From Bacteroidota bacterium (GTDB lineage Bacteria > Bacteroidota > Bacteroidia > Bacteroidales > GCA-2748055), in contig DAOVKJ010000002.1 in NCBI GenBank assembly GCA_030631845.1, forward strand, positions 1-55,405: a DNA stretch of 55,405 nt. Reading direction: 5' to 3'. The notes below the pieces were generated by a model. It was not told the origin of the DNA. It saw nothing but the letters and a program-made list of their open reading frames with translations, and searched no databases. Of the stretch, positions 1 to 55,405 are shown piece after piece; within the stretch, counting starts at the first letter, position 1; the number at the start of each line of letters is the position of its first letter. The position numbers and the translations under genes are program-made.

Positions 1-561
1 AGGCCATTGGCCGCTCCGGCCGCTGAGGGCAAGAAAACCAAGGAGATCTCCAGGGGCCATAAGATCCTCATCTCAAAAGGCGGACTTATCACGCTTACCG
101 GCGGGAAATGGACCACCTACCGAAAGATGGCAGAGGATGTGGTAGACTCGGCTGCAAAACGGGCAGACCTGCCGGTTCGGGAGTCGGTAACCCCCACTCT
201 GAAGATACATGGCTATAAGGAGGGAGTTGACCAATCCGATCCGCTCTACTGGTATGGAAGTGATCGAGAGCAGATTGACAAATTGATTGGTGAAGATCCT
301 GAAATGGGTGCTGTCATAAGTGACCGGGTACAATTGATCAAGGCCCAGGTGGTATGGGCAGTGAGGGGGGAGATGGCCCGTACCCTGGAAGATTGCCTGG
401 CACGCCGTATCAGAGTGCTTCAGCTGGATGCTAAGGAATCTGTTCGAATTGCATCTGAAGTGGCTGCCATCATGGCCTCAGAACTGGGAAAAGATCAGCG
501 TTGGGAGACCGGCCAGGTGGAGACATTCACACAGCTGGCAACCATTCATATGCTTCATTAA
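1..561 (+). CDS. glpD: FAD-dependent glycerol-3-phosphate dehydrogenase, C-terminal part (5' end lies outside the window)
   Basis: The frame is open from base 1. 'LTGGKWTTYRKMAEDVVD' and the helical C-terminal domain are typical of GlpD/GlpA-type dehydrogenases. It is followed directly by glpK and glpF. Confidence 0.8.
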   Translation, partial: RPLAAPAAEGKKTKEISRGHKILISKGGLITLTGGKWTTYRKMAEDVVDSAAKRADLPVRESVTPTLKIHGYKEGVDQSDPLYWYGSDREQIDKLIGEDPEMGAVISDRVQLIKAQVVWAVRGEMARTLEDCLARRIRVLQLDAKESVRIASEVAAIMASELGKDQRWETGQVETFTQLATIHMLH

Positions 562-589
562 ACATTAACTAACCAATAACACGAACGTC

Positions 590-2101
590 GTGAGCAATTT
601 GACCAATAAATTCGTCCTTTCCCTGGATCAGGGTACCACCAGTTCCAGGGCCATTGTTTTTGACCATTCCGGAAAAATGGTAGGGGTGGCCCAGAAGGAG
701 TTCAGACAGATTTTTCCACAACCCGGATGGGTGGAGCACGATCCCATTGATATCTGGAATTCTCAGAACCGGGTAATGCACGATGCCTTGCGGAACGCAG
801 GCATTGGTGCCGGTGATCTGGCAGCCATCGGGATCACCAATCAGCGGGAGACCGCCCTGATCTGGGACCGGGAGAGCGGAAAGCCCATCTGCAATGCCAT
901 CGTGTGGCAGGACCGGAGAACCTCTGAGTTTTGCGATGAGTTGAAGGCAAAGGGCCATAAGGAGATGATCCAGGAGAAGACCGGACTGGTGATCGATGCC
1001 TATTTTTCTGCCACCAAATGGAGGTGGATGCTGGAGCATACACCCGGAGCAAAAGAGATGGCAACAGAGGGCAGGCTGGCACTGGGTACTGTCGATTCAT
1101 GGTTGATCTGGAATCTTACAGGGGGGACGGTGCACGTGACCGATGTCACCAATGCCAGTCGAACCATGTTGTTTAATATCAAAACATTGAAGTGGGATGA
1201 GGAGCTGCTGGAGCTCTTTGGAATACCTGAAAGCATGCTTCCCGAAGTAAAATCTTCATCGGAGGTATATGGAGAGACCACCAGGGGGATCCTCTCGGTA
1301 CCCGTTCCCATTGCAGGAATTGCCGGGGATCAACAGGCGGCCACCTTCGGACAGATGTGTCTCTCGCCGGGATCGGTCAAGTGCACCTATGGAACCGGTT
1401 GTTTTATCCTCTGCAATACGGGGGAGGAGCCTGTTACCTCTGGGAGCAATCTGGTGACCACCATTGCATGGCAGCTGGATGGTAAGACCACCTATGCCCT
1501 GGAGGGAAGTATCTTTATAGGAGGTGCAGTGATCCAGTGGTTGAGGGATGGATTGGGTCTTATAAAGAATTCGGCAGATGTGGAGCAGCTTGCCGAATCG
1601 GTGAAGGATAATGGCGGGGTCTATTTTGTGCCTGCCTTTACCGGGTTGGGAGCCCCTCACTGGGATCAGTATGCCCGGGGAATGATTGCCGGGCTTACCC
1701 GCGGTGTTACCGCGGGCCATATCGCCCGGGCTGCACTGGAGAGCATCGCTTTCCAGGTAAATGATGTGATGGAGGCCATGGAGAGTGATGCCGGAATTAA
1801 GATCGGCGAACTGAAGGTGGATGGTGGTGCGGTGGTCAACGACCTGTTGATGCAGTTCCAGGCCGACCTGATTGGAATCCCGGTGATCCGCCCCGAGAAC
1901 ATCGAAACCACGGCTCTGGGTGCTGCCTACCTGGCCGGACTGGCCACAGGGTTCTGGGGATCGGTGGAGGAGATTGGGGAGCAGTGGGCCATGGACCGTA
2001 ACTTCTCAAGCCAGATCTCCCAGGAGAAGCGTCAAGCACTGAAAAAGGAGTGGGAAAAGGCAGTCTCAAGGAGCCGCTCCTGGCAGGACCCCGTCTCATA
2101 A
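590..2101 (+). CDS. glpK: glycerol kinase
   Basis: 503 aa with a GTG start. It has the N-terminal '[11 protein letters not shown]' FGGY kinase motif and reads as GlpK along its full length ('WQDRRT', 'GDQQAA', 'VDGGA'). Confidence 0.97.
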
Positions 2102-2128
2102 TTTATTAACCATTAACCATTAACTTTT

Positions 2129-2881
2129 ATGTTGAACGAAATTATTGCAGAATTCATAGGCACATTTCTCCTGATACTACTGGGAAATGGTGTAGTGGCC
2201 AATGTGGTACTCAAGGACACCAAAGGTTTTGACAGTGGCTGGATCGTCATCTCACTGGGGTGGGGACTGGGCGTTTTTGTGGGTGTTACAGTGGCAGGTC
2301 CTGTATCCGGGGCACATATTAATCCAGCGGTTACACTTGGATTGGCGGCAGCAGGTAGTTTTGCCTGGAGCCAGGTGGTTCCGTTTATCCTGGCACAGAT
2401 GGCTGGAGCTGCCGTGGGTGCTTTAACAGTATGGCTCTTTTACCGCCACCATTTTAACCGTACAGAGGATCCCGGGGCACAACTGGCGTGTTTCTCCACC
2501 GCACCGGCTATTCGCAAACCGCTTAATAATATTTTCAGTGAGGTGATAGGCACCTTTGTGCTGATCTTTGTGATCCTCTATATTGCAGACCCCTCCATCG
2601 CCCTGGATAGTGGTGAAGAGGTGAAAATGGGTCTGGGTACCCTGGGTGCACTGCCCGTGGCACTGCTGGTAACAGCCATTGGCCTTTCACTGGGAGGGAC
2701 CACCGGTTATGCCATCAATCCGGCCAGGGACCTGGGTCCCAGGATGATGCATGCAATTTTGCCCATGAACCATAAAGGGGGAAGCGACTGGGGTTATGCA
2801 TGGATACCGGTGGCCGGACCTTTTGTTGGAGCTCTGATTGCCGCAGCCTTTTTTCTGCTTCAGGGCGTCCTGGTGGGTTGA
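2129..2881 (+). CDS. glpF: glycerol uptake facilitator (MIP/aquaglyceroporin)
   Basis: 250 aa with six hydrophobic segments and two NPA boxes ('HINPAVT', 'AINPARD'). It sits 27 nt after glpK. Confidence 0.93.
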   Translation: MLNEIIAEFIGTFLLILLGNGVVANVVLKDTKGFDSGWIVISLGWGLGVFVGVTVAGPVSGAHINPAVTLGLAAAGSFAWSQVVPFILAQMAGAAVGALTVWLFYRHHFNRTEDPGAQLACFSTAPAIRKPLNNIFSEVIGTFVLIFVILYIADPSIALDSGEEVKMGLGTLGALPVALLVTAIGLSLGGTTGYAINPARDLGPRMMHAILPMNHKGGSDWGYAWIPVAGPFVGALIAAAFFLLQGVLVG

Positions 2882-2884
2882 CCC

Positions 2885-5263
2885 CTATTCGTACCGAAGG
2901 GCATGTACCGGATTGGTCCGTGCTGTACGAAAGGCGTGGTACATGACTGTCAGGATCGCTACAGTGGCGGTGATCAGCGCGGTGATCAGGAAGAGTCCGG
3001 CTCCCAGATCGATACGGAACGAAAACTCCTTGAGCCACCAGTTGGCGATAAACCATACAGCGGGGAGCGCGATCACCAGCGATATCAGAATATAGAGGGA
3101 GAAATCGCGGATCATCATCACGGTGATCTGCTCCTCCGTGGCCCCCATGGACTTCCGGATTCCGATCTCTTTGATTCTGCGCTGGGCAGTAAAAGAGGCC
3201 AGGGCAAAGAGGCCCAGTGAGGCAATGACCATGGCCACTACCATGAAAATTTTTAAAAGGGAAGCCATCCGCTCCTCAGTGCGATACATGCTATCGATCA
3301 CATCCTCCACATAGGTATATTCAAAGGGGTACTGAGGGAGCAGTTCGTTCCACTTCTCCTCCATAAACAGGAGTGCCTGTTGCGGCTCTTCCGGTGCCAG
3401 CCTGACCACCATATGTTGTAGCATTTCAGAGGGAAACGGAGCCAGTGCCATGGGTTCTATCTCATCGCCAACCGGCTTAAAATGAAAATCTTCCATTACT
3501 CCAACCACCTGTCCATGAACCCCCATGAAGACCAGTTCCATCCCAACAATTTCCTCTTTCCCGATGAGCCCTGCCAGTGTGCTGTTGATGATCCAGTTGG
3601 CAAGTGTATCATTGTGATACATATCGCCAGGGTAGGCATCAGAGAAATCACGGCCCGATTGAAGGGTGATGTCCATGGTTTCTGTGAAATTGTGGTGAAC
3701 ACCGGTAAAGGAGACCAGCACATCCTGTTCGGGATCTTTCCCATCCCAGTTAATACCACTGGAGTTGGATCCAATGCGGTATGGTGGCTGCATGGAGGCA
3801 GTGGCACTCAATACACCGGGATTTGTTTGAAAGCTCTCTTTCAGCATTTCATACTCCTGGCTCAGGTTTCCCCGAAGTGCAATATGGACCAGGTTGAATT
3901 TGTTGTAACCCAGGTCGGCACTTCGCATATAGGTCAGCTGCCTGGAGGCCACCATGGCCCCTGTTATCAGGATCACTGCCAGGGTAAACTGGAACACCAC
4001 CAGGATTCTCCTGAGCAGTCCGCTGCCGGTTCTCTGGTCGGTCTGTTCCCTGATGGCCCTGACCGGTTTCAGTGCGGAGAGATAGAGTGCAGGATAGCTG
4101 CCTGCCAGCAGCGTGGTGACGATCAGTACGCCAACGATACCAAAGAGGTACCGCAGTGAGATAAGTCCGCCGGCCTCGATCTCTTTCCCCGATATCTGGT
4201 TGAACTTATTAAGCAACAACAGCACCAGCAGCAGTGCCACAACCACCGAAATCAGGGTCTGAATAAACGATTCCGAAAGGTATTGTCTTACCAGATGTCC
4301 CCTCGATGCCCCGTTCACTTTCCGAAGCCCGATCTCTTTGGCACGAATGGACGACCTGGCTGTAGAGAGGTTCATAAAGTTGATGCAGGCGATCAGCAGC
4401 ACAAAAAGGGCGATGGCGGAGAAGATATAGACATAGAGGATGGCCCCTGGCGAACGGCCAAAGCCGAAGTAGGAGTGAAGGTGGATTCCGGAAAAGGACG
4501 CCACTGAATAATCGATGGTATTATCCTCCTTGTAGATGTTGGTTACCTCCGTGATTTTCCTGTTCACCACTGTATCGACAGCTCCCTCCTGTAGCTTCAC
4601 AAAGGTCAGTATGGAGTTTGTTCCCCACGAATCGGTGTAGCGCTCCTGTGACTCTATATAGCTCCATGGGAACAGCACATTGAGATCGAGGATGGTATTG
4701 GAAGGGGGATCGTAAATAACGCCTGAGATGGTAAAGGCCTGATCCTGGTTTACCTCTATAGCCTCACCCACCGGGTTCTTCTCACCGAAATAGCGGGTGG
4801 CCACCTCTTCGGTGATCACCATGGTATTGGGTTCACGCAGCACATCTTCTGCATTCCCGAATTTAAAACCGAAGGTGAACATCTCAAAGAAGGAGGAGTC
4901 GACCGAGAGTATTCCCTCTTCAAAGAACTTGTTCTCCCCATCTGTGAAGAGGAGTCCGCTCATCCAGGCAACCCTGCACTGCTCCTCAATTTCCGGCACC
5001 TCATCTTTCCAGACCGGTCCCGATACATAGGGAGTCACATTCACATGATAGGGCTCCTCACCCGAGTAGTACTGGTCCTGCTCCACGCGGTAGAGCTGTT
5101 CAAAGTCGGTATGAAACCGGTCATAACTCAGTTCGTGCTGTACCCAGAGCAGCATAAAGAGTGCACAGGTGAGGCTGATTGATAATCCCGCAATATTGAT
5201 AATGGTGATTCTTCGTTCTTTAAACAGGATCCGGAGTGCCTGTTTGAGGTTGTTGAGGCTCAT
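2885..5263 (-). CDS. ABC transporter permease, FtsX/MacB-like with two FtsX modules
   Basis: 792 aa. It has an N-terminal TM helix, a large periplasmic domain and a 3-TM FtsX block, and this arrangement is then repeated. The architecture is typical of Bacteroidota MacB-like permeases. No cognate ATPase is adjacent. Confidence 0.85.
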   Translation of the reverse strand: MSLNNLKQALRILFKERRITIINIAGLSISLTCALFMLLWVQHELSYDRFHTDFEQLYRVEQDQYYSGEEPYHVNVTPYVSGPVWKDEVPEIEEQCRVAWMSGLLFTDGENKFFEEGILSVDSSFFEMFTFGFKFGNAEDVLREPNTMVITEEVATRYFGEKNPVGEAIEVNQDQAFTISGVIYDPPSNTILDLNVLFPWSYIESQERYTDSWGTNSILTFVKLQEGAVDTVVNRKITEVTNIYKEDNTIDYSVASFSGIHLHSYFGFGRSPGAILYVYIFSAIALFVLLIACINFMNLSTARSSIRAKEIGLRKVNGASRGHLVRQYLSESFIQTLISVVVALLLVLLLLNKFNQISGKEIEAGGLISLRYLFGIVGVLIVTTLLAGSYPALYLSALKPVRAIREQTDQRTGSGLLRRILVVFQFTLAVILITGAMVASRQLTYMRSADLGYNKFNLVHIALRGNLSQEYEMLKESFQTNPGVLSATASMQPPYRIGSNSSGINWDGKDPEQDVLVSFTGVHHNFTETMDITLQSGRDFSDAYPGDMYHNDTLANWIINSTLAGLIGKEEIVGMELVFMGVHGQVVGVMEDFHFKPVGDEIEPMALAPFPSEMLQHMVVRLAPEEPQQALLFMEEKWNELLPQYPFEYTYVEDVIDSMYRTEERMASLLKIFMVVAMVIASLGLFALASFTAQRRIKEIGIRKSMGATEEQITVMMIRDFSLYILISLVIALPAVWFIANWWLKEFSFRIDLGAGLFLITALITATVAILTVMYHAFRTARTNPVHALRYE

Positions 5264-5322
5264 AAGGAGTTAGTTTTTTAAAAAGACGAGCCAACTTTCC
5301 CGTTATTACAACTGCAAAACAT

Positions 5323-5330
5323 TAAATTTG
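5323..5330 (+). promoter_or_regulatory. candidate Bacteroidota -7 promoter box (TAAATTTG) for glyA
   Basis: Exact match to TAnnTTTG, ending 28 nt upstream of the glyA ATG in a 95-nt AT-rich divergent intergenic region. Confidence 0.4.
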
Positions 5331-5358
5331 GAAATATTTTTCAAAAACATCTACCACC

Positions 5359-6636
5359 ATGAAGAGAGATATCGATCTGTTTGAACTTATTGAGCATGAA
5401 CAGCAGCGCCAGAAAAGGGGCATTGAGCTGATTGCATCAGAAAATTTTGTCAGCACCCAGGTGATGGAGGCCATGGGTTCCTGTCTCACCAACAAATATG
5501 CCGAAGGCTACTCGGGACACCGTTATTACGGGGGGTGCGAGGTGATTGACAAGGTGGAGGATCTGGCCATTGAGAGGCTCTGTCAGCTCTATGGTGCCGA
5601 GTTTGCCAATGTGCAGCCGCATTCCGGGGCGCAGGCCAATATGGCTGTGTTCCTGACAGTGCTGGAACCGGGCGATACTTTTATGGGCCTCGACCTTTCG
5701 CATGGAGGTCACCTTTCGCATGGCTCTCCGGTCAACAGCTCTGGGATCCTGTACAGGGCGGTATCGTACGGACTGGATGAGAAGACAGGGCAGATCGATT
5801 ATGACGCCATGGAGGCAGTGGCTAAAAAGGAGCGGCCCAAAATGATCGTGGGCGGGGCCTCGGCCTATTCACGTGAATGGGACTATAAAAGAATGAGGGA
5901 GATTGCTGACGAGATTGGTGCCATATTGATGATCGATATGGCGCATCCGGCGGGATTGATTGCGGCCGGATTGCTCGATAACCCGCTGCCTTATGCACAT
6001 ATTGTAACCTCCACCACCCACAAAACACTTCGTGGGCCACGGGGAGGAATTATTCTGATCGGTAAAGATTTTGAGAACCCATGGGGCAGGGCCACAAAAA
6101 AGGGTACGATCCGCAAAATGTCGTCGCTGATCAACTCGGCAGTCTTCCCGGGAATCCAGGGCGGACCCCTGGAGCATATTATTGCTGCCAAGGCAGTGGC
6201 TTTTGGGGAGGCTCTTACCGACGAATTCAAATCCTACCAGGTCCAGGTGAAGAAGAATGCCACGGTAATGGCCGATGCCTTTATCCAGAAGGGATACAAG
6301 GTGGTCTCCGATGGAACCGATAACCACTCCATGCTGATCGACCTGCGGACCAGGGTAGAGGATATTACCGGGAAATTGGTGGAGAAGAACCTGGAGGAAG
6401 CCGATATCACGGTTAACAAAAACATGGTTCCCTTCGACTCCAGGTCGCCTTTCCAGACCAGCGGCATCAGGGTGGGAACGCCGGCCATTACCACTCGGGG
6501 GGTGAAGGAGGAGCTGATCCCCGGAATTGTGGAGCTGATGGACAGGGTTATTATGAACATTGATGATAAACTGTTGATTGAGAAGACGCGCAGGGAGGTG
6601 AATGAGATGATGGCCGATTACCCCATGTTTGCCTGA
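5359..6636 (+). CDS. glyA: serine hydroxymethyltransferase
   Basis: 425 aa. 'ELIASENF' and the PLP-lysine region '[14 protein letters not shown]' are diagnostic for SHMT. Confidence 0.97.
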
Positions 6637-6646
6637 TACCATCTGC

Positions 6647-7408
6647 ATGGAGTGGTACACCTATATCATTGTAATAGCCATTGGGATCGTTGCCGGTATC
6701 ATCAATACACTGGCTGCCGGCGGCTCCCTTCTGACCCTTCCGCTGTTGATGGCACTGGGACTTCCTCCCAATATGGCTAACGGGACCAACCGCATTGCCA
6801 TTTTTCTTCAGAATGTAGTGGGAGTGAGCCGGTTTCACAAAGAGAAGGTGATGGACTTTCCCTCCGGCTTCAGGGTGGGAATCCCTGCTCTCCTGGGTGC
6901 CATTGCTGGTGCCTTTATTGCTGTTAACCTGAATGATGAGGTGATGAAACTGGCCATTGCCGGGGTGATGATCGTGGTCTTTTTCCTGATGTTATTAAAT
7001 CCCAACCGCTGGATTAACAGTCACGAATTGCATCCCCCCATTCCAAACCGGGTCCAGGTGGTTATATTCTTTTTCGTGGGTATCTATGGTGGATTTATCC
7101 AGGCAGGTGTCGGGTTTTTCCTGCTTACCAGCCTGGTGCTGGCAAGTGGGTTTGAACTGTTGAAGGCCAATGCCCTGAAAATCTTCGTGATCCTGCTCTA
7201 CACCCCCCTGGCCCTGGTGATCTTTTTCCTGCATGGGGATGTGGATCTCTGGATGGGTCTGGTACTGGCCGTAGGGAACATGATTGGTGCCGTAATCGGT
7301 ACAAAAATAGCAGTGAAACGTGGAGCTGTATTTATCAGATATGTTGTGCTGGGGGCCATCCTTGTTGCAGCCACCAAATTGATTCTGGATGCTTTTAAGG
7401 TACTATGA
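6647..7408 (+). CDS. TauE/SafE family sulfite/anion exporter
   Basis: A multi-TM protein of about 250 aa with the glycine-rich repeated halves typical of TauE/SafE (DUF81). I prefer the ATG at 6647 over the alternative start at 6629, which overlaps glyA. Confidence 0.8.
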   Translation: MEWYTYIIVIAIGIVAGIINTLAAGGSLLTLPLLMALGLPPNMANGTNRIAIFLQNVVGVSRFHKEKVMDFPSGFRVGIPALLGAIAGAFIAVNLNDEVMKLAIAGVMIVVFFLMLLNPNRWINSHELHPPIPNRVQVVIFFFVGIYGGFIQAGVGFFLLTSLVLASGFELLKANALKIFVILLYTPLALVIFFLHGDVDLWMGLVLAVGNMIGAVIGTKIAVKRGAVFIRYVVLGAILVAATKLILDAFKVL

Positions 7409-8333
7409 TGTACCTGATCCAGCCGGTTTGCCGGTAGTTGGCGGTCTGATCCATTGAGAATTTACTCTTCTTGGCAGCTTCCACCACCATGTCCCAGATA
7501 CACTTATTCTGGTAGGTGGCACTGGTCACGATGGCACTGACCACATTTCCGTTACGGTCCACCTGGACCTCCACCTTTACTTCAATCTTCTGGGTTACAT
7601 CGCAGTCCAACATATTGGGTTTGGGAAGATTCCCCTTGGCCCGCCTGGAACCGAGTCCCCCGAAAGAGATACCATCACCCAGTCCGCCCCCGGTATCGTA
7701 CCGGTCGGCATCCGGACTCCCGTTGGGATCGCCCTGGTTTCCGTTTCCCTCGGTGATTCCTTCCGAGCCTTCGGTTTCTCCCACACCCTGATTTCCGAAG
7801 GCATCCCTGCCCAGGTTGTTCAGTCTCTCAGCTTGCTGTTGCCGTTCACGCTCAATGCGCTCCTGCTCTTCACGACGCTCACGTTCCACACGCTCCTGTT
7901 CGATGCGTTGCCGTTCAAGCTCCTGCTTCCGCTGTCTCTCCAACTCTTGCTTCCGCTGTCTCTCCAGCTCTTCAGCAGTAGGTTTGGGTTTCTCTATTAC
8001 CTTGGTTTCCTCCACATCCTGGGTCTGGTCCACCTGCACCGGATCGGGTGGGGTATAAGCTTCTCTTGTCTCCTCCACCGGTTCCACATACTCTTCTACT
8101 TCCTCTATGGGTTCCTGACTCTGGGTGACCTCCATTTCAGGATCACCTGCCTGCTGATCGTCTCCCATGGGCTCATAATCGCCAAATCCGGTTTCGTCGG
8201 TGCCGAAATTGACCAGGATGCCCTCCTCCTCGGGTGGTGGATCGGGAAAAGTGAGTCCGGCAAACACCAGCAGCAAAAGCAGCAGTGCATGGTAGACAAT
8301 GGTTGCTATGAGGCCTCTTCTGTTGAGCTTCAT
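7395..8333 (-). CDS. tonB: TonB-like energy transducer
   Basis: It has an N-terminal anchor 'LIATIVYHALLLLLLVFAGL', an acidic/Pro region, an E/R/Q-rich repeat spacer and a C-terminal TonB-type domain. It follows exbB-exbD-exbD. The ATG at 8333 is preferred, because the longer ORF starting at 8372 overlaps exbD. Confidence 0.75.
   Translation of the reverse strand: MKLNRRGLIATIVYHALLLLLLVFAGLTFPDPPPEEEGILVNFGTDETGFGDYEPMGDDQQAGDPEMEVTQSQEPIEEVEEYVEPVEETREAYTPPDPVQVDQTQDVEETKVIEKPKPTAEELERQRKQELERQRKQELERQRIEQERVERERREEQERIERERQQQAERLNNLGRDAFGNQGVGETEGSEGITEGNGNQGDPNGSPDADRYDTGGGLGDGISFGGLGSRRAKGNLPKPNMLDCDVTQKIEVKVEVQVDRNGNVVSAIVTSATYQNKCIWDMVVEAAKKSKFSMDQTANYRQTGWIRYIIVP
7921..7968. repeat. 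24-nt tandem repeat x2 inside tonB (encodes RKQELERQ twice)
   Basis: Units 7921-7944 and 7945-7968 differ at 2 of 24 positions. They lie within a longer E/R/Q-rich coding stretch. Confidence 0.8.
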
Positions 8334-8349
8334 GGTACTTATATAACGA

Positions 8350-8748
8350 TCAGTCCGTCGGTCTTGTTCCAAGGATCACCTTGTACCGGTTTCGTTTGGC
8401 GATATGAAGGAAGGCAAATACCTCCTCCATATTGAGGTCCCGGTCTGCATTCAGGCGGACCGTTGGGGCCTCGCCGTAGCTTTCCAGTTTCTTTCTCATA
8501 ACACTCTCCAGTTCGGCCATGACGTATTCCTGGTCGTCCACATAGATTGTTTTATCCAGCCCGATGGAGACCACCAGTACCGGGTTGGCCTGGGTCTGGT
8601 TGTTGCTCTCGGGGAGCTGTACGTTTTGCGCTGCCGGTACAATCAGTGTGGAGGCGATCATAAAAAAGATCAGCAACAGGAATACAATGTCGGTCATGCC
8701 CGCCATGGCAAAGTTCTTATTGGTTTTATGTCTCGATTCTATGGCCAT
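8350..8748 (-). CDS. exbD: biopolymer transport protein ExbD/TolR
   Basis: 132 aa. 'MTDIVFLLLIFFM' is the TM helix with the conserved Asp, and the periplasmic domain is ExbD-like. Confidence 0.85.
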   Translation of the reverse strand: MAIESRHKTNKNFAMAGMTDIVFLLLIFFMIASTLIVPAAQNVQLPESNNQTQANPVLVVSIGLDKTIYVDDQEYVMAELESVMRKKLESYGEAPTVRLNADRDLNMEEVFAFLHIAKRNRYKVILGTRPTD

Positions 8749-9140
8749 TAGAGTTGTTTCAGCACCACTGTGTAATCTTTCTCTGCCGCCACATTCATGA
8801 TGGTTACAGCATCCCCAACAGAAACTGCCGGAGAAGTGACCACCTTAATGGTGGGGTCGGGCAGCCCCTGTAACTTTGATTCAAGGACCATGCCAAGGTC
8901 CTCCAGGGAGACGGTTCTCCCATCCACCGTGATACGACTCCCACTGTGGATGGTCACTGTGGGAATCCGTGATTCGCCCTGAATGGTCACCTGTCCACGA
9001 CTGGGAAGCAGCATCTTCAATGCATTGGGCGCAATCAGGGTGGAGGTAAGCATAAAAAAAATCAGCAACAGGAATACAATGTCGGTCATGCCCGACATGG
9101 CGAAGTTATCCAGTACCCTGTTCCTGGGTTTTAGTGCCAT
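8748..9140 (-). CDS. exbD: biopolymer transport protein ExbD/TolR (second paralog)
   Basis: 130 aa with the same 'MTDIVFLLLIFFM' anchor. It overlaps the downstream exbD by 1 nt. Confidence 0.85.
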   Translation of the reverse strand: MALKPRNRVLDNFAMSGMTDIVFLLLIFFMLTSTLIAPNALKMLLPSRGQVTIQGESRIPTVTIHSGSRITVDGRTVSLEDLGMVLESKLQGLPDPTIKVVTSPAVSVGDAVTIMNVAAEKDYTVVLKQL

Positions 9141-9145
9141 ATCTA

Positions 9146-9829
9146 CTATTTTGCGGGTTCGTTAAGCAGGTCGATAAACTCGGAAGTACCTGCTTCCATA
9201 TTGTTGATCACCTTATCGACCCTGGCCACCAGAGTGTTATATGCGAAATAGGCGATAATACCGACAGTCAGGCCAGCCACGGTGGTGATCAGTGCTGTAT
9301 AGATCCCGCCCGAGAGTTGTCCCACATTGATGTTGTTACCTGCAGTGGACATCTGGTGAAATGCCTGTACCATACCGATCACTGTTCCCAGGAAACCGAT
9401 CATGGGCGCACCTCCGGCCACTGTTGCCAGTGTAGGTAGTCCTTTCTCCAGTTTATAGATCTCCAGGCGACCCACATTCTCGATGGCTGCGTTGACATCG
9501 TTGAGCGGACGACCGATGCGGCTGATCCCTTTATCGATCATGCTTGCCACCGGGTTATCAGTCGACTGGCAGAGTGTATGGGCCGAATCGACCTTGCCGT
9601 CAATGATGTAGTCTTTGATACGGTTCATAAAGTTCTGGTCCACTCTGGCCGCTTTCTTAATGGCAAACCAGCGCTCAAAAAAGATATATACTGCGATAAA
9701 GCTCAGGATGACAATGGGGAGCATAACCCAGCCGCCCTTGAGGGCAATATCGATAAAAGATTCTGTGGAGGTTCCCTGTATACTACTGGTATCCAGATTG
9801 GTAACCTGAAGAATAATCAAGTGTTTCAT
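9146..9829 (-). CDS. exbB: MotA/TolQ/ExbB proton-channel protein
   Basis: 227 aa with three TM segments and a conserved C-terminal 'GGAPMIGFLGTVIGM...ALITTVAGL' channel region. Confidence 0.9.
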   Translation of the reverse strand: MKHLIILQVTNLDTSSIQGTSTESFIDIALKGGWVMLPIVILSFIAVYIFFERWFAIKKAARVDQNFMNRIKDYIIDGKVDSAHTLCQSTDNPVASMIDKGISRIGRPLNDVNAAIENVGRLEIYKLEKGLPTLATVAGGAPMIGFLGTVIGMVQAFHQMSTAGNNINVGQLSGGIYTALITTVAGLTVGIIAYFAYNTLVARVDKVINNMEAGTSEFIDLLNEPAK

Positions 9830-9854
9830 GCGTGTTGAATTTCCGTCGAATATA

Positions 9855-9895
9855 TGAAATAAAACGGGATATACTTCGATGTAGTATATCCCGTT
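9855..9895 (-). terminator. candidate intrinsic terminator after the nhaD-like gene
   Basis: A 12-13 bp perfect stem (9863-9874 pairs with 9884-9895) is followed on the minus strand by a T-rich run (TTATTTC). It lies 44 nt past the nhaD-like stop. Confidence 0.45.
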
Positions 9896-9938
9896 ATCAA
9901 AGATTTACCTCTTTTATTAACAGCTTCTCTTTACCGGA

Positions 9939-11360
9939 TCAGTGGTGCAGGATAAGAGATTGCAGGTAATAGACACCAGCACCTGCAATATATCCCAGTA
10001 GAGCCAGGAGTGATATACGTTTCATATACCATATGAAATCGATCCTTTCCATGCCCATGGCGGCTACTCCTGCAGCAGAACCGATGATCAGGATACTACC
10101 TCCTGTACCAGCACAGTAGGCCAGGAATTCCCAGAAAAGGCCGTCCTGAACGAAGTTACTGGCATATTCAATGGCTGCCGGATCGGTCATCGCAGCAATA
10201 CTGGCCGCATCTTCGATGGGATACATTCCCATGGCACCCGCCACAAGCGGGACATTGTCCACTATAGCAGAGAGAACACCAATGGCAAGGTCTATCAAAA
10301 AGATGTTTCCCAGGTTCTCATCAAGCCAACCAGCAAGCAGTGTTAACTGTCCTGCGCTCTGGAGTGCAGCTACTGCTGAGAGGATCCCCAGGAAGAAAAA
10401 GATGGTTGGGGTATCTACTTTTTCTAAGATATAGATAACCTTCAGTTTTTTCTTGACTTCGTCTGGTTTATTCTTATGCAGGAGTTCAGTTGTAAGCCAG
10501 ATTACCGCCAGTGAAAGAAGCATACCCATGTAAGGAGGGAGATGGGTGACAGTTTTGAATACCGGAACAAACAGGAGTCCGGATACACCCATGATCAGCA
10601 ATAATTTGCGCTCAAAGAGTGTGGTGTAGATCTTTTCGTTTTCATCAACCTGAGGACGTGTCACAGTTCCCTTCAGAGTAAAACTGAGCAGGGCCAGGGG
10701 AACGATCATTGTAAAAAGACTGGGGATGATAACCCGGGTAATAATGCTCAAAGTGGTAACCTGACCACCGATCCACAGCATAATGGTAGTGACATCTCCA
10801 ATGGGCGACCATGCACCTCCTGCATTGGCTGCCAGGACCACCATGGAGGCAAAGAACCACCGTGTTTCTTTATTAGAAATCAGTTTCCTGAGCAGGGCAA
10901 CCATTACAATGGTAGTGGTAAGGTTGTCCAGTGCAGCGGACATAAAAAAGGTTAGGAAACTGAGGATCCATAATAGTTTTACCTTTTTGGTAGTCTTGAT
11001 CCTGTCTGTAATGATCTTGAAACCGTCATGTTTGTCAATCACCTCCACAATGGTCATTGCACCAAGGAGGAAAAAGAGGATCTCTGAGATCTCACCCAGG
11101 TGGTGGATAATCTCTTTATCCACGATGAAGTGCCGCATGGCTTGAATACCCTGCTCACCATGTTGCTGATCATCATGAATATAACTGTTCCATGCCTCAC
11201 TCAGTCCGGCAGTGAAAATATCATAGGCGCCAAAAATATAGAGAACCCACAATAGTGAACCGATGGCCAGGGCCGGAACAGCCTTGTCGACACGAAGAGG
11301 GTGTTCGAGGGCTATGGCAAGGTACCCCAGAACAAAAACAACAACCATTACGATAAACAT
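9939..11360 (-). CDS. nhaD: NhaD-type Na+/H+ antiporter (ArsB/NhaD permease superfamily)
   Basis: 473 aa, polytopic. The N-terminus 'LGYLAIALEHPLRVDKA' and overall layout resemble NhaD. Confidence 0.7.
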   Translation of the reverse strand: MFIVMVVVFVLGYLAIALEHPLRVDKAVPALAIGSLLWVLYIFGAYDIFTAGLSEAWNSYIHDDQQHGEQGIQAMRHFIVDKEIIHHLGEISEILFFLLGAMTIVEVIDKHDGFKIITDRIKTTKKVKLLWILSFLTFFMSAALDNLTTTIVMVALLRKLISNKETRWFFASMVVLAANAGGAWSPIGDVTTIMLWIGGQVTTLSIITRVIIPSLFTMIVPLALLSFTLKGTVTRPQVDENEKIYTTLFERKLLLIMGVSGLLFVPVFKTVTHLPPYMGMLLSLAVIWLTTELLHKNKPDEVKKKLKVIYILEKVDTPTIFFFLGILSAVAALQSAGQLTLLAGWLDENLGNIFLIDLAIGVLSAIVDNVPLVAGAMGMYPIEDAASIAAMTDPAAIEYASNFVQDGLFWEFLAYCAGTGGSILIIGSAAGVAAMGMERIDFIWYMKRISLLALLGYIAGAGVYYLQSLILHH

Positions 11361-11415
11361 GATCTGGAAATTAGGTTAGGTTTTGGAAATAGTAAGTCGC
11401 AAAGATAGGAAAGTT

Positions 11416-14400
11416 TTACTCTTCAGAATCTGACTTATCCGACTTTTTCTTCTTCTTTTTCCGATTGGTAAGAGCCTCTCTGTATCGGGCCATCAGCTGA
11501 TGAAGATTGTTAAACTCAACCCGGTAGGAGACACCCACTCCCTGTTTGTAGGGGGCAGTCAGAGCGATCAGCTCATCCCTGGATCGGTTAAACGCAAGTA
11601 CACTCACATTATCAGTTACTCTGTACTCCACTTCAAAATCTCCCATTATGTACGGGTTGTTACTGGCTCCGCTGGAAGGATTGGTCTCCTGTCCGCCCAC
11701 ATCCAGGTTCCCGCTGATGATTATGCGGTCATTTAACAGCTGGGTAGAGAGTGCCACCTCTAACTCCTGGGTGCTCACCTGGTCGCCCGGCCGGTAGTTG
11801 AACCCGATATCGAAATCATCACTAATCTGGGAGAGCCAGTTACTCAGCTGATTGGAAAACAGCTCACTGGCGGTCACTCCTGCAAAGGAGCTGTTCATGG
11901 TTCCCATATCCTGTATTCCGTAACCCGATACACTATAGAAATTGTTGATGACCAGCAGTGAAAGAAACTGTTTCATCAGCTCCTCTTCTGTACTTGTGGC
12001 ATTTTCAAGATAGTCTCTGGTTTCCGGATCTGCTGTGGGCATCTCTATTCCGGCGACAATGGTTGGAGACCGAAGTTCGCCCTGCAGGTTCAGATGGCAC
12101 TCAATGGGAATTCTCTTTTTAAGTTTTTGAGATTTGTCGTCGGAGGGGTCTCCCGGATAGAGGTTATAGGGTGCTGCCCTGGTTCCGTAAATGGCTGCCA
12201 GGTCGATGGTGGAGCTGGTTGGTGAGCCATTAAAGTTGATCCTGCCTCCCGGTTCAATCTCGAACCGCTTGTTAATCACATTCTGGAGAGTGAACAGGTA
12301 ATCACCCTTCAGCAGCTCCACATCTCCGAACATTCTGAAACCCTGGTTCTGATCCAGAAGCATACGGAGATTCCCCCGACCGCTGGTTTCAATGATATCA
12401 CCCACCTTGGGATCAAAGATCAACTGTACCACGGCATCTTCGGTAATATCCACGTTCACCTCTATTTTTACACCCCTCAGTGCCTCCTGGCCCGGATCTT
12501 CCGGTTCATCCATATCTGTTTCCTGAATAAAAGTGATGAAATCTGATTTCTGCACCTCCCTGGCCTTGTAAAGGGGCAGGAAGAGGGCAGTATTTCGTTC
12601 GGTGGTTGCATCAATGGTTAGTTTGATGTCGTCCATACCACCGTTGATGATCACATCGCCTGTAGCAAAGATGGTACCATAGAACAGGTCGTTATCCACC
12701 GACCTGGTGTTCATGCAATTCAGGTTCCGGGCCTCAATATGGATATTGGTATAAAAGTCACGGAAGTACCTGTTGGATATGGAACCATTTATAATTCCCT
12801 CATTGCCCGTCTCATCAGAAGCGGTGAAGTTCTCAAAGTACAGGTTGTTGTTATAGATACGTATGGGATCATTGAATATATATCGGGTGTTCAGAAAGGA
12901 GATGGTGGCGGCTCCGTTGCTGAATCCTATGGTTCCGTTTAGTTTGGGCTGATTAAGCGTTCCATCCAGTGTAAGGTCCACATTCCCGGTACCGGCGAGA
13001 TCCTGAACGATATTTTCAACATATGGATTGAGTAATTGTAATTGAATCTCATTCAGGTGGATTTCAAAATCCACTGCTTTGCTTGCAGGAGTATATTCTC
13101 CATCCACCTCAATGGTTTTTAGATCGTCCAGGTTCGATTGCAGCAGCATCCGGATGGTCCTGCGGGAATCGTTCCATGCTGCTTTCAAACTGGTGGGTCC
13201 GATGAGTTGATTGTTGAACCGGAGTGTATCCACTTGAAGATCGGAAAATATATAGGGATTTCCTTCTGCTTCACGGTAAGCAAAGCTACCTGTAATGTTA
13301 CCTTCCAGCTCTGCATTTATTCCACTCAGATTTGCTAATTCATAAAGGTTCAGGTTACTGAAATCGAGATTGAAGTCCTGCTCACCGCCGGAGGCGATTG
13401 TGCCATCGGCAACCAGATGTTTCTCATGGCTTTTGATCGACAGACTGTCCACATTGAGATACCGCTTTCTGATCAGGATTGCAGAGTGGTCGATATTCCA
13501 GGTTTCACTGTTGATATATAGAGCAGAAGGTTCCACTTCAACGATAAATCCCCTCTCTTCCGCTGAATCGGCCTGGAAGGCCCCTGTGAGATTGATCTCC
13601 CCACTGTACCTCGATTCCGATTGGTTATTCCATGTGATTTTGAGATTAGCTGTATCGTTCAAGGTAAAAAGCTGGAACTGCTGGTTTTCCAGGACATAAT
13701 TCTTGCCATATATCATGCTGTCGGATCGAAACTGAAAATAGAATTCATTGTTCAGGGCACTGGAATGAAATTCCACATTGGACCAGGAGTTGGGGCCGAT
13801 CTTCAGTTCCGGAAAGTTTCCGTTGGTGTTGTTAATCTCCTGAGAGGGATTGTAAGCTCCATGGATACTGCTGTTTTCAGCAATTTGTATTGTTGGAAAG
13901 AAAAAATCCAGGATGGGATTCACATGTCTTAAATCAACATGGTATGTAAACCGATTGATTGTATCGGTTTCGGAATCCTTTCCGGGTACCAGATTCACAT
14001 ATAGATCGGCCAAACTCTCCAGGGAAGCAGGCAGTGTGGTAAGCTTAAATTTGCCATTGATGGAGGCATCGAACAATTCAGATTTTACCTCAATAGAGGC
14101 AGTATCAGGTGTATTGAGGGCACTTAGCCTTACATCATATAACTGCACCTGATCCTCATTTCTTTCAAAAAGACTGTTCACCAGGCGTGCCTCTCCATTT
14201 AGCTCATCCAGTGTGCTACCGGTGATATCGGTTTCAATCAGAAATGAAGCAAATGTATTGGGATCCTCCACTCCGAGGTTCAGAAAATAGGGACGCGAAC
14301 GGGCTACATCTGCCGTAAAATTGTAAGAGGGCACCTCACCTGAAAAGTCCATTTCCCCCTGGAAATCCATTCTGATATTGGGATCGTTGATTCCAAACCC

Positions 14401-15840
14401 ACCGTTGAAGGTGTTGTTTGTGAAAGCTCCGTCCAATGTAATATTGCTGTATGCATACTGCGAGAAATAGAGTGTATCGACGGTTCCGTTCAGGTCGGCC
14501 CGCATCTCTCCTTCATACAGGTTTCCATCCAACATGACATCCATATCCAGTTGAGAGAGTAGCTCTTCCTGCCCAAGGAACTCACCCAGCTTAAAATCGG
14601 CGGTTGAGAGATTTCCGTGAAAGTCAATACCCACGCTGCTATCCGGTCTGAAAGAGAGGTCCATCAGCATCCTGCCCATATCGGTCTGCAAATAACCCGA
14701 CGCCACAAAATTATCGAGGTATCCGGTAAACTGACCCTTGAAGTCAAGGTTTCCCATATTGATCCATGGATAGAGCGACTGTTTCGATGAAGCACTCTCC
14801 TCCGAAAACATTTCGTGTATGGCCGAGACAGAGCTATTTAATTCTCTGAAATTGAAGTCAAGGAATGTGTTTTTAAATTCAGGCAGGCCAATGATGATGA
14901 AGTCAAATGCCAGGGTGCTCTGCTGGTCAAAGGTTATCTGCATTTCATCACCTTTCAGATCATTCAGCTTGCCATGCACAAAGCCGTCGATGGTGAGACG
15001 GTCCAGTAATCCCTTTGTTTGGGGGACAAAAACGGCGAGATCCTCCGTTTTCAGAAGAGAGTGGGTCGTTTCAAAGGTGAGGTCCACCTCCCTGGAGAAA
15101 TGTTTAAACTTTTTCCAATGTTCAAAATCGAATCCCAGCAAGGGGATATGTAGATCGGAGCCTATGGTCTCGATTTCGAGGTTGTTGAAATGCATATGGG
15201 TTTTACCAATGGACATCAGGGTGGCCAGGTGGCTGAATTCGAATCCCGATTTCTCCATACCCGATAGGGAGATGATGTTCATGGTTACCGTGTCCTGTTC
15301 GCTGATCAGATCCAGCAGGGAGATCTCCAGCCCATGCATGTCAAAATCGTTGAAATCGATCTCTGATCGCAAAGGGGGGTGCCCCGTTTTTGTGAGGGAG
15401 AACCGGCCGTTACTCATGGTTATCTCGTGGATATGGAGCCTTGATTTTCGTTCCGGAGGTACATGTGGTTTTTTCAACCTGTCGATGATTAAATTCAGAT
15501 TGACCCCTCCTTCGCTTTCAATGACCAGGTTCAACCAGGCATTTTCCAAAGTGATTTTCCTGATCTCCAGGCTCCGCTGATCCGGTCGAATCTGCTTGAT
15601 TCGAATCTTGGTAAGTTCGGAATAGATCAAAGTGTCTCCATGCAGGTCCTCAATATAGAGGTCTCTCACCTGGATTCTTTTAAAGAAGGAGTAGTTGACC
15701 GAGGAGAGGGAGATAGTAGCCTGAAGTTGTTCCGACAACTGATCGGTCAACATTTTACTGACCCTGGTCTGAACCTGCCGGTTCTGCAAAAAGAGTAAAG
15801 AGAGAGAAGGAATTGCCAGAAGTAGCAATACTACGATCAA
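11416..15840 (-). CDS. tamB: translocation and assembly module protein TamB-like (giant periplasm-spanning beta-rich protein)
   Basis: 1474 aa with a single N-terminal anchor, a long N/S/T/G-rich beta region and a DUF490-like C-terminal part. The only canonical start is the TTG at 15840 (see findings). Confidence 0.75.
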   Translation of the reverse strand: MIVVLLLLAIPSLSLLFLQNRQVQTRVSKMLTDQLSEQLQATISLSSVNYSFFKRIQVRDLYIEDLHGDTLIYSELTKIRIKQIRPDQRSLEIRKITLENAWLNLVIESEGGVNLNLIIDRLKKPHVPPERKSRLHIHEITMSNGRFSLTKTGHPPLRSEIDFNDFDMHGLEISLLDLISEQDTVTMNIISLSGMEKSGFEFSHLATLMSIGKTHMHFNNLEIETIGSDLHIPLLGFDFEHWKKFKHFSREVDLTFETTHSLLKTEDLAVFVPQTKGLLDRLTIDGFVHGKLNDLKGDEMQITFDQQSTLAFDFIIIGLPEFKNTFLDFNFRELNSSVSAIHEMFSEESASSKQSLYPWINMGNLDFKGQFTGYLDNFVASGYLQTDMGRMLMDLSFRPDSSVGIDFHGNLSTADFKLGEFLGQEELLSQLDMDVMLDGNLYEGEMRADLNGTVDTLYFSQYAYSNITLDGAFTNNTFNGGFGINDPNIRMDFQGEMDFSGEVPSYNFTADVARSRPYFLNLGVEDPNTFASFLIETDITGSTLDELNGEARLVNSLFERNEDQVQLYDVRLSALNTPDTASIEVKSELFDASINGKFKLTTLPASLESLADLYVNLVPGKDSETDTINRFTYHVDLRHVNPILDFFFPTIQIAENSSIHGAYNPSQEINNTNGNFPELKIGPNSWSNVEFHSSALNNEFYFQFRSDSMIYGKNYVLENQQFQLFTLNDTANLKITWNNQSESRYSGEINLTGAFQADSAEERGFIVEVEPSALYINSETWNIDHSAILIRKRYLNVDSLSIKSHEKHLVADGTIASGGEQDFNLDFSNLNLYELANLSGINAELEGNITGSFAYREAEGNPYIFSDLQVDTLRFNNQLIGPTSLKAAWNDSRRTIRMLLQSNLDDLKTIEVDGEYTPASKAVDFEIHLNEIQLQLLNPYVENIVQDLAGTGNVDLTLDGTLNQPKLNGTIGFSNGAATISFLNTRYIFNDPIRIYNNNLYFENFTASDETGNEGIINGSISNRYFRDFYTNIHIEARNLNCMNTRSVDNDLFYGTIFATGDVIINGGMDDIKLTIDATTERNTALFLPLYKAREVQKSDFITFIQETDMDEPEDPGQEALRGVKIEVNVDITEDAVVQLIFDPKVGDIIETSGRGNLRMLLDQNQGFRMFGDVELLKGDYLFTLQNVINKRFEIEPGGRINFNGSPTSSTIDLAAIYGTRAAPYNLYPGDPSDDKSQKLKKRIPIECHLNLQGELRSPTIVAGIEMPTADPETRDYLENATSTEEELMKQFLSLLVINNFYSVSGYGIQDMGTMNSSFAGVTASELFSNQLSNWLSQISDDFDIGFNYRPGDQVSTQELEVALSTQLLNDRIIISGNLDVGGQETNPSSGASNNPYIMGDFEVEYRVTDNVSVLAFNRSRDELIALTAPYKQGVGVSYRVEFNNLHQLMARYREALTNRKKKKKKSDKSDSEE

Positions 15841-15863
15841 TCCTATTTTCGCTATCTTTTTAA

Positions 15864-15871
15864 TACTTTTG
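15864..15871 (+). promoter_or_regulatory. candidate -7 promoter box (TACTTTTG) for tsaD
   Basis: Matches TAnnTTTG about 45 nt upstream of the tsaD ATG. Confidence 0.35.
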
Positions 15872-15915
15872 CACTTTCGGTTGTTTCAAACACTACAAAA
15901 ATATAAAAAGTTGTG

Positions 15916-16935
15916 ATGACCACTGTAATTCTTGGGATTGAATCTTCCTGCGATGATACTTCTGCTGCTGTAATAAGGGATCGACAACTACTTTCCAATG
16001 TGATTGCAGGACAGGATGTACACCGAAAATACGGAGGGGTGGTGCCTGAACTGGCCTCCAGGGCGCATCAGAAGAATATAGTTCCGGTGGTAGATAGCGC
16101 GCTGAAAGAGGCCGGAATCTCCCGCAGAGAGATCGATGCAGTGGCCTTTACCCGGGGACCCGGACTTCTCGGGTCACTGCTGGTGGGAACCTCTTTCACC
16201 AAGGGTTTTACAGCAGCACTTGGTATACCCATGATTGAGGTGAACCATCTTCAGGCACATATAATGGTTCATTTTATTCAATCGGAAGTGTCGGCTGCTT
16301 CATCCCCCCGTTTCCCTTTTTTATCTCTTCTGGTTTCAGGTGGTCATACACAGCTGGTGGTGGTCAGGGATTACCATACCATGGAGATCATTGGCCGGAC
16401 CATTGATGATGCCGCAGGGGAGGCATTTGATAAATGTGCCAAGCTTCTCGGTCTACCCTATCCGGGGGGACCGCATATGGACAGACTGGCACAGCAGGGT
16501 GATGCGTTCAGGTTTGCATTTAACAAGCCCCGGATTAAGGGATTTGATTACTCTTTCAGTGGGTTGAAAACCTCTTTTTTATATTTTCTCAGGGACCAAC
16601 TGAAGGAGGATTCCGGTTTTGTGGAGAAGAACAGGGCCGATCTTGCAGCATCGCTGCAACAAACCATTATTGATATTTTACTCGACAAGCTCCGAATGGC
16701 CATGAAGACGACAGGGATACGTCAGGTTGCTCTGGCTGGAGGGGTTTCTGCCAATTCAGGACTACGTTCCGCCATGAGGAGCGAAGCGGAAAAGCATGGC
16801 TGGGAGCTGTTTATTCCGCCCTTCAGTTATACCACAGACAATGCGGCCATGATTGCCATTACCGGTTATTACCGGTACCTTGAGGGATATTTCTCTTCCG
16901 ATAATATTGCTCCTCTGGCCAGGATGTATTTCTAA
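15916..16935 (+). CDS. tsaD: tRNA N6-adenosine threonylcarbamoyltransferase
   Basis: 'ILGIESSCDDTSAAV', 'GGVVPELASRAH' and 'VSGGHT' are Kae1/TsaD hallmarks. I prefer the ATG at 15916 over the GTG at 15913. Confidence 0.95.
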   Translation: MTTVILGIESSCDDTSAAVIRDRQLLSNVIAGQDVHRKYGGVVPELASRAHQKNIVPVVDSALKEAGISRREIDAVAFTRGPGLLGSLLVGTSFTKGFTAALGIPMIEVNHLQAHIMVHFIQSEVSAASSPRFPFLSLLVSGGHTQLVVVRDYHTMEIIGRTIDDAAGEAFDKCAKLLGLPYPGGPHMDRLAQQGDAFRFAFNKPRIKGFDYSFSGLKTSFLYFLRDQLKEDSGFVEKNRADLAASLQQTIIDILLDKLRMAMKTTGIRQVALAGGVSANSGLRSAMRSEAEKHGWELFIPPFSYTTDNAAMIAITGYYRYLEGYFSSDNIAPLARMYF

Positions 16936-17025
16936 GTTTGCGGCTAAAAATATTGGATAAAATGAAAATGAATTGTACTCCCATGCCGCAAAAATCACTA
17001 TATTGTTCATACTTTTTTGTTAAGG

Positions 17026-17400
17026 ATGGATAAACTAGAGTTTCAGCCTACTCAGAAGACCCCGTACGTTTTGCTGGACCCCAATGGCAAGATTAAATTT
17101 AAAGGTAGGTCCATCCCGGAAGATGTATCACTCTTCTACGAGGATATACTTGACTGGATCATCGCCTTTGCCTCCTCGCCACCAGCGTTTACAGAGGTTG
17201 ATATTGAAATGGAATACCTGAACAGTGGTACTTCCAAGTATATGCTCAGGTTACTCAAAAAACTAAAGGAAGTTGATAACGATGGTTACGATCTGAAAAT
17301 CAACTGGGTATATGAGGAGGGCGATGATGATATCCTGGAGAGAGGAGAGTATTATGCTTCCATCCTCGATTTGAAAATCAGCTTCATCGAGATCGAATAG
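17026..17400 (+). CDS. DUF1987 / SiaC-like partner-switch protein
   Basis: 124 aa. 'TQKTPYVLLDPNGKIKFKGRSIPEDVSLFYEDILDWI' and 'YLNSGTSKYMLRLLKKL' match the DUF1987 pattern. I prefer the ATG at 17026. Confidence 0.8.
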   Translation: MDKLEFQPTQKTPYVLLDPNGKIKFKGRSIPEDVSLFYEDILDWIIAFASSPPAFTEVDIEMEYLNSGTSKYMLRLLKKLKEVDNDGYDLKINWVYEEGDDDILERGEYYASILDLKISFIEIE

Positions 17401-18489
17401 CTACTTTGTTTCCCTGTTTTTTTGCAATTGATTATCCAGGTATTTCCAGAATGCCACATGGAATAGATAGGAATCACTATTTTCTATGGCCTCTTGGAAA
17501 TTGATGGTGCTGTCACAACCGACGGGATGTTGAATAGATGGATCAAATAGTCCCGGTTTCTCCGGGTGGAACTGTATCCCCAGTACATTGGGGTACCGGG
17601 TGTGCTGGATCGCTTCAATAATCTTTCCATCCATGGAGGTGGCAGAAACTTCCCATCCCAATCCCAGCTTTTCGATGGCCTGATGGTGCGAACTGAGCAC
17701 CAGGGGCGCTGTACCCTTATTGAAACCAATCCCACTGGTGAGGATCATACTCTTTTCAAGGGCAACCCTGTGAAAGTGATAGGAGGTGGGATCTTCGCAC
17801 CCCGTGTTTAGATAATCCATGTAGTTGCGATGCATCTGGTCGGGTGGCAGATTCAGGATATCCTCTGCCTTCCATATCCCGTAAATTTCGGTGGGAATGT
17901 CCTGTACCATGGTTCCCCCGGTGGCCACACTCATGGTTTGCATTCCCAGGCAGATTCCATTGACCAGATACGTTTTCTTCTCTTCCAGGTAGGGTATCCA
18001 GTCCGTATCCTGACTGCCTCCCAGCAAGTGAAAAAGGTAAGATAGCTCCACATAGTGCCTGAAGGGATCTGTGACCCCCGTGAGCAGGTGAACCTCCTCT
18101 CCGTAACAAACAGGTGGAATATCGGGTCCGCCCATAAACAGGGCTCCATTGGAGCATTCAAAAAGTTTCCTGAACTGTCCGGTGGCAGTATTTTTCCGGA
18201 ATATGTTTTCTGGTCCCAGCTCCCCTTTGATCTCCCTGAGACTAAAATGGGTGGCACTGTGCAGATCAATATAGGCTTTGGCGTCGCTGTAATCATACCT
18301 TTCACCCTTGTGGTATACGCCCAGCAGGTGGTAGCCATCCAGTGAAAACAATCCTTCATCCACCAGTTTTTGAACAACTTCCAGGTTATAGGCGGTTGGG
18401 TGGAACATTAAAACGGTATCCTGCCCCACAGCGTAGAGGCTGGTGCAGAATACCAGGATCAGACCGGCAATACTTTTTCGGAATTTCAT
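17401..18489 (-). CDS. exported class-I glutamine amidotransferase-like / peptidase C26 (gamma-glutamyl hydrolase family)
   Basis: It has a signal peptide 'MKFRKSIAGLILVFCTSLYAVGQ', a nucleophile elbow 'GICLGMQ' and 'IQFHPE' supplying the His/Glu. Confidence 0.8.
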   Translation of the reverse strand: MKFRKSIAGLILVFCTSLYAVGQDTVLMFHPTAYNLEVVQKLVDEGLFSLDGYHLLGVYHKGERYDYSDAKAYIDLHSATHFSLREIKGELGPENIFRKNTATGQFRKLFECSNGALFMGGPDIPPVCYGEEVHLLTGVTDPFRHYVELSYLFHLLGGSQDTDWIPYLEEKKTYLVNGICLGMQTMSVATGGTMVQDIPTEIYGIWKAEDILNLPPDQMHRNYMDYLNTGCEDPTSYHFHRVALEKSMILTSGIGFNKGTAPLVLSSHHQAIEKLGLGWEVSATSMDGKIIEAIQHTRYPNVLGIQFHPEKPGLFDPSIQHPVGCDSTINFQEAIENSDSYLFHVAFWKYLDNQLQKNRETK

Positions 18490-18505
18490 TGACAGTTGGC
18501 TCGGG

Positions 18506-20833
18506 TTACTTAAGAATGGCAGAAAGTTGCTGAATAATACTATTCAGGTTGTCACCGGTCTCCTCGTCAAGGATTTTGAAACTCACATTTTCATTGTTGA
18601 CCTCCTGCAGGAAGTTTGAAGCAAGAATGGCCCTGGAGTAGTTGCTGTCTATCAGGTATTCCGAGTTTTTTACGGTGATTCCCTCCCTCACTTTCACCAC
18701 GTATTTCTTAAAATCTATGGTGGAGAAGAGGTCCTCCGTGTCGGGATAATCCTCCAGAAACAACATCTGTTTATTGGCCAGGTCGATTTTATTGTCGTAC
18801 TGCTCTTGCATCAGTTTTTCATGTACCAGCCTCTCTTCGGCATTACCGAAATTGAGAATGACATAGTCGATGCCCCAACCCATCAGGATATTGACCATCA
18901 TAGGGATGCTCTCTGCTCCTGAAGCAGGCAGGAAATAGCACTCTTTTTCGAAGCCGGTAAGTGCAACGACTGCTTTCATGAAATAGTAGGTAGCCAGATC
19001 CTTGACAATGACATTGTTGAAGGATTTGATAATCTCTTGCTGGCTCAGTCTTGCACCCATGGTGGAGTAGATGGGAGAGAGGGTGTCGGCCGTAGCCGAT
19101 TTGAGAGATCTCGCACTGTAGACCAGGGTTTCACTCTTCATATCGTCTTCGATGGCGCGCTGGACAGCCAGGATCCTGTATAACTTGTTTACATCGATCA
19201 GGTGGGGGGAGTGGGTGGTATAGATGATCTGTATCCGCTCCCGGATATCATCAAACACTTTAAGCACATCTTCCTGGGCTCTTGCATGCAGGCTAACTGC
19301 CGGTTCATCGATCAACAGCACCTTATCGTGCTTGCTCTTATCCATGGCGGTGGCCTTTAGCTCCAGAAAGAATGAGAGAAACCACCTTACCCCGCGACTC
19401 CGCTGTTTGGGGTAGAGCCGTTCCGACTCGTCTTTGATCCAAAACTCAATATAAGGCTTTCCGCTTTTTTCAGGATTGGTGTGGTCGTAGTGAGAGAGTT
19501 CAAAATTGATTTTAATCTTATTGTTCTTCCCCACATTCTGTCTCCAGAAATCCTGGAAATTGAGTGTGAGTTCCCCATTCAGGTTCTCAATCTTCTGTTT
19601 CAGGATTCTGCTGGAGGGCTGCTGGAAAAAAGAGTACTCCAGTCCGGTGATGGTTAGAAAATTAATGGCTGCTTTATACCCTTCTGCACGTTTGTTAGCC
19701 TTGATAATGTCTTCCAGGTCGATGCGGTTGGGAAGGAGAGAACTAAAATCTTCAAACATTTCAAAATCGGGAAGGATTTTAAAAATTTCTTCTGCAAGTT
19801 CTGTGGAGCTGTAGAATTCCTTCACTGATTCCAGCTCCGTCCGGGCTGCTTTAACGGCCTTTTCGATGGACATCCCTTCAAAGACAAATTCGAGGGAGAG
19901 TAAATGAATATGCTGCTCCTCGAGCAGTCCCGCTATTTCATCTTTAAGCTTCTCATTATCGGTCCTGAATATCTCCTCCCTGATCTCTGCCGCCCGCTGT
20001 TCCCGTTCAGAGGAGTACATTCCGGTCATCTGAAGTAACTGTTTCAGCTGCTCTTGCAAGAGGGCCAGCTCCTCTTTTTTCACAGCTATCTGCTCCTGGA
20101 TATCCTTCAGTTTCCTGCTAACCTTATTTTTTTCATCCAGTGCTTCCAGGATATCACTCTTCTCCTCCTGTTTTACTTTTTTCTGTTCAAGTGTCTCATT
20201 CAGCTTGAAAAACATCTCCTCTTCCAGTTCCAGCTCTTTCTTTAACTCCTCTTTTCTCTCCCTGGAAGGAAATTTCCTGGTGTTTCGCTTGATCTCATTT
20301 ATCCTGAGCCTGATTGTTTCTACCTTTTCGGCGGTCCACTCAGTCTCCTCTTTTGCTTTATTCAGGTTTTTTGAAGCGGTGGTTATGTCACGATTCAGGT
20401 ACTCAAGGTTCTCCATGACCTTCAGTTCCCTCTGCCTGAGATTGTCAAGAGTATCATTATAAAACTCCTGCAATTCATCTCCCATCTCCATATGGGAATC
20501 TATTTCATCTTCCCATCTTCTAGTGATAGAAACGGTTTCCACACTACTGATTAGTTTCCGGATTTCCGGATTCAACCTTCTTTTATCCAGGCGGTTCTCA
20601 ATATCGGCAAATTGAAATCTGAACTTGCAGGTCACCACTGGCAGTGAGAGGTCACTTCTGAGCATATCCTCAATCAGTCTTCCGTCATGGAAGGCCTTAA
20701 GCGCCTCCAGAATAGATGTTTTACCCGATTCGTTCTGACCAATCAGGCTGGTGATATTATCATGGGCCAGCTGGTGCCAGCCGGTATCCACAATGGATCT
20801 GAAGTTCTGAATTCTAAAAGAAACCAAATGCAT
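18506..20833 (-). CDS. OLD/AAA_15-type ABC ATPase with a long coiled-coil insert and a Toprim-like C-terminal domain (catalytic acidic residues not evident)
   Basis: 775 aa. Motifs are 'FRIQNFRSI' followed by Walker A 'GQNESGKTS', a K/E/L heptad-rich insert of about 220 aa, 'RSRGVRWFLSFFLEL', Walker B 'VLLIDEPAVSLH' and H-loop 'YTTHSPHL'. The last 170 aa or so have a beta-alpha-beta pattern. Confidence 0.7.
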   Translation of the reverse strand: MHLVSFRIQNFRSIVDTGWHQLAHDNITSLIGQNESGKTSILEALKAFHDGRLIEDMLRSDLSLPVVTCKFRFQFADIENRLDKRRLNPEIRKLISSVETVSITRRWEDEIDSHMEMGDELQEFYNDTLDNLRQRELKVMENLEYLNRDITTASKNLNKAKEETEWTAEKVETIRLRINEIKRNTRKFPSRERKEELKKELELEEEMFFKLNETLEQKKVKQEEKSDILEALDEKNKVSRKLKDIQEQIAVKKEELALLQEQLKQLLQMTGMYSSEREQRAAEIREEIFRTDNEKLKDEIAGLLEEQHIHLLSLEFVFEGMSIEKAVKAARTELESVKEFYSSTELAEEIFKILPDFEMFEDFSSLLPNRIDLEDIIKANKRAEGYKAAINFLTITGLEYSFFQQPSSRILKQKIENLNGELTLNFQDFWRQNVGKNNKIKINFELSHYDHTNPEKSGKPYIEFWIKDESERLYPKQRSRGVRWFLSFFLELKATAMDKSKHDKVLLIDEPAVSLHARAQEDVLKVFDDIRERIQIIYTTHSPHLIDVNKLYRILAVQRAIEDDMKSETLVYSARSLKSATADTLSPIYSTMGARLSQQEIIKSFNNVIVKDLATYYFMKAVVALTGFEKECYFLPASGAESIPMMVNILMGWGIDYVILNFGNAEERLVHEKLMQEQYDNKIDLANKQMLFLEDYPDTEDLFSTIDFKKYVVKVREGITVKNSEYLIDSNYSRAILASNFLQEVNNENVSFKILDEETGDNLNSIIQQLSAILK

Positions 20834-20843
20834 GTTTCCGGCT

Positions 20844-21647
20844 TTATATAAATCTTATTCCGAATATCAATATGTCGTCCACCTGGAACTCATCACCTTT
20901 CCACTTTGTCATCTGGCGGTCCAGCTCTTTTCGTTGCTCCTTCATGGTCCAATCCGATATCCTGATCAGTAATTCTCTGAACGGTCCATATTTGAATTTC
21001 TTGTTCTTGGGTCCGCCAAACTGATCGGGATAACCGTCAGAAAATAGGTATACGATATCGCCCGGCTTAAGTTGCAGTGTATGGTTGGTAAATGAATTTT
21101 CTTCTATTGCATCGATACCCACCGGCATTTTATCGGCCTTGATTTCGGTAAGCACTTTGTTGCGGACATGATAGAGCGGGTTGTTGGCTCCCGAAAACTG
21201 CAGTTCGCCTGATCTGGGGTGGAACACGCATAGGGCCATATCCATGGCATCTTTGTTTTCCAGTTCGTAACCCCGCTGGTGCAGTGCTTTCATCACCCGT
21301 TCGCGAAGCAGGTTCAGGATCCTGCTGGACCGGATGGGACCCCTGATACTGAGGATCTCATTGAGGAAGGAGACACCCATGATACTCATCAAAGCACCTG
21401 GTACTCCATGCCCGGTACAATCGCCGGCAGCTACTACGATATACTCTTCCTTTCGGGAACAGTAGTAGAAATCACCGCTTACAATATCCCGTGGCTGATG
21501 GAGAATAAAGAACTCTTTGAGCATATTCTCCATGTACTTATGGTTTGGCAGCACGGCTCGCTGTATGAAGCTGGCATATTTGAGGCTTGCCATCAGTTCC
21601 CTGCGTTGATTCAGCAGGTTTTCCCTTGAGAGTTTTGTTTCTTTCAA
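20844..21647 (-). CDS. stand-alone SpoIIE-type PP2C phosphatase
   Basis: 'RDIVSGDFYY', 'AAGDCTGHGVPGALMS', 'FSDGYPDQFGG' and 'DDILIFGIRF' are present. The start is either a TTG at 21647, which overlaps the upstream TGA, or the ATG at 21593. Confidence 0.85.
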   Translation of the reverse strand: MKETKLSRENLLNQRRELMASLKYASFIQRAVLPNHKYMENMLKEFFILHQPRDIVSGDFYYCSRKEEYIVVAAGDCTGHGVPGALMSIMGVSFLNEILSIRGPIRSSRILNLLRERVMKALHQRGYELENKDAMDMALCVFHPRSGELQFSGANNPLYHVRNKVLTEIKADKMPVGIDAIEENSFTNHTLQLKPGDIVYLFSDGYPDQFGGPKNKKFKYGPFRELLIRISDWTMKEQRKELDRQMTKWKGDEFQVDDILIFGIRFI

Positions 21648-24600
21648 TCTATGATAATTCTTAGTCCCATCACCAGGATATCGTCGATCTGACTGAGATT
21701 TCCCATCCAGTCCGACAATGATTTTTCCATGGCTGCACCCTGATCTTTCATTGGAACAGACTGCATTTCCAGGATTAGTTTTTTAAAGTTTCTCGACATA
21801 AACTTCTTCTTTGCCGGTCCGCCAAACTGATCAACGAATCCGTCAGAGAACATATATATGTTATATCCTTCATCTTTGAACATGGAGGCATGGAAAGGCT
21901 CCTTTTTTTCAGATATGCCGATGGGCATATGGTCGGCCCTGATCTGAAGCAACAGGTGTTTGTCATCATGGATAGCGCCCCTGGGCAGGTCCAGTTCCAC
22001 CCCCTTATTTAACTTTGTTTTTTCGCTTCGCTTTAGTTTTCTGACCAGGTATATGGGATTATAGGCACCTGAATATTGAAACTCATTGCTCTTCAGGTCA
22101 ATGGAGACCATGGCCAGGTCCATGCCATCTTTGGAGGAGTCCATACCTCTTTTACCCGACTGCTTGAGTGAGGTAATGACCTGCTCCCTCAACAAATCAA
22201 GGATCTCATTGGTGCCGGTAACCTTCGATTTGTTCACAATCTCGTCTATGAAAGTCATCCCCAGCATACTCATAAAGGCGCCCGGTACACCATGTCCTGT
22301 ACAATCGGCAGCCACAACCAGCAGCTTTTCATTGATGGATCCTATCCAGTAGAAATCACCACTCACAATATCTCTCGGCTTGAAGAGGATAAAATGTTCA
22401 ATGTGATGTTTATCCAATAGCTTTTGTGAGGGCAGCAGGGCCTGTTGGATTCTGCTGGCATATTCGATGCTGTCGGTGAGCTCCTCTTTCTGTTTCCTGA
22501 TCTTGGCAGTACGCTCTTCGATCACCAATTCCAACCTGATATTTTCCTGCTTAAGTCTGCGGGTATAGAGCTTGATAATGATATAAATCAGGAGAGCGGC
22601 AAGAATAAAGTAGACCGCATAGGCCAGGAAACTTGCATACCATGGGGTGAGAATAGTAAAGGACCAGTTGGAGGGAAGGCTCTCCATGCCATACACATTC
22701 CTGGCCTTTACGATCATGGTATAGGTGCCCCAATGCAGGTTGGTAAACTCCCTGAAAGGAACCTTACTCCAGGAGGACCATTCATTCTCAAATCCCAGCA
22801 ACTGATAGCTGTATTCCATCTCTTCCTCCTGTTCAAAGAAGGGAGCGGCCCATTTGAACCGGATGTGATTGAACCTGTAGTTGATCTGCGGTTCGGTACC
22901 TGGTTCCTGGGAATCACTTAACCTGTATGATCCATCCCGGCTCACCCTGAAGTTTGCACCCATAAAAATAACCGAATCACTTCCCAGGGTTACATTCCGG
23001 ATCAATGTGTGGAACTGAACGGTATCTTTTCGAGAGTACCCTTTGTCAAATTGGTAGAGCTTGTTTGATTTTCCAAACCAGACATCTCCCTCAGGATCAG
23101 TGTAGAAAACATCCACAGATGTATTCTCGAGCCGCTGAAATGATTTTTCCTGGATTACCTGGAGTACCCCATCTGTTTTGCTGGCCACCAGTTCGGTCCA
23201 CTCTCCGGCACAGTTTTCAAAAGAGAACCAGAAGTCACCATCAAGATCCTTGTGAAATGCCATCACCAGATTTTCACCCGGAGGCAGGACACTGTTATAG
23301 AAGGTATCCCTGTAGAAGGTATCCCTGAAGAAGTTATACCTGTAAAAACCGTTCCGGGTTCCCAGCAGCACTTCGTCCGTTTCAGGATCGAGGAATACAT
23401 GGTTGTTATCGTTGGAAGGCAAACCATACTTATGGTCCAAAAACTTTGCTGTTGCCTGGGCAGGAGGCTCCAAATCGATTCGGGTCACCATAAATTCTGA
23501 ACTGCCCCAGAAGTAACCATATTTATCAATACATTTCTTCTGTAGAATCTCATCATCGGGAAGCCTGCTTATCCGCATAAACTCCTCCCATCTGCCCCGC
23601 GAATACTCCAATCCAACCAACTGACTCTTTCCGGCATATAACCTGTTCTGATGTTTGGGATCCTGCAGCAGGAACCAGCCGGAATACTCCCCACTACCGG
23701 GTTCCTCTTTAGATGGAGTTACAATCAGGTCCTCCATCCTGGTGACATGCATTTGCTGGTCCACCACATAGATTCCATTCTCTGAGGAGGCCAGCAGAAA
23801 AGATCTGCGGGCCGAAGGGGTGAAGAGAAAAAGCTGGCGAATAATTTCACCGCCGATCACAGGTACCTCGATAAATGATGTCCCGGTGGATGTTGAACTT
23901 TTGTAATATAGTCCCCCGAATGTGGAGATAAACAACCGGCCATTGAACTGTTTGACATCGGTAATAAAGCCTTTAAAACCAGACATTTCGGTAAATACCC
24001 GGAAAGGATTTGAAGGTTCCAGCTTACTGACCCCCATAAAATTGGGAATCCATAACAGACCCGGTGCCTCCTTTTGATCGTTATAGTAGACAGAAGGCAC
24101 CTGTTCATCAATCAATCCTTCGTTTTCATTGATTATCTCACGGGCCTGACCCTCCCTGGTAAGGATGACCACACCGCTGTTCAGGGTCGATACCACAAAA
24201 TCGTCCTGAAATGGCCGGATGTCAGTGATATTACCCTCAATGAGCAAGTCATCCAGCTCCGGTTCGGCAAAATTTCTCTCAATGCTGCCCGATTGAGGAT
24301 TATAGAGGTAAAGCCCATAAAAAAAGGTGCCCATAAGGATCCGGGTTTCATCAAACTGCACCATCCCGGTAATGGTCATCTCTTTGAAGTAGTCCCCGCC
24401 TGGCATTTCAATAAGCCTGCCATCCTGGAACTTCATTAATCCCTTATCTAAATTGGAGACATAGAGGGTACCTTCCACCAGGAAGGAGTAGAGCGAATTC
24501 TCTGCTGTTTGCAGGATGTTTAACTGTTCACTGGAGGTGTCATAGATAAAGATATAGTTGAAGGAGCAGAAATAGACCTTCCCCTGGTGAAAATAGGTTC

Positions 24601-25006
24601 TCCTTACACCCCAAAAGGAGTATAGATTCTGATCGAGGGTGTCGGAGATGGACCTGTATTGCATCTCTCCATGTCTGTCCGGAGCCAGGAATCCAAATTC
24701 AGAGACAGCCCCCACATAGACCACTCCATTGTCGCCTGTTACCATGGAGAGGATCATGGGATCTTTAGGGACCAGGATTCTGCGCCACTCCACACCATCG
24801 TACTCCAGGACCCCTTTGTCGTTGTTTCCCACATAGATGATGCCGCGCGAATCCTGTGTGATGCACCAGTTTTGTTCGCTCCCCTTTGTGATGGCGTGTT
24901 GATAGTTGGTTACTATGGGGACCCCATTCCTGTTGGGCTGCGCAAACAGGATGTTTGTTGCCGGAAAGCAGAGAAGAAAAGCAAAAAGCAGGGATCGCTG
25001 GCCCAT
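21644..25006 (-). CDS. periplasmic propeller/Y_Y_Y sensor fused via one TM helix to a SpoIIE-type PP2C phosphatase
   Basis: 1120 aa. It has a signal peptide, repeated two-component-regulator-propeller-like blades, a Y_Y_Y-like 'YSYQLLGFENEWS...WGTYTMIVKARN' segment, the TM helix 'FLAYAVYFILAALLIYIII', a coiled coil and a PP2C domain ('AADCTGHGVPGAFMS', 'DDILVMGLRI'). Confidence 0.85.
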   Translation of the reverse strand: MGQRSLLFAFLLCFPATNILFAQPNRNGVPIVTNYQHAITKGSEQNWCITQDSRGIIYVGNNDKGVLEYDGVEWRRILVPKDPMILSMVTGDNGVVYVGAVSEFGFLAPDRHGEMQYRSISDTLDQNLYSFWGVRRTYFHQGKVYFCSFNYIFIYDTSSEQLNILQTAENSLYSFLVEGTLYVSNLDKGLMKFQDGRLIEMPGGDYFKEMTITGMVQFDETRILMGTFFYGLYLYNPQSGSIERNFAEPELDDLLIEGNITDIRPFQDDFVVSTLNSGVVILTREGQAREIINENEGLIDEQVPSVYYNDQKEAPGLLWIPNFMGVSKLEPSNPFRVFTEMSGFKGFITDVKQFNGRLFISTFGGLYYKSSTSTGTSFIEVPVIGGEIIRQLFLFTPSARRSFLLASSENGIYVVDQQMHVTRMEDLIVTPSKEEPGSGEYSGWFLLQDPKHQNRLYAGKSQLVGLEYSRGRWEEFMRISRLPDDEILQKKCIDKYGYFWGSSEFMVTRIDLEPPAQATAKFLDHKYGLPSNDNNHVFLDPETDEVLLGTRNGFYRYNFFRDTFYRDTFYNSVLPPGENLVMAFHKDLDGDFWFSFENCAGEWTELVASKTDGVLQVIQEKSFQRLENTSVDVFYTDPEGDVWFGKSNKLYQFDKGYSRKDTVQFHTLIRNVTLGSDSVIFMGANFRVSRDGSYRLSDSQEPGTEPQINYRFNHIRFKWAAPFFEQEEEMEYSYQLLGFENEWSSWSKVPFREFTNLHWGTYTMIVKARNVYGMESLPSNWSFTILTPWYASFLAYAVYFILAALLIYIIIKLYTRRLKQENIRLELVIEERTAKIRKQKEELTDSIEYASRIQQALLPSQKLLDKHHIEHFILFKPRDIVSGDFYWIGSINEKLLVVAADCTGHGVPGAFMSMLGMTFIDEIVNKSKVTGTNEILDLLREQVITSLKQSGKRGMDSSKDGMDLAMVSIDLKSNEFQYSGAYNPIYLVRKLKRSEKTKLNKGVELDLPRGAIHDDKHLLLQIRADHMPIGISEKKEPFHASMFKDEGYNIYMFSDGFVDQFGGPAKKKFMSRNFKKLILEMQSVPMKDQGAAMEKSLSDWMGNLSQIDDILVMGLRIIID
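23298..23327. repeat. perfect 15-nt tandem duplication inside the sensor-PP2C gene (RDTFY RDTFY)
   Basis: tagaaggtatccctg occurs twice back to back (23298-23312 and 23313-23327), in frame. Confidence 0.9.
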
Positions 25007-25053
25007 ATAAGTAACTTTACCTTTTAAATTTAATTAAATCTTTTTTCCCACAC

Positions 25054-25500
25054 CTATTTCAGCAGGCGCAGATCAAAGATGCCACCTTTTACAATATAAC
25101 AGGGAGAGCCACACTCTTCATTGGCATTATATAGATGCATATCATCGGCATCAAAAGCCTCAATGACCCGGTTTCCCGATCGATACGTGGCACGGACCGT
25201 GTAGTTGGCGTCTATCTTTGAATAGAGATAAAACTCCTCATTAGTAGCGGTATCCTGCCAGTCGATCACACCCTCTTCATAGCTTCCCCGGTAAAATGTG
25301 AGGGGTACCGAATCATTTTCAGCATCAATGGTAAGGTAGATGATCAGGTTTGCGCTATCGGGTGCATAACCATAGCAATCTTCGCAATCCACCGACAGCA
25401 TCCAGTCTTCCGGTTCACATGCCGTAAATTTACCTGAAACCAGCACCAGGAGTGCAACTGCAAATAGTTTAGTATGAAATCTCTTTCCGGACATTTTCAT
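25054..25500 (-). CDS. small Cys-containing lipoprotein, unknown function
   Basis: 'MKMSGKRFHTKLFAVALLVLVSGKFTAC' is a lipoprotein-type signal. I chose the ATG at 25500, since the longest ORF would overlap the ankyrin gene by 100 nt. Confidence 0.55.
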   Translation of the reverse strand: MKMSGKRFHTKLFAVALLVLVSGKFTACEPEDWMLSVDCEDCYGYAPDSANLIIYLTIDAENDSVPLTFYRGSYEEGVIDWQDTATNEEFYLYSKIDANYTVRATYRSGNRVIEAFDADDMHLYNANEECGSPCYIVKGGIFDLRLLK

Positions 25501-26908
25501 TACTCTGGTTTGTGATTCTGATGAACAGTGTAATATTTGTCTTCCATGCCCCTTCAAGGAGTGTTCCAAATGTATAACGTTCGGCTCCTGCTTTTATTCC
25601 GGCAATATCCCCCTTCAGGTAGAGGCCGGCCGACAGGGCCAGAGAGTAGTTAACTTTCGGATGGTCGGTGACACCCCTGAAGCTTGGCATGGAGAGCATT
25701 CCATAGAGTCCGCCATAGGCGCCATATTCCATGCCCGATTGGTCGTGCAGGATTGAAAAATTCTTTCCCCCTCCAAGGGTCCACACCCACCGTGACTCCC
25801 TGTATTGGTGTGTCAGCAGTTCTTCTACTTCAATCTGCACCTTCCTGTAAACGGGGCGAAAGTCGATACCGGTTTCAGCAAAAAAACCGAACTTACGATC
25901 CACCAGCGAGATCCGGACCTGCATCATATGTTCGTTGCCTCTGAAAGAGTTGCCCCACCCCAGATTGAACTCTGAAAACCGGGGTCCGGGAGAGGGGGAG
26001 GCTCCGGCTGTTTTTAAAAGCGTGAGAATCTTTGTTTCGCCCTGCTGACGGGCAAGATCATACAGATTTTCGCCAGATTTAATGAGATGATTTACATTGG
26101 CACCGCTATCTATCAGTAGTTTGGCAATTGTGTCTTGCCCACTGAGAACGGCGTGAGCCAGGGGGGTATAATTCTGTTTGTTGACCCTTTCCAGTGCTGC
26201 TCCTTTTTCAAGCAGTAAGCGGGTTATCCTGAGCTCTCCCTGTTGAGCGGCAATCATAAGGGGCGTATTGTTCTGCTTGTCGGGACCATCCGGATCGAGC
26301 CCGTTCTGCAACAGTATATCGGCTGTCTCAATGTGACCGAAGTAGACAGCTGTCATCAGGGCCCTGTTGCCATCTTTGTCACTGATGGTGTCTGAGGCAC
26401 CATAGAAGAGAAGCAGGTCAGCTATTTCATAGTTATTTAGAGCTGCCGCATATAGCAAGGCAGATCCCTGGTAACTGTCACGATGATCCGGGTCGGCCCC
26501 TTTTTCCAGAAGGAAGCATGTCACATCAAAGTGACCGTTGAGCACTGCAATCAGCAGGGGAGTGGTCTCCTCCATAAAGGTTAATTCCGGGTCGGCACCA
26601 TTCAGAACCAGTAGTTTGACCAGGAGCGCATCGCCGCTTTCTGCAGCAAACATCAGAGCGGTCATTCCCCCTTCCGCTTTTGCATTGGGATCGGCCCCCC
26701 GCTTAAGAAGCATCAGTACCGCATCGGGATTCACCTTCAAAACCGATTCAACCAGGTTCCAATCGTCCTCTCCCGCTCTGAAATATGAGGTGTCCACTAT
26801 CTCTCCCATCACTTCATCCTGGGCAAACATATCAGGGCCAGAAAGAGCAGCCAAAAGACCTCCTGTCAGCAAAAAGATGCTTATCCTGATGATTGCTCTT
26901 CTATCCAC
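25469..26908 (-). CDS. exported ankyrin-repeat protein with a C-terminal beta-barrel-like domain
   Basis: It has a GTG start, a signal peptide, about 8 ankyrin repeats ('G.TALM.AA..G....V..LL..GADP') and a 165-aa beta-rich tail ending in an aromatic residue ('...KEISY'). Confidence 0.85.
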   Translation of the reverse strand: MDRRAIIRISIFLLTGGLLAALSGPDMFAQDEVMGEIVDTSYFRAGEDDWNLVESVLKVNPDAVLMLLKRGADPNAKAEGGMTALMFAAESGDALLVKLLVLNGADPELTFMEETTPLLIAVLNGHFDVTCFLLEKGADPDHRDSYQGSALLYAAALNNYEIADLLLFYGASDTISDKDGNRALMTAVYFGHIETADILLQNGLDPDGPDKQNNTPLMIAAQQGELRITRLLLEKGAALERVNKQNYTPLAHAVLSGQDTIAKLLIDSGANVNHLIKSGENLYDLARQQGETKILTLLKTAGASPSPGPRFSEFNLGWGNSFRGNEHMMQVRISLVDRKFGFFAETGIDFRPVYRKVQIEVEELLTHQYRESRWVWTLGGGKNFSILHDQSGMEYGAYGGLYGMLSMPSFRGVTDHPKVNYSLALSAGLYLKGDIAGIKAGAERYTFGTLLEGAWKTNITLFIRITNQSNENVRKEISY

Positions 26909-27266
26909 CTTTTCGTTTTACTTTGAATCCTTTCTCCTTTAACAGGATGATCACCCGGTCTCTGAAATCACCCTGGATCAGTATGTTGTTATCTCCCACT
27001 GATCCTCCCACGCCGCAGCTGCTTTTTAACTCTTTGGCCAGACTTTTTAGATCATCTGTGGTCCCTTTAAAACCTTCTACCAGGGTGACCTTCTTCCCTT
27101 TACGGTTTTTTTTATCAAGGCTCACATAAAGCTGCTGTTGTTGAGGTGAAACGGTTTCCGTCTCCTCCTGCTCTCCCGATTCATATTGAAAATCCGGGTT
27201 GGTTGAATAGACCATTCCCAGCCGTTTCTTCCAGTCATTATCCATAGCTTCTAATAATTGTAGCAT
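26901..27266 (-). CDS. SUI1/eIF1-family translation initiation factor (YciH-like)
   Basis: 'MVYSTNPDF...KKVTLVEGF...DDLKSLAKELKSSCGVGGSV...ILIQGDFRDRV' is the SUI1 fold pattern. Confidence 0.85.
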   Translation of the reverse strand: MLQLLEAMDNDWKKRLGMVYSTNPDFQYESGEQEETETVSPQQQQLYVSLDKKNRKGKKVTLVEGFKGTTDDLKSLAKELKSSCGVGGSVGDNNILIQGDFRDRVIILLKEKGFKVKRKGG

Positions 27267-27338
27267 AAATATCTGAAATAATTTCCATAATCTGGATGGC
27301 CAATCCTAAAACCCTTATACCATGTGATTGATCCTGAA

Positions 27339-29525
27339 TTAGTTGCCCAGTTCCAGCTGGTTACGCACCAGGTTGAAATAGTACCCTTTCTTTGCTATCA
27401 GGGCATTGTGCTTGCCCTCCTCTACGATCTTGCCCCTTTCAAGTACAATAATCTGGTCCGCATTTTTTACGGTGCTCAGGCGGTGTGCTATAATCAGCAC
27501 TGTTTTACCCATGAAAACCATTTGAAGGTTATCCATAATACGCCTCTCATTATTGGCATCCAGAGCACTGGTGCCTTCGTCAAGGAAAAGGAATTCAGGA
27601 TTTTTGTAGATGGCTCTTGCAATAAGGATCCGTTGTTCCTCTCCTCCGCTGAGGGTGAGACCCTCCTGTCCGATCACTGTATTGTAACCCAGTGGCAGCT
27701 GGTCGATAAAATCGTCCATACACGCCATCTTTGCAGCATATAACAGCTGGTCGGCTTTTATCTCATGTTCGCCAAGTGCTATATTCCTGGCAATGGTGTC
27801 GGAGAAGATATAACCATCCTGCATCACCACACCGCACTGGCTTCTCCACAGATCGGGCGACATCATCTGTATGTTCATATCGCCCGCTCTGATATCTCCT
27901 TTTGCGGGTGGGTAGAATCCCAGCAATAACTTAAGCAGCGTTGTTTTTCCACTACCACTGATACCAACCAGCGCTGTAACTGTATCCTTTTTCAGTGTCA
28001 GGTTGATACCCTCCAACACATTTCGTCGAATAGCGCCAGGATATGTGAAATCCAGATTATTTACCACCAGCTTCTCTATGGCAGGAAGTACTGTTACACC
28101 TGTTTCACGCTGATACTCATCTTCGGAGTCGTGTATTTCTCCCAATCGCTCCAGGCTGATTTTGGCATCCTGAGCCCTGTGAAAGAAGGAGATCATCTGT
28201 TCGATGGGACCATTTAATTGGCCCAGTATATAGCTGATTGCCAGTAGTGTACCAAGAGTCAGATTGCCATTCAGCACTGCGATGGCTGCGGTCACATTGA
28301 TCAGGATGTTTTTGGTTTCATTAATAAATACGCCCCCTGCTTCCTGATACTGGTTGAGGGAGAGCGATTTCATATTGACCTTGAAGAGACCTGCCTGGAT
28401 ATCCTTCCACTCCCACTGACTGGATCGCTCTGCATTGTTCAGTTTGATCTCCCTGATCCCGTGAATGATCTGAATCAGTTTGCTCTGATTTTCGGCCATT
28501 TTTGAAAAGTACTTCTGATCCAGCGTTCTTCTACGCTTCATAAAGATGAAGATCCATATGAAATAGAGCAGGCCGCCTGCAAGGAAGATCAGCAGAATCT
28601 TCAGGCTGTAGATTGCCAGGATGATGGCAAATACTACCAGGTTGACCATGGAGAAGAGGATGGTGAGCGAAGAGGTGGTCATAAATGTTTCGATCCTGCG
28701 GTGGTCGCCTATACGCTGCAGGATATCACCGGTGAGTTTGGTGTCGAAGAATCCCACAGGGAGCTTCATTAGTTTTGAGAGGAAATCGGAAATAAGTGCA
28801 ATATTGACACGTGCACTCAGGTGAAGCAGGATCCATCTGCGGATAAAGTCAATCCCCATCTGGGAGATGATCAGCACAAACTGGAAAAGCAGCACCAGGT
28901 AGATAAAGGGAAGATCCTGGTTGGTGATCCCGAAATCGACTATGGACTGGAACAGAAAAGGGAGCAGGAACTGGATAATGCTTCCAATGATCAAACCCAG
29001 CAGGAGGTGGTATACATAGCGCCGGTAAGGAGCCAGGTACCGGAACAGGTACCTGAAACCGGTTTTCTTTATGGGCTCGTCTTCCTGGTTCAGAAAGTCG
29101 GGTGTGGGTTGAAGCAGCAGGGCGGATCCTTTGGCTTCTCCCTCCTGGCGGGTACTGATCCAGCCCTTCAGGAACTCCTCTTTCGTGTAGACGGCCTGTC
29201 CAAATGCAGGATCGGACACATATACCTTATCCTTGCGGATCTTATATACCACCACAAAATGCTTCTGCTGCCAGTGAACAATCACCGGCAGCGGTGCCTC
29301 CTCCTGAAGACGTTCCCATGTGAGAGAGACGCCCATGGTCTGCATCCCAATCTCCTCTGCGCCCCTGGCGATACCAAGCATCGATACTCCCTCTCTGGTG
29401 AGGTGTGATTTCTCCCTGAGTGTTTGAAGGGTAAAATGTTTGCCGTAATGACGGGCCACCATTCTCAGACAGGTGGGTCCGCAGTCCATGGCATCAAGTT
29501 GCTTGTAGAAAGGGAATGAGGGCAT
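27339..29525 (-). CDS. peptidase C39 domain-containing ABC exporter (PCAT, bacteriocin/peptide exporter type)
   Basis: 728 aa. It has the catalytic-Cys motif 'QLDAMDCGPTCL', six TM helices, Walker A 'GISGSGKTT', the signature 'LSGGEEQR' and Walker B 'FLFLDEGTSALD'. Confidence 0.92.
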   Translation of the reverse strand: MPSFPFYKQLDAMDCGPTCLRMVARHYGKHFTLQTLREKSHLTREGVSMLGIARGAEEIGMQTMGVSLTWERLQEEAPLPVIVHWQQKHFVVVYKIRKDKVYVSDPAFGQAVYTKEEFLKGWISTRQEGEAKGSALLLQPTPDFLNQEDEPIKKTGFRYLFRYLAPYRRYVYHLLLGLIIGSIIQFLLPFLFQSIVDFGITNQDLPFIYLVLLFQFVLIISQMGIDFIRRWILLHLSARVNIALISDFLSKLMKLPVGFFDTKLTGDILQRIGDHRRIETFMTTSSLTILFSMVNLVVFAIILAIYSLKILLIFLAGGLLYFIWIFIFMKRRRTLDQKYFSKMAENQSKLIQIIHGIREIKLNNAERSSQWEWKDIQAGLFKVNMKSLSLNQYQEAGGVFINETKNILINVTAAIAVLNGNLTLGTLLAISYILGQLNGPIEQMISFFHRAQDAKISLERLGEIHDSEDEYQRETGVTVLPAIEKLVVNNLDFTYPGAIRRNVLEGINLTLKKDTVTALVGISGSGKTTLLKLLLGFYPPAKGDIRAGDMNIQMMSPDLWRSQCGVVMQDGYIFSDTIARNIALGEHEIKADQLLYAAKMACMDDFIDQLPLGYNTVIGQEGLTLSGGEEQRILIARAIYKNPEFLFLDEGTSALDANNERRIMDNLQMVFMGKTVLIIAHRLSTVKNADQIIVLERGKIVEEGKHNALIAKKGYYFNLVRNQLELGN

Positions 29526-29557
29526 ACACAGGATTGCTTATGCCCCTAAATTAAGAA

Positions 29558-30301
29558 TTATTTTAACAATACCTTTTCCAATTTGATGGCATCGGATTGG
29601 TAGGGTCCGTGCTGTTCAGTTAAAGGATGGATCTTCTCCAGGGCCGCTTCCCGACTGCCCGATTTCAGGTGAGCCAGGGCGATGTACCAGGTAATGGCCT
29701 GGTCTGGAAGATCCATGCTATCGGGTTCGTTAACCACGATCATACCCATGACCTCATCCTGACGGTCCAGTTCAATGGCCGACAACAGGTAATAAAGCTG
29801 GAGCTGTCTATTCTCCCTCTCTTCAGAGATCCGGTCCGAGAGCAGTTTCATGGATCGCTGGTAATTCCCTTGGCGGTAATGCAGGATTCCGGGTTCAGAC
29901 TCTCCCCGTGTATCCTGGTAGTACGCAAGCACTACCGGGTCCCTGGCAGGATCATAATACCTGGCGAGTACTCTTTCGTTCCCGGGATGGCTCAAAAGAG
30001 TGGAGAGGATGATGGCAAGAGCGCATGCTGCCGCCATAGGGATATACCACCGGGTCCGCAACCACATTTTTCGGGGTTCCGTTAACGGAAGTTCGTGGCT
30101 CATGGCCTTTTGCAGTTTTGTCCGGAAAACCTCTTCGTCGCGTTTCTGCAGCTGATCACGGATCAAGTCATATGCTGCCGATTGTTGCTCAAACTCTCTC
30201 TTTAGCTCGCCATTGGATTCCAGCTCCTTTTCGAAGGAGGAGGCCTCTTCCCGGCTGAGGTCGCCCGACAAATATTTAATAATAAGATCAACGTAGCTCA
30301 T
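29558..30301 (-). CDS. anti-sigma-like single-pass membrane protein with a TPR-like periplasmic domain
   Basis: It overlaps the sigma gene by 14 nt. It has the N-terminal 'YLSGDLSREEASSFEKEL' helix typical of Bacteroidota anti-sigma N-domains and one TM helix ('IPMAAACALAIILSTLL'). Confidence 0.5.
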   Translation of the reverse strand: MSYVDLIIKYLSGDLSREEASSFEKELESNGELKREFEQQSAAYDLIRDQLQKRDEEVFRTKLQKAMSHELPLTEPRKMWLRTRWYIPMAAACALAIILSTLLSHPGNERVLARYYDPARDPVVLAYYQDTRGESEPGILHYRQGNYQRSMKLLSDRISEERENRQLQLYYLLSAIELDRQDEVMGMIVVNEPDSMDLPDQAITWYIALAHLKSGSREAALEKIHPLTEQHGPYQSDAIKLEKVLLK

Positions 30302-30866
30302 TTTTCAGTCGTTTAAATAGGGGGTCGTTCACAATCCTCTTTATCAGGCTTTTTTTGCATCTGTATTTTCTGTCTGCCGTGTGGTGAAGATCCTTGTAAT
30401 TCATTGCAATACGGATATCTTCCACACTAAAATTGTTGAAATACATAGAGAGGATCTTCTGGCAATCCTTACTTAGCTCCTCAAAATGTTTATTGAACAG
30501 ATTGGTCAGGTGATTCTGAAGCAAGGGGTCATCGGCAGCTCCGGGATCATTTACCACAAGAGGTTGTTGTCGCAGTTTCTCGGCTCGCTGCAGATACTTT
30601 TTGCGCTCCTGCATCCAGATATTCTTGCAGATGGCGTAGAGGTAGGTTCCAAATTTACAGCTTAACTCCAGCTCGTCCGATTTGATGCGGTTGTATACAA
30701 TGATCATTGCATCCTGGAATATATCCCTGGCCTGCTCCCTCGATCCCTGGTTGTGGATAATGTATCCTTCAATGATGGGATAGTAGGTTTCATACACATG
30801 CCGGAGGAGAGGCGAATCGTGGTTTCTGATTCCTTTGATCAAATCGTTATTGGAAGGGAGTTTCAT
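30288..30866 (-). CDS. RNA polymerase sigma-70 family factor (ECF-like, regions 2 and 4)
   Basis: Region 2 is 'ARDIFQDAMIIVY...TYLYAICKNIWMQERKK' and the region 4 HTH is 'CQKILSMYFNNFSVEDIRIAMNY'. Confidence 0.8.
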   Translation of the reverse strand: MKLPSNNDLIKGIRNHDSPLLRHVYETYYPIIEGYIIHNQGSREQARDIFQDAMIIVYNRIKSDELELSCKFGTYLYAICKNIWMQERKKYLQRAEKLRQQPLVVNDPGAADDPLLQNHLTNLFNKHFEELSKDCQKILSMYFNNFSVEDIRIAMNYKDLHHTADRKYRCKKSLIKRIVNDPLFKRLKNELR

Positions 30867-30877
30867 TATTCAGAATC

Positions 30878-30909
30878 AAAAAAAGGCAGGTGATTTTTGA
30901 TCACCTGCC
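30878..30909 (-). terminator. intrinsic terminator-like hairpin plus U-tract, 12 nt upstream of the sigma-factor ATG
   Basis: On the minus strand, GGCAGGTGAT/ATCACCTGCC forms a 10-bp stem (30885-30909) followed by T7 (30884-30878). Confidence 0.6.
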
Positions 30910-31093
30910 AGGATAGTAATAGTTTTAGTTAGCAAGTAGAAAAGAGAAATGCCTTTTCCAATTTTACTACCTGCAAATTTATTTGATTTACGCTGTAACA
31001 CCGGTTAATAATTATGTTTTATAACACATATACTGGTTGATGTGGTCACCGGCATTCATATCAGCGTCTTATCCTCACTTTTTTTTCTTTTTA

Positions 31094-32035
31094 TTAAAAT
31101 GGAAGGTTTGAGAGATCCACATTGCCACCTGAGAGGATCACTCCAACTTTTCTCTTTTTGAGTTCACCGCTGTTCCTGAAGATGGCTGCCACAGCCACAG
31201 CACTGGAGGGCTCAATGACGATTTTCATTCGTTCCCAGATGAACTTCATGGCCTCAATAATCTCATTCTCCTCCACCCTGATGATTTTGCTGACAAGCTT
31301 TTGGATGATGGGGAAATTCTGATCGCCCAGCTGCGTTTTTAGTCCGTCTGCAATGGTTTTTGGATTGATACTGGGTTGTATCTTTCCGGTTTTCAGGGAG
31401 AGGTATGCATCATCGGCACCAAATGGTTCAGCACCTATGGTTTCGATATAGTAGTGGAGATGGTTGACTGCCAGTGCCGTACCAGCCAGGAGTCCTCCTC
31501 CGCCCACAGGGGCAATCACAACATCGAGCTGCTCCACCTTTTTTGCAAGCTCCATCACGGCAGTTGAGTGGCCCAGAATAACATTCATATCGTTGGATGG
31601 ATGGATAAAAGTTGCACCCAGTTTTTTCTGATGAATCTGCATGGTCGATTCCCTGCTCTTCAGGGTGGCTTCACATTCAATGATCTGGGCGCCATATCCT
31701 GCTACGGCATTTCGTTTAACAGCCGGAGCGTTAGAGGGCATTATAATATATGCCTTGGTATTGAGCGCACTGGCAGCCAGGGCGAGTGCAGCTGCAAAAT
31801 TGCCCGAAGAGTGGGTGATGACTCCGCGGGCGCGCTCATCCTCCGACAGCTGAAGAATAGCATTGACTGCCCCCCTGATCTTAAAGGAGCCTCCCCGCTG
31901 GAAGTTTTCACATTTAAAATAGACAGTAGCATTAAGCATCCCATCGATGGTGGAGGAGGTAAGCACCGGGGTATTGTGTACATAGGGCGCGATTCTTTTA
32001 ACGGCCACCTGTACATCTTTAAGAGCAGGTATCAT
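31094..32035 (-). CDS. PLP-dependent threonine/serine dehydratase (TrpB-like fold type II)
   Basis: 313 aa with the PLP-Lys motif 'GGSFKIRGA', 'HSSGNFA' and a glycine loop 'PVGGGGL'. Confidence 0.85.
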   Translation of the reverse strand: MIPALKDVQVAVKRIAPYVHNTPVLTSSTIDGMLNATVYFKCENFQRGGSFKIRGAVNAILQLSEDERARGVITHSSGNFAAALALAASALNTKAYIIMPSNAPAVKRNAVAGYGAQIIECEATLKSRESTMQIHQKKLGATFIHPSNDMNVILGHSTAVMELAKKVEQLDVVIAPVGGGGLLAGTALAVNHLHYYIETIGAEPFGADDAYLSLKTGKIQPSINPKTIADGLKTQLGDQNFPIIQKLVSKIIRVEENEIIEAMKFIWERMKIVIEPSSAVAVAAIFRNSGELKKRKVGVILSGGNVDLSNLPF

Positions 32036-32104
32036 AGCAACACAATTTAGTAAACAAATACCAATATCTATAAATATATGGTACTTTAAGGAAAAAGTAA
32101 AGGA

Positions 32105-32572
32105 TTACCTTCCAAAGCGATACCTGATGGAGAGACCAAAATCGAGCAAATCGGGTTCAAAAATAGCGTAGATATTGAGCATTGGTTTCCAGTCGAGACT
32201 AAAATTCAGCGGCAGGTCCCTGAGTGTATACTCGATACCTGCCACAGCTGCCACTCCCAGTGAGAACTCCTCTTTCCAGTCTCCTCCGAAGGCACCACCA
32301 CCCAGGTAGATGAGTGCTCTCTTATTTTTGAATGGCTCCAGGTGGTACTCATAGAGAGCAGAGAGGTTTAAGCCATTCCGGTTGAAAAGGATATCAGCTT
32401 CGATGGCCCACATTTGGTGCAGTCTGAATCCTTTATAGCTGATACCACTGGAGTAGCCGGCACGTATACCGGCAGCGTGATTATAGGGCTGTGCTTTCAG
32501 CTCCGCCTGCCATGTGGCCAAACAGAGCATCACTGCCAGTATAATCATATATCCGGTTTTCGGTCCCTTCAT
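32105..32572 (-). CDS. small outer-membrane beta-barrel protein
   Basis: 155 aa with a signal peptide and an alternating aromatic/Gly beta-strand pattern. It overlaps the upstream gene by 4 nt. Confidence 0.6.
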   Translation of the reverse strand: MKGPKTGYMIILAVMLCLATWQAELKAQPYNHAAGIRAGYSSGISYKGFRLHQMWAIEADILFNRNGLNLSALYEYHLEPFKNKRALIYLGGGAFGGDWKEEFSLGVAAVAGIEYTLRDLPLNFSLDWKPMLNIYAIFEPDLLDFGLSIRYRFGR

Positions 32573-33519
32573 CTTTTTTCTATATCAATTGGTTTTTCCA
32601 CTCTGCCTCCGCTTACCTCGAAAACGGTTTCGGTATAAGAGGGGATTTTGAGTCCGGATGGAAGATAGTTGCTCTTCAGAATGGTGGTTTCGATCATTAC
32701 CCTCTGACGCGAGATGCACCGTTTCAGCCATCCTGTTTCCAGGTCCATCTGGAAATCATAAGTCTGGCTTCCCGAAACAGTCGATTTCACCTCTCCCATA
32801 CCGGTGGTTTCATAAAACTCTTTCATGGCATTCAGCATGCCCAGTCCCTGAATCACTATGATGTCGTCTGTTGATTTAGTCAGGTAATAGCGGTTGACCA
32901 TCTTCACCGCCTTGGTGTTAAAATAGTAAGTGATGTCGTTGGTCCAGTTGGTCATGGGATGAATAACCGGGTAGATCCATACAAACAGGTTATAGAGGCT
33001 TTTGAATGCATCCGGACCATATGCCTCCTCCAGTGTCTTTAATATGACCTGTTGTTTTGTGGTGTCGGCAACGGGAGCTGAAGCCAGTAGTGCAAAAATA
33101 TCGTCTAAACCCTCAAGGCTCACCAGTTCGCCCCGTGGAGTCATCACCAGATGAAAAACGGATTGCTCCAGCATATCCACCATCTCTGTGAGCATCAGGT
33201 TTTTCCCCGATGCGGAACTAATATCTATATCCATCCGGGGTGCCAGCATGGAGATCAACAGCTCCCTGTACCGAACGCTCATATGAATCTGATTGGCACT
33301 GTCGATAGAATCCACACTGAATTCTAACCTGGTCAGGTTGTAGAAGGAGATCTCCTCACTGTCGATTGATTCGGAGTGGGTGTTCTGCTGCAGGTCTGTC
33401 TCCAGGTAATAGGTTTCACCCGGTTGCAGCCTGTAGGAGAGTGCGGGCTCCTGTGCCTGCATGCTACCCGCCTGATTCAGCAATACCGCAAGAGCAACGA
33501 TTATAAATGAGCTTTTCAT
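32569..33519 (-). CDS. exported hypothetical protein
   Basis: 316 aa with the signal peptide 'MKSSFIIVALAVLLNQAGSMQAQ'. I recognise no family motif. Coding is supported by its length and its operon position. Confidence 0.6.
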   Translation of the reverse strand: MKSSFIIVALAVLLNQAGSMQAQEPALSYRLQPGETYYLETDLQQNTHSESIDSEEISFYNLTRLEFSVDSIDSANQIHMSVRYRELLISMLAPRMDIDISSASGKNLMLTEMVDMLEQSVFHLVMTPRGELVSLEGLDDIFALLASAPVADTTKQQVILKTLEEAYGPDAFKSLYNLFVWIYPVIHPMTNWTNDITYYFNTKAVKMVNRYYLTKSTDDIIVIQGLGMLNAMKEFYETTGMGEVKSTVSGSQTYDFQMDLETGWLKRCISRQRVMIETTILKSNYLPSGLKIPSYTETVFEVSGGRVEKPIDIEKR

Positions 33520-33579
33520 GTGGTGGATAAAAGTAGCAATTATTGTCAGAATTCATTTTGTTATTCAAATAACAATATA

Positions 33580-33587
33580 TACATTTG
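33580..33587 (+). promoter_or_regulatory. candidate -7 promoter box (TACATTTG) upstream of hydG
   Basis: Matches TAnnTTTG and would give a leader of about 125 nt. Confidence 0.3.
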
Positions 33588-33720
33588 TGCTCGCTGAGAA
33601 GTTGGCTTTTCCGGCTTGGAGGCACCATTATTCATCTGATCCGGAGGAAGATCTGAAGGTAAAGAGTTCAATCTGAACATGTTTCTTTATTGCTTCCAAA
33701 GGCTCGTAAATCGAAAATAA

Positions 33721-35145
33721 ATGATCTACGATCCGCAGGTTTATGCCATTGAAGATAGAGCGATGGTCCCTTTTATTTCTGAAAAGGAGATCGAGAAGAC
33801 CTTAAAAGGGGCACAACCCACCAGAGAACTGGTGCGCGAAATTATTGCCAAATCATTAAACAAGAAGCGGTTGACTATGGAGGAGACTGCTCTGCTGGTT
33901 AATGCAACGGACCCGGAACTTGTAGAGGAGATCAAGGCGGGTGCCAGGAAGCTGAAGGAGCAGGTGTACGGGAAGCGGATTGTACTGTTTGCTCCCCTCT
34001 ATGTGGGGAACCTCTGCATCAACAACTGTGAGTATTGTGGTTTCCGAGCCTCCAACAAAAGCCAGAAACGCACTACGCTGACCCATCAGGAACTGATTTC
34101 GGAGGTGGAGATGCTGGAAGATATGGGACAGAAAAGGCTGATCCTGGTTTATGGTGAACACCCCAAATATACCCCCGAGTTTATTGCCGATACTGTACAA
34201 ACTGTCTACAAGGTGAAGAAGGGGAACGGGGAGATTCGCCGTGTCAATATCAATGCGGCACCCCTCGATATCCAGGGATTCAAAACTGTGCTGGATGCCG
34301 GGATAGGCACCTACCAGGTCTTCCAGGAGACCTACCATCGTGGTGCCTACTCCATATATCATACAGGGGGAGTGAAGAGGGATTATGACTGGAGGATATC
34401 TGCGCTGGACCGCGCCCAGGAGGCAGGTATTGATGATGTGGGGATCGGGGCACTGTTTGGATTGTATGACTGGCGTTTTGAGGTGCTGGGACTGATCCGG
34501 CATGTGAACCACCTGGAGGCGGTTTACAATGTGGGTCCACATACCATCTCTTTTCCAAGGCTCCAAAAGGCTTCCAATGTAAAATATGACCAGAAGTGGA
34601 TCGTTAGTGATGCGGACTTCACCCGCATGGTGGCCATACTACGGCTTGCAGTTCCATATACCGGCCTGATCCTGACGGCCCGTGAGCCGGCTGCCATTCG
34701 TGATGAGGTGCTTCAGTTCGGAGTTTCACAGATCGATGGGGGAACCAAAATCGAAATGAAAGGATATACCGAGAAGGATCAGCATCAGGACCTGGATGCT
34801 GAGCAGTTTCAGATCAGCGACAACCGCTCCCTGGCCGAAGTGATGGAGGAGTTGATCGAGAACGATTACCTGCCCTCTTTCTGTACTGCCTGCTATCGTA
34901 CCGGGCGGACCGGTGAACATTTTATGGAGTTTTCCGTACCCGGATTTATTAAGCGGTACTGCACCCCCAATGCCATCCTTACCATGGCCGAGTATCTGGA
35001 GGACTATGCACAGAACGGGACCAAAGAGAAGGGGTACCAATTGATTCAGAAGAACCTGAGGGAGATGGAGCAGGATCAGTTTAAGACAAGGCTGGAGGAG
35101 CGGCTGGAGCTTGTGAAAAGAGGCGAACGTGACCTCTATTTCTGA
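33721..35145 (+). CDS. hydG: [FeFe]-hydrogenase maturase HydG (radical SAM tyrosine lyase)
   Basis: 474 aa. It has the radical SAM 'CINNCEYCGF' motif and the HydG-specific C-terminal cluster motif 'CTACYRTGRTGEHFMEFSVPGFIKRYC', which ThiH lacks. Confidence 0.9.
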   Translation: MIYDPQVYAIEDRAMVPFISEKEIEKTLKGAQPTRELVREIIAKSLNKKRLTMEETALLVNATDPELVEEIKAGARKLKEQVYGKRIVLFAPLYVGNLCINNCEYCGFRASNKSQKRTTLTHQELISEVEMLEDMGQKRLILVYGEHPKYTPEFIADTVQTVYKVKKGNGEIRRVNINAAPLDIQGFKTVLDAGIGTYQVFQETYHRGAYSIYHTGGVKRDYDWRISALDRAQEAGIDDVGIGALFGLYDWRFEVLGLIRHVNHLEAVYNVGPHTISFPRLQKASNVKYDQKWIVSDADFTRMVAILRLAVPYTGLILTAREPAAIRDEVLQFGVSQIDGGTKIEMKGYTEKDQHQDLDAEQFQISDNRSLAEVMEELIENDYLPSFCTACYRTGRTGEHFMEFSVPGFIKRYCTPNAILTMAEYLEDYAQNGTKEKGYQLIQKNLREMEQDQFKTRLEERLELVKRGERDLYF

Positions 35146-35186
35146 TCTCGCACCATTTCTTATATTTACATGATGTAATCTGAGAA

Positions 35187-37415
35187 ATGGCAACCCCCAT
35201 AAAAAAAACATTCGGTACTGCACCGGTCTACTTTACAGCCATAGCTACCATTCTGGGAGCCATTCTCTTCCTGAGGTTTGGTTTCGCTGTGGGTACCCTC
35301 GGATTCTGGGGGGTGATCGGGGTGATCCTGCTGGGCCATATGGTAACCATTCCCACTGCCCTGGCCATCTCCGAAATAGCTACTAACAAGAGGGTAGAGG
35401 GTGGCGGAGAGTACTTTATCATCTCCCGCTCCTTCGGACTCAATATCGGGGCCACCATCGGTTTTGCCCTCTTTATTTCACAGGCCATCAGTGTAGCTTT
35501 CTACATTATCGCCTTTACCGAGGCATTTGAATCGCTTTTTAACTGGTTCAACACACGCTTTGAGTTCATATTGCCCCGACAGGTCATCAGTGTCCCTGCC
35601 ATGATCGGGCTCTCGGCACTGATTTTGAAAAAAGGGGCCTCTGTGGGAATGAAAACACTCTATGTGGTGGTGGCCATTCTTGTTGTCTCACTTGTTCTTT
35701 TCTTCCTGGGAAGTACAGAGTATGCTGAGACACATACCTTCTCTTTTACAGCGGCGGCCACGGGTGAAAGGGGACAGTTTTTCATAGTATTTGCCATTAT
35801 CTTTCCTGCTTTTACAGGGATGACCGCGGGAGTCGGCTTGTCGGGCGATCTGAAGAAACCAGGTAAATCGATCCCGCTGGGAACCATCCTGGCCACCTTT
35901 ACTGGCATGATTGTCTATTTTTTTATTGTCTGGAAACTGGCCTCATCGGCAAGTCCTGAAGCACTCAGTGATCCGGCCAACCAGCTGGTGATGGGCGATA
36001 TTGCCATTGCGGGTGGGTTGATTATTCCTCTGGGACTGGCCGCCTCCACCTTCTCTTCTGCCATCGGTTCCATACTGGTGGCACCCAGGACTTTGCAGGC
36101 GCTGGCCGGAGACCGCTCCTTTCCTTCCAGAAAGGTCAATGCACTTTTGGAGAAGGGCAGAGGAGAGACCAATGAGCCTTTCAATGCCACACTTGTGACA
36201 GTGGCTATCGCCCTTGTATTTGTGATTATCGGGGATGTGAATACCGTGGCAGGAATTATCACCATGTTTTTTATGGTCACCTACGGATCGCTCTGCCTGA
36301 TCTCCTTTCTGCACCATTTTGGGTCGGCACCCTCCTACAGGCCATCGTTCCGTTCCAGGTGGTATCTTTCGTTAATAGGATTTGTGGCCTCCATTTGGGT
36401 GATGTTCAAGATCAATACACTGTTTGCCCTGGGTGCCTACCTGATCATGATGCTTCTCTACCTCTATATCAACAATTACCATAAGAACAGGAAAGGGCTG
36501 GTATCGATCTTCACCAACGCTCTTTTTCAGCTGAACAGGAACCTGCATGTATACGTTCAGCAGACCAGGAAATCCAGGAGCAAAGATGAGTGGCGCCCCA
36601 GTGCCATCTGTATATCCAGGGACTCTTTTAAACGCGACAGGGCCTTCCAGCTGTTGAACTGGATCAGTCACAAGTACGGATTTGGAACCTATATCCATCT
36701 TATTGAGGACTATTACTCCAAATCGAGCCGGCTGAAATCGGACAGTGAGTTGGAAAAACTGATCAAAGGCTTCAGTGGAAAGGGGACCCATGTCTATGTG
36801 GATACCATGATATCTCCCTCCTATACTTCGGCAGTGGCCCAGGCCATACAGCTACCGGGGATCTCGGGGATGGAGAACAATATGGTGATCTTTGAGTACG
36901 ACCGCGACAACCCCGACAGTCTGCAGGAGATCGTGGAGAATTTTGCCCTGGTCAATGCAGGCATGTTTGATGTATGTATCTTCGGGAGCTCCAAGCGATC
37001 CATCAACTTCAAAAATGACATCCATGTCTGGATCCGAAGCGACGACTATGAGAACTCACACCTGATGATCCTGCTCAGCTTTATTATCCAGGGGCACCCT
37101 GCCTGGCGGAAGAGCGAGATTAAGATCTTTGATGTCTGCAGCCGTGAGAACGAGCAGGAGACCAGGAAGAACCTGGAAGAGTTGGTGAAAACAGGGCGCC
37201 TGCCCATCACCTCCAAGAACATCCAGGTGCTTGTGGAACAGTCGGTTCCCGATCCCCGTATGCTGGTCCAGGAACACTCAGCTAATGCGGGCCTCTGTAT
37301 CATAGGGTTCCATGCCGGTGTCCTGAAAAAGCAGGGGGTTCGGACATTTGACAGGTTTGATGGGCTGGGCAATATCCTTTTTGTCAACTCCCACTCCCAG
37401 AAGGAGATCGGTTAA
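35187..37415 (+). CDS. APC-superfamily permease with an SLC12 (cation-chloride cotransporter)-like C-terminal cytoplasmic domain
   Basis: 742 aa, with about 12 TM helices followed by a soluble domain of about 290 aa. Confidence 0.75.
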   Translation: MATPIKKTFGTAPVYFTAIATILGAILFLRFGFAVGTLGFWGVIGVILLGHMVTIPTALAISEIATNKRVEGGGEYFIISRSFGLNIGATIGFALFISQAISVAFYIIAFTEAFESLFNWFNTRFEFILPRQVISVPAMIGLSALILKKGASVGMKTLYVVVAILVVSLVLFFLGSTEYAETHTFSFTAAATGERGQFFIVFAIIFPAFTGMTAGVGLSGDLKKPGKSIPLGTILATFTGMIVYFFIVWKLASSASPEALSDPANQLVMGDIAIAGGLIIPLGLAASTFSSAIGSILVAPRTLQALAGDRSFPSRKVNALLEKGRGETNEPFNATLVTVAIALVFVIIGDVNTVAGIITMFFMVTYGSLCLISFLHHFGSAPSYRPSFRSRWYLSLIGFVASIWVMFKINTLFALGAYLIMMLLYLYINNYHKNRKGLVSIFTNALFQLNRNLHVYVQQTRKSRSKDEWRPSAICISRDSFKRDRAFQLLNWISHKYGFGTYIHLIEDYYSKSSRLKSDSELEKLIKGFSGKGTHVYVDTMISPSYTSAVAQAIQLPGISGMENNMVIFEYDRDNPDSLQEIVENFALVNAGMFDVCIFGSSKRSINFKNDIHVWIRSDDYENSHLMILLSFIIQGHPAWRKSEIKIFDVCSRENEQETRKNLEELVKTGRLPITSKNIQVLVEQSVPDPRMLVQEHSANAGLCIIGFHAGVLKKQGVRTFDRFDGLGNILFVNSHSQKEIG

Positions 37416-37417
37416 CT

Positions 37418-39064
<1,647 letters not shown>

Positions 39065-39096
39065 CTATATTTCGAATTCTGACTAAACTATGAATC

Positions 39097-39984
39097 ATGG
39101 ACAAAGTTTCAACAATGTTTCTGGCTGCATCTCTGATAATCATCATGTTAGGAATGGGATTATCGCTGGTGGCAGACGATTTTAAAAGGATCATTATATA
39201 TCCTAAAGCCATCTTCGTGGGTCTTGTCAACCAGTTAATACTCCTGCCGCTTATCGGATTTGCCATCGCCATATCATTTCCTTTAACACCGGAGATTGCC
39301 ATTGGAATTATGATCCTGGCAGCCTGTCCGGGTGGGCCCACATCGAATCTGATCACCCACCTGGCAAAAGGTGATACAGCGCTCTCCGTCACCCTTACCG
39401 CATTGAGCAGTTTCATCACCATTTTGACCATTCCCTTTATCATAAATTTTGCACTGATCCATTTTCTGGATGAAGGACAGATGATCCAGCTGGATGTGGT
39501 GGAGACCATTACCCGGATCTTTGTTATTATTATTATCCCGATCATCATTGGGATGATGATCAGACGCTACCGGGAAAAATTTGCCCTGAGGATGGCCAAT
39601 CCTGTACGCAAGGCCTCCGGAATTGTCATAGCACTGGTAATCATAGGGATTCTTATCAAGGAGAGAGAGAATATTGTACCCTATTTTCAGCAGGCAGGAA
39701 TTGTAGCCCTGGTTTTAAATGTGGCCACCATGCTGGTAGGGTATTATTCGGCGAAATTATTCAAAATCAAGGATAAGAGGGCTATTTCAATATCCATCGA
39801 ATCGGGTATTCAGAATGGAACGCTGGCCATGTCGATTGCCATAGTTTTACTTGGAAGTACAGAACTTGCCATTACCCCGGCCATCTATAGCCTGTTGATG
39901 TTTTTTACCGGAGGTGTTGCGATCTATTTTGGAAACAGGAGGGATAAAGCAACCCTTGGAACCAAACAGGCCGTTGGTACATAA
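39097..39984 (+). CDS. bile acid:Na+ symporter (BASS/SBF) family transporter
   Basis: 295 aa. 'LAACPGGPTSN' and 'ESGIQNG' are BASS hallmarks. Confidence 0.88.
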   Translation: MDKVSTMFLAASLIIIMLGMGLSLVADDFKRIIIYPKAIFVGLVNQLILLPLIGFAIAISFPLTPEIAIGIMILAACPGGPTSNLITHLAKGDTALSVTLTALSSFITILTIPFIINFALIHFLDEGQMIQLDVVETITRIFVIIIIPIIIGMMIRRYREKFALRMANPVRKASGIVIALVIIGILIKERENIVPYFQQAGIVALVLNVATMLVGYYSAKLFKIKDKRAISISIESGIQNGTLAMSIAIVLLGSTELAITPAIYSLLMFFTGGVAIYFGNRRDKATLGTKQAVGT

Positions 39985-40195
39985 TTACAAACTTCTATAA
40001 GTCAGTCCGTAATAGCCAGCTAATTAATAGCCGGACCCACTGATCGGTACCATCTTCCTGGTGCCCCGGCATAGAGGGTGGATTCACTGTGGTTTTCATA
40101 GATAACAGTATATACAACCTTAAACCATTTTGTAAATGAATTGTTATCTCATAAATTATTATCTTAGTGTTCCTTCTAATCAATCAACTACCCCT

Positions 40196-41356
40196 ATGAA
40201 AAATCATGTGATAGTAATAACCTTTGTCCTGGGACTATTCACCTTTGTTTCGGGCTGCAAAGAGAAAAGTGCAGGAGTGCTGCCTCCTCCCAGTGTTCAG
40301 GTAGTACAGGTGATTCAACAGGAGATCCCTGTGATTGAAGAGTTTGTGGGACAAACCTATGGTCTGTTCGACATTGCCATACAGGCACGTGTGGATGGTT
40401 TCCTCGAAGGGATACATTTCGAGGAGGGAAGAAGGGTGAGGAAAGGTCAATTGCTCTACTCAATAGATCCTCAACCTTTCGAAGCAAAGGTGGCCGGATC
40501 CATGGGTCAGCTTGCAGAAGCGAACACCAGGCTGGTTAAAGCTGAAAGCGACCTGGTCAGGATCAAACCCCTTGCTGAGATCAATGCAGTAAGTCAGAGT
40601 GACCTGGATGCAGCTGTTGCCCAACGTGATGCGGCACGTGCTGCAGTTGAAGCTGCAGAAGCAGGGTTGGTATCATCAAAGATAGAGTTGGGATATACAA
40701 AAATCTATTCTCCCATTCATGGCGTCATTGGTAAAACGGAAGCTTATCCGGGAGACTATGTGGGAAAAGGTTTTGCGGATGTGGTCCTGAATGAGGTATC
40801 CAGGATCGATACGGTACTGGTTAATTTTCATATCCCGGAAGAGAAGTACCTGGAAATTGTCCGTCCATTCCTTGCCCAAACGGATTCAGCCAGGATTCAA
40901 CGCCAGCAGAATAAGCAGGGACTGACCATGATACTGGCGGATGGGACCGTTTATCCGCGGGAGGGGAAACTCGAATTTATAAACCGCCAGGTAAATGCAA
41001 CCACCGGAACTATTTTAGTGCAGGCATCTTTCCCCAATCCGAGCCTGATTCTCAGACCGGGACAATTTGCCAGGGTTAGGGCCGTCATAGACGTTATTTC
41101 CGAAGGGTTACTGATTCCCCAGAGATGTGTACAGGAGATGCAGGGTATTTATAATGTTTATGTGGTGAATGATCAGGATGAAGTAGAATTTCGCAAGATC
41201 GAAGTTGGATCCACATACCAGACAAGCTACCTGATTGTGACAGAAGGTCTCGCTCCAGGAGATCGGATTGTTTATGAAGGCCTGCAGAAGGTGAAAAGCG
41301 GGATAAAAGTAAATCCGGTGTTGAAGGATATTTCCAATTCAGAATCAGAAAATTAA
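40196..41356 (+). CDS. RND efflux periplasmic adaptor (membrane fusion protein), lipoprotein
   Basis: It has the lipobox 'LFTFVSGC' and HlyD/AcrA-like barrel-sandwich and hairpin motifs. I prefer the ATG at 40196. Confidence 0.9.
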   Translation: MKNHVIVITFVLGLFTFVSGCKEKSAGVLPPPSVQVVQVIQQEIPVIEEFVGQTYGLFDIAIQARVDGFLEGIHFEEGRRVRKGQLLYSIDPQPFEAKVAGSMGQLAEANTRLVKAESDLVRIKPLAEINAVSQSDLDAAVAQRDAARAAVEAAEAGLVSSKIELGYTKIYSPIHGVIGKTEAYPGDYVGKGFADVVLNEVSRIDTVLVNFHIPEEKYLEIVRPFLAQTDSARIQRQQNKQGLTMILADGTVYPREGKLEFINRQVNATTGTILVQASFPNPSLILRPGQFARVRAVIDVISEGLLIPQRCVQEMQGIYNVYVVNDQDEVEFRKIEVGSTYQTSYLIVTEGLAPGDRIVYEGLQKVKSGIKVNPVLKDISNSESEN

Positions 41357-41362
41357 GATAGC

Positions 41363-44300
41363 ATGGGTAATTTTTTCGTCAGACGACCAATCGTGGCGAT
41401 GGTCATAGCCATTGTCATTTTAATCATCGGCACCCTCTCTTTGCTTACTCTCCCCATGGAGCAGTATCCCGATATCACTCCTCCAATGGTGGAGGTTCGT
41501 GCAAATTATACCGGTGCCAATGCACTGAATGTGGAGCAATCGGTGGCCACACCCCTGGAACAACAGATTAACGGGGTGGACAATATGATCTATATGAAGT
41601 CGATCAATGCCAACGACGGATCGATGAACATCCAGATCACCTTCGAGGTGGGTACAGATCCCGACATGAATACTGTCTTTGCCCAGAACCGTGTCTCATC
41701 AGCCACGCCCAAACTTCCCGAAGAGGTGAAGCGAATCGGGGTTAATACCCAGAAGACCATGAGCAGCATGATCATGGCCATCTCTCTCTATTCTGATGGA
41801 AGGTATGACCAGGATTTTCTGGGCAACTATGCGCTGATCAACATCTCAGACATCCTTGCCCGGATAAAAGGGGTAGGGCGTGTGAATGTTCTCGGAGCAA
41901 GTGATTACTCCATGCGCATCTGGGTGAAACCAGACCGCCTGGCTCATCTGGGTATTACTGTTCCTGAAATCATAAATGCCATCAGGCAGCAGAATGTGAT
42001 CGTACCAGGAGGTAAATTCGGAGCTGAACCCGCTCCTCCGGGTACCGATTTTACCTACAATGTGCGGATGCCCGAACGGCTTGTTTCGGAAGAGGAGTTT
42101 GGTGCCATTGTGATCAGAACCACCAGCGATGGATCACAGGTCAGGGTCAGGGATGTGGCCTCTGTTGAACTGGGTGTTGAATCATATAATGTTGTAACCC
42201 GCTTTGCGAAACAGGATTGTGCGCTTATTACCCTTTACCAGGCACCCGGAACCAATGCGGTGGATCTTGCCAGTCAGGTGATCGGGGCCATGGAAGAGAT
42301 GAAGGGCTCATTTCCGGAGGGTGTATCTTACGACGTTGGACTTGATGCCACATTGCCGATTACCGCAGGAATCAAGGAGATTGTGATCACGCTGCTGATA
42401 GCGCTTTCACTGGTGATCCTGGTTGTTTTTATTTTTATCCAGGATATCAGGGCTACACTCATCCCTACCATCGCCATCCCCGTTTCATTGATTGGGGCAT
42501 TTGCCATTTTCCCCCTGCTTGGATTTACCATCAATGTGCTGTCGCTTCTTGGATTGGTGCTTGCCATCGGGATTGTAGTGGATGATGCCATTGTGGTGGT
42601 GGAGGCGGTGCAGGTAAACCTCCAGAAGGGAATGAATTCCCGCGAAGCCACCATTCATGCCATGAAAGAGGTGACTGCACCTGTGATTGCAACTACACTG
42701 GTTCTGGTGGCTGTGTTTATCCCGGTGGCCTCCATGGGGGGGATTACCGGCAGATTGTATCAGCAATTCGCCATCACGGTAGCGGTTTCGGTGGTCTTCT
42801 CTTCGCTCAATGCCCTCACCCTTAGCCCGGCATTGTGCTCCCTTCTTCTCAGGAAACCAAAACCTATGAAAGGACCTCTGGGCTGGTTCTTTAAGAAATT
42901 CAATGATGGATTCGACCGGACATCGGTTGGATATATGAAATGGACCAACATCCTTACAAGGAAGCTAAAACGCGGTGTTGTATTTATTGTGATTCTGTCA
43001 GCCTCAATTGTAGTCATCTCAAAGTTCGTTCCGGGGGGATTTGTTCCGGAGGAGGATCAGGGATATATCTATGTGAATATGCAACTCCCCAATGCATCCT
43101 CTCTTCAGCGATCTGATGCGGTCATGGCAAAGATTGAGACCATACTTGACCAGTTTGAAGAGGTGAAATATGTAACTGCAGTAGCAGGTTTCAACCTGCT
43201 TTCAGGAAGTATGTCCACCAACTCAGGAGTGGTGTTTATTACCCTTACCGACTGGAAAGAGAGAGAGATTACTGCACTTGACCTTGCCAAGAAACTGAAT
43301 GCCGCATTTTATATGAATATTCCGGATGCACAGGTATTTGCCTTTGGTCCACCGGCCATACCGGGACTGGGAACAGGTGCAGGTTTCACTATGATGTTGC
43401 AGGACAAAGGGGGCAATACCGTAGATTATCTGGCCGAACAGACCATGAAGTTTATTGCGGCAGCGCAACAGCGTCCAGAAATTGGAAACGTTTTCACCAC
43501 ATTCCAGGCCAATACACCCCAGAGATCTGTAGAGATAAACCGGGATAAGGTGCTGAAAACGGGTGTCTCACTGGATGACCTGTATACCACCATTAGTGCG
43601 TTTCTTGGGGGAGCTTATGTAAATGATTTCAACCGTTTTGGACGTCTTTATAAGGCCTATGTACAGGCCGAACCTGAATACAGGCAGGATGAGCGGCAAC
43701 TCTCCCTCTTTTTCGTTAAGAATAGCCAGGGAGAAGACATCCCCCTCTCTTCACTGGTTTCCGTAAGCAAAATTTCGGGCCCCGAGTATACATACAGGTA
43801 TAACCTCTACAGGGCCGTGGAGGTCTCAGGTACACCGGCTTCCGGTTACTCTTCCACCCAGGCTCTGGATGCGCTGGAGGAGGTGGCTGCCGAGGTATTG
43901 CCCTTCGATATGGGGTATGAATGGAGCAATATGTCGTATCAGGAGAAGGCGGCATCCGGATCGGGTAATTCGGTATTCCTCTTTGCACTGATCTTTGTGT
44001 TCCTGATCCTGGCTGCCCAGTATGAGAGCTGGTCGCTGCCGTTCAGTATCCTGCTTGGAACGCCCTTTGCAGTCTTTGGGGCCATGTTGTTCCTGATGGT
44101 GGCCCGTTTTTTTAGTGAGAGTTTCGAAAACAATGTCTTTACACAGATCTCGCTGGTAATGCTGATTGCCATGGCTGCTAAAAATGCGATCTTAATCGTT
44201 GAATTTGCAAAATTGAAGTTTGATGAGGGAATGAGCCTGGTTGAGGCAGCCAGAGAATCTGCGAAGATTAGATTCAGGCCGATCCTGATGACCGCTTTCT

Positions 44301-44509
44301 CTTTTATTCTTGGCATTTTCCCGCTTGTGTTGGCCAGCGGGGCAGGTGCCGAGGCACGCAAAGTGATGGGCATGGCCCTGTTAGGGGGCATGACCATTGC
44401 CACCCTTTTGGGTGTGTTCTTTTATCCCATGCTGTTTGTTCTGATTGGAAAACTTGGCAAGTATGAACAGAAGAGAGATGCAAAAAAATTGCAGCAAACC
44501 AACAATTAA
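41363..44509 (+). CDS. RND multidrug efflux pump, inner-membrane permease (AcrB/HAE1-like)
   Basis: 1048 aa, starting 'FFVRRPIVAMVIAIVI' with an AcrB-like layout of 12 TM helices and two large loops. Confidence 0.96.
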   Translation: MGNFFVRRPIVAMVIAIVILIIGTLSLLTLPMEQYPDITPPMVEVRANYTGANALNVEQSVATPLEQQINGVDNMIYMKSINANDGSMNIQITFEVGTDPDMNTVFAQNRVSSATPKLPEEVKRIGVNTQKTMSSMIMAISLYSDGRYDQDFLGNYALINISDILARIKGVGRVNVLGASDYSMRIWVKPDRLAHLGITVPEIINAIRQQNVIVPGGKFGAEPAPPGTDFTYNVRMPERLVSEEEFGAIVIRTTSDGSQVRVRDVASVELGVESYNVVTRFAKQDCALITLYQAPGTNAVDLASQVIGAMEEMKGSFPEGVSYDVGLDATLPITAGIKEIVITLLIALSLVILVVFIFIQDIRATLIPTIAIPVSLIGAFAIFPLLGFTINVLSLLGLVLAIGIVVDDAIVVVEAVQVNLQKGMNSREATIHAMKEVTAPVIATTLVLVAVFIPVASMGGITGRLYQQFAITVAVSVVFSSLNALTLSPALCSLLLRKPKPMKGPLGWFFKKFNDGFDRTSVGYMKWTNILTRKLKRGVVFIVILSASIVVISKFVPGGFVPEEDQGYIYVNMQLPNASSLQRSDAVMAKIETILDQFEEVKYVTAVAGFNLLSGSMSTNSGVVFITLTDWKEREITALDLAKKLNAAFYMNIPDAQVFAFGPPAIPGLGTGAGFTMMLQDKGGNTVDYLAEQTMKFIAAAQQRPEIGNVFTTFQANTPQRSVEINRDKVLKTGVSLDDLYTTISAFLGGAYVNDFNRFGRLYKAYVQAEPEYRQDERQLSLFFVKNSQGEDIPLSSLVSVSKISGPEYTYRYNLYRAVEVSGTPASGYSSTQALDALEEVAAEVLPFDMGYEWSNMSYQEKAASGSGNSVFLFALIFVFLILAAQYESWSLPFSILLGTPFAVFGAMLFLMVARFFSESFENNVFTQISLVMLIAMAAKNAILIVEFAKLKFDEGMSLVEAARESAKIRFRPILMTAFSFILGIFPLVLASGAGAEARKVMGMALLGGMTIATLLGVFFYPMLFVLIGKLGKYEQKRDAKKLQQTNN

Positions 44510-44528
44510 TCCAATAATAATTTTGCAT

Positions 44529-45926
44529 ATGAAGATCTTGAAGGTATTACCCATATCACTTTTCCTGGCCCTTGCAGTAACATCTTGCATGGTTGGACCG
44601 AAGCTTGAGAAGCCTGTTGTTCCTGTTGAGGAGCAGTTCAGGTTCGACAGCATAGCCGGTGACACCATGATCAACCTGACCTGGTGGGAGCTGTTCAGTG
44701 ACCCTGAACTGGACACCATGATATACCTGGCCCTGGAGCACAACCAGGATATTTTAATAGCCATGTCCAGGATTGAACAGGCTTATGCGGTACTGGGTGT
44801 TTCCAAGGCTGATCTCTATCCGCAGTTTGGCTATGATATTTCGGGAACCTATGGGAAACCCAGCCCTGCCGGTACAGGATCAGATGCAGGTGGAGTGGTT
44901 AATATAACTCCCAATGTTTACTGGGAGCTGGATTTCTGGGGTAAGGTGAGGCGCTCGAACCAGGCAGCCCGGGCCGAAATTGCTGCTTCCGAGGAGGCGC
45001 TGCACATGGTACAGATTGGAATTATAACAGCAGTTGCAGATGGATACTTTCAGCTGCTTGACTATGATCAGCGCCTGGCTATAGCACAGCATACCTGGGA
45101 AACCAGGAAGGAGTCCCTCTGGATCATTGAACAGCGCTTCGAGAAAGGTACGGTTCCTGAAATCGATCTGAACCAGGCCCAGCAACAGGAGGCCATTGCC
45201 GCCACTGCCATTCCCACTTATGAGCGGGGAGTGGCACGAACCGAGAACTATCTGAGTATACTTCTGGGTCAGAATCCCAGGAACATGGAACGCGGATTAC
45301 TGGATGAGCAGGTGACCCCCCCGGATATACCCATCGGGATTCCGTCTGAGCTTCTTGAAAGAAGACCTGATCTTATCAAAGCCGAGCAAGAGTTTTACGC
45401 AGAGACGGCCCGAATTGGAATGACCCAGGCCATGCGTTTTCCTTCCTTCAGTATTACAGGTGCCTTTGGACTGGCCAGCAGTGACCTTTCTTCACTGCTT
45501 AGCAGTGATGCTCTTATGTACAGTGTGGGCGGAAGCATTCTGGGTCCCATATTCAATTGGGGCAAGAACAAGCGAAGGGTGGATATTCAGAAGGAGACAG
45601 CAAGTCAGGCCCTATACAGGTATGAACAAGCGGTATTAAATGCTTTCAGAGAGGTGGATGATGCCCTGATTGATGTGGATACCTATGGCCGGGAAGTGGA
45701 ATCCAGGGAACGGCAAACACTGGCTGCCACCAATGCAGCCATGCTTTCCAGGGCACGCTACGATGGTGGTCAGACAGGCTATCTGGAGGTCCTGGATACG
45801 GAGCGATCACTGTTTAGTGCAGAACTTGAAACGGCTGCCTCTAAAGGTGCTTTGCTTTCATCCTATCTCTTTCTCTATAAGGCTCTGGGAGGAGGTTGGA
45901 TCACTCCCGCAGAGGAGACTCCCTGA
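44529..45926 (+). CDS. efflux outer-membrane factor lipoprotein (NodT/TolC family)
   Basis: It has the lipobox 'LALAVTSC' and two TolC repeats. I prefer the ATG at 44529. Confidence 0.9.
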   Translation: MKILKVLPISLFLALAVTSCMVGPKLEKPVVPVEEQFRFDSIAGDTMINLTWWELFSDPELDTMIYLALEHNQDILIAMSRIEQAYAVLGVSKADLYPQFGYDISGTYGKPSPAGTGSDAGGVVNITPNVYWELDFWGKVRRSNQAARAEIAASEEALHMVQIGIITAVADGYFQLLDYDQRLAIAQHTWETRKESLWIIEQRFEKGTVPEIDLNQAQQQEAIAATAIPTYERGVARTENYLSILLGQNPRNMERGLLDEQVTPPDIPIGIPSELLERRPDLIKAEQEFYAETARIGMTQAMRFPSFSITGAFGLASSDLSSLLSSDALMYSVGGSILGPIFNWGKNKRRVDIQKETASQALYRYEQAVLNAFREVDDALIDVDTYGREVESRERQTLAATNAAMLSRARYDGGQTGYLEVLDTERSLFSAELETAASKGALLSSYLFLYKALGGGWITPAEETP

Positions 45927-46112
45927 TGATACCTCTTTTTTTTGTGCACTTTTTCTGATTTCAGTTGCTGATCCCAGCAAATATATGATCACCTTAATAT
46001 TGGTGCTGTTTGCTCTAAACGGAATAGCCAGGGACATTTACGTAACTCCGGGAGGAGAGGGAAGGGCAAATGTTCCCAGCCAGTGCCCGCCTTCATAACT
46101 GTCTCCCTCTTT

Positions 46113-47024
46113 TCATAGGTTCGGTTTATCTTGTACCAACTCCAGGATCGTGGTCAGGCTCCTCTCCAGGTACTCCCTGTAACTCTCCAGAAAACTGTAT
46201 TGACCGATGGAGATGAGTGGTTTATTCTTTCCATGGAAGTCGCTTCCACAGGTCATCAATGCACCTCTCTTACTTGTTGCACCGGCAAAATATGCCACCT
46301 GCTTGTTGCTGTGATAGTTATTGAAAACCTCTATACCTGCACTCCCCAGATCCATCAGGTCATTCACCACCTCCTCACGTCCCTCCAGATTGAGTCCGGG
46401 ATGTGCAACAATGGGGATGCCGCCATTGTTTCGCACCAGAGCAACAGCATCCTTGAAATCGAGGTGATCGATCTTTACATAGGCTGGTTTTCCCTGCGCA
46501 AAAAAATCCAGGTAGAAGTTGATCAGGGGCATATCACTTCGCTTTCCGCCTGGCAGATATGGTTTTAATCTGGGGTTTGAATGCTGGTCGGGGTGCTCAA
46601 GCAGTAGTTCGGCAAACAGCTCTCCGGTGGGAGGTTCCCCACCTGATCTGTTCATCAGTTCGTCCGGATCAATGCCAATACCCAGTCGCTCCAGGTTACT
46701 GATCATCTGCGGAACAGCATCCATGTACTTTTTCCGAACGCTTTTCTCCAGCGCATCAAAATCGCCACCTCTCAAATCGACCTGGTATCCCAGAAGATGG
46801 AGATCTGTTCCCATGTAGTTGCAGTCGATCTCAATGCCGGGAATAAAATCAATTCCATGATCTTCAGCTGTTAACCGGGCAGCTTCCCGGGTACCACGCA
46901 CACAATTATGATCGGTTATGGAGATAGTGTCGACCCCGCTTTCATGACACTTCTTCAATATCTCGGGGATGCCCAGTTCACCATCGTTACTGTACAGGGA
47001 GTGAATATGGAGATCAGCCTTCAT
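46113..47024 (-). CDS. PHP-domain metal-dependent phosphoesterase
   Basis: 'MKADLHIHSLYS...ISITDHN' together with later His/Asp motifs ('VAHPG', 'GSDFHG'). Confidence 0.85.
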   Translation of the reverse strand: MKADLHIHSLYSNDGELGIPEILKKCHESGVDTISITDHNCVRGTREAARLTAEDHGIDFIPGIEIDCNYMGTDLHLLGYQVDLRGGDFDALEKSVRKKYMDAVPQMISNLERLGIGIDPDELMNRSGGEPPTGELFAELLLEHPDQHSNPRLKPYLPGGKRSDMPLINFYLDFFAQGKPAYVKIDHLDFKDAVALVRNNGGIPIVAHPGLNLEGREEVVNDLMDLGSAGIEVFNNYHSNKQVAYFAGATSKRGALMTCGSDFHGKNKPLISIGQYSFLESYREYLERSLTTILELVQDKPNL

Positions 47025-47619
47025 CGAATCTTAGTTTTTTGAAGTAGTAATTCCTGTCCTCATCTGTGATCTCTCTCAATACCTGGCATGGATTTCCCAT
47101 GGCGATTACCCCGGAGGGGATATCCTTGGTAACCACGCTGCCGGAACCAATCACCACATTGTCGCCGATGGTCACGCCCGGATTAATCACCACATGACCG
47201 CCGATCCATACGCTATTCCCAATTTTCACCGGGAATGCAAACTCATAATCCTGGTTTCTCAGATCGGGATGAACGGGGTGCCCTGCAGTGTATATGCCCA
47301 CATCGGGACCAATCAGGGCATTTTTTCCAATGATTACCTCAGCACAATCCAGGATCACCAGGTTAAAGTTGGCATAAAAATTCTCCCCTATGTGGATATT
47401 GTAGCCGTAATCGCATCTGAAGGGTGCTTCAATTACAAACTGCTCCCCGGTTGTTCCAAGAAGCTCCCTTAGGATTTTCTGCTCTTCTGTTGCTTCACCC
47501 GGTGCCAGATGGTTGTATTGATGAGTTAACTTCCTGGCCCTGAGACGTTCATCCTTAAGCTCATCTCCAAAAGCTTTATAGGGCTTACCCAATAACATTT
47601 TCTCCTTTTCACTTTTCAT
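47014..47619 (-). CDS. maa: maltose/galactoside O-acetyltransferase (hexapeptide-repeat)
   Basis: 201 aa with the Maa N-terminal domain 'KEKMLLGKPYKA' and LbH repeats 'VWIGGHVVINPGVTIGDNVVIGSGSVV'. Confidence 0.85.
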   Translation of the reverse strand: MKSEKEKMLLGKPYKAFGDELKDERLRARKLTHQYNHLAPGEATEEQKILRELLGTTGEQFVIEAPFRCDYGYNIHIGENFYANFNLVILDCAEVIIGKNALIGPDVGIYTAGHPVHPDLRNQDYEFAFPVKIGNSVWIGGHVVINPGVTIGDNVVIGSGSVVTKDIPSGVIAMGNPCQVLREITDEDRNYYFKKLRFDEG

Positions 47620-47888
47620 AGAAGTTCATCAATCCGTTTGAACCGGTAACCGCGCGATTTCAGCTCCTCTACCAGTTTCTCCAGGTAAAAGTAAAACTTA
47701 TCTGTTCTTTCTGAAACTGTTCCAATATGAGTGAGCAGAATAAAACCGTTCAATCCAGCTGGAACGGATGTTTCAAAATCCAGTATGGATTGAAAAATCT
47801 CACTGCTGCTATGGTAGCCCTTTGTGCCAGGGATGGCAGTAAGAGAAAGACCGATTCCAAGGAGCAGATAGAGAGCGAATTTGCGCAT
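47616..47888 (-). CDS. 90-aa exported protein resembling only the C-terminal segment of a NodB/polysaccharide deacetylase
   Basis: It has a signal peptide followed by 'GFILLTHIGT...LEKLVEELKSRGYRFKRIDELL'. It is wedged between hydE (3-nt gap) and maa (ATGA overlap). Confidence 0.4.
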   Translation of the reverse strand: MRKFALYLLLGIGLSLTAIPGTKGYHSSSEIFQSILDFETSVPAGLNGFILLTHIGTVSERTDKFYFYLEKLVEELKSRGYRFKRIDELL

Positions 47889-47891
47889 TGT

Positions 47892-48977
47892 TTACTTCCC
47901 AGCCAGCCTTTTCTGGTAGTGTTTTGAATCGCCCCACTCGTTATATCCGATCTCACCATCGGCCAGTTGAATCCTCACATCCAGGCAGTTTTTACACTCT
48001 TCGGGCTCCTCATCCACACAAGGTTTGTTCTCATAGAGCGCATAATCGTTCCGGTACTTTCCCGGGGTGATATTGGGCATAATGATATTGGCACCCACTT
48101 TCACTGCTTTCTCCCTTCCCAGGGGATCGATGGCCTGAAGGGCAGTGGCGGCTGCAATATTGATATCCTTCATCAGGATACGGAGGGTGGCGATCATCTT
48201 CAGCGCCAGGTCGAATCGCTGTTCAATGGGCAGCAGCTCATGCCTGTATTGAAACAGTGGAGTGTGCTGGTGCTCAATATAGGGTCCCATGCCCACCATG
48301 TCGATGTCGAAGTGTTTCATGAACAGCAGGTCGTCGGCCAGGTCTCCGGAATTCTGGAAGGGAAGTCCGATCATCACTCCGGTGCCTGTCTGGTAACCGA
48401 TTCTTTGAAGAGTTTTCAGACTGGTTAGTCTTCGGGCATAATCGTGAAGCGTATCGGAAGGGTGGTAACGCTGGTATAGATCCGGGTTGGAGGATTCGAT
48501 CCGCAGAAGATACCGGTGGGCACCTGCTTTAAACCACCTCTCATAAACCTCCTCTACCTGTTCACCCAGGGAGAGCGTGATCCCGAGTTTGCCTTTTGAG
48601 AGCTTCTTGATCTCCTTCAGAAGCTTCTCGATTCTGGTTGTATATGCAGGAGATTCCAGCTCACCCGCCTGCAGCACAAGGGATCCATAACCATTCTCAT
48701 GTGCAAACCGGGCTGCATCCAGAATCTGTTCATCGGTTACATTGTAACGTTGTACTTCACTGTTGGATCTCCTGATCCCGCAATAGTAGCAGTCCTTTCC
48801 GCAGATGTTGGAAAACTCAACAAGTCCCCTGAAATGTACCCGGTTGCCAATCTCCTGCAGTTTTATTTCATTGGCCTTTCTAAAAAGTAATTGCTTCTCA
48901 TCTCCGGTCGCCTCCAGCAAGCTGATAATCTCTTCCCTGCCCAGTTTTCCCCCCTCCAGTATCTCTTTCACTCCCAT
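47892..48977 (-). CDS. hydE: [FeFe]-hydrogenase maturase HydE (radical SAM, BioB-like)
   Basis: 361 aa with 'CGKDCYYCGIR' and a BioB-like barrel. It is adjacent to hydF. Confidence 0.88.
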   Translation of the reverse strand: MGVKEILEGGKLGREEIISLLEATGDEKQLLFRKANEIKLQEIGNRVHFRGLVEFSNICGKDCYYCGIRRSNSEVQRYNVTDEQILDAARFAHENGYGSLVLQAGELESPAYTTRIEKLLKEIKKLSKGKLGITLSLGEQVEEVYERWFKAGAHRYLLRIESSNPDLYQRYHPSDTLHDYARRLTSLKTLQRIGYQTGTGVMIGLPFQNSGDLADDLLFMKHFDIDMVGMGPYIEHQHTPLFQYRHELLPIEQRFDLALKMIATLRILMKDINIAAATALQAIDPLGREKAVKVGANIIMPNITPGKYRNDYALYENKPCVDEEPEECKNCLDVRIQLADGEIGYNEWGDSKHYQKRLAGK

Positions 48978-48991
48978 GCTCTTCTCTCTTT

Positions 48992-50218
48992 TTATAAATA
49001 TGTCAATGAATTGGATTCAAGCTTTACAAATGGGGCCACGGCCCGCCGGTAGATGCCGTGTATATAGGCAATGGCCATACCGTAATTGGTTACCGGAATC
49101 CCGGCGTCAATAGCTGGTTTTAGTCTGTTGATCAGTTGTTTACGCGTGATCATACAGCCCCCGCACTGGATCACCATGCTGTAATCGGTGATCTTTCCGG
49201 GAACTTTATCAAGGCCTGCCACCACCTGGTATTCCAGTTGCATTCCGGTGAAACCGGAGAGCCACCTGGGAATTTTCACCCTCCCGATATCATCGCAGGA
49301 GACATGGTGTGTACACGACTCAAGGATCAGGATCTTATCTCCATCCTGTAGCTTCGAGAGGTGAGGTGTTCCCTTGAGGTAGTTCTCAAAATCGCCTTTG
49401 TATCGTGCCAGTACTGTGCTGAAACTGGTAAGTGGAATGTCATCGGGGATGGAGGCATCCGCCTTTTTAAAAACCTGGCTGTCGGTGATGACCAGGGCCG
49501 GTTTTGGACTTAGTCTTTTCAGTAAAGTATCGATCTCCCGCTCCTTGGCCACTACTGCAATGGCATCATTGTCAAGAATATCCCTGATGGCCTGTACCTG
49601 AGGAAGGATCAGACGTCCCTCCGGGGCCTCCTCGTCGATGGGGGTGATCAGCAGAACCAGATCTCCCTGGGAGATAATATCCCCCACCAGCGATTTGGAG
49701 AGATAGGCGGTTTCGGGGATGGCCCGTTTAATTTGCTCGATCAGCGCCTCCCTGTTGGTGGGATGAAGTGAGGAGAACTCAAAGACCTCCCGGCCTGTCT
49801 CTGTGGAAACCTGTTGTTTCACCTGGTTCGTCACAGCTTCCAGATCCGATTTGTTATGGATAACAAGGTAGGGGACCTCCCATCTGTTCAACTGTTCAAT
49901 AATGTCTGTCTCTTCCTGTTCAAAACGGTTCTGAGCAAGGACCAGGATTCCCAGGTCGATAGTCTTGATCACCTCCCGGGTCCGGTCCACGCGCTTATTA
50001 CCCAGCTCCCCGGTATCGTCCGTTCCGGCTGTATCGATCATCACTACCGGACCAATATCGGTAATCTCCATGGACTTCTTTACCGGGTCGGTGGTGGTTC
50101 CGGGTTCACTGGAAACAATGGCCACCTCCTGTTCAGCAAGCGCGTTGATCAGGGATGATTTTCCGTTGTTCCTTCTTCCAAAGATCCCGATATGGGGTTT
50201 GGCATCTCTTCCTTTCAT
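48992..50218 (-). CDS. hydF: [FeFe]-hydrogenase H-cluster maturation GTPase HydF
   Basis: It has the GTPase P-loop 'GRRNNGKSS', 'NKSD' and C-terminal cluster ligands 'CTHH...QCGGC'. Confidence 0.9.
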   Translation of the reverse strand: MKGRDAKPHIGIFGRRNNGKSSLINALAEQEVAIVSSEPGTTTDPVKKSMEITDIGPVVMIDTAGTDDTGELGNKRVDRTREVIKTIDLGILVLAQNRFEQEETDIIEQLNRWEVPYLVIHNKSDLEAVTNQVKQQVSTETGREVFEFSSLHPTNREALIEQIKRAIPETAYLSKSLVGDIISQGDLVLLITPIDEEAPEGRLILPQVQAIRDILDNDAIAVVAKEREIDTLLKRLSPKPALVITDSQVFKKADASIPDDIPLTSFSTVLARYKGDFENYLKGTPHLSKLQDGDKILILESCTHHVSCDDIGRVKIPRWLSGFTGMQLEYQVVAGLDKVPGKITDYSMVIQCGGCMITRKQLINRLKPAIDAGIPVTNYGMAIAYIHGIYRRAVAPFVKLESNSLTYL

Positions 50219-51663
50219 AACAGCTCCCTGATGTCGTTGATGGTAAAGCCCTTTTTCAGAAGGTTACCGGGTTCCATCAACTTCTTAAGTTTCTCCGGTT
50301 CGATCGTTCCCAGGGTGTCATTGGCGTCAAAGATATTCTGATCACCCTTTTTCATCTGTGATGCCAGTTCTGCTGCACGGTTGTACCCGATCAGGGGAGA
50401 GAGGGCAGTGGTAACGGCCGGACTGTTGAACAGTTTCCTGCTGGCCGCCTCTTCATGGACCCGGATTCCTTTTAGCATCTTCTGCTCGAAGGCCCGGTTC
50501 ATGGAGATCAACAGTTTCAGGCTCTCCAGCATGGCACCGCCAATCTCAGGAAGGTATGCATTCAGTTCCAGGCAACCCTTTGAGCTTAAGGTTGCAATTT
50601 TCTGATCATTGGCATAGATCCTGTGAGCCGATGAGATCACAAATTCCGGGACCACCGGGTTCACTTTACCCGGCATAATGGAGCTGCCCACCTGCTGGGA
50701 CGGTAGCTCAATCTCTTTGCTGGAGCCGGTTCCCGATGCAAGAAGCCTGAGATCCGAGACTATCTTTTCCAGGTTCACTGCATGGGCCTTCAGGATGGCA
50801 TGCACCTCCACCCATTTGTCCATATTGGAGGTGACATCTGCCAGGTTCTCGCCCTGGGTGACTGGTAGTGAAGTGAGCCTTTTCAGTACCGGTACCACCT
50901 CCATGATAAAGAAACGGGGGATGGCAATCCCGGTACCGATTGCACCACCCCCCAGGTTGACCACCTTGATCCTTTCAAATCCTTTGGAGACCCGCCACCA
51001 GTCACGCGACAATGCTTCACTGTATGTGCTGAACAGTTGACCGAATGTGGTGGGAACCGCCTCCTGCATCTGTGTATATCCCAGTCTTAATGTATTGCGG
51101 TGCCTGGTTTCCAATTGTTCAACCGTTTTCCGGGTCCTGTTTATGACCACTTCCAGTTCGTTCAGCAGCTGCATGGAAGCAACGGTAAGGGCGGTGGGGA
51201 TCACATCATTGGTGGACTGGTAAATATTGGCCGATTCTATTGGGTCCACAAACTGGTACTCTCCTGGCTTTTTTCCCAGGCCTATGAGCGCCGCATTGGC
51301 GATAATCTCATTCAAATTCAGGTTGATGCTTGTTCCTGCACCTCCCTGGGTACCAGGAACAATGAAATATTCAAAATAGTCGCCCGAGGCAATGGCACTT
51401 GCTGCTGTCTCCATAGCTCCCAGCGTCTGTTCGTCAGGAATGCTGAGGTGGGCAATCATTTCGGGGTGCTCCTTCGAGAGTGCCTTTAACAACTTTCTAA
51501 CGGTGCGGTAGCAGGCAAGTTTAACGCTGCCGGTTGCACGAAACCATTCCACAGGAAATGGTACCTGGTTGTCAAAGTTATCACGGGCACGAACAGAGTG
51601 GACCCCGTAGAGGGCATTAGCAGGGATGGAGACCTCTCCAATAATATCTTTTTCAGTGCGCAT
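50215..51663 (-). CDS. aspartate ammonia-lyase-like enzyme (class II fumarase/aspartase superfamily)
   Basis: 482 aa with the superfamily signature 'GSSIMPGKVNP' and an aspartase-like N-terminus. It overlaps hydF in an ATGA. Confidence 0.8.
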   Translation of the reverse strand: MRTEKDIIGEVSIPANALYGVHSVRARDNFDNQVPFPVEWFRATGSVKLACYRTVRKLLKALSKEHPEMIAHLSIPDEQTLGAMETAASAIASGDYFEYFIVPGTQGGAGTSINLNLNEIIANAALIGLGKKPGEYQFVDPIESANIYQSTNDVIPTALTVASMQLLNELEVVINRTRKTVEQLETRHRNTLRLGYTQMQEAVPTTFGQLFSTYSEALSRDWWRVSKGFERIKVVNLGGGAIGTGIAIPRFFIMEVVPVLKRLTSLPVTQGENLADVTSNMDKWVEVHAILKAHAVNLEKIVSDLRLLASGTGSSKEIELPSQQVGSSIMPGKVNPVVPEFVISSAHRIYANDQKIATLSSKGCLELNAYLPEIGGAMLESLKLLISMNRAFEQKMLKGIRVHEEAASRKLFNSPAVTTALSPLIGYNRAAELASQMKKGDQNIFDANDTLGTIEPEKLKKLMEPGNLLKKGFTINDIRELL

Positions 51664-51706
51664 TTATCAGGAATTTCACGTAAAAATACCTAATAAATCG
51701 CAATTT

Positions 51707-52357
51707 CTAGTTCGGAGATATCTTTAGTATAATTCCGCCCGAGAATTCACCCTGGAAGGGTGTGATACGGGTATAGAGATTACCGCCGCAGCCGGATCCG
51801 CCGGTGCCGATTCCACAACCAAAGCCAAATCCGTTAAATACCATGGGCATCAGCATACTGCCCTGAACCCTGATCCCCAGGAAGTCGGTCAGCCAGAACT
51901 TCAATCCACCACCCACAGTGGCACTGAACTGTGTCTTTGTGTTAAGGACAACTGTTTTCGGGTCCCATATGGTAAGCCCCAAGGCAATGGTCCCATAGGG
52001 TCGGATTTTCCCCATATTTACCTCCTGCAGTCCGCCCACCTGAATATAGTTGGAGCTGAACTGGAAGACATCACTGGGTGGCTCCCCGGCATAAAATGGA
52101 TCAAACCACCCTTCTGTATCGGAACGCATATAGGAGAGTTCTACGTGGGCGGTTGTAGAGAGGGCCACTGAAAGTTTTCCGCCATAATTGGGGGCATCTG
52201 TGATTCTGAGATCACCATCATAAAGCCGGGCTGTTCCATGCAATTGCCAGCCGTAGAAACCATTGATTTCCAATGTCTGTGCCGTTATCTCCTGAATACT
52301 GATTGTTACCATGATCAGAAGCATGGCGATAAAGAGTCTGTTTTTCTTTGTGTTCAT
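51707..52357 (-). CDS. outer-membrane beta-barrel protein
   Basis: 216 aa with a signal peptide and alternating Gly/aromatic strands. Confidence 0.6.
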   Translation of the reverse strand: MNTKKNRLFIAMLLIMVTISIQEITAQTLEINGFYGWQLHGTARLYDGDLRITDAPNYGGKLSVALSTTAHVELSYMRSDTEGWFDPFYAGEPPSDVFQFSSNYIQVGGLQEVNMGKIRPYGTIALGLTIWDPKTVVLNTKTQFSATVGGGLKFWLTDFLGIRVQGSMLMPMVFNGFGFGCGIGTGGSGCGGNLYTRITPFQGEFSGGIILKISPN

Positions 52358-52425
52358 CTTTTCATTATTAATATTAACAATAACATTATAAAGCCTAAAG
52401 GGTTCAGAACTACACCCAGTTACTA

Positions 52426-53151
52426 TCAGTTATCACTACTCTGTTTTTCAATAAAAGGGAAGGCTGCTCCAAACTGGATGGCTGAGTTCCGTCTGGGATC
52501 GCCGGTGTTATCTTTTACCATATCAATAAAACCAAGGTTATATCGAAGATAGAGTATTACCCCTTTCCCGGCAATGGGCTTGGCAAGCATACAGGAGATG
52601 TCAATGACACCACCAAGATCTATTGAAGCAAGATTCTCTTTGATCTCTATTTCGGTAGTGAGTACCGCGCCGTTGATGGGTTCCGAATTGTATATATCTT
52701 TGGCGCCGGTGAGAAAACTGATCTGTGGACCTGCCGATATCCAAAGCCTTTCGGAGAGTTGATACCGCAATAGAACAGGAATATCAATATAGCTCAGTTT
52801 CCGATCGGTGGAACTTGGATTCACCAGTAGTTCGTCCAGGTTGGGATCGCCCGTTGTCAGTATGGGAACATCTTTCACACCCCTTGTGGCAAGGGGCAGG
52901 AATTCAGGTGTCAGAAAGAGGCGGTCGGTCAGCTTAATGTTATTGATCAGTCCGAAGTTGGCAGCGGGTCTGTTTTTACCCTCTTCCACATTGGTAATCA
53001 TGGAGTAACTGGCTCCTACTTTAAGGCTAAAATAGAAATGTTCACTGGCCACCTTTTCTCCAAAGATCAGCACCAGCAGTGCAGCCTGGCCTTTGGCGAC
53101 TCCAGAGGAGATTGTAAGCAGCATGAATACGATATAGAGAAACTTTTTCAT
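52426..53151 (-). CDS. outer-membrane beta-barrel (porin-family) protein
   Basis: 241 aa with a signal peptide 'MKKFLYIVFMLLTISSGVAKGQ' and a beta-strand pattern. Confidence 0.6.
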   Translation of the reverse strand: MKKFLYIVFMLLTISSGVAKGQAALLVLIFGEKVASEHFYFSLKVGASYSMITNVEEGKNRPAANFGLINNIKLTDRLFLTPEFLPLATRGVKDVPILTTGDPNLDELLVNPSSTDRKLSYIDIPVLLRYQLSERLWISAGPQISFLTGAKDIYNSEPINGAVLTTEIEIKENLASIDLGGVIDISCMLAKPIAGKGVILYLRYNLGFIDMVKDNTGDPRRNSAIQFGAAFPFIEKQSSDN

Positions 53152-53338
53152 TTTTGTTTATTAAATTAAACCATGAATCACCAATATTTAAATATATGAA
53201 TAAATACTAAATAGACATTGGGGTAGAGTATAAGCTGTAAATCACCTTAAAACAATTTTCATTCTTTGTTGTTGTTTCTGTATCAATTTTGACTAATTTA
53301 ATAGTAATTAATTCCATATTCATTTTAAAAAAGAAGTG

Positions 53339-54847
53339 ATGAGAAAAACCATTTTAACAATTGCTTTAATGGCTTTTGTGCTGGTTAGTTATGCCCAGGA
53401 CAAGCCCAACATCCTAGTCATCTGGGGTGACGATATTGGCTGGGCCAATATTAGCAAGTACAATCATGGTATCATGGGATACCAGACACCGAACATCGAC
53501 AGGATTGCCAATGAAGGTGCCATGTATACCGACTGGTACGCGCAACAGTCCTGTACCGCAGGAAGAGCTGCATTTATCTTAGGACAGCATCCATTCAGAA
53601 CCGGATTGTTGACCATCGGAATGCCTGGTTCTGACCACGGTATTCAGGATAATCAGCCAACCATTGCAGAATTACTGAAACCTCTGGGATACACTTCCGG
53701 ACAGTTTGGAAAAAATCACCTGGGTGACCGGGATGCCCATCTGCCAACCAATCATGGTTTCGATGAGTTCTATGGAAATCTCTACCACCTGAATGCAGAG
53801 GAAGAGCCGGAAACTTACTATTATCCTAAGAATGAAGAGTTCCATAAAAAATATGGTCCGCGCGGTGTTATTCACAGTTATTCTGATGGAAAAATTGAAG
53901 ATACCGGTCCAATGACCCAGAAGAGAATGGAAACAGCAGACGATGAATTTACAGATGCTGCCATTGATTTTATAGAGAGAGCCCATAAGGCGGGCCAGCC
54001 GTTTTTCGTCTGGTTGAGTGCTACCCGCATGCATGTCTGGACACGTCTAAAAGATGAAAGTACCGGTGTGACCGGAATTGGTCTTTACCCTGACGGAATG
54101 GTTGAACATGATAAAGCGGTTGGAAAAGTGCTTGATAAGTTGCAGGAACTGGGAATTGTTGACAATACAATCGTTATGTATTCGACCGATAATGGTGCTG
54201 AAAAATTCACCTGGCCCGATGGGGGTACCACCCCGTTTTATGGCGAAAAAGGAACAACCTGGGAAGGTGGTTTTCGTGTACCATGTGTAATCCGCTGGCC
54301 GGGAGTAATTGAACCAGGCACCGTGGACAATAATATTTATTCTCACGAAGATATGCTACCCACTTTGATGGCAGCAGCCGGGGTACCGGATGTGAAAGAG
54401 AAACTCTTAACGGGCTATCAGGCTGGCGATAAAAATTTCAAGGTTCATCTGGATGGTTATAACCAGATGCCTTTCTGGAAGGGTGAAGTTGATCAAGATC
54501 CGCGAAGGGAAATTTTCTACTTTGATCAGGCCGGAAATTTGAATGCGATCCGATACGATAACTGGAAACTCCACTTTACAATTTTGGAAGGAGCCATAAA
54601 TACAGCGTACCGCAAGCAGCCCGCATGGCCAATTCTGGTAAATTTAAGAGCTGATCCTTATGAAACAGCATGGCAAGAATCGGCCATGTATATCCGTTGG
54701 TTTGCGGATAACATGTGGACCTTTGTTCCTGCACAGGCAATTACAGGTGAGTTTCTACAAACATTTGTCGAATTTCCTCCGGTGCAAGGATCGTCTCTGG
54801 GTATTGATAAAGTGCTGCAACAGTTGATGACAGCACCTCAAAATTAA
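53339..54847 (+). CDS. arylsulfatase (Cys-type, formylglycine-dependent)
   Basis: It has a signal peptide, 'NILVIWGDDIG', the sulfatase signature 'CTAGRAAFILG' (C-x-A-x-R) and 'GKNHLGD'. Confidence 0.9.
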   Translation: MRKTILTIALMAFVLVSYAQDKPNILVIWGDDIGWANISKYNHGIMGYQTPNIDRIANEGAMYTDWYAQQSCTAGRAAFILGQHPFRTGLLTIGMPGSDHGIQDNQPTIAELLKPLGYTSGQFGKNHLGDRDAHLPTNHGFDEFYGNLYHLNAEEEPETYYYPKNEEFHKKYGPRGVIHSYSDGKIEDTGPMTQKRMETADDEFTDAAIDFIERAHKAGQPFFVWLSATRMHVWTRLKDESTGVTGIGLYPDGMVEHDKAVGKVLDKLQELGIVDNTIVMYSTDNGAEKFTWPDGGTTPFYGEKGTTWEGGFRVPCVIRWPGVIEPGTVDNNIYSHEDMLPTLMAAAGVPDVKEKLLTGYQAGDKNFKVHLDGYNQMPFWKGEVDQDPRREIFYFDQAGNLNAIRYDNWKLHFTILEGAINTAYRKQPAWPILVNLRADPYETAWQESAMYIRWFADNMWTFVPAQAITGEFLQTFVEFPPVQGSSLGIDKVLQQLMTAPQN

Positions 54848-54970
54848 TTGAAAGATCTTCAAAGAGTAATTGAAATATTCGTAATTATTTTCGAAAAGGT
54901 CATTGACTGTTCATGGTCTTTGGCCTTTTCTTTTAGCTCAAAAAAGTAAATGATTTTAGAAAGTGGTCTT

Positions 54971-55405
54971 ATGAAAGTAAAATTATTTCCTGTTGTATTG
55001 ATCTCCCTCTTAGTGCTGACATTTTCAGCCTGCGGAGTTAAAAATGAAGAAACAATTTCCGAAAAACCCAAACTCATTCTTCAGATCACCATTGACCAGA
55101 TGCGGGGCGATTTTCCCATGCGTTACAAAGATCGATTGGGAGAGGGCGGCTTCCGCTATCTTATGGAGAAGGGTACCCACTACACAAATGCCAACTTTCA
55201 ACATGCCGATACAGAGACACCCGTCGGCCATGCAGCACTTTTCACAGGTACATACCCGGCATACAATGGCATTGTGGCCGGAAACTGGTTCGACATGGAT
55301 AAGGGACGGGTCATATACAATTGCGAGGATGACCGTTATCCGATGATCGGTAAAGAACCAGCACTGGGAAAAGGCAGAGCACCCACAAATCTGTTGTCTT
55401 CAACC
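54971..55405 (+). CDS. alkaline phosphatase / nucleotide pyrophosphatase family lipoprotein (PafA-like), N-terminal part; runs off the window
   Basis: My own translation from the ATG at 54971 gives 'MKVKLFPVVLISLLVLTFSAC...LILQITIDQMRGDF...ADTETPVGHAALFTGTYPAYNGIVAGNW'. The frame stays open to base 55405, and it is absent from the ORF track because it has no stop. Confidence 0.75.
   Translation, partial: MKVKLFPVVLISLLVLTFSACGVKNEETISEKPKLILQITIDQMRGDFPMRYKDRLGEGGFRYLMEKGTHYTNANFQHADTETPVGHAALFTGTYPAYNGIVAGNWFDMDKGRVIYNCEDDRYPMIGKEPALGKGRAPTNLLSST

Follow-up and report, generated by a model that had tools for sequence, protein, structure and literature searches.

A predicted PP2C phosphatase and an OLD-like ATPase form a conserved, vertically inherited gene pair in Bacteroidales chromosomes

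Results

The DNA analysed is a 55-kb stretch of contig DAOVKJ010000002.1, hereafter the window, to whose positions all coordinates refer. It holds four tightly packed minus-strand genes and, convergent with them, a SiaC-type (DUF1987) gene on the plus strand (17026–17400, 124 aa), as the original prediction had described; every coordinate and every junction was verified. The minus-strand genes encode a sensor-PP2C (21644–25006, 1120 aa), a short sensorless PP2C (20844–21647, 267 aa) whose TTG start is the earliest possible in its frame, a putative OLD-family ABC ATPase with a coiled-coil insert and a degenerate Toprim tail (18506–20833, 775 aa), and an exported, class-I glutamine-amidotransferase-like C26 hydrolase (17401–18489, 362 aa). 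The stop of the sensor-PP2C overlaps the start of the short PP2C (GAT-TGA / TTG-A), 10 nt (AGCCGGAAAC) lie between the PP2C and the ATPase and 16 nt between the ATPase and the C26 hydrolase, and the SiaC stop (TAG) abuts the C26 stop (CTA on the plus strand) with 0 nt between them. A scan of the window against Rfam gave 0 matches; a scan for sigma-70 promoters and terminators gave counts below shuffle expectation and is uninformative, since promoters of Bacteroidota differ.

Both phosphatases are SiaA-type by sequence, NCBIfam SiaA being the top model for the short PP2C (174 bits, model positions 400–657) as well as for the sensor-PP2C (158 bits), yet with scores below the equivalog cut-off. 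In the short PP2C, an N-terminal linker helix roughly 50 residues long precedes the PP2C domain (Pfam SpoIIE, E 1.3e-21), which holds the metal-binding motifs SGDF, DCTGHG, DAMD, SDGYPDQ and VDDIL; in the PDB the protein matched by sequence just one entry, 6k4e, the PP2C domain of SiaA (E 5e-31). The sensor-PP2C (Pfam Reg_prop, Y_Y_Y and SpoIIE) carries, on the same minus strand, a signal peptide, a periplasmic propeller and Y_Y_Y region (22643–24940), a transmembrane helix (22565–22642), a linker and a PP2C domain (21659–22330) that shares about 40% identity with the short PP2C. The catalytic motifs are intact in both.

Sequence and predicted fold alike place the ATPase in the OLD family. Pfam calls AAA_15 and AAA_21, and the best phmmer match in the PDB is Thermus OLD 6p74, whose residues 272–456 align to residues 505–684 of the ATPase. 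The AF2 model (pLDDT 84, pTM 0.71) gave as best Foldseek matches, over the full length, GajA of Gabija (class 2; 8u7i, 1.3e-11) and then 6p74 (3.2e-9), with SMC, Rad50 and RecN heads ranking after the OLD matches. Family members are uniform in length (769–784 aa), and the nucleotide-binding motifs, all on the minus strand, are nearly invariant among 76 family sequences: Walker A GQNESGKT (20717–20740) is identical in 75, its last residue varying once, the signature-like motif QRSRGVRW (19382–19405) is kept in 76 of 76, as are the LIDEP core of Walker B VLLIDEP (19301–19321) and the THSP core of the H-loop YTTHSP (19205–19222), the residues flanking these two cores showing conservative variation. 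The coiled-coil insert (residues 119–338; 19820–20479, minus strand) lies where OLD proteins have their dimerisation domain and comprises, in the AF2 model, helices 119–187, 191–270, 276–318 and 323–338; it spans about 220 residues, or about 270 when compared with the short relatives, whose insert has 70–140, and since it holds 0 cysteines it has no CxxC zinc hook.

The original prediction of an OLD-like ATPase with a Toprim tail was right as to the fold, found at residues 596–775 (18509–19048, minus strand); the catalytic metal-A residues are lost. The metal-binding residues of the nuclease are E377, D431 and D433 in Thermus OLD and E398, D453 and D455 in P2 Old (PMC7049728), and in the phmmer alignment the Thermus residues correspond to K611, F662 and N664, with K611 (19001–19003, minus strand) in place of the metal-A glutamate and F662-G663-N664 (18842–18850, minus strand) in place of the DxD motif. 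These replacements destroy the Toprim site, so that the ATPase should be unable to act like P2 Old, GajA or AriB, and loss of its nuclease activity is predicted from the missing ligands. In the window's clade K or R stands at the metal-A glutamate position in all sequences and NFGN is found in nearly all, whereas short and phage-borne relatives retain the E plus DDD or DDE. The domain is nonetheless under strong purifying selection (dN/dS 0.056).

Comparison of 168 related loci, in 134 of which enough upstream sequence was present to assess PP2C adjacency, showed that a PP2C adjoins the ATPase upstream in about 130 of the 134 (129–131), with a median gap of 10 nt, and that the pairwise distances of the two proteins are closely correlated (r = 0.97). 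Each of the 80 GTDB loci that extend far enough to be assessed has the PP2C immediately 5' of the ATPase, the metagenome loci agree, and PP2C followed by ATPase is the sole universal linkage among the 168 loci, whose carriers are all uncultured MAGs. In the other clade of the family (43–46% identity) the pair is kept and nothing else is common to both clades; the flanks there vary by sub-clade, and the gaps within the pair are mostly 6–12 nt and nearly all below about 90 nt. Given its recurrence in about 130 of 134 loci the arrangement is not due to chance, and the linkage that had been set beforehand as the test on which the original prediction would stand or fall is there.

The proposal of a four-gene module is not supported, and what remains of it is the PP2C-ATPase pair. 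Among 54 assessable loci in the window's clade 50 have the sensor-PP2C, against 0 in the other clade; at least four close relatives lack it although their upstream sequence is ample, as do, apparently, three more on shorter contigs. The C26 hydrolase is found in 45 of 58 assessable loci and absent from at least 13 in which both flanks are present. The functional unit is a two-gene pair, smaller than the four genes, and the sensor-PP2C is a clade-specific second phosphatase input that is sometimes lost.

The state of the Toprim site covaries with this linkage. A PP2C lies within 1 kb at each of the 96 loci whose Toprim is degenerate, the 8 loci lacking a PP2C all have an intact Toprim (Fisher p = 5e-5, a value that ignores phylogeny), and decay is seen only where the PP2C is present. 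An apparently intact Toprim was also found in 24 of 119 assessable PP2C-linked loci, including some of the other clade; because about a quarter of PP2C-linked members keep an intact site, an exchange of nuclease for phosphatase would be incomplete across the family. In a crude neighbour-joining tree the PP2C-linked clade forms one group nested within the intact-Toprim forms.

The convergent gene product belongs by sequence with SiaC (Pfam PF09345, E 1.7e-30, above cut-off) and matches P. aeruginosa SiaC 6kko (E 1e-10), whose phospho-acceptor T68 aligns to S67 in YLNSGTS; 60 distinct orthologues all share the segment EYLNSGTSKY unchanged. The original prediction had pointed to this neighbour, and its relevance is upheld by the SiaA-like character of both PP2Cs and by its presence in 58 of 58 assessable loci of the window's clade. 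These include the loci without a sensor-PP2C, which ties SiaC to the core pair. Within that clade, the constant presence of SiaC cannot be told apart from simple synteny with TsaD and TamB. Among the 120 matches listed, SiaC homologues ranged from 65% to 96% identity, and since the two examined (65% and 70%) hold the same synteny the search adds no independent information. An HMM search found 0 SiaC-like ORFs within 6–10 kb of the pair in the other clade, for which reason the ancestral substrate may have differed from SiaC. Neither a SiaB-like kinase nor a GGDEF gene, nor any other evident candidate for the output, was present among the ORFs scanned throughout the 55 kb or in the syntenic stretch conserved in relatives.

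The pair is conserved and vertically inherited in Bacteroidales chromosomes. ATPase identity tracks that of TsaD (r = 0.85) and TamB (r = 0.92), TsaD/TamB synteny holds across 56% to 96% identity with clock-like divergence, and the flanks are housekeeping genes in the window and in the relatives examined. In the window's clade synteny covers the entire neighbourhood between TamB and the C39 ABC transporter. Plasmid and phage collections contained 0 members of the PP2C-linked clade; relatives with an intact Toprim and no PP2C lie in prophages and in one restriction-modification cassette. PADLOC, run on nine proteins of the locus, returned just the generic ABC-ATPase models AriA, Old and PtuA on the ATPase, and no match for the PP2Cs, the C26 hydrolase or SiaC.

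Discussion

The original interpretation is partly supported, for the linkage of the pair and the relevance of SiaC; the four-gene unit is not supported, and the anti-phage framing is weak. Its remark that it knew of no described combination of PP2C and OLD-type ATPase agrees with the literature searched, in which no such system was found, and with the silence of PADLOC on both PP2Cs; the ABC-ATPase classification of Krishnan et al. (2020) was outside that search and might mention the clade.

A close precedent on the phosphatase side is SiaABCD, with which the locus shares a SiaA-type membrane-sensor PP2C and a DUF1987 SiaC with its conserved phospho-acceptor segment. Unlike in SiaABCD, the SiaB kinase and the SiaD diguanylate cyclase are missing from the window, a second, sensorless SiaA paralogue is present, the sensor is of the propeller/Y_Y_Y kind, and an OLD ATPase stands at the place of the output enzyme. 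A second precedent is found in Bacillus, where RsbU and RsbP converge on RsbV, two phosphatase branches thus acting on one switch protein, and where the PP2Cs of RsbQ-RsbP and RsbT-RsbU, having no sensing of their own, are encoded beside their activators. As activators these systems have an alpha/beta hydrolase and a GHKL kinase instead of an ABC ATPase, and the substrate is a STAS protein; moreover, no sigma-factor output is evident at the PP2C-ATPase locus.

The partner genes serve to divide OLD-family ATPases into classes, and nearly all of these ATPases are interpreted as nucleases directed against phage. The present ATPase has the ABC ATPase and the Toprim fold of the family and lacks its acidic metal-binding residues. 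It resembles class 1 OLD (P2 Old and Thermus scotoductus OLD 6p74) in carrying the ABC ATPase, an insert at the dimerisation position and the Toprim in one polypeptide, and differs in its replaced metal-A ligands, in its coiled coil of about 220 residues, in not standing alone but having a nearly constant PP2C neighbour, and in its vertical inheritance in a housekeeping context. A GajB-like UvrD/PcrA helicase, the mark of class 2, was absent from the window's neighbourhood and from the Pfam-labelled relatives, and of the retron-associated class 3 there was no trace, with no reverse-transcriptase domain among the neighbours and no Rfam hit in the window. The class 4 system PARIS has AriA and AriB as separate proteins, as against ATPase and Toprim fused here in one protein of 775 aa, and no DUF4435 AriB was found. 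Like GajA and AriA, which are sensors coupled to an effector, the protein is an ABC ATPase, and AriA matches it around Walker B to the H-loop; unlike in Gabija and PARIS, the nuclease site is dead and the partner is a phosphatase. Cran1, an OLD-family ATPase of the Sulfolobales, is vertically inherited within one order and apparently not antiviral, and its role requires the ATPase and not the nuclease (PMC12796447). It differs in being archaeal and standalone and in keeping an active nickase, whereas here the ligands are lost and the PP2C is an obligatory partner.

Taken together, the locus is unlike a classical defence cassette in appearance, and the ATPase resembles a defence enzyme that has become a component of signalling, a view that follows from the loss of its nuclease site and from its position beside phospho-switch genes. 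The account that we favour, while granting it somewhat less than an even chance, is a partner-switching circuit of the Sia kind that receives input from two phosphatases and in which a phosphatase has replaced the nuclease as output of the ATPase. A periplasmic signal would switch on the sensor-PP2C, and the ATPase would read a cytoplasmic signal and, through its ATP-driven conformational cycle, control the sensorless PP2C in trans, the phosphatase being the evolutionary replacement of the Toprim nuclease. Both phosphatases would dephosphorylate the SiaC-like protein, their likely substrate, at about Ser67, and the unphosphorylated switch protein might then bind a helical or coiled-coil target, maybe the arm of the ATPase, as SiaC binds the SiaD stalk. 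P. aeruginosa SiaC binds its coiled-coil stalk through N67, T68 and S69 (PMC8457831). The window's clade has gained the paralogous sensor-PP2C upstream and the convergent SiaC, and the Toprim site of the ATPase has been destroyed in the same clade. We infer the physical coupling of PP2C and ATPase, the direction of control, the role of SiaC as substrate and the identity of the output; by a purely evolutionary logic, the pattern favours the ATPase as regulator of the PP2C rather than as a gated effector. The more specific history, in which an immune-type OLD ATPase was domesticated as a trans-acting, ATP-driven sensor for a PP2C, its nuclease first swapped for the phosphatase and then left to decay, and the pair wired into a Sia-type switch beside a periplasmic sensor-PP2C, we put forward as a doubtful proposal.

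Control could also run the other way, as the original prediction suggested, the ATPase being an effector that is gated by the PP2Cs, directly or via SiaC on its coiled coil, and that clamps or tethers DNA or remodels a partner, in which case it would replace SiaD. Its gene stands in the operon where siaABCD has the output enzyme SiaD, SiaC is a constant neighbour in the window's clade and is known to act on coiled-coil stalks of adjacent proteins, such as the long coiled coil of the ATPase could offer, and both the invariant ATPase motifs and the conserved Toprim-like domain would fit an effector. However, loss of the nuclease site leaves the ATPase without any effector chemistry that can be recognised, the ancestral pair occurs without SiaC nearby and no kinase is linked; the restriction of Toprim decay to PP2C-linked loci would also be left unexplained, and we consider the reversed order unlikely. 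At the opposite extreme, the absence of any functional coupling, adjacency being inherited synteny, draws on the syntenic stretch from TamB to the C39 ABC transporter, because of which adjacency alone says little in the window's clade. The persistence of the pair in the other clade despite differing sub-clade flanks and the covariation of Toprim state with PP2C presence leave that explanation almost no credence.

Two further readings take the family resemblances of the ATPase at face value. An OLD-type system acting against phage or by abortive infection, chromosomally fixed, with the ATPase sensing infection and the PP2Cs regulating or executing the response, would suit an ATPase that is OLD-like by sequence and fold, whose closest relatives outside the clade reside in prophages and a restriction-modification cassette, and some of whose other-clade members have an intact Toprim; the literature also mentions PADLOC candidate systems with PP2C. 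This framing, which the original prediction had advanced, is weakened by vertical inheritance with TsaD/TamB synteny and clock-like divergence, by housekeeping flanks everywhere examined, by the absence of the clade from plasmid and phage collections, by the lost nuclease ligands and by the want of PADLOC matches beyond the ATPase. The locus shows none of the patchy spread, mobile context or defence neighbours of a defence island, and the uniform length and strong purifying selection of the ATPase are unlike those of fast-evolving defence genes, so that we deem the anti-phage role rather improbable. A chromosome- or DNA-maintenance ATPase of the Rad50/SMC or Cran1 kind, tuned by Ser/Thr phosphorylation via the PP2C and with SiaC as an unrelated neighbour, seems equally improbable at best. 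The ABC head with its long coiled coil, the SMC, Rad50 and RecN heads among the Foldseek matches and the precedent of Cran1 argue for it, as does the gene that lies convergently downstream in two sub-clades and encodes SSB or a DnaQ-GIY-YIG exonuclease. These DNA-related neighbours are, however, limited to the sub-clades; apart from the coiled coil the SMC/Rad50 features are missing, there being neither hinge nor CxxC hook nor any partner of the Mre11/SbcD-like or kleisin kind, and both PP2Cs resemble SiaA specifically, with SiaC in 100% of the clade's loci.

These PP2C-partnered, long-coiled-coil, chromosomally fixed ATPases of Bacteroidales make up a further OLD class, and, if the favoured account is right, the Sia-type (DUF1987) switch gains a new phylum and a partner other than a diguanylate cyclase. 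The series from intact through partly decayed to dead K/F/N Toprim offers a natural system for studying how defence proteins are repurposed. Should the domestication reading be true, this would be the first OLD/ABC defence sensor to feed Ser/Thr phospho-signalling, and the domesticated ATPase might even now pass cues of nucleic acid in the cytoplasm, or of infection, on to the physiology of the cell. In Bacteroidales MAGs, the annotation 'OLD family endonuclease' and the counting of defence systems can be misleading for such genes and call for caution.

The C26 hydrolase (Pfam Peptidase_C26, E 1.3e-26, with GATase also called) has a signal peptide and the catalytic motifs GICLG and FHPE. Judged by spacing it is co-transcribed with the pair in the window, and it is an optional passenger: at several loci (e.g., L013, L014, L037, and L044) SiaC follows the ATPase directly, with no C26 gene. 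Two other neighbours were considered and set aside, namely orf171 (25054–25569), a small lipoprotein with no family match that had been a candidate for the kinase or the output, and a 4-kb insert between the lipoprotein and the sensor-PP2C in relatives, which encodes an unrelated gingipain-like C25 peptidase of the T9SS type. An ankyrin protein matched PADLOC PDC-M72A, a match that looks repeat-driven.

Organization of the Locus

The original prediction had described four minus-strand genes in one tight operon, and the ORF list agreed with it exactly in position: the sensor-PP2C (21644-25006, 1120 aa), a short PP2C (20844-21647, 267 aa), the OLD-family ATPase (18506-20833, 775 aa) and an exported C26 hydrolase (17401-18489, 362 aa), faced by a convergent SiaC-like gene (17026-17400, ATG at 17026; junctions read from the sequence). 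Its domain assignments likewise agreed with the domain searches, which returned Reg_prop, Y_Y_Y and SpoIIE for the sensor-PP2C, SpoIIE for the short PP2C, AAA_15 and AAA_21 for the ATPase, Peptidase_C26 with a signal peptide for the hydrolase, and PF09345 for the SiaC-like protein. As read off the sequence, the sensor-PP2C stop overlaps the TTG start of the short PP2C as TTGA, and gaps of 10 and 16 nt separate PP2C from ATPase and ATPase from C26, respectively. The stop codons of the convergent SiaC-like and C26 genes (TAG/CTA) abut at 17398-17403 with a 0 nt spacer, and no terminator-like hairpin occurs there, therefore the two transcripts must either overlap antisense or run into one another.

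Conservation of the PP2C-ATPase Pair

Scanning one genome for each GTDB species revealed at least 468 ATPase relatives. The 80 loci kept were all Bacteroidales/Bacteroidota MAGs except one contig labelled Chlorobiota (L067); the other non-Bacteroidota label among the relatives belonged to a Nitrospiraceae-labelled protein-database match. The few family members under these labels (L067; protein-database matches P0151 and P0163) could be mis-binned MAG contigs or products of horizontal transfer. Searches by tblastn with the window's proteins, combined with neighbor clustering, separated two clades. In the window's clade (ATPase identity 56-96%) the entire neighborhood is syntenic, in the order C39 ABC transporter, SUI1, ankyrin protein, lipoprotein, sensor-PP2C, PP2C, ATPase, C26, SiaC, TsaD and TamB. 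In the second clade (40-57%) the flanks, consisting of housekeeping genes (e.g., G6PD, 6PGL, SSB, thioredoxin, SDR), vary by sub-clade, yet PP2C followed by ATPase is retained. Two sub-clades of the second clade have a DNA-related gene convergent with the ATPase: in one it encodes a DnaQ/RNase_T-GIY-YIG-UvrC_M fusion (locus L086, 12359-13738, minus strand), in the other SSB (L088, 13092-13442, minus strand). These neighbors may point to a function connected with DNA or may be there by chance.

When 80 metagenome loci were added to the 80 GTDB loci, adjacency could be judged in the 134 with enough upstream room. The proposed linkage of PP2C to an OLD-type ATPase proved recurrent, the two genes adjoining in 129-131 of these 134 loci with a median gap of 10 nt and with strongly correlated pairwise distances (r = 0.97). 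The other components were less constant: within the window's clade SiaC was present in all 58 assessable loci, the sensor-PP2C in only 50/54 and C26 in only 45/58, so that the four genes do not hold together as one module. The sensor-PP2C is cleanly missing from loci L001, L144, L150 and L157 and apparently also from L003, L028 and L052, where PP2C comes immediately after the lipoprotein gene. Because of these locus-to-locus presence counts, the PP2C-ATPase pair is the robust unit, and C26 is a passenger.

An ATPase Without Nuclease Ligands

The ATPase family is uniform in length (769-784 aa) and its nucleotide-binding motifs are well preserved: all 76 sequences keep SRG (signature-like motif), LIDEP (Walker B core) and THSP (H-loop core), and 75 of them share an identical Walker A (GQNESGKT). 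By sequence, its closest PDB entry is the Thermus scotoductus OLD protein (6p74), and a confident AF2 model built from 33 sequences (pLDDT 84, pTM 0.71) retrieved GajA and 6p74 as best Foldseek matches, followed by SMC, Rad50 and RecN heads and PtuA. The model predicts helices at residues 119-187, 191-270, 276-318 and 323-338; the insert, located where the OLD dimerisation domain sits, is thus modeled as a coiled coil of about 220 residues, in which no cysteine hook was found.

The metal-A ligands of the Thermus OLD are E377, D431 and D433, and mutation of their equivalents in P2 Old abolishes killing (PMC7049728). In the window ATPase these residues align to K611, F662 and N664; throughout the window's clade the first position is occupied by K (once R), and the second reads NFGN in nearly all sequences. 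The Toprim domain is nonetheless under strong purifying selection despite the lost ligands (dN/dS 0.056, compared with 0.023 in the ATPase core and 0.109 in the coiled coil). The ATPase lacks the catalytic residues that help define the OLD family but retains its fold. OLD classes 1-4 are told apart by their partner genes (class 1 has none, class 2 a UvrD-like helicase and class 3 a retron reverse transcriptase, and class 4 is a split AriA/AriB pair), and the ATPase corresponds to none of these definitions. No description of a PP2C-OLD pairing was found in the literature searched, the main ABC-ATPase classification being outside its coverage.

When 1.84 billion cluster representatives were searched exhaustively, 441 matched at E ≤ 1e-30, most of them 570-650 aa in length and devoid of the long insert, with about 20 representatives of the long form. 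The short relatives have an intact Toprim site (E + DDD/DDE + GIED). In a neighbor-joining tree the PP2C-linked sequences formed one clade, whose sisters are long forms with intact Toprim, the whole group being nested among the short forms. Intact-Toprim relatives unaccompanied by PP2C are found in classical conflict contexts: L081 and L082 lie within the structural modules of prophages, L123 has a DNA methylase on one side and a ResIII gene on the other, and L105 follows a helicase that carries a NOV_C domain. PP2C was kept in 96/96 assessable loci with degenerate Toprim, adjacent to the ATPase in 95 and situated about 970 nt upstream in L117 (about 1400-2360); Toprim was intact in 8/8 assessable loci with no PP2C, and both occurred together in 24 (Fisher p = 5e-5, without phylogenetic correction). 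Two metagenome loci (L115, L135) encode a 772-aa protein with intact Toprim (VED, LLDDD) and the usual flanks and have no upstream PP2C, which looks like secondary loss.

Phosphatases and the SiaC-Like Protein

NCBIfam SiaA was the top model for both PP2Cs, in which the metal-binding motifs are kept, and the sole PDB sequence match of the short one was the SiaA PP2C domain (6k4e, E 5e-31). The short PP2C carries no sensor and has just a linker helix, about 50 residues long, at its N terminus; the same linker is found in the sensor-PP2C, which also has a signal peptide, a periplasmic part of about 770 residues and one transmembrane helix. The SiaC-like protein matched Pseudomonas aeruginosa SiaC (E 1e-10), with the phospho-acceptor T68 aligning to S67, and the EYLNSGTSKY motif was invariant in 60 distinct orthologues. 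The window locus has SiaA-like and SiaC-like parts in common with SiaABCD but no counterpart of SiaB or SiaD: the ORFs scanned in the window included neither a SiaB-like kinase nor a GGDEF protein.

Proposed Function and Alternatives

The pattern is that of an OLD lineage that acquired a PP2C partner, became chromosomally fixed and afterwards lost its nuclease ligands, only where PP2C is present. Its simplest explanation is an effector swap, in which the ATPase would have stayed a nucleotide-driven switch or sensor, with the phosphatase as its new output. In the window's clade the periplasmic sensor-PP2C joins this cytoplasmic branch, both lie beside a SiaC-type switch, and the whole resembles a partner-switching circuit with two inputs, like that of RsbU/RsbP. 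As an evolutionary series this is clean and testable, but the function and all mechanistic steps of the circuit are what we infer; every carrier is an uncultured MAG.

The wiring could also run in reverse, so that SiaC or PP2C would gate the ATPase, itself the effector in the place of SiaD; we regard this as less likely. Pseudomonas SiaC, when unphosphorylated, binds SiaD at its coiled-coil stalk via N67/T68/S69, and DUF1987 proteins were proposed by the authors to regulate adjacent proteins (PMC8457831). In the second clade no SiaC-like ORF was found near the PP2C-ATPase pair. An anti-phage role is unlikely for the window's clade, where the metal-A ligands are gone; no clade member was found in the plasmid and phage collections (the best matches there have less than 31% identity across half of the protein), and ATPase identity tracks that of TsaD (r = 0.85) and TamB (r = 0.92). 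Defence could still apply to members with intact Toprim. A Cran1-like role on DNA or the chromosome is possible for a protein whose model also resembles SMC, Rad50 and RecN heads. The effector swap is the reading we prefer.

Surroundings in the Window

The remainder of the window is ordinary chromosome (glycerol kinase, aquaporin, SHMT, TamB, TsaD, SUI1, cysteine synthase, an ECF sigma factor, efflux pumps and [FeFe]-hydrogenase maturases), and an Rfam scan of the window gave no matches. Directly upstream of the sensor-PP2C, a small conserved gene (25054-25569, minus strand; likely start MKMSGKRF) encodes a product with a lipoprotein signal that ends in Cys and no family match, and it still adjoins PP2C in relatives devoid of the sensor-PP2C. 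Many loci of the window's clade, though not the window itself, carry between this gene and the sensor-PP2C a divergent insertion that encodes a C25 peptidase, gingipain-like and about 1350 aa long, with a T9SS sorting domain (for example L009, 1623-5687, minus strand). The adjacent 479-aa ankyrin-repeat protein (25469-26908, minus strand), syntenic with SUI1 and the C39-peptidase ABC exporter (27339-29525), matched the PADLOC candidate PDC-M72A (E 1.5e-46), probably owing to its repeats; it was matched by MzaA and Legionella Ank effector models as well. An ECF-type sigma factor (Sigma70_r2) and the slightly overlapping gene that follows it, whose 247-aa product matches TPR weakly (29558-30866, minus strand), are probably a sigma/anti-sigma pair. 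At 33721-35145 and 47892-51663, radical-SAM HydE/HydG-like genes and HydF (48992-50218), beside an aspartate ammonia-lyase/fumarase-type gene, point to an anaerobe with an [FeFe]-hydrogenase.

Follow-up and report, generated by a model that had tools for sequence, protein, structure and literature searches.

A Bacteroidota branch of OLD-family ATPases with a long coiled-coil insert, an upstream PP2C phosphatase gene and a Toprim domain that has lost its metal-A ligands in the clade of the window

The window is the whole stretch of DNA that was analysed, 55,405 nucleotides of a Bacteroidales contig. According to the ORF listing, it holds at positions 18506..20833 on the minus strand a gene for a 775-residue OLD-family ABC ATPase–Toprim protein of long coiled-coil form, and every motif quoted in the original prediction was found in this ORF at exactly these coordinates. 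The features described below are on the same strand unless stated otherwise. From the motif positions, the ATPase N-lobe comprises residues 1–118 (20480..20833) and includes FRIQNFRSI at residues 6–14 and the Walker A motif GQNESGKTS at residues 32–40 (nucleotides 20714–20740). The C-lobe comprises residues 352–560 (19154..19780) and carries RSRGVRWFLSFFLEL at residues 478–492, with the signature S479-x-G481; the Walker B segment VLLIDEPAVSLH at residues 505–516, with LLIDE (D509 and E510) and the D-loop SLH (H516); and the H-loop YTTHSPHL at residues 538–545, with H541.

Between the two lobes is a coiled-coil insert of 233 residues (residues 119–351; 19781..20479), which from its composition and from the AlphaFold2 model (pLDDT 84.2 for the 775-residue protein) is predicted to be an antiparallel helical arm without a CxxC hook, with helices at 119–187, 191–231, 233–270 and 276–318. 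It is 20% Glu, 13% Leu and 12% Lys and contains no cysteine, close to the K/E/L-rich insert of about 220 residues without CxxC that had been described; the entire protein has only two cysteines, C69 and C632. In all long forms the insert is about 300 residues long between alignment columns 100 and 400, and its sequence is not conserved there.

The head is followed by a linker (residues 561–603; 19025..19153) with a near-invariant DTLSPI motif, identified from family conservation, in which T584, P587 and G593 each reach 90% conservation or more across the family. The Toprim core (residues 604–710; 18704..19024) was delimited using models and profile alignments, and has the order β1-α1-β2-α2-β3-α3-β4, with β1 at 607–610, α1 at 613–626, β2 at 633–636, α2 at 640–653, β3 at 657–662, α3 at 665–677 and β4 at 690–693 in the model. 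This secondary structure agrees with the β-α-β units that had been read from the sequence, where VIVKD falls at residues 608–612, CYFLPASG...GWG at 632–654, IDYVILNFGN at 655–664 and MLFLEDYPDTEDLF at 690–703. The protein ends in a three-helix region seen in the AlphaFold2 model (residues 711–775; 18509..18703), which is common to the entire tail family and contains the nearly invariant residues N723 and F741.

The gene lies among co-directional neighbours. A gene for a 267-residue SpoIIE/PP2C phosphatase (20844..21647; Pfam SpoIIE, 1.3e-21, 77.9 bits, cut-off 25) lies upstream, ending 10 nt before the ATPase gene begins, and is in turn overlapped by 4 nt by a gene for a 1120-residue Y_Y_Y sensor with its own SpoIIE/PP2C domain (21644..25006). 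Downstream, 16 nt past the ATPase stop, is a Peptidase_C26/GATase gene (17401..18489; Pfam), and convergent with the operon is a gene on the plus strand for a SiaC-family regulatory phosphoprotein (17017..17400; Pfam SiaC, 1.7e-30). These outer neighbours are restricted to close relatives: the Y_Y_Y-SpoIIE/PP2C gene is confined to the clade of the window at 58% identity or above, the Peptidase_C26 gene to relatives of at least 69% identity, and the synteny of the SiaC gene to the K|FGN clade. No kinase gene was found nearby. The locus is not in a defence island, and PADLOC gave no defence-system match for the two PP2C proteins or the C26 protein; a single weak match of the SiaC protein to MTase_II (E 0.008) was rejected as spurious.

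The head had been proposed to be an OLD/AriA-type ABC ATPase, and this is borne out by its matches to AAA_15 (1.8e-22, 80.9 bits, cut-off 32.1) and AAA_21 (1.4e-16, 61.9 bits, cut-off 27) in Pfam and by PADLOC, in which the top model name is AriA. Residues G32, N34, E35, G37 and K38 of Walker A are invariant across the family, and the signature, Walker B Glu, D-loop and H-loop residues are all invariant or nearly so. Judged by these motifs, the ATPase of the window protein is intact. The protein shares with PARIS an AAA_15/AAA_21 ATPase with coiled-coil elements, which there acts as a sensor or scaffold for a Toprim effector. However, the PADLOC AriA model is essentially a generic AAA_15 profile; the window protein is a single polypeptide with no separate AriB gene beside it, its neighbours being PP2C and C26 peptidase genes; and of the 32 family tails, 18 match OLD-like_TOPRIM against one matching DUF4435 (at 0.02). 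We therefore rejected a PARIS assignment (AriA with the DUF4435 protein AriB), and the earlier label of PARIS-like gives way to OLD-like.

Several lines of evidence relate the tail to the Toprim domain of OLD proteins. A phmmer search with the window protein matched the OLD protein of Thermus scotoductus (TsOLD; PDB 6p74) at 8.9e-6, with the alignment running through the Toprim domain, and the family profile matched the same chain with an E-value of 2.6e-18 over residues 273–473. Using hhalign, the full-length family profile matched P2 Old with 97% probability (E 1.2e-10, residues 266–459); the tail-only profile kept the same register at a non-significant E of 0.05. The Pfam family matched by the 18 tails, PF20469, is also matched by full-length relatives. 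In Foldseek searches the full-length model found GajA as best match (8u7i_A, 1.9e-10) and TsOLD at 1.9e-8, over some 830–860 aligned columns; with the tail alone, the best four matches were TsOLD and GajA, weakly (E 0.08–0.14, TM about 0.4). A search of PDB sequences with the tail-only profile (A4) gave no OLD chain, and only spurious matches such as telomerase p82 at 0.003. The window tail itself has no Pfam match at E-values up to 10, DUF4435 included, and its membership of the Toprim group rests on a chain of homologs for this reason. These comparisons identify the tail as a Toprim domain of the OLD type. This upholds the Toprim relationship that had been suggested by eye, and leaves the suggested likeness to DUF4435 with the one family tail noted above.

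Within this domain, the residues expected to bind metal A are replaced. K611 (codon 19001..19003) occupies the position of the catalytic Glu (TsOLD E377, P2 Old E398) in the phmmer, hmmsearch and hhalign register, and F662-G663-N664 (18842..18850) occupies that of the DxD motif (P2 Old D453-C-D455, TsOLD D431-E-D433). Against P2 Old, hhalign pairs K611 with E398, T615 with E402, F662 with D453 and N664 with D455. The same register was obtained from four alignments (phmmer, hmmsearch, and hhalign with the full-length profile and with the tail only), and in the AlphaFold2 model K611 and F662–N664 are at the C-terminal ends of β1 and β3, which are the usual places of the Toprim Glu and DxD. Homologs at 43–47% identity have E and DDD in the matching columns. 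Among 106 relatives, column 611 is E in 98, column 662 is D in 90 and column 664 is D or E in 88, which corroborates the earlier reading that the Glu and DxD are missing; the profile register gives the replaced motif as FGN rather than NFG, to which the DxD had been aligned.

The functional weight of these positions is known from studied proteins. [quoted passage not shown] The original prediction had called for a check of orthologs at the K, N and G positions. Every one of the 120 clusters at 78% identity or above has K or R at 611 together with xFGN, as do the clusters at 71–76%, which makes about 130 clusters in which the change is fixed. In these alignments the window protein has lost the Glu and DxD ligands of metal A, and their replacement is fixed.

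Other acidic residues are retained. The D698-T-E700-D701 motif (18731..18742), which reads [GS]IEDxF in the family, is on the evidence of its conservation a putative metal-B element of the S/D-x-E type that may correspond to TsOLD S478/E480. K709 (18707..18709), going by its spacing, may be the counterpart of TsOLD R487 or P2 Old K550. The E700 column is E in 103 of the 106 relatives and the D701 column is D in 94; 63 of the 64 long forms that were aligned have both residues, irrespective of the state of the metal-A site, and K709 is invariant in alignment A2 and in all 64 of these long forms. D698-x-E700 and K709 fit an S/D-x-E...K pattern by spacing, in a region where alignments are unreliable: the HMM placed the E700-D701 motif on TsOLD residues 468–473, 10 residues off E480, and phmmer searches of the PDB with the EG-type relatives P0254 (full length) and P0236 (tail) stopped before the Toprim domain or found unrelated chains. 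By hhalign, T615 is at the position of a metal-B ligand (TsOLD D381, P2 Old E402). It had been suggested that EDYPDTED might contain a relocated Glu and DxD, but it does not; E700-D701 is a separate motif, carried in addition to the Glu and DxD by relatives in which these are intact.

The 775-residue form is a Bacteroidota-specific branch of the OLD family, marked by the head insert of about 300 residues and by the upstream SpoIIE/PP2C gene. Of 65 long-form loci, 61 have a co-oriented gene for a SpoIIE/PP2C homolog of about 270 residues immediately upstream, and none of the 19 short-form loci has one; L029 is a long-form locus without it. This partner is absent from the original prediction. 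In the 56 loci measured, the two genes overlap by up to 11 nt or stand up to 86 nt apart, the median gap being 11 nt, and residues D59, D76, G79-H80-G81, D204, D257 and D258 of the phosphatase, which include its catalytic, metal-binding Asp residues, are at least 95% conserved among 57 partner sequences. No long forms were found on phages or plasmids; their genomic context is vertical, housekeeping-like and syntenic within clades. Of the 62 long-form loci in which the metal-A triad could be evaluated, 10 have it intact, 32 have lost the Glu and both DxD Asp residues, and 20 are partial. In a neighbor-joining (NJ) tree, the clade of the window is the sister of another fully degenerate clade, which has Asn at 611 and F-x-N with a variable middle residue.

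The nearest short forms (P0336, P0354 and P0304) are also sister to these proteins in the NJ tree. They are 42–47% identical to the window protein over the shared head and tail and have in common with it the Walker A GQNESGKT, GWG and GIEDxF, but are about 590 residues long with an insert of about 120, retain LEE...DDD and have no PP2C gene. They lie between N6_N4_Mtase and ResIII genes (Mod-X-Res, type III R-M-like), next to GmrSD or PDDEXK genes; HEC-01 (bioRxiv 10.1101/2024.01.29.577857) may be compared with these R-M-embedded genes.

Selection on the tail was assessed using syntenic orthologs with saturated dS, for which dN/dS was 0.026–0.089 in the Toprim core, 0.007–0.035 in the ATPase C-lobe and about 0.21 in the C-terminal region (residues 711–775). 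Within the close clade, identity is 89% in the Toprim core against 85% in the ATPase N-lobe, with a mean of 96% in the linker (residues 561–603), and the length of 775 residues is constant in more than 120 clusters. The Toprim tail is under strong purifying selection despite the lost metal-A residues.

The upstream phosphatase gene, taken together with the lost metal residues, points to a defence nuclease that may have taken on a function other than cutting. Judged by gene order, the ATPase may be coupled, functionally or physically, to PP2C. The explanation that we favour, and regard as probable, is a former nuclease that has become a sensor or scaffold, driven by ATP and partnered with the PP2C phosphatase. 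The protein would no longer be a canonical two-metal nuclease; binding and hydrolysis of ATP, together with the coiled-coil arm, would power the sensor or scaffold role; the Toprim domain would act as a binding or regulatory module, in the manner of RecR; and the whole would form a complex with the co-transcribed PP2C, regulate it or be its target. RecF is an SMC-like ABC ATPase that works with the Toprim protein RecR in binding and not in cleavage, and RecR has a zinc finger and HhH domains; the analogy is a functional one, with homology just at the level of the shared superfamilies.

More broadly, and more tentatively, the long forms may constitute an undescribed class of OLD proteins in Bacteroidota: a vertically inherited module of PP2C and long coiled-coil OLD ATPase, derived from nucleases of R-M operons, which gave up metal A in most lineages and would now work as a sensor or scaffold powered by ATP, either providing input to Ser/Thr phospho-signalling or being under its control. 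Within the clade of the window, this signalling may pass through the adjacent Y_Y_Y-PP2C and SiaC genes, and one might speculate that the SiaC protein is a PP2C substrate.

The strongest competitor to a non-cutting role is a remodelled one-metal site, which would leave the protein with weak or tightly gated nicking activity instead of none. A single metal would be coordinated at the metal-B position by D612, D698, E700 and D701, with K709 stabilising the transition state and the amino group of K611 standing in for metal A. In favour of this reading, E700-D701 and K709 are kept; indeed D612, E700, D701, D707 and K709 are kept in nearly all long forms, whatever the state of metal A, and the window clade has gained an Asp at 698 that completes a P2-like D-x-E pattern. 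The replacement at 611 is always K or R across the roughly 130 clusters, which is non-random. The residual nicking and linearisation by the TsOLD 3A mutants also agrees with it, as does Cran1, which has Leu at the first DxD position yet is an active nickase (PMC12796447). On the other side, mutating any one of the P2 Old residues that correspond to 611, 615, 662 and 664 is enough to abolish function in vivo (PMC7049728); the Asn611 and F-x-N of the sister clade give no evident common compensating chemistry; and we infer the metal-B role of E700 for a motif that the HMM alignment sets 10 residues from TsOLD E480. On balance we consider a nickase rather unlikely.

A Rad50/SbcC/RecN-like ATPase of repair or chromosome maintenance, with a tail unrelated to OLD function, would account for the long coiled coil in an ABC head, the housekeeping genomic context, the RecN and SbcC among JGI names and the weak SMC_N, Rad50 and SMC profile and fold matches. 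It is improbable. SMC_N scores 34.5 bits, below its cut-off of 40, and AAA_15 and OLD score best; the tail is homologous to OLD Toprim; and the sister lineages are OLD-like and lie inside R-M operons. The protein lacks a CxxC zinc hook and a hinge, no Mre11/SbcD-type phosphoesterase is encoded among the neighbouring genes, and with hook and partner both absent this identity was rejected.

Still less probable is that the gene encodes a typical Class 1 OLD nuclease acting against phages, and that the residue loss is an alignment artefact. [quoted passage not shown] An artefact is contradicted by the agreement of four independent alignments, by the places of K611 and F662–N664 in the model and by the E and DDD of the 43–47% identical homologs in the same columns. 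The window protein differs from Class 1 in having K, F, N and T at the Glu, DxD and E402-equivalent positions, and a coiled-coil arm of about 233 residues in place of a compact dimerisation domain. Class 1 genes are standalone and patchy in distribution, whereas the long forms are chromosomal, syntenic and vertically inherited, and the window gene, which is outside any defence island, is not standalone because of its PP2C partner. That a former defence gene is here in decay and on the point of losing its tail is scarcely credible: the long-form branch has seen repeated loss of catalytic residues, but the Toprim-core dN/dS of 0.03–0.09, the fixed length and a Toprim core better conserved than the ATPase N-lobe all speak against it, and pseudogene decay was rejected on the low dN/dS.

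Returning to the favoured sensor or scaffold, the closest precedent is Cran1, a Class 5 OLD protein of Sulfolobales that is vertically inherited, operon-linked and not involved in defence, and whose phenotype needs the ATPase and not the nuclease (PMC12796447). Both represent OLD clades within one taxon with a conserved operon partner and housekeeping-like behaviour. Cran1 differs in being archaeal, in having a membrane-protein partner and a helical Toprim insertion, and in retaining its site (all active-site residues are reported as conserved, and it is an active nickase; PMC12796447), whereas the present branch has a PP2C partner and has lost metal A. Gabija GajA (Class 2) is the best full-length structural match and has an ATPase domain that regulates its Toprim. 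Although GajA still binds nucleotide, it probably no longer hydrolyses ATP, indicating that one OLD activity can go (discussion in PMC12796447); it has kept the nuclease, while the window protein has intact ATPase motifs and a lost nuclease site. In the model, the window Toprim is compact with nothing inserted between α3 and β4, unlike Class 2, and no GajB/UvrD/PcrA/Rep-like helicase is encoded within the window. Nor is there a reverse transcriptase among the neighbouring genes, as would be expected for Class 3 (retron) OLD.

OLD proteins have been studied almost wholly as anti-phage nucleases (P2 Old, Gabija, retron effectors, PARIS), the sole described exception being the archaeal Cran1, in which the nuclease is still active. 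Our literature search found no pairing of PP2C with OLD and no inactive OLD Toprim. What is new here is a phosphatase partner foreign to every described OLD class; a graded series of intact, partial and fully degenerate metal-A sites in one orthologous, syntenic family; and a seemingly disabled Toprim that is clearly still under strong selection. If the proposal is correct, the branch would provide a natural series from defence nuclease to signalling pseudo-nuclease, and it opens the question of what an ATPase and a Toprim fold do once cutting has gone. To call these Bacteroidales genes 'OLD family endonuclease' is probably to misstate their activity, which calls for caution in the annotation of defence systems.

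Naming varies between sources: some give 'predicted ATP-dependent endonuclease of OLD family', and some JGI names are RecN or SbcC.

The 775-residue reading frame at 18506–20833 on the reverse strand is real, and all nine strings quoted from it in the original prediction were found at their positions. Its head matches the Pfam profiles AAA_15 (1.8e-22) and AAA_21 (1.4e-16), with a sub-threshold match to SMC_N, and the PADLOC models that match the protein (AriA, Old, PtuA and GajA) all describe OLD-like ABC ATPases, which bears out the assignment of the head as an OLD-type ABC ATPase. Every ABC motif is intact and lies in invariant columns of the family. In the AlphaFold2 model (mean pLDDT 84.2, 87 homologs used) the head is split by four long helices, at residues 119–187, 191–231, 233–270 and 276–318. 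The insert as a whole spans residues 119–351 (233 residues); E, L and K are abundant in it and cysteine is absent. These features identify it as an antiparallel coiled coil with no hook, in line with the original proposal. The linker that joins the ATPase to the tail (residues 561–603, nt 19025–19153) carries a near-invariant motif, S.DTLSPI...MG, in which T584, P587 and G593 each reach 90% conservation or more in both the short and the long forms described below; it adjoins a low-confidence segment of the model (residues 594–599).

When scanned alone, the window tail has no match in Pfam. In the model its elements follow the order β1 (607–610), α1, β2 (633–636), α2, β3 (657–662), α3, β4 (690–693) and then helices, and these are the β-α-β units read from the sequence in the original prediction. 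A phmmer search with the whole protein matched 6p74, the OLD protein of Thermus scotoductus (TsOLD), at 8.9e-6, in an alignment running from Walker B to residue 684. An exhaustive search with residues 560–775 gave relatives amounting to 458 representatives. A 50-sequence family profile matched 6p74 at 2.6e-18 over TsOLD residues 273–473, and phage P2 Old with 97% probability (E 1.2e-10, residues 266–459). When 32 family tails were scanned against Pfam without their ATPase residues, PF20469 (OLD-like_TOPRIM) was matched by 18, at best at 1.7e-8, and DUF4435 by only one, weakly. The best structural matches to the full-length model were GajA (1.9e-10) and TsOLD (1.9e-8), over approximately 830–860 aligned columns; with a model of the tail only (pLDDT 84.6), TsOLD and three GajA chains rank first, weakly (E 0.08–0.14, TM about 0.4). 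Taking the PF20469, sequence-profile and structural matches together, we conclude that the tail is an OLD-type Toprim domain. It had been described as OLD/PARIS-like and Toprim/DUF4435-like: the OLD Toprim part of this description holds, while a PARIS/DUF4435-type tail is rejected by the Pfam counts.

Alignment with P2 Old using hhalign gives an unambiguous register, in which K611, T615, F662 and N664 correspond to E398, E402, D453 and D455 respectively. The same register is obtained against TsOLD (E377, D431 and D433) by phmmer and hmmsearch, and a tail-only comparison agrees. Killing by P2 Old is abolished by each of the mutations E398A, E402A, D453A and D455A, and the TsOLD mutant E377A/D431A/D433A loses activity 12- to 15-fold (PMC7049728). 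In an alignment of the window protein with 105 full-length representatives (n = 106), E occupies column 611 in 98 sequences, D column 662 in 90, and D or E column 664 in 88. The catalytic Glu and DxD that make up the metal A ligands are thus absent by sequence, as predicted, their columns being occupied by K611, F662 and N664. The segment EDYPDTED, suggested as a possible relocated active site, is not one: E700 and D701, conserved as E in 103 and as D in 94 of the 106 sequences, belong to a separate family motif, [GS]IEDxF, which intact relatives have in addition to E and DxD. Residues of the second OLD site, metal B, may be retained in part: by spacing, E700–D701 and the invariant K709 would resemble the metal B S/D-x-E element and its basic residue. 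The putative counterparts are S478/E480/R487 in TsOLD and D541/E543/K550 in P2 Old, in a region beyond the reliable reach of the alignments.

The tail family comprises two forms: a short form of about 590–640 residues, with an insert of about 100–170 residues, and a long form of about 760–785 residues, with an insert of about 300. The long form was seen only in Bacteroidota-type MAGs (Bacteroidales, Rikenellaceae, Marinilabiliaceae and Chlorobi-labelled bins); none was found in searches of phages and plasmids, and its inheritance is vertical and non-mobile. Metal A could be evaluated at 62 long-form loci. E and DxD are both kept in 10 of these, E and part of DxD in 16, and E alone in 3; one has lost E and kept an acidic residue at 664, and in the remaining 32, E and both Asp positions are gone. 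An ortholog with an intact site is P0271 at locus L003, which reads ED...DDD. D612, E700, D701, D707 and K709 are kept throughout. On a rough neighbor-joining tree with no support values, the window clade (K|FGN) and a large N|FxN clade, with Rikenellaceae-labelled bins among its members, are sisters; this suggests a single ancestral loss of metal A in that lineage and independent partial losses elsewhere. The N|FxN clade (loci L021–L064, e.g., L038, L040 and L048; about 22 species representatives) reads NLIVND ... LF.N ... N[AS]EDLL, with Asn at the Toprim Glu position and a variable middle DxD residue (E, D, G, S, K, R or H); its members have in common an upstream ORF of about 435 residues.

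Among the short forms, the nearest relatives retain LEE...DDD, and their genes are flanked by N6_N4 methyltransferase and ResIII genes, near GmrSD or PDDEXK; these are clearly defence loci. The three closest (L006 2073–3848, L087 6001–7779 and L088 2932–4740; about 590–600 residues) have intact catalytic residues. Each has an N6_N4 methyltransferase gene on one side and a gene for ResIII or a restriction enzyme on the other, the stop and start codons of adjacent genes overlapping, and all three resemble OLD-like nucleases that have become part of type III R-M-like operons.

The substitutions in the window protein are fixed among its orthologs. K or R at 611, together with FGN at 662–664, is found in all 120 clusters at 78–100% identity and likewise in those at 71–76%. 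Against syntenic orthologs, with dS saturated, dN/dS is 0.026–0.089 for the Toprim core and 0.007–0.035 for the ATPase C-lobe; for the coiled coil, the two closest comparisons give about 0.07–0.11 and a third, with saturated dS, gives 0.008. These values show strong constraint on the disabled domain and rule out its decay.

Gene neighborhoods were compared at 79 loci from species-representative genomes and on six contigs from protein look-ups. A homolog of the window's 267-residue SpoIIE/PP2C gene (20844–21647, reverse strand) lies directly upstream on the same strand in 61 of 65 long-form loci, and in none of 19 short-form loci. Three of the four exceptions have no upstream sequence; the one real exception, L029 (3992–6316), is the sole long-form locus with adequate upstream sequence yet no PP2C gene. 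This locus encodes a Toprim with no losses (E, DDD, GIED), and its upstream gene is on the opposite strand. Across the 56 loci measured, the median gap between PP2C and ATPase genes is 11 nt (range −11 to 86). Conservation of the metal-binding aspartates in PP2C is 95% or more, degenerate-Toprim clades included, and the partner of the window protein is apparently active. No further gene is universally linked, the other neighbors being clade-specific housekeeping genes.

In the window, the co-directional run on the reverse strand starts with a Y_Y_Y-SpoIIE gene (21644–25006), whose 1120-residue product carries a Y_Y_Y sensor domain. Its overlap with the small PP2C gene is 4 nt. The small PP2C gene ends 10 nt before the ATPase gene, which in turn ends 16 nt before the last gene of the run, a Peptidase_C26/GATase (17401–18489). 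A SiaC-family phosphoprotein gene (17017–17400, forward strand) converges on the run, and TsaD and TamB genes lie beyond. The arrangement is syntenic down to 58–69% identity, and the remainder of the window holds housekeeping genes. PADLOC found no defence system among the neighbors, apart from one spurious weak match to SiaC. The PP2C domain of the Y_Y_Y protein shares about 40% identity with the small PP2C. The trio of SiaC and two SpoIIE/PP2C genes is syntenic only in the window clade (at least 58% identity); no SiaB- or RsbW-type kinase was seen near it, and it may be a partner-switching module without its kinase.

An intact ABC ATPase with its long coiled-coil arm, a strongly constrained Toprim lacking the metal A triad, tight operonic linkage to PP2C and vertical, non-mobile inheritance lead us to infer a non-nuclease role. 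The protein would no longer be a two-metal nuclease; it is probably an ATP-dependent sensor or scaffold, in which Toprim would serve as a binding or regulatory module, coupled functionally to PP2C such that the ATPase controls the phosphatase or the reverse. A wider link to phospho-signaling in the window clade, through the adjacent SiaC and Y_Y_Y-PP2C genes, is attractive speculation. The main rival, which we consider rather unlikely, is a remodeled, weak one-metal nickase in which K611 would substitute for metal A. It gains from the retained E700–D701 and K709, if their spacing does reflect metal B; furthermore, TsOLD metal A mutants still nick DNA (PMC7049728), as does Cran1, an archaeal Class 5 OLD nickase that is active with Leu at the first DxD position (E338/L391/D393; PMC12796447), so that the window protein may yet nick weakly. 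By the same Cran1 result, loss of a single Asp, as in the E|FDN and E|MDN long forms, need not abolish activity, and we restrict the label "candidate pseudo-nuclease" to clades that have lost all three metal A ligands.

By homology the closest known kind is Class 1 OLD (P2 Old and TsOLD). The long-form branch departs from the gene contexts that define Classes 1–4 and is also without metal A residues, and we therefore place it as an OLD-family homolog outside the described classes. The other close kind is Class 5 OLD, where Cran1 (PMC12796447) sets the precedent of an OLD protein that is inherited vertically, belongs to an operon and serves outside defence; the same paper reports 11 uncharacterised OLD clades, one of which could contain the long-form branch. 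None of the literature searched describes an OLD clade that is linked to PP2C or has a degenerate Toprim.

Two further features of the window are noted. Upstream of the Y_Y_Y-PP2C gene, a 479-residue protein with many Ank matches (25469–26908, reverse strand) overlaps a small ORF with no Pfam match (25054–25569, reverse strand), and the pair is syntenic in the homologous locus L001; ankyrin-repeat proteins are uncommon in bacteria. The gene at 27339–29525 (reverse strand) encodes a Peptidase_C39 domain fused to the membrane and ATPase domains of an ABC transporter, an arrangement typical of exporters of bacteriocins or peptides, and is unrelated to the OLD finding.
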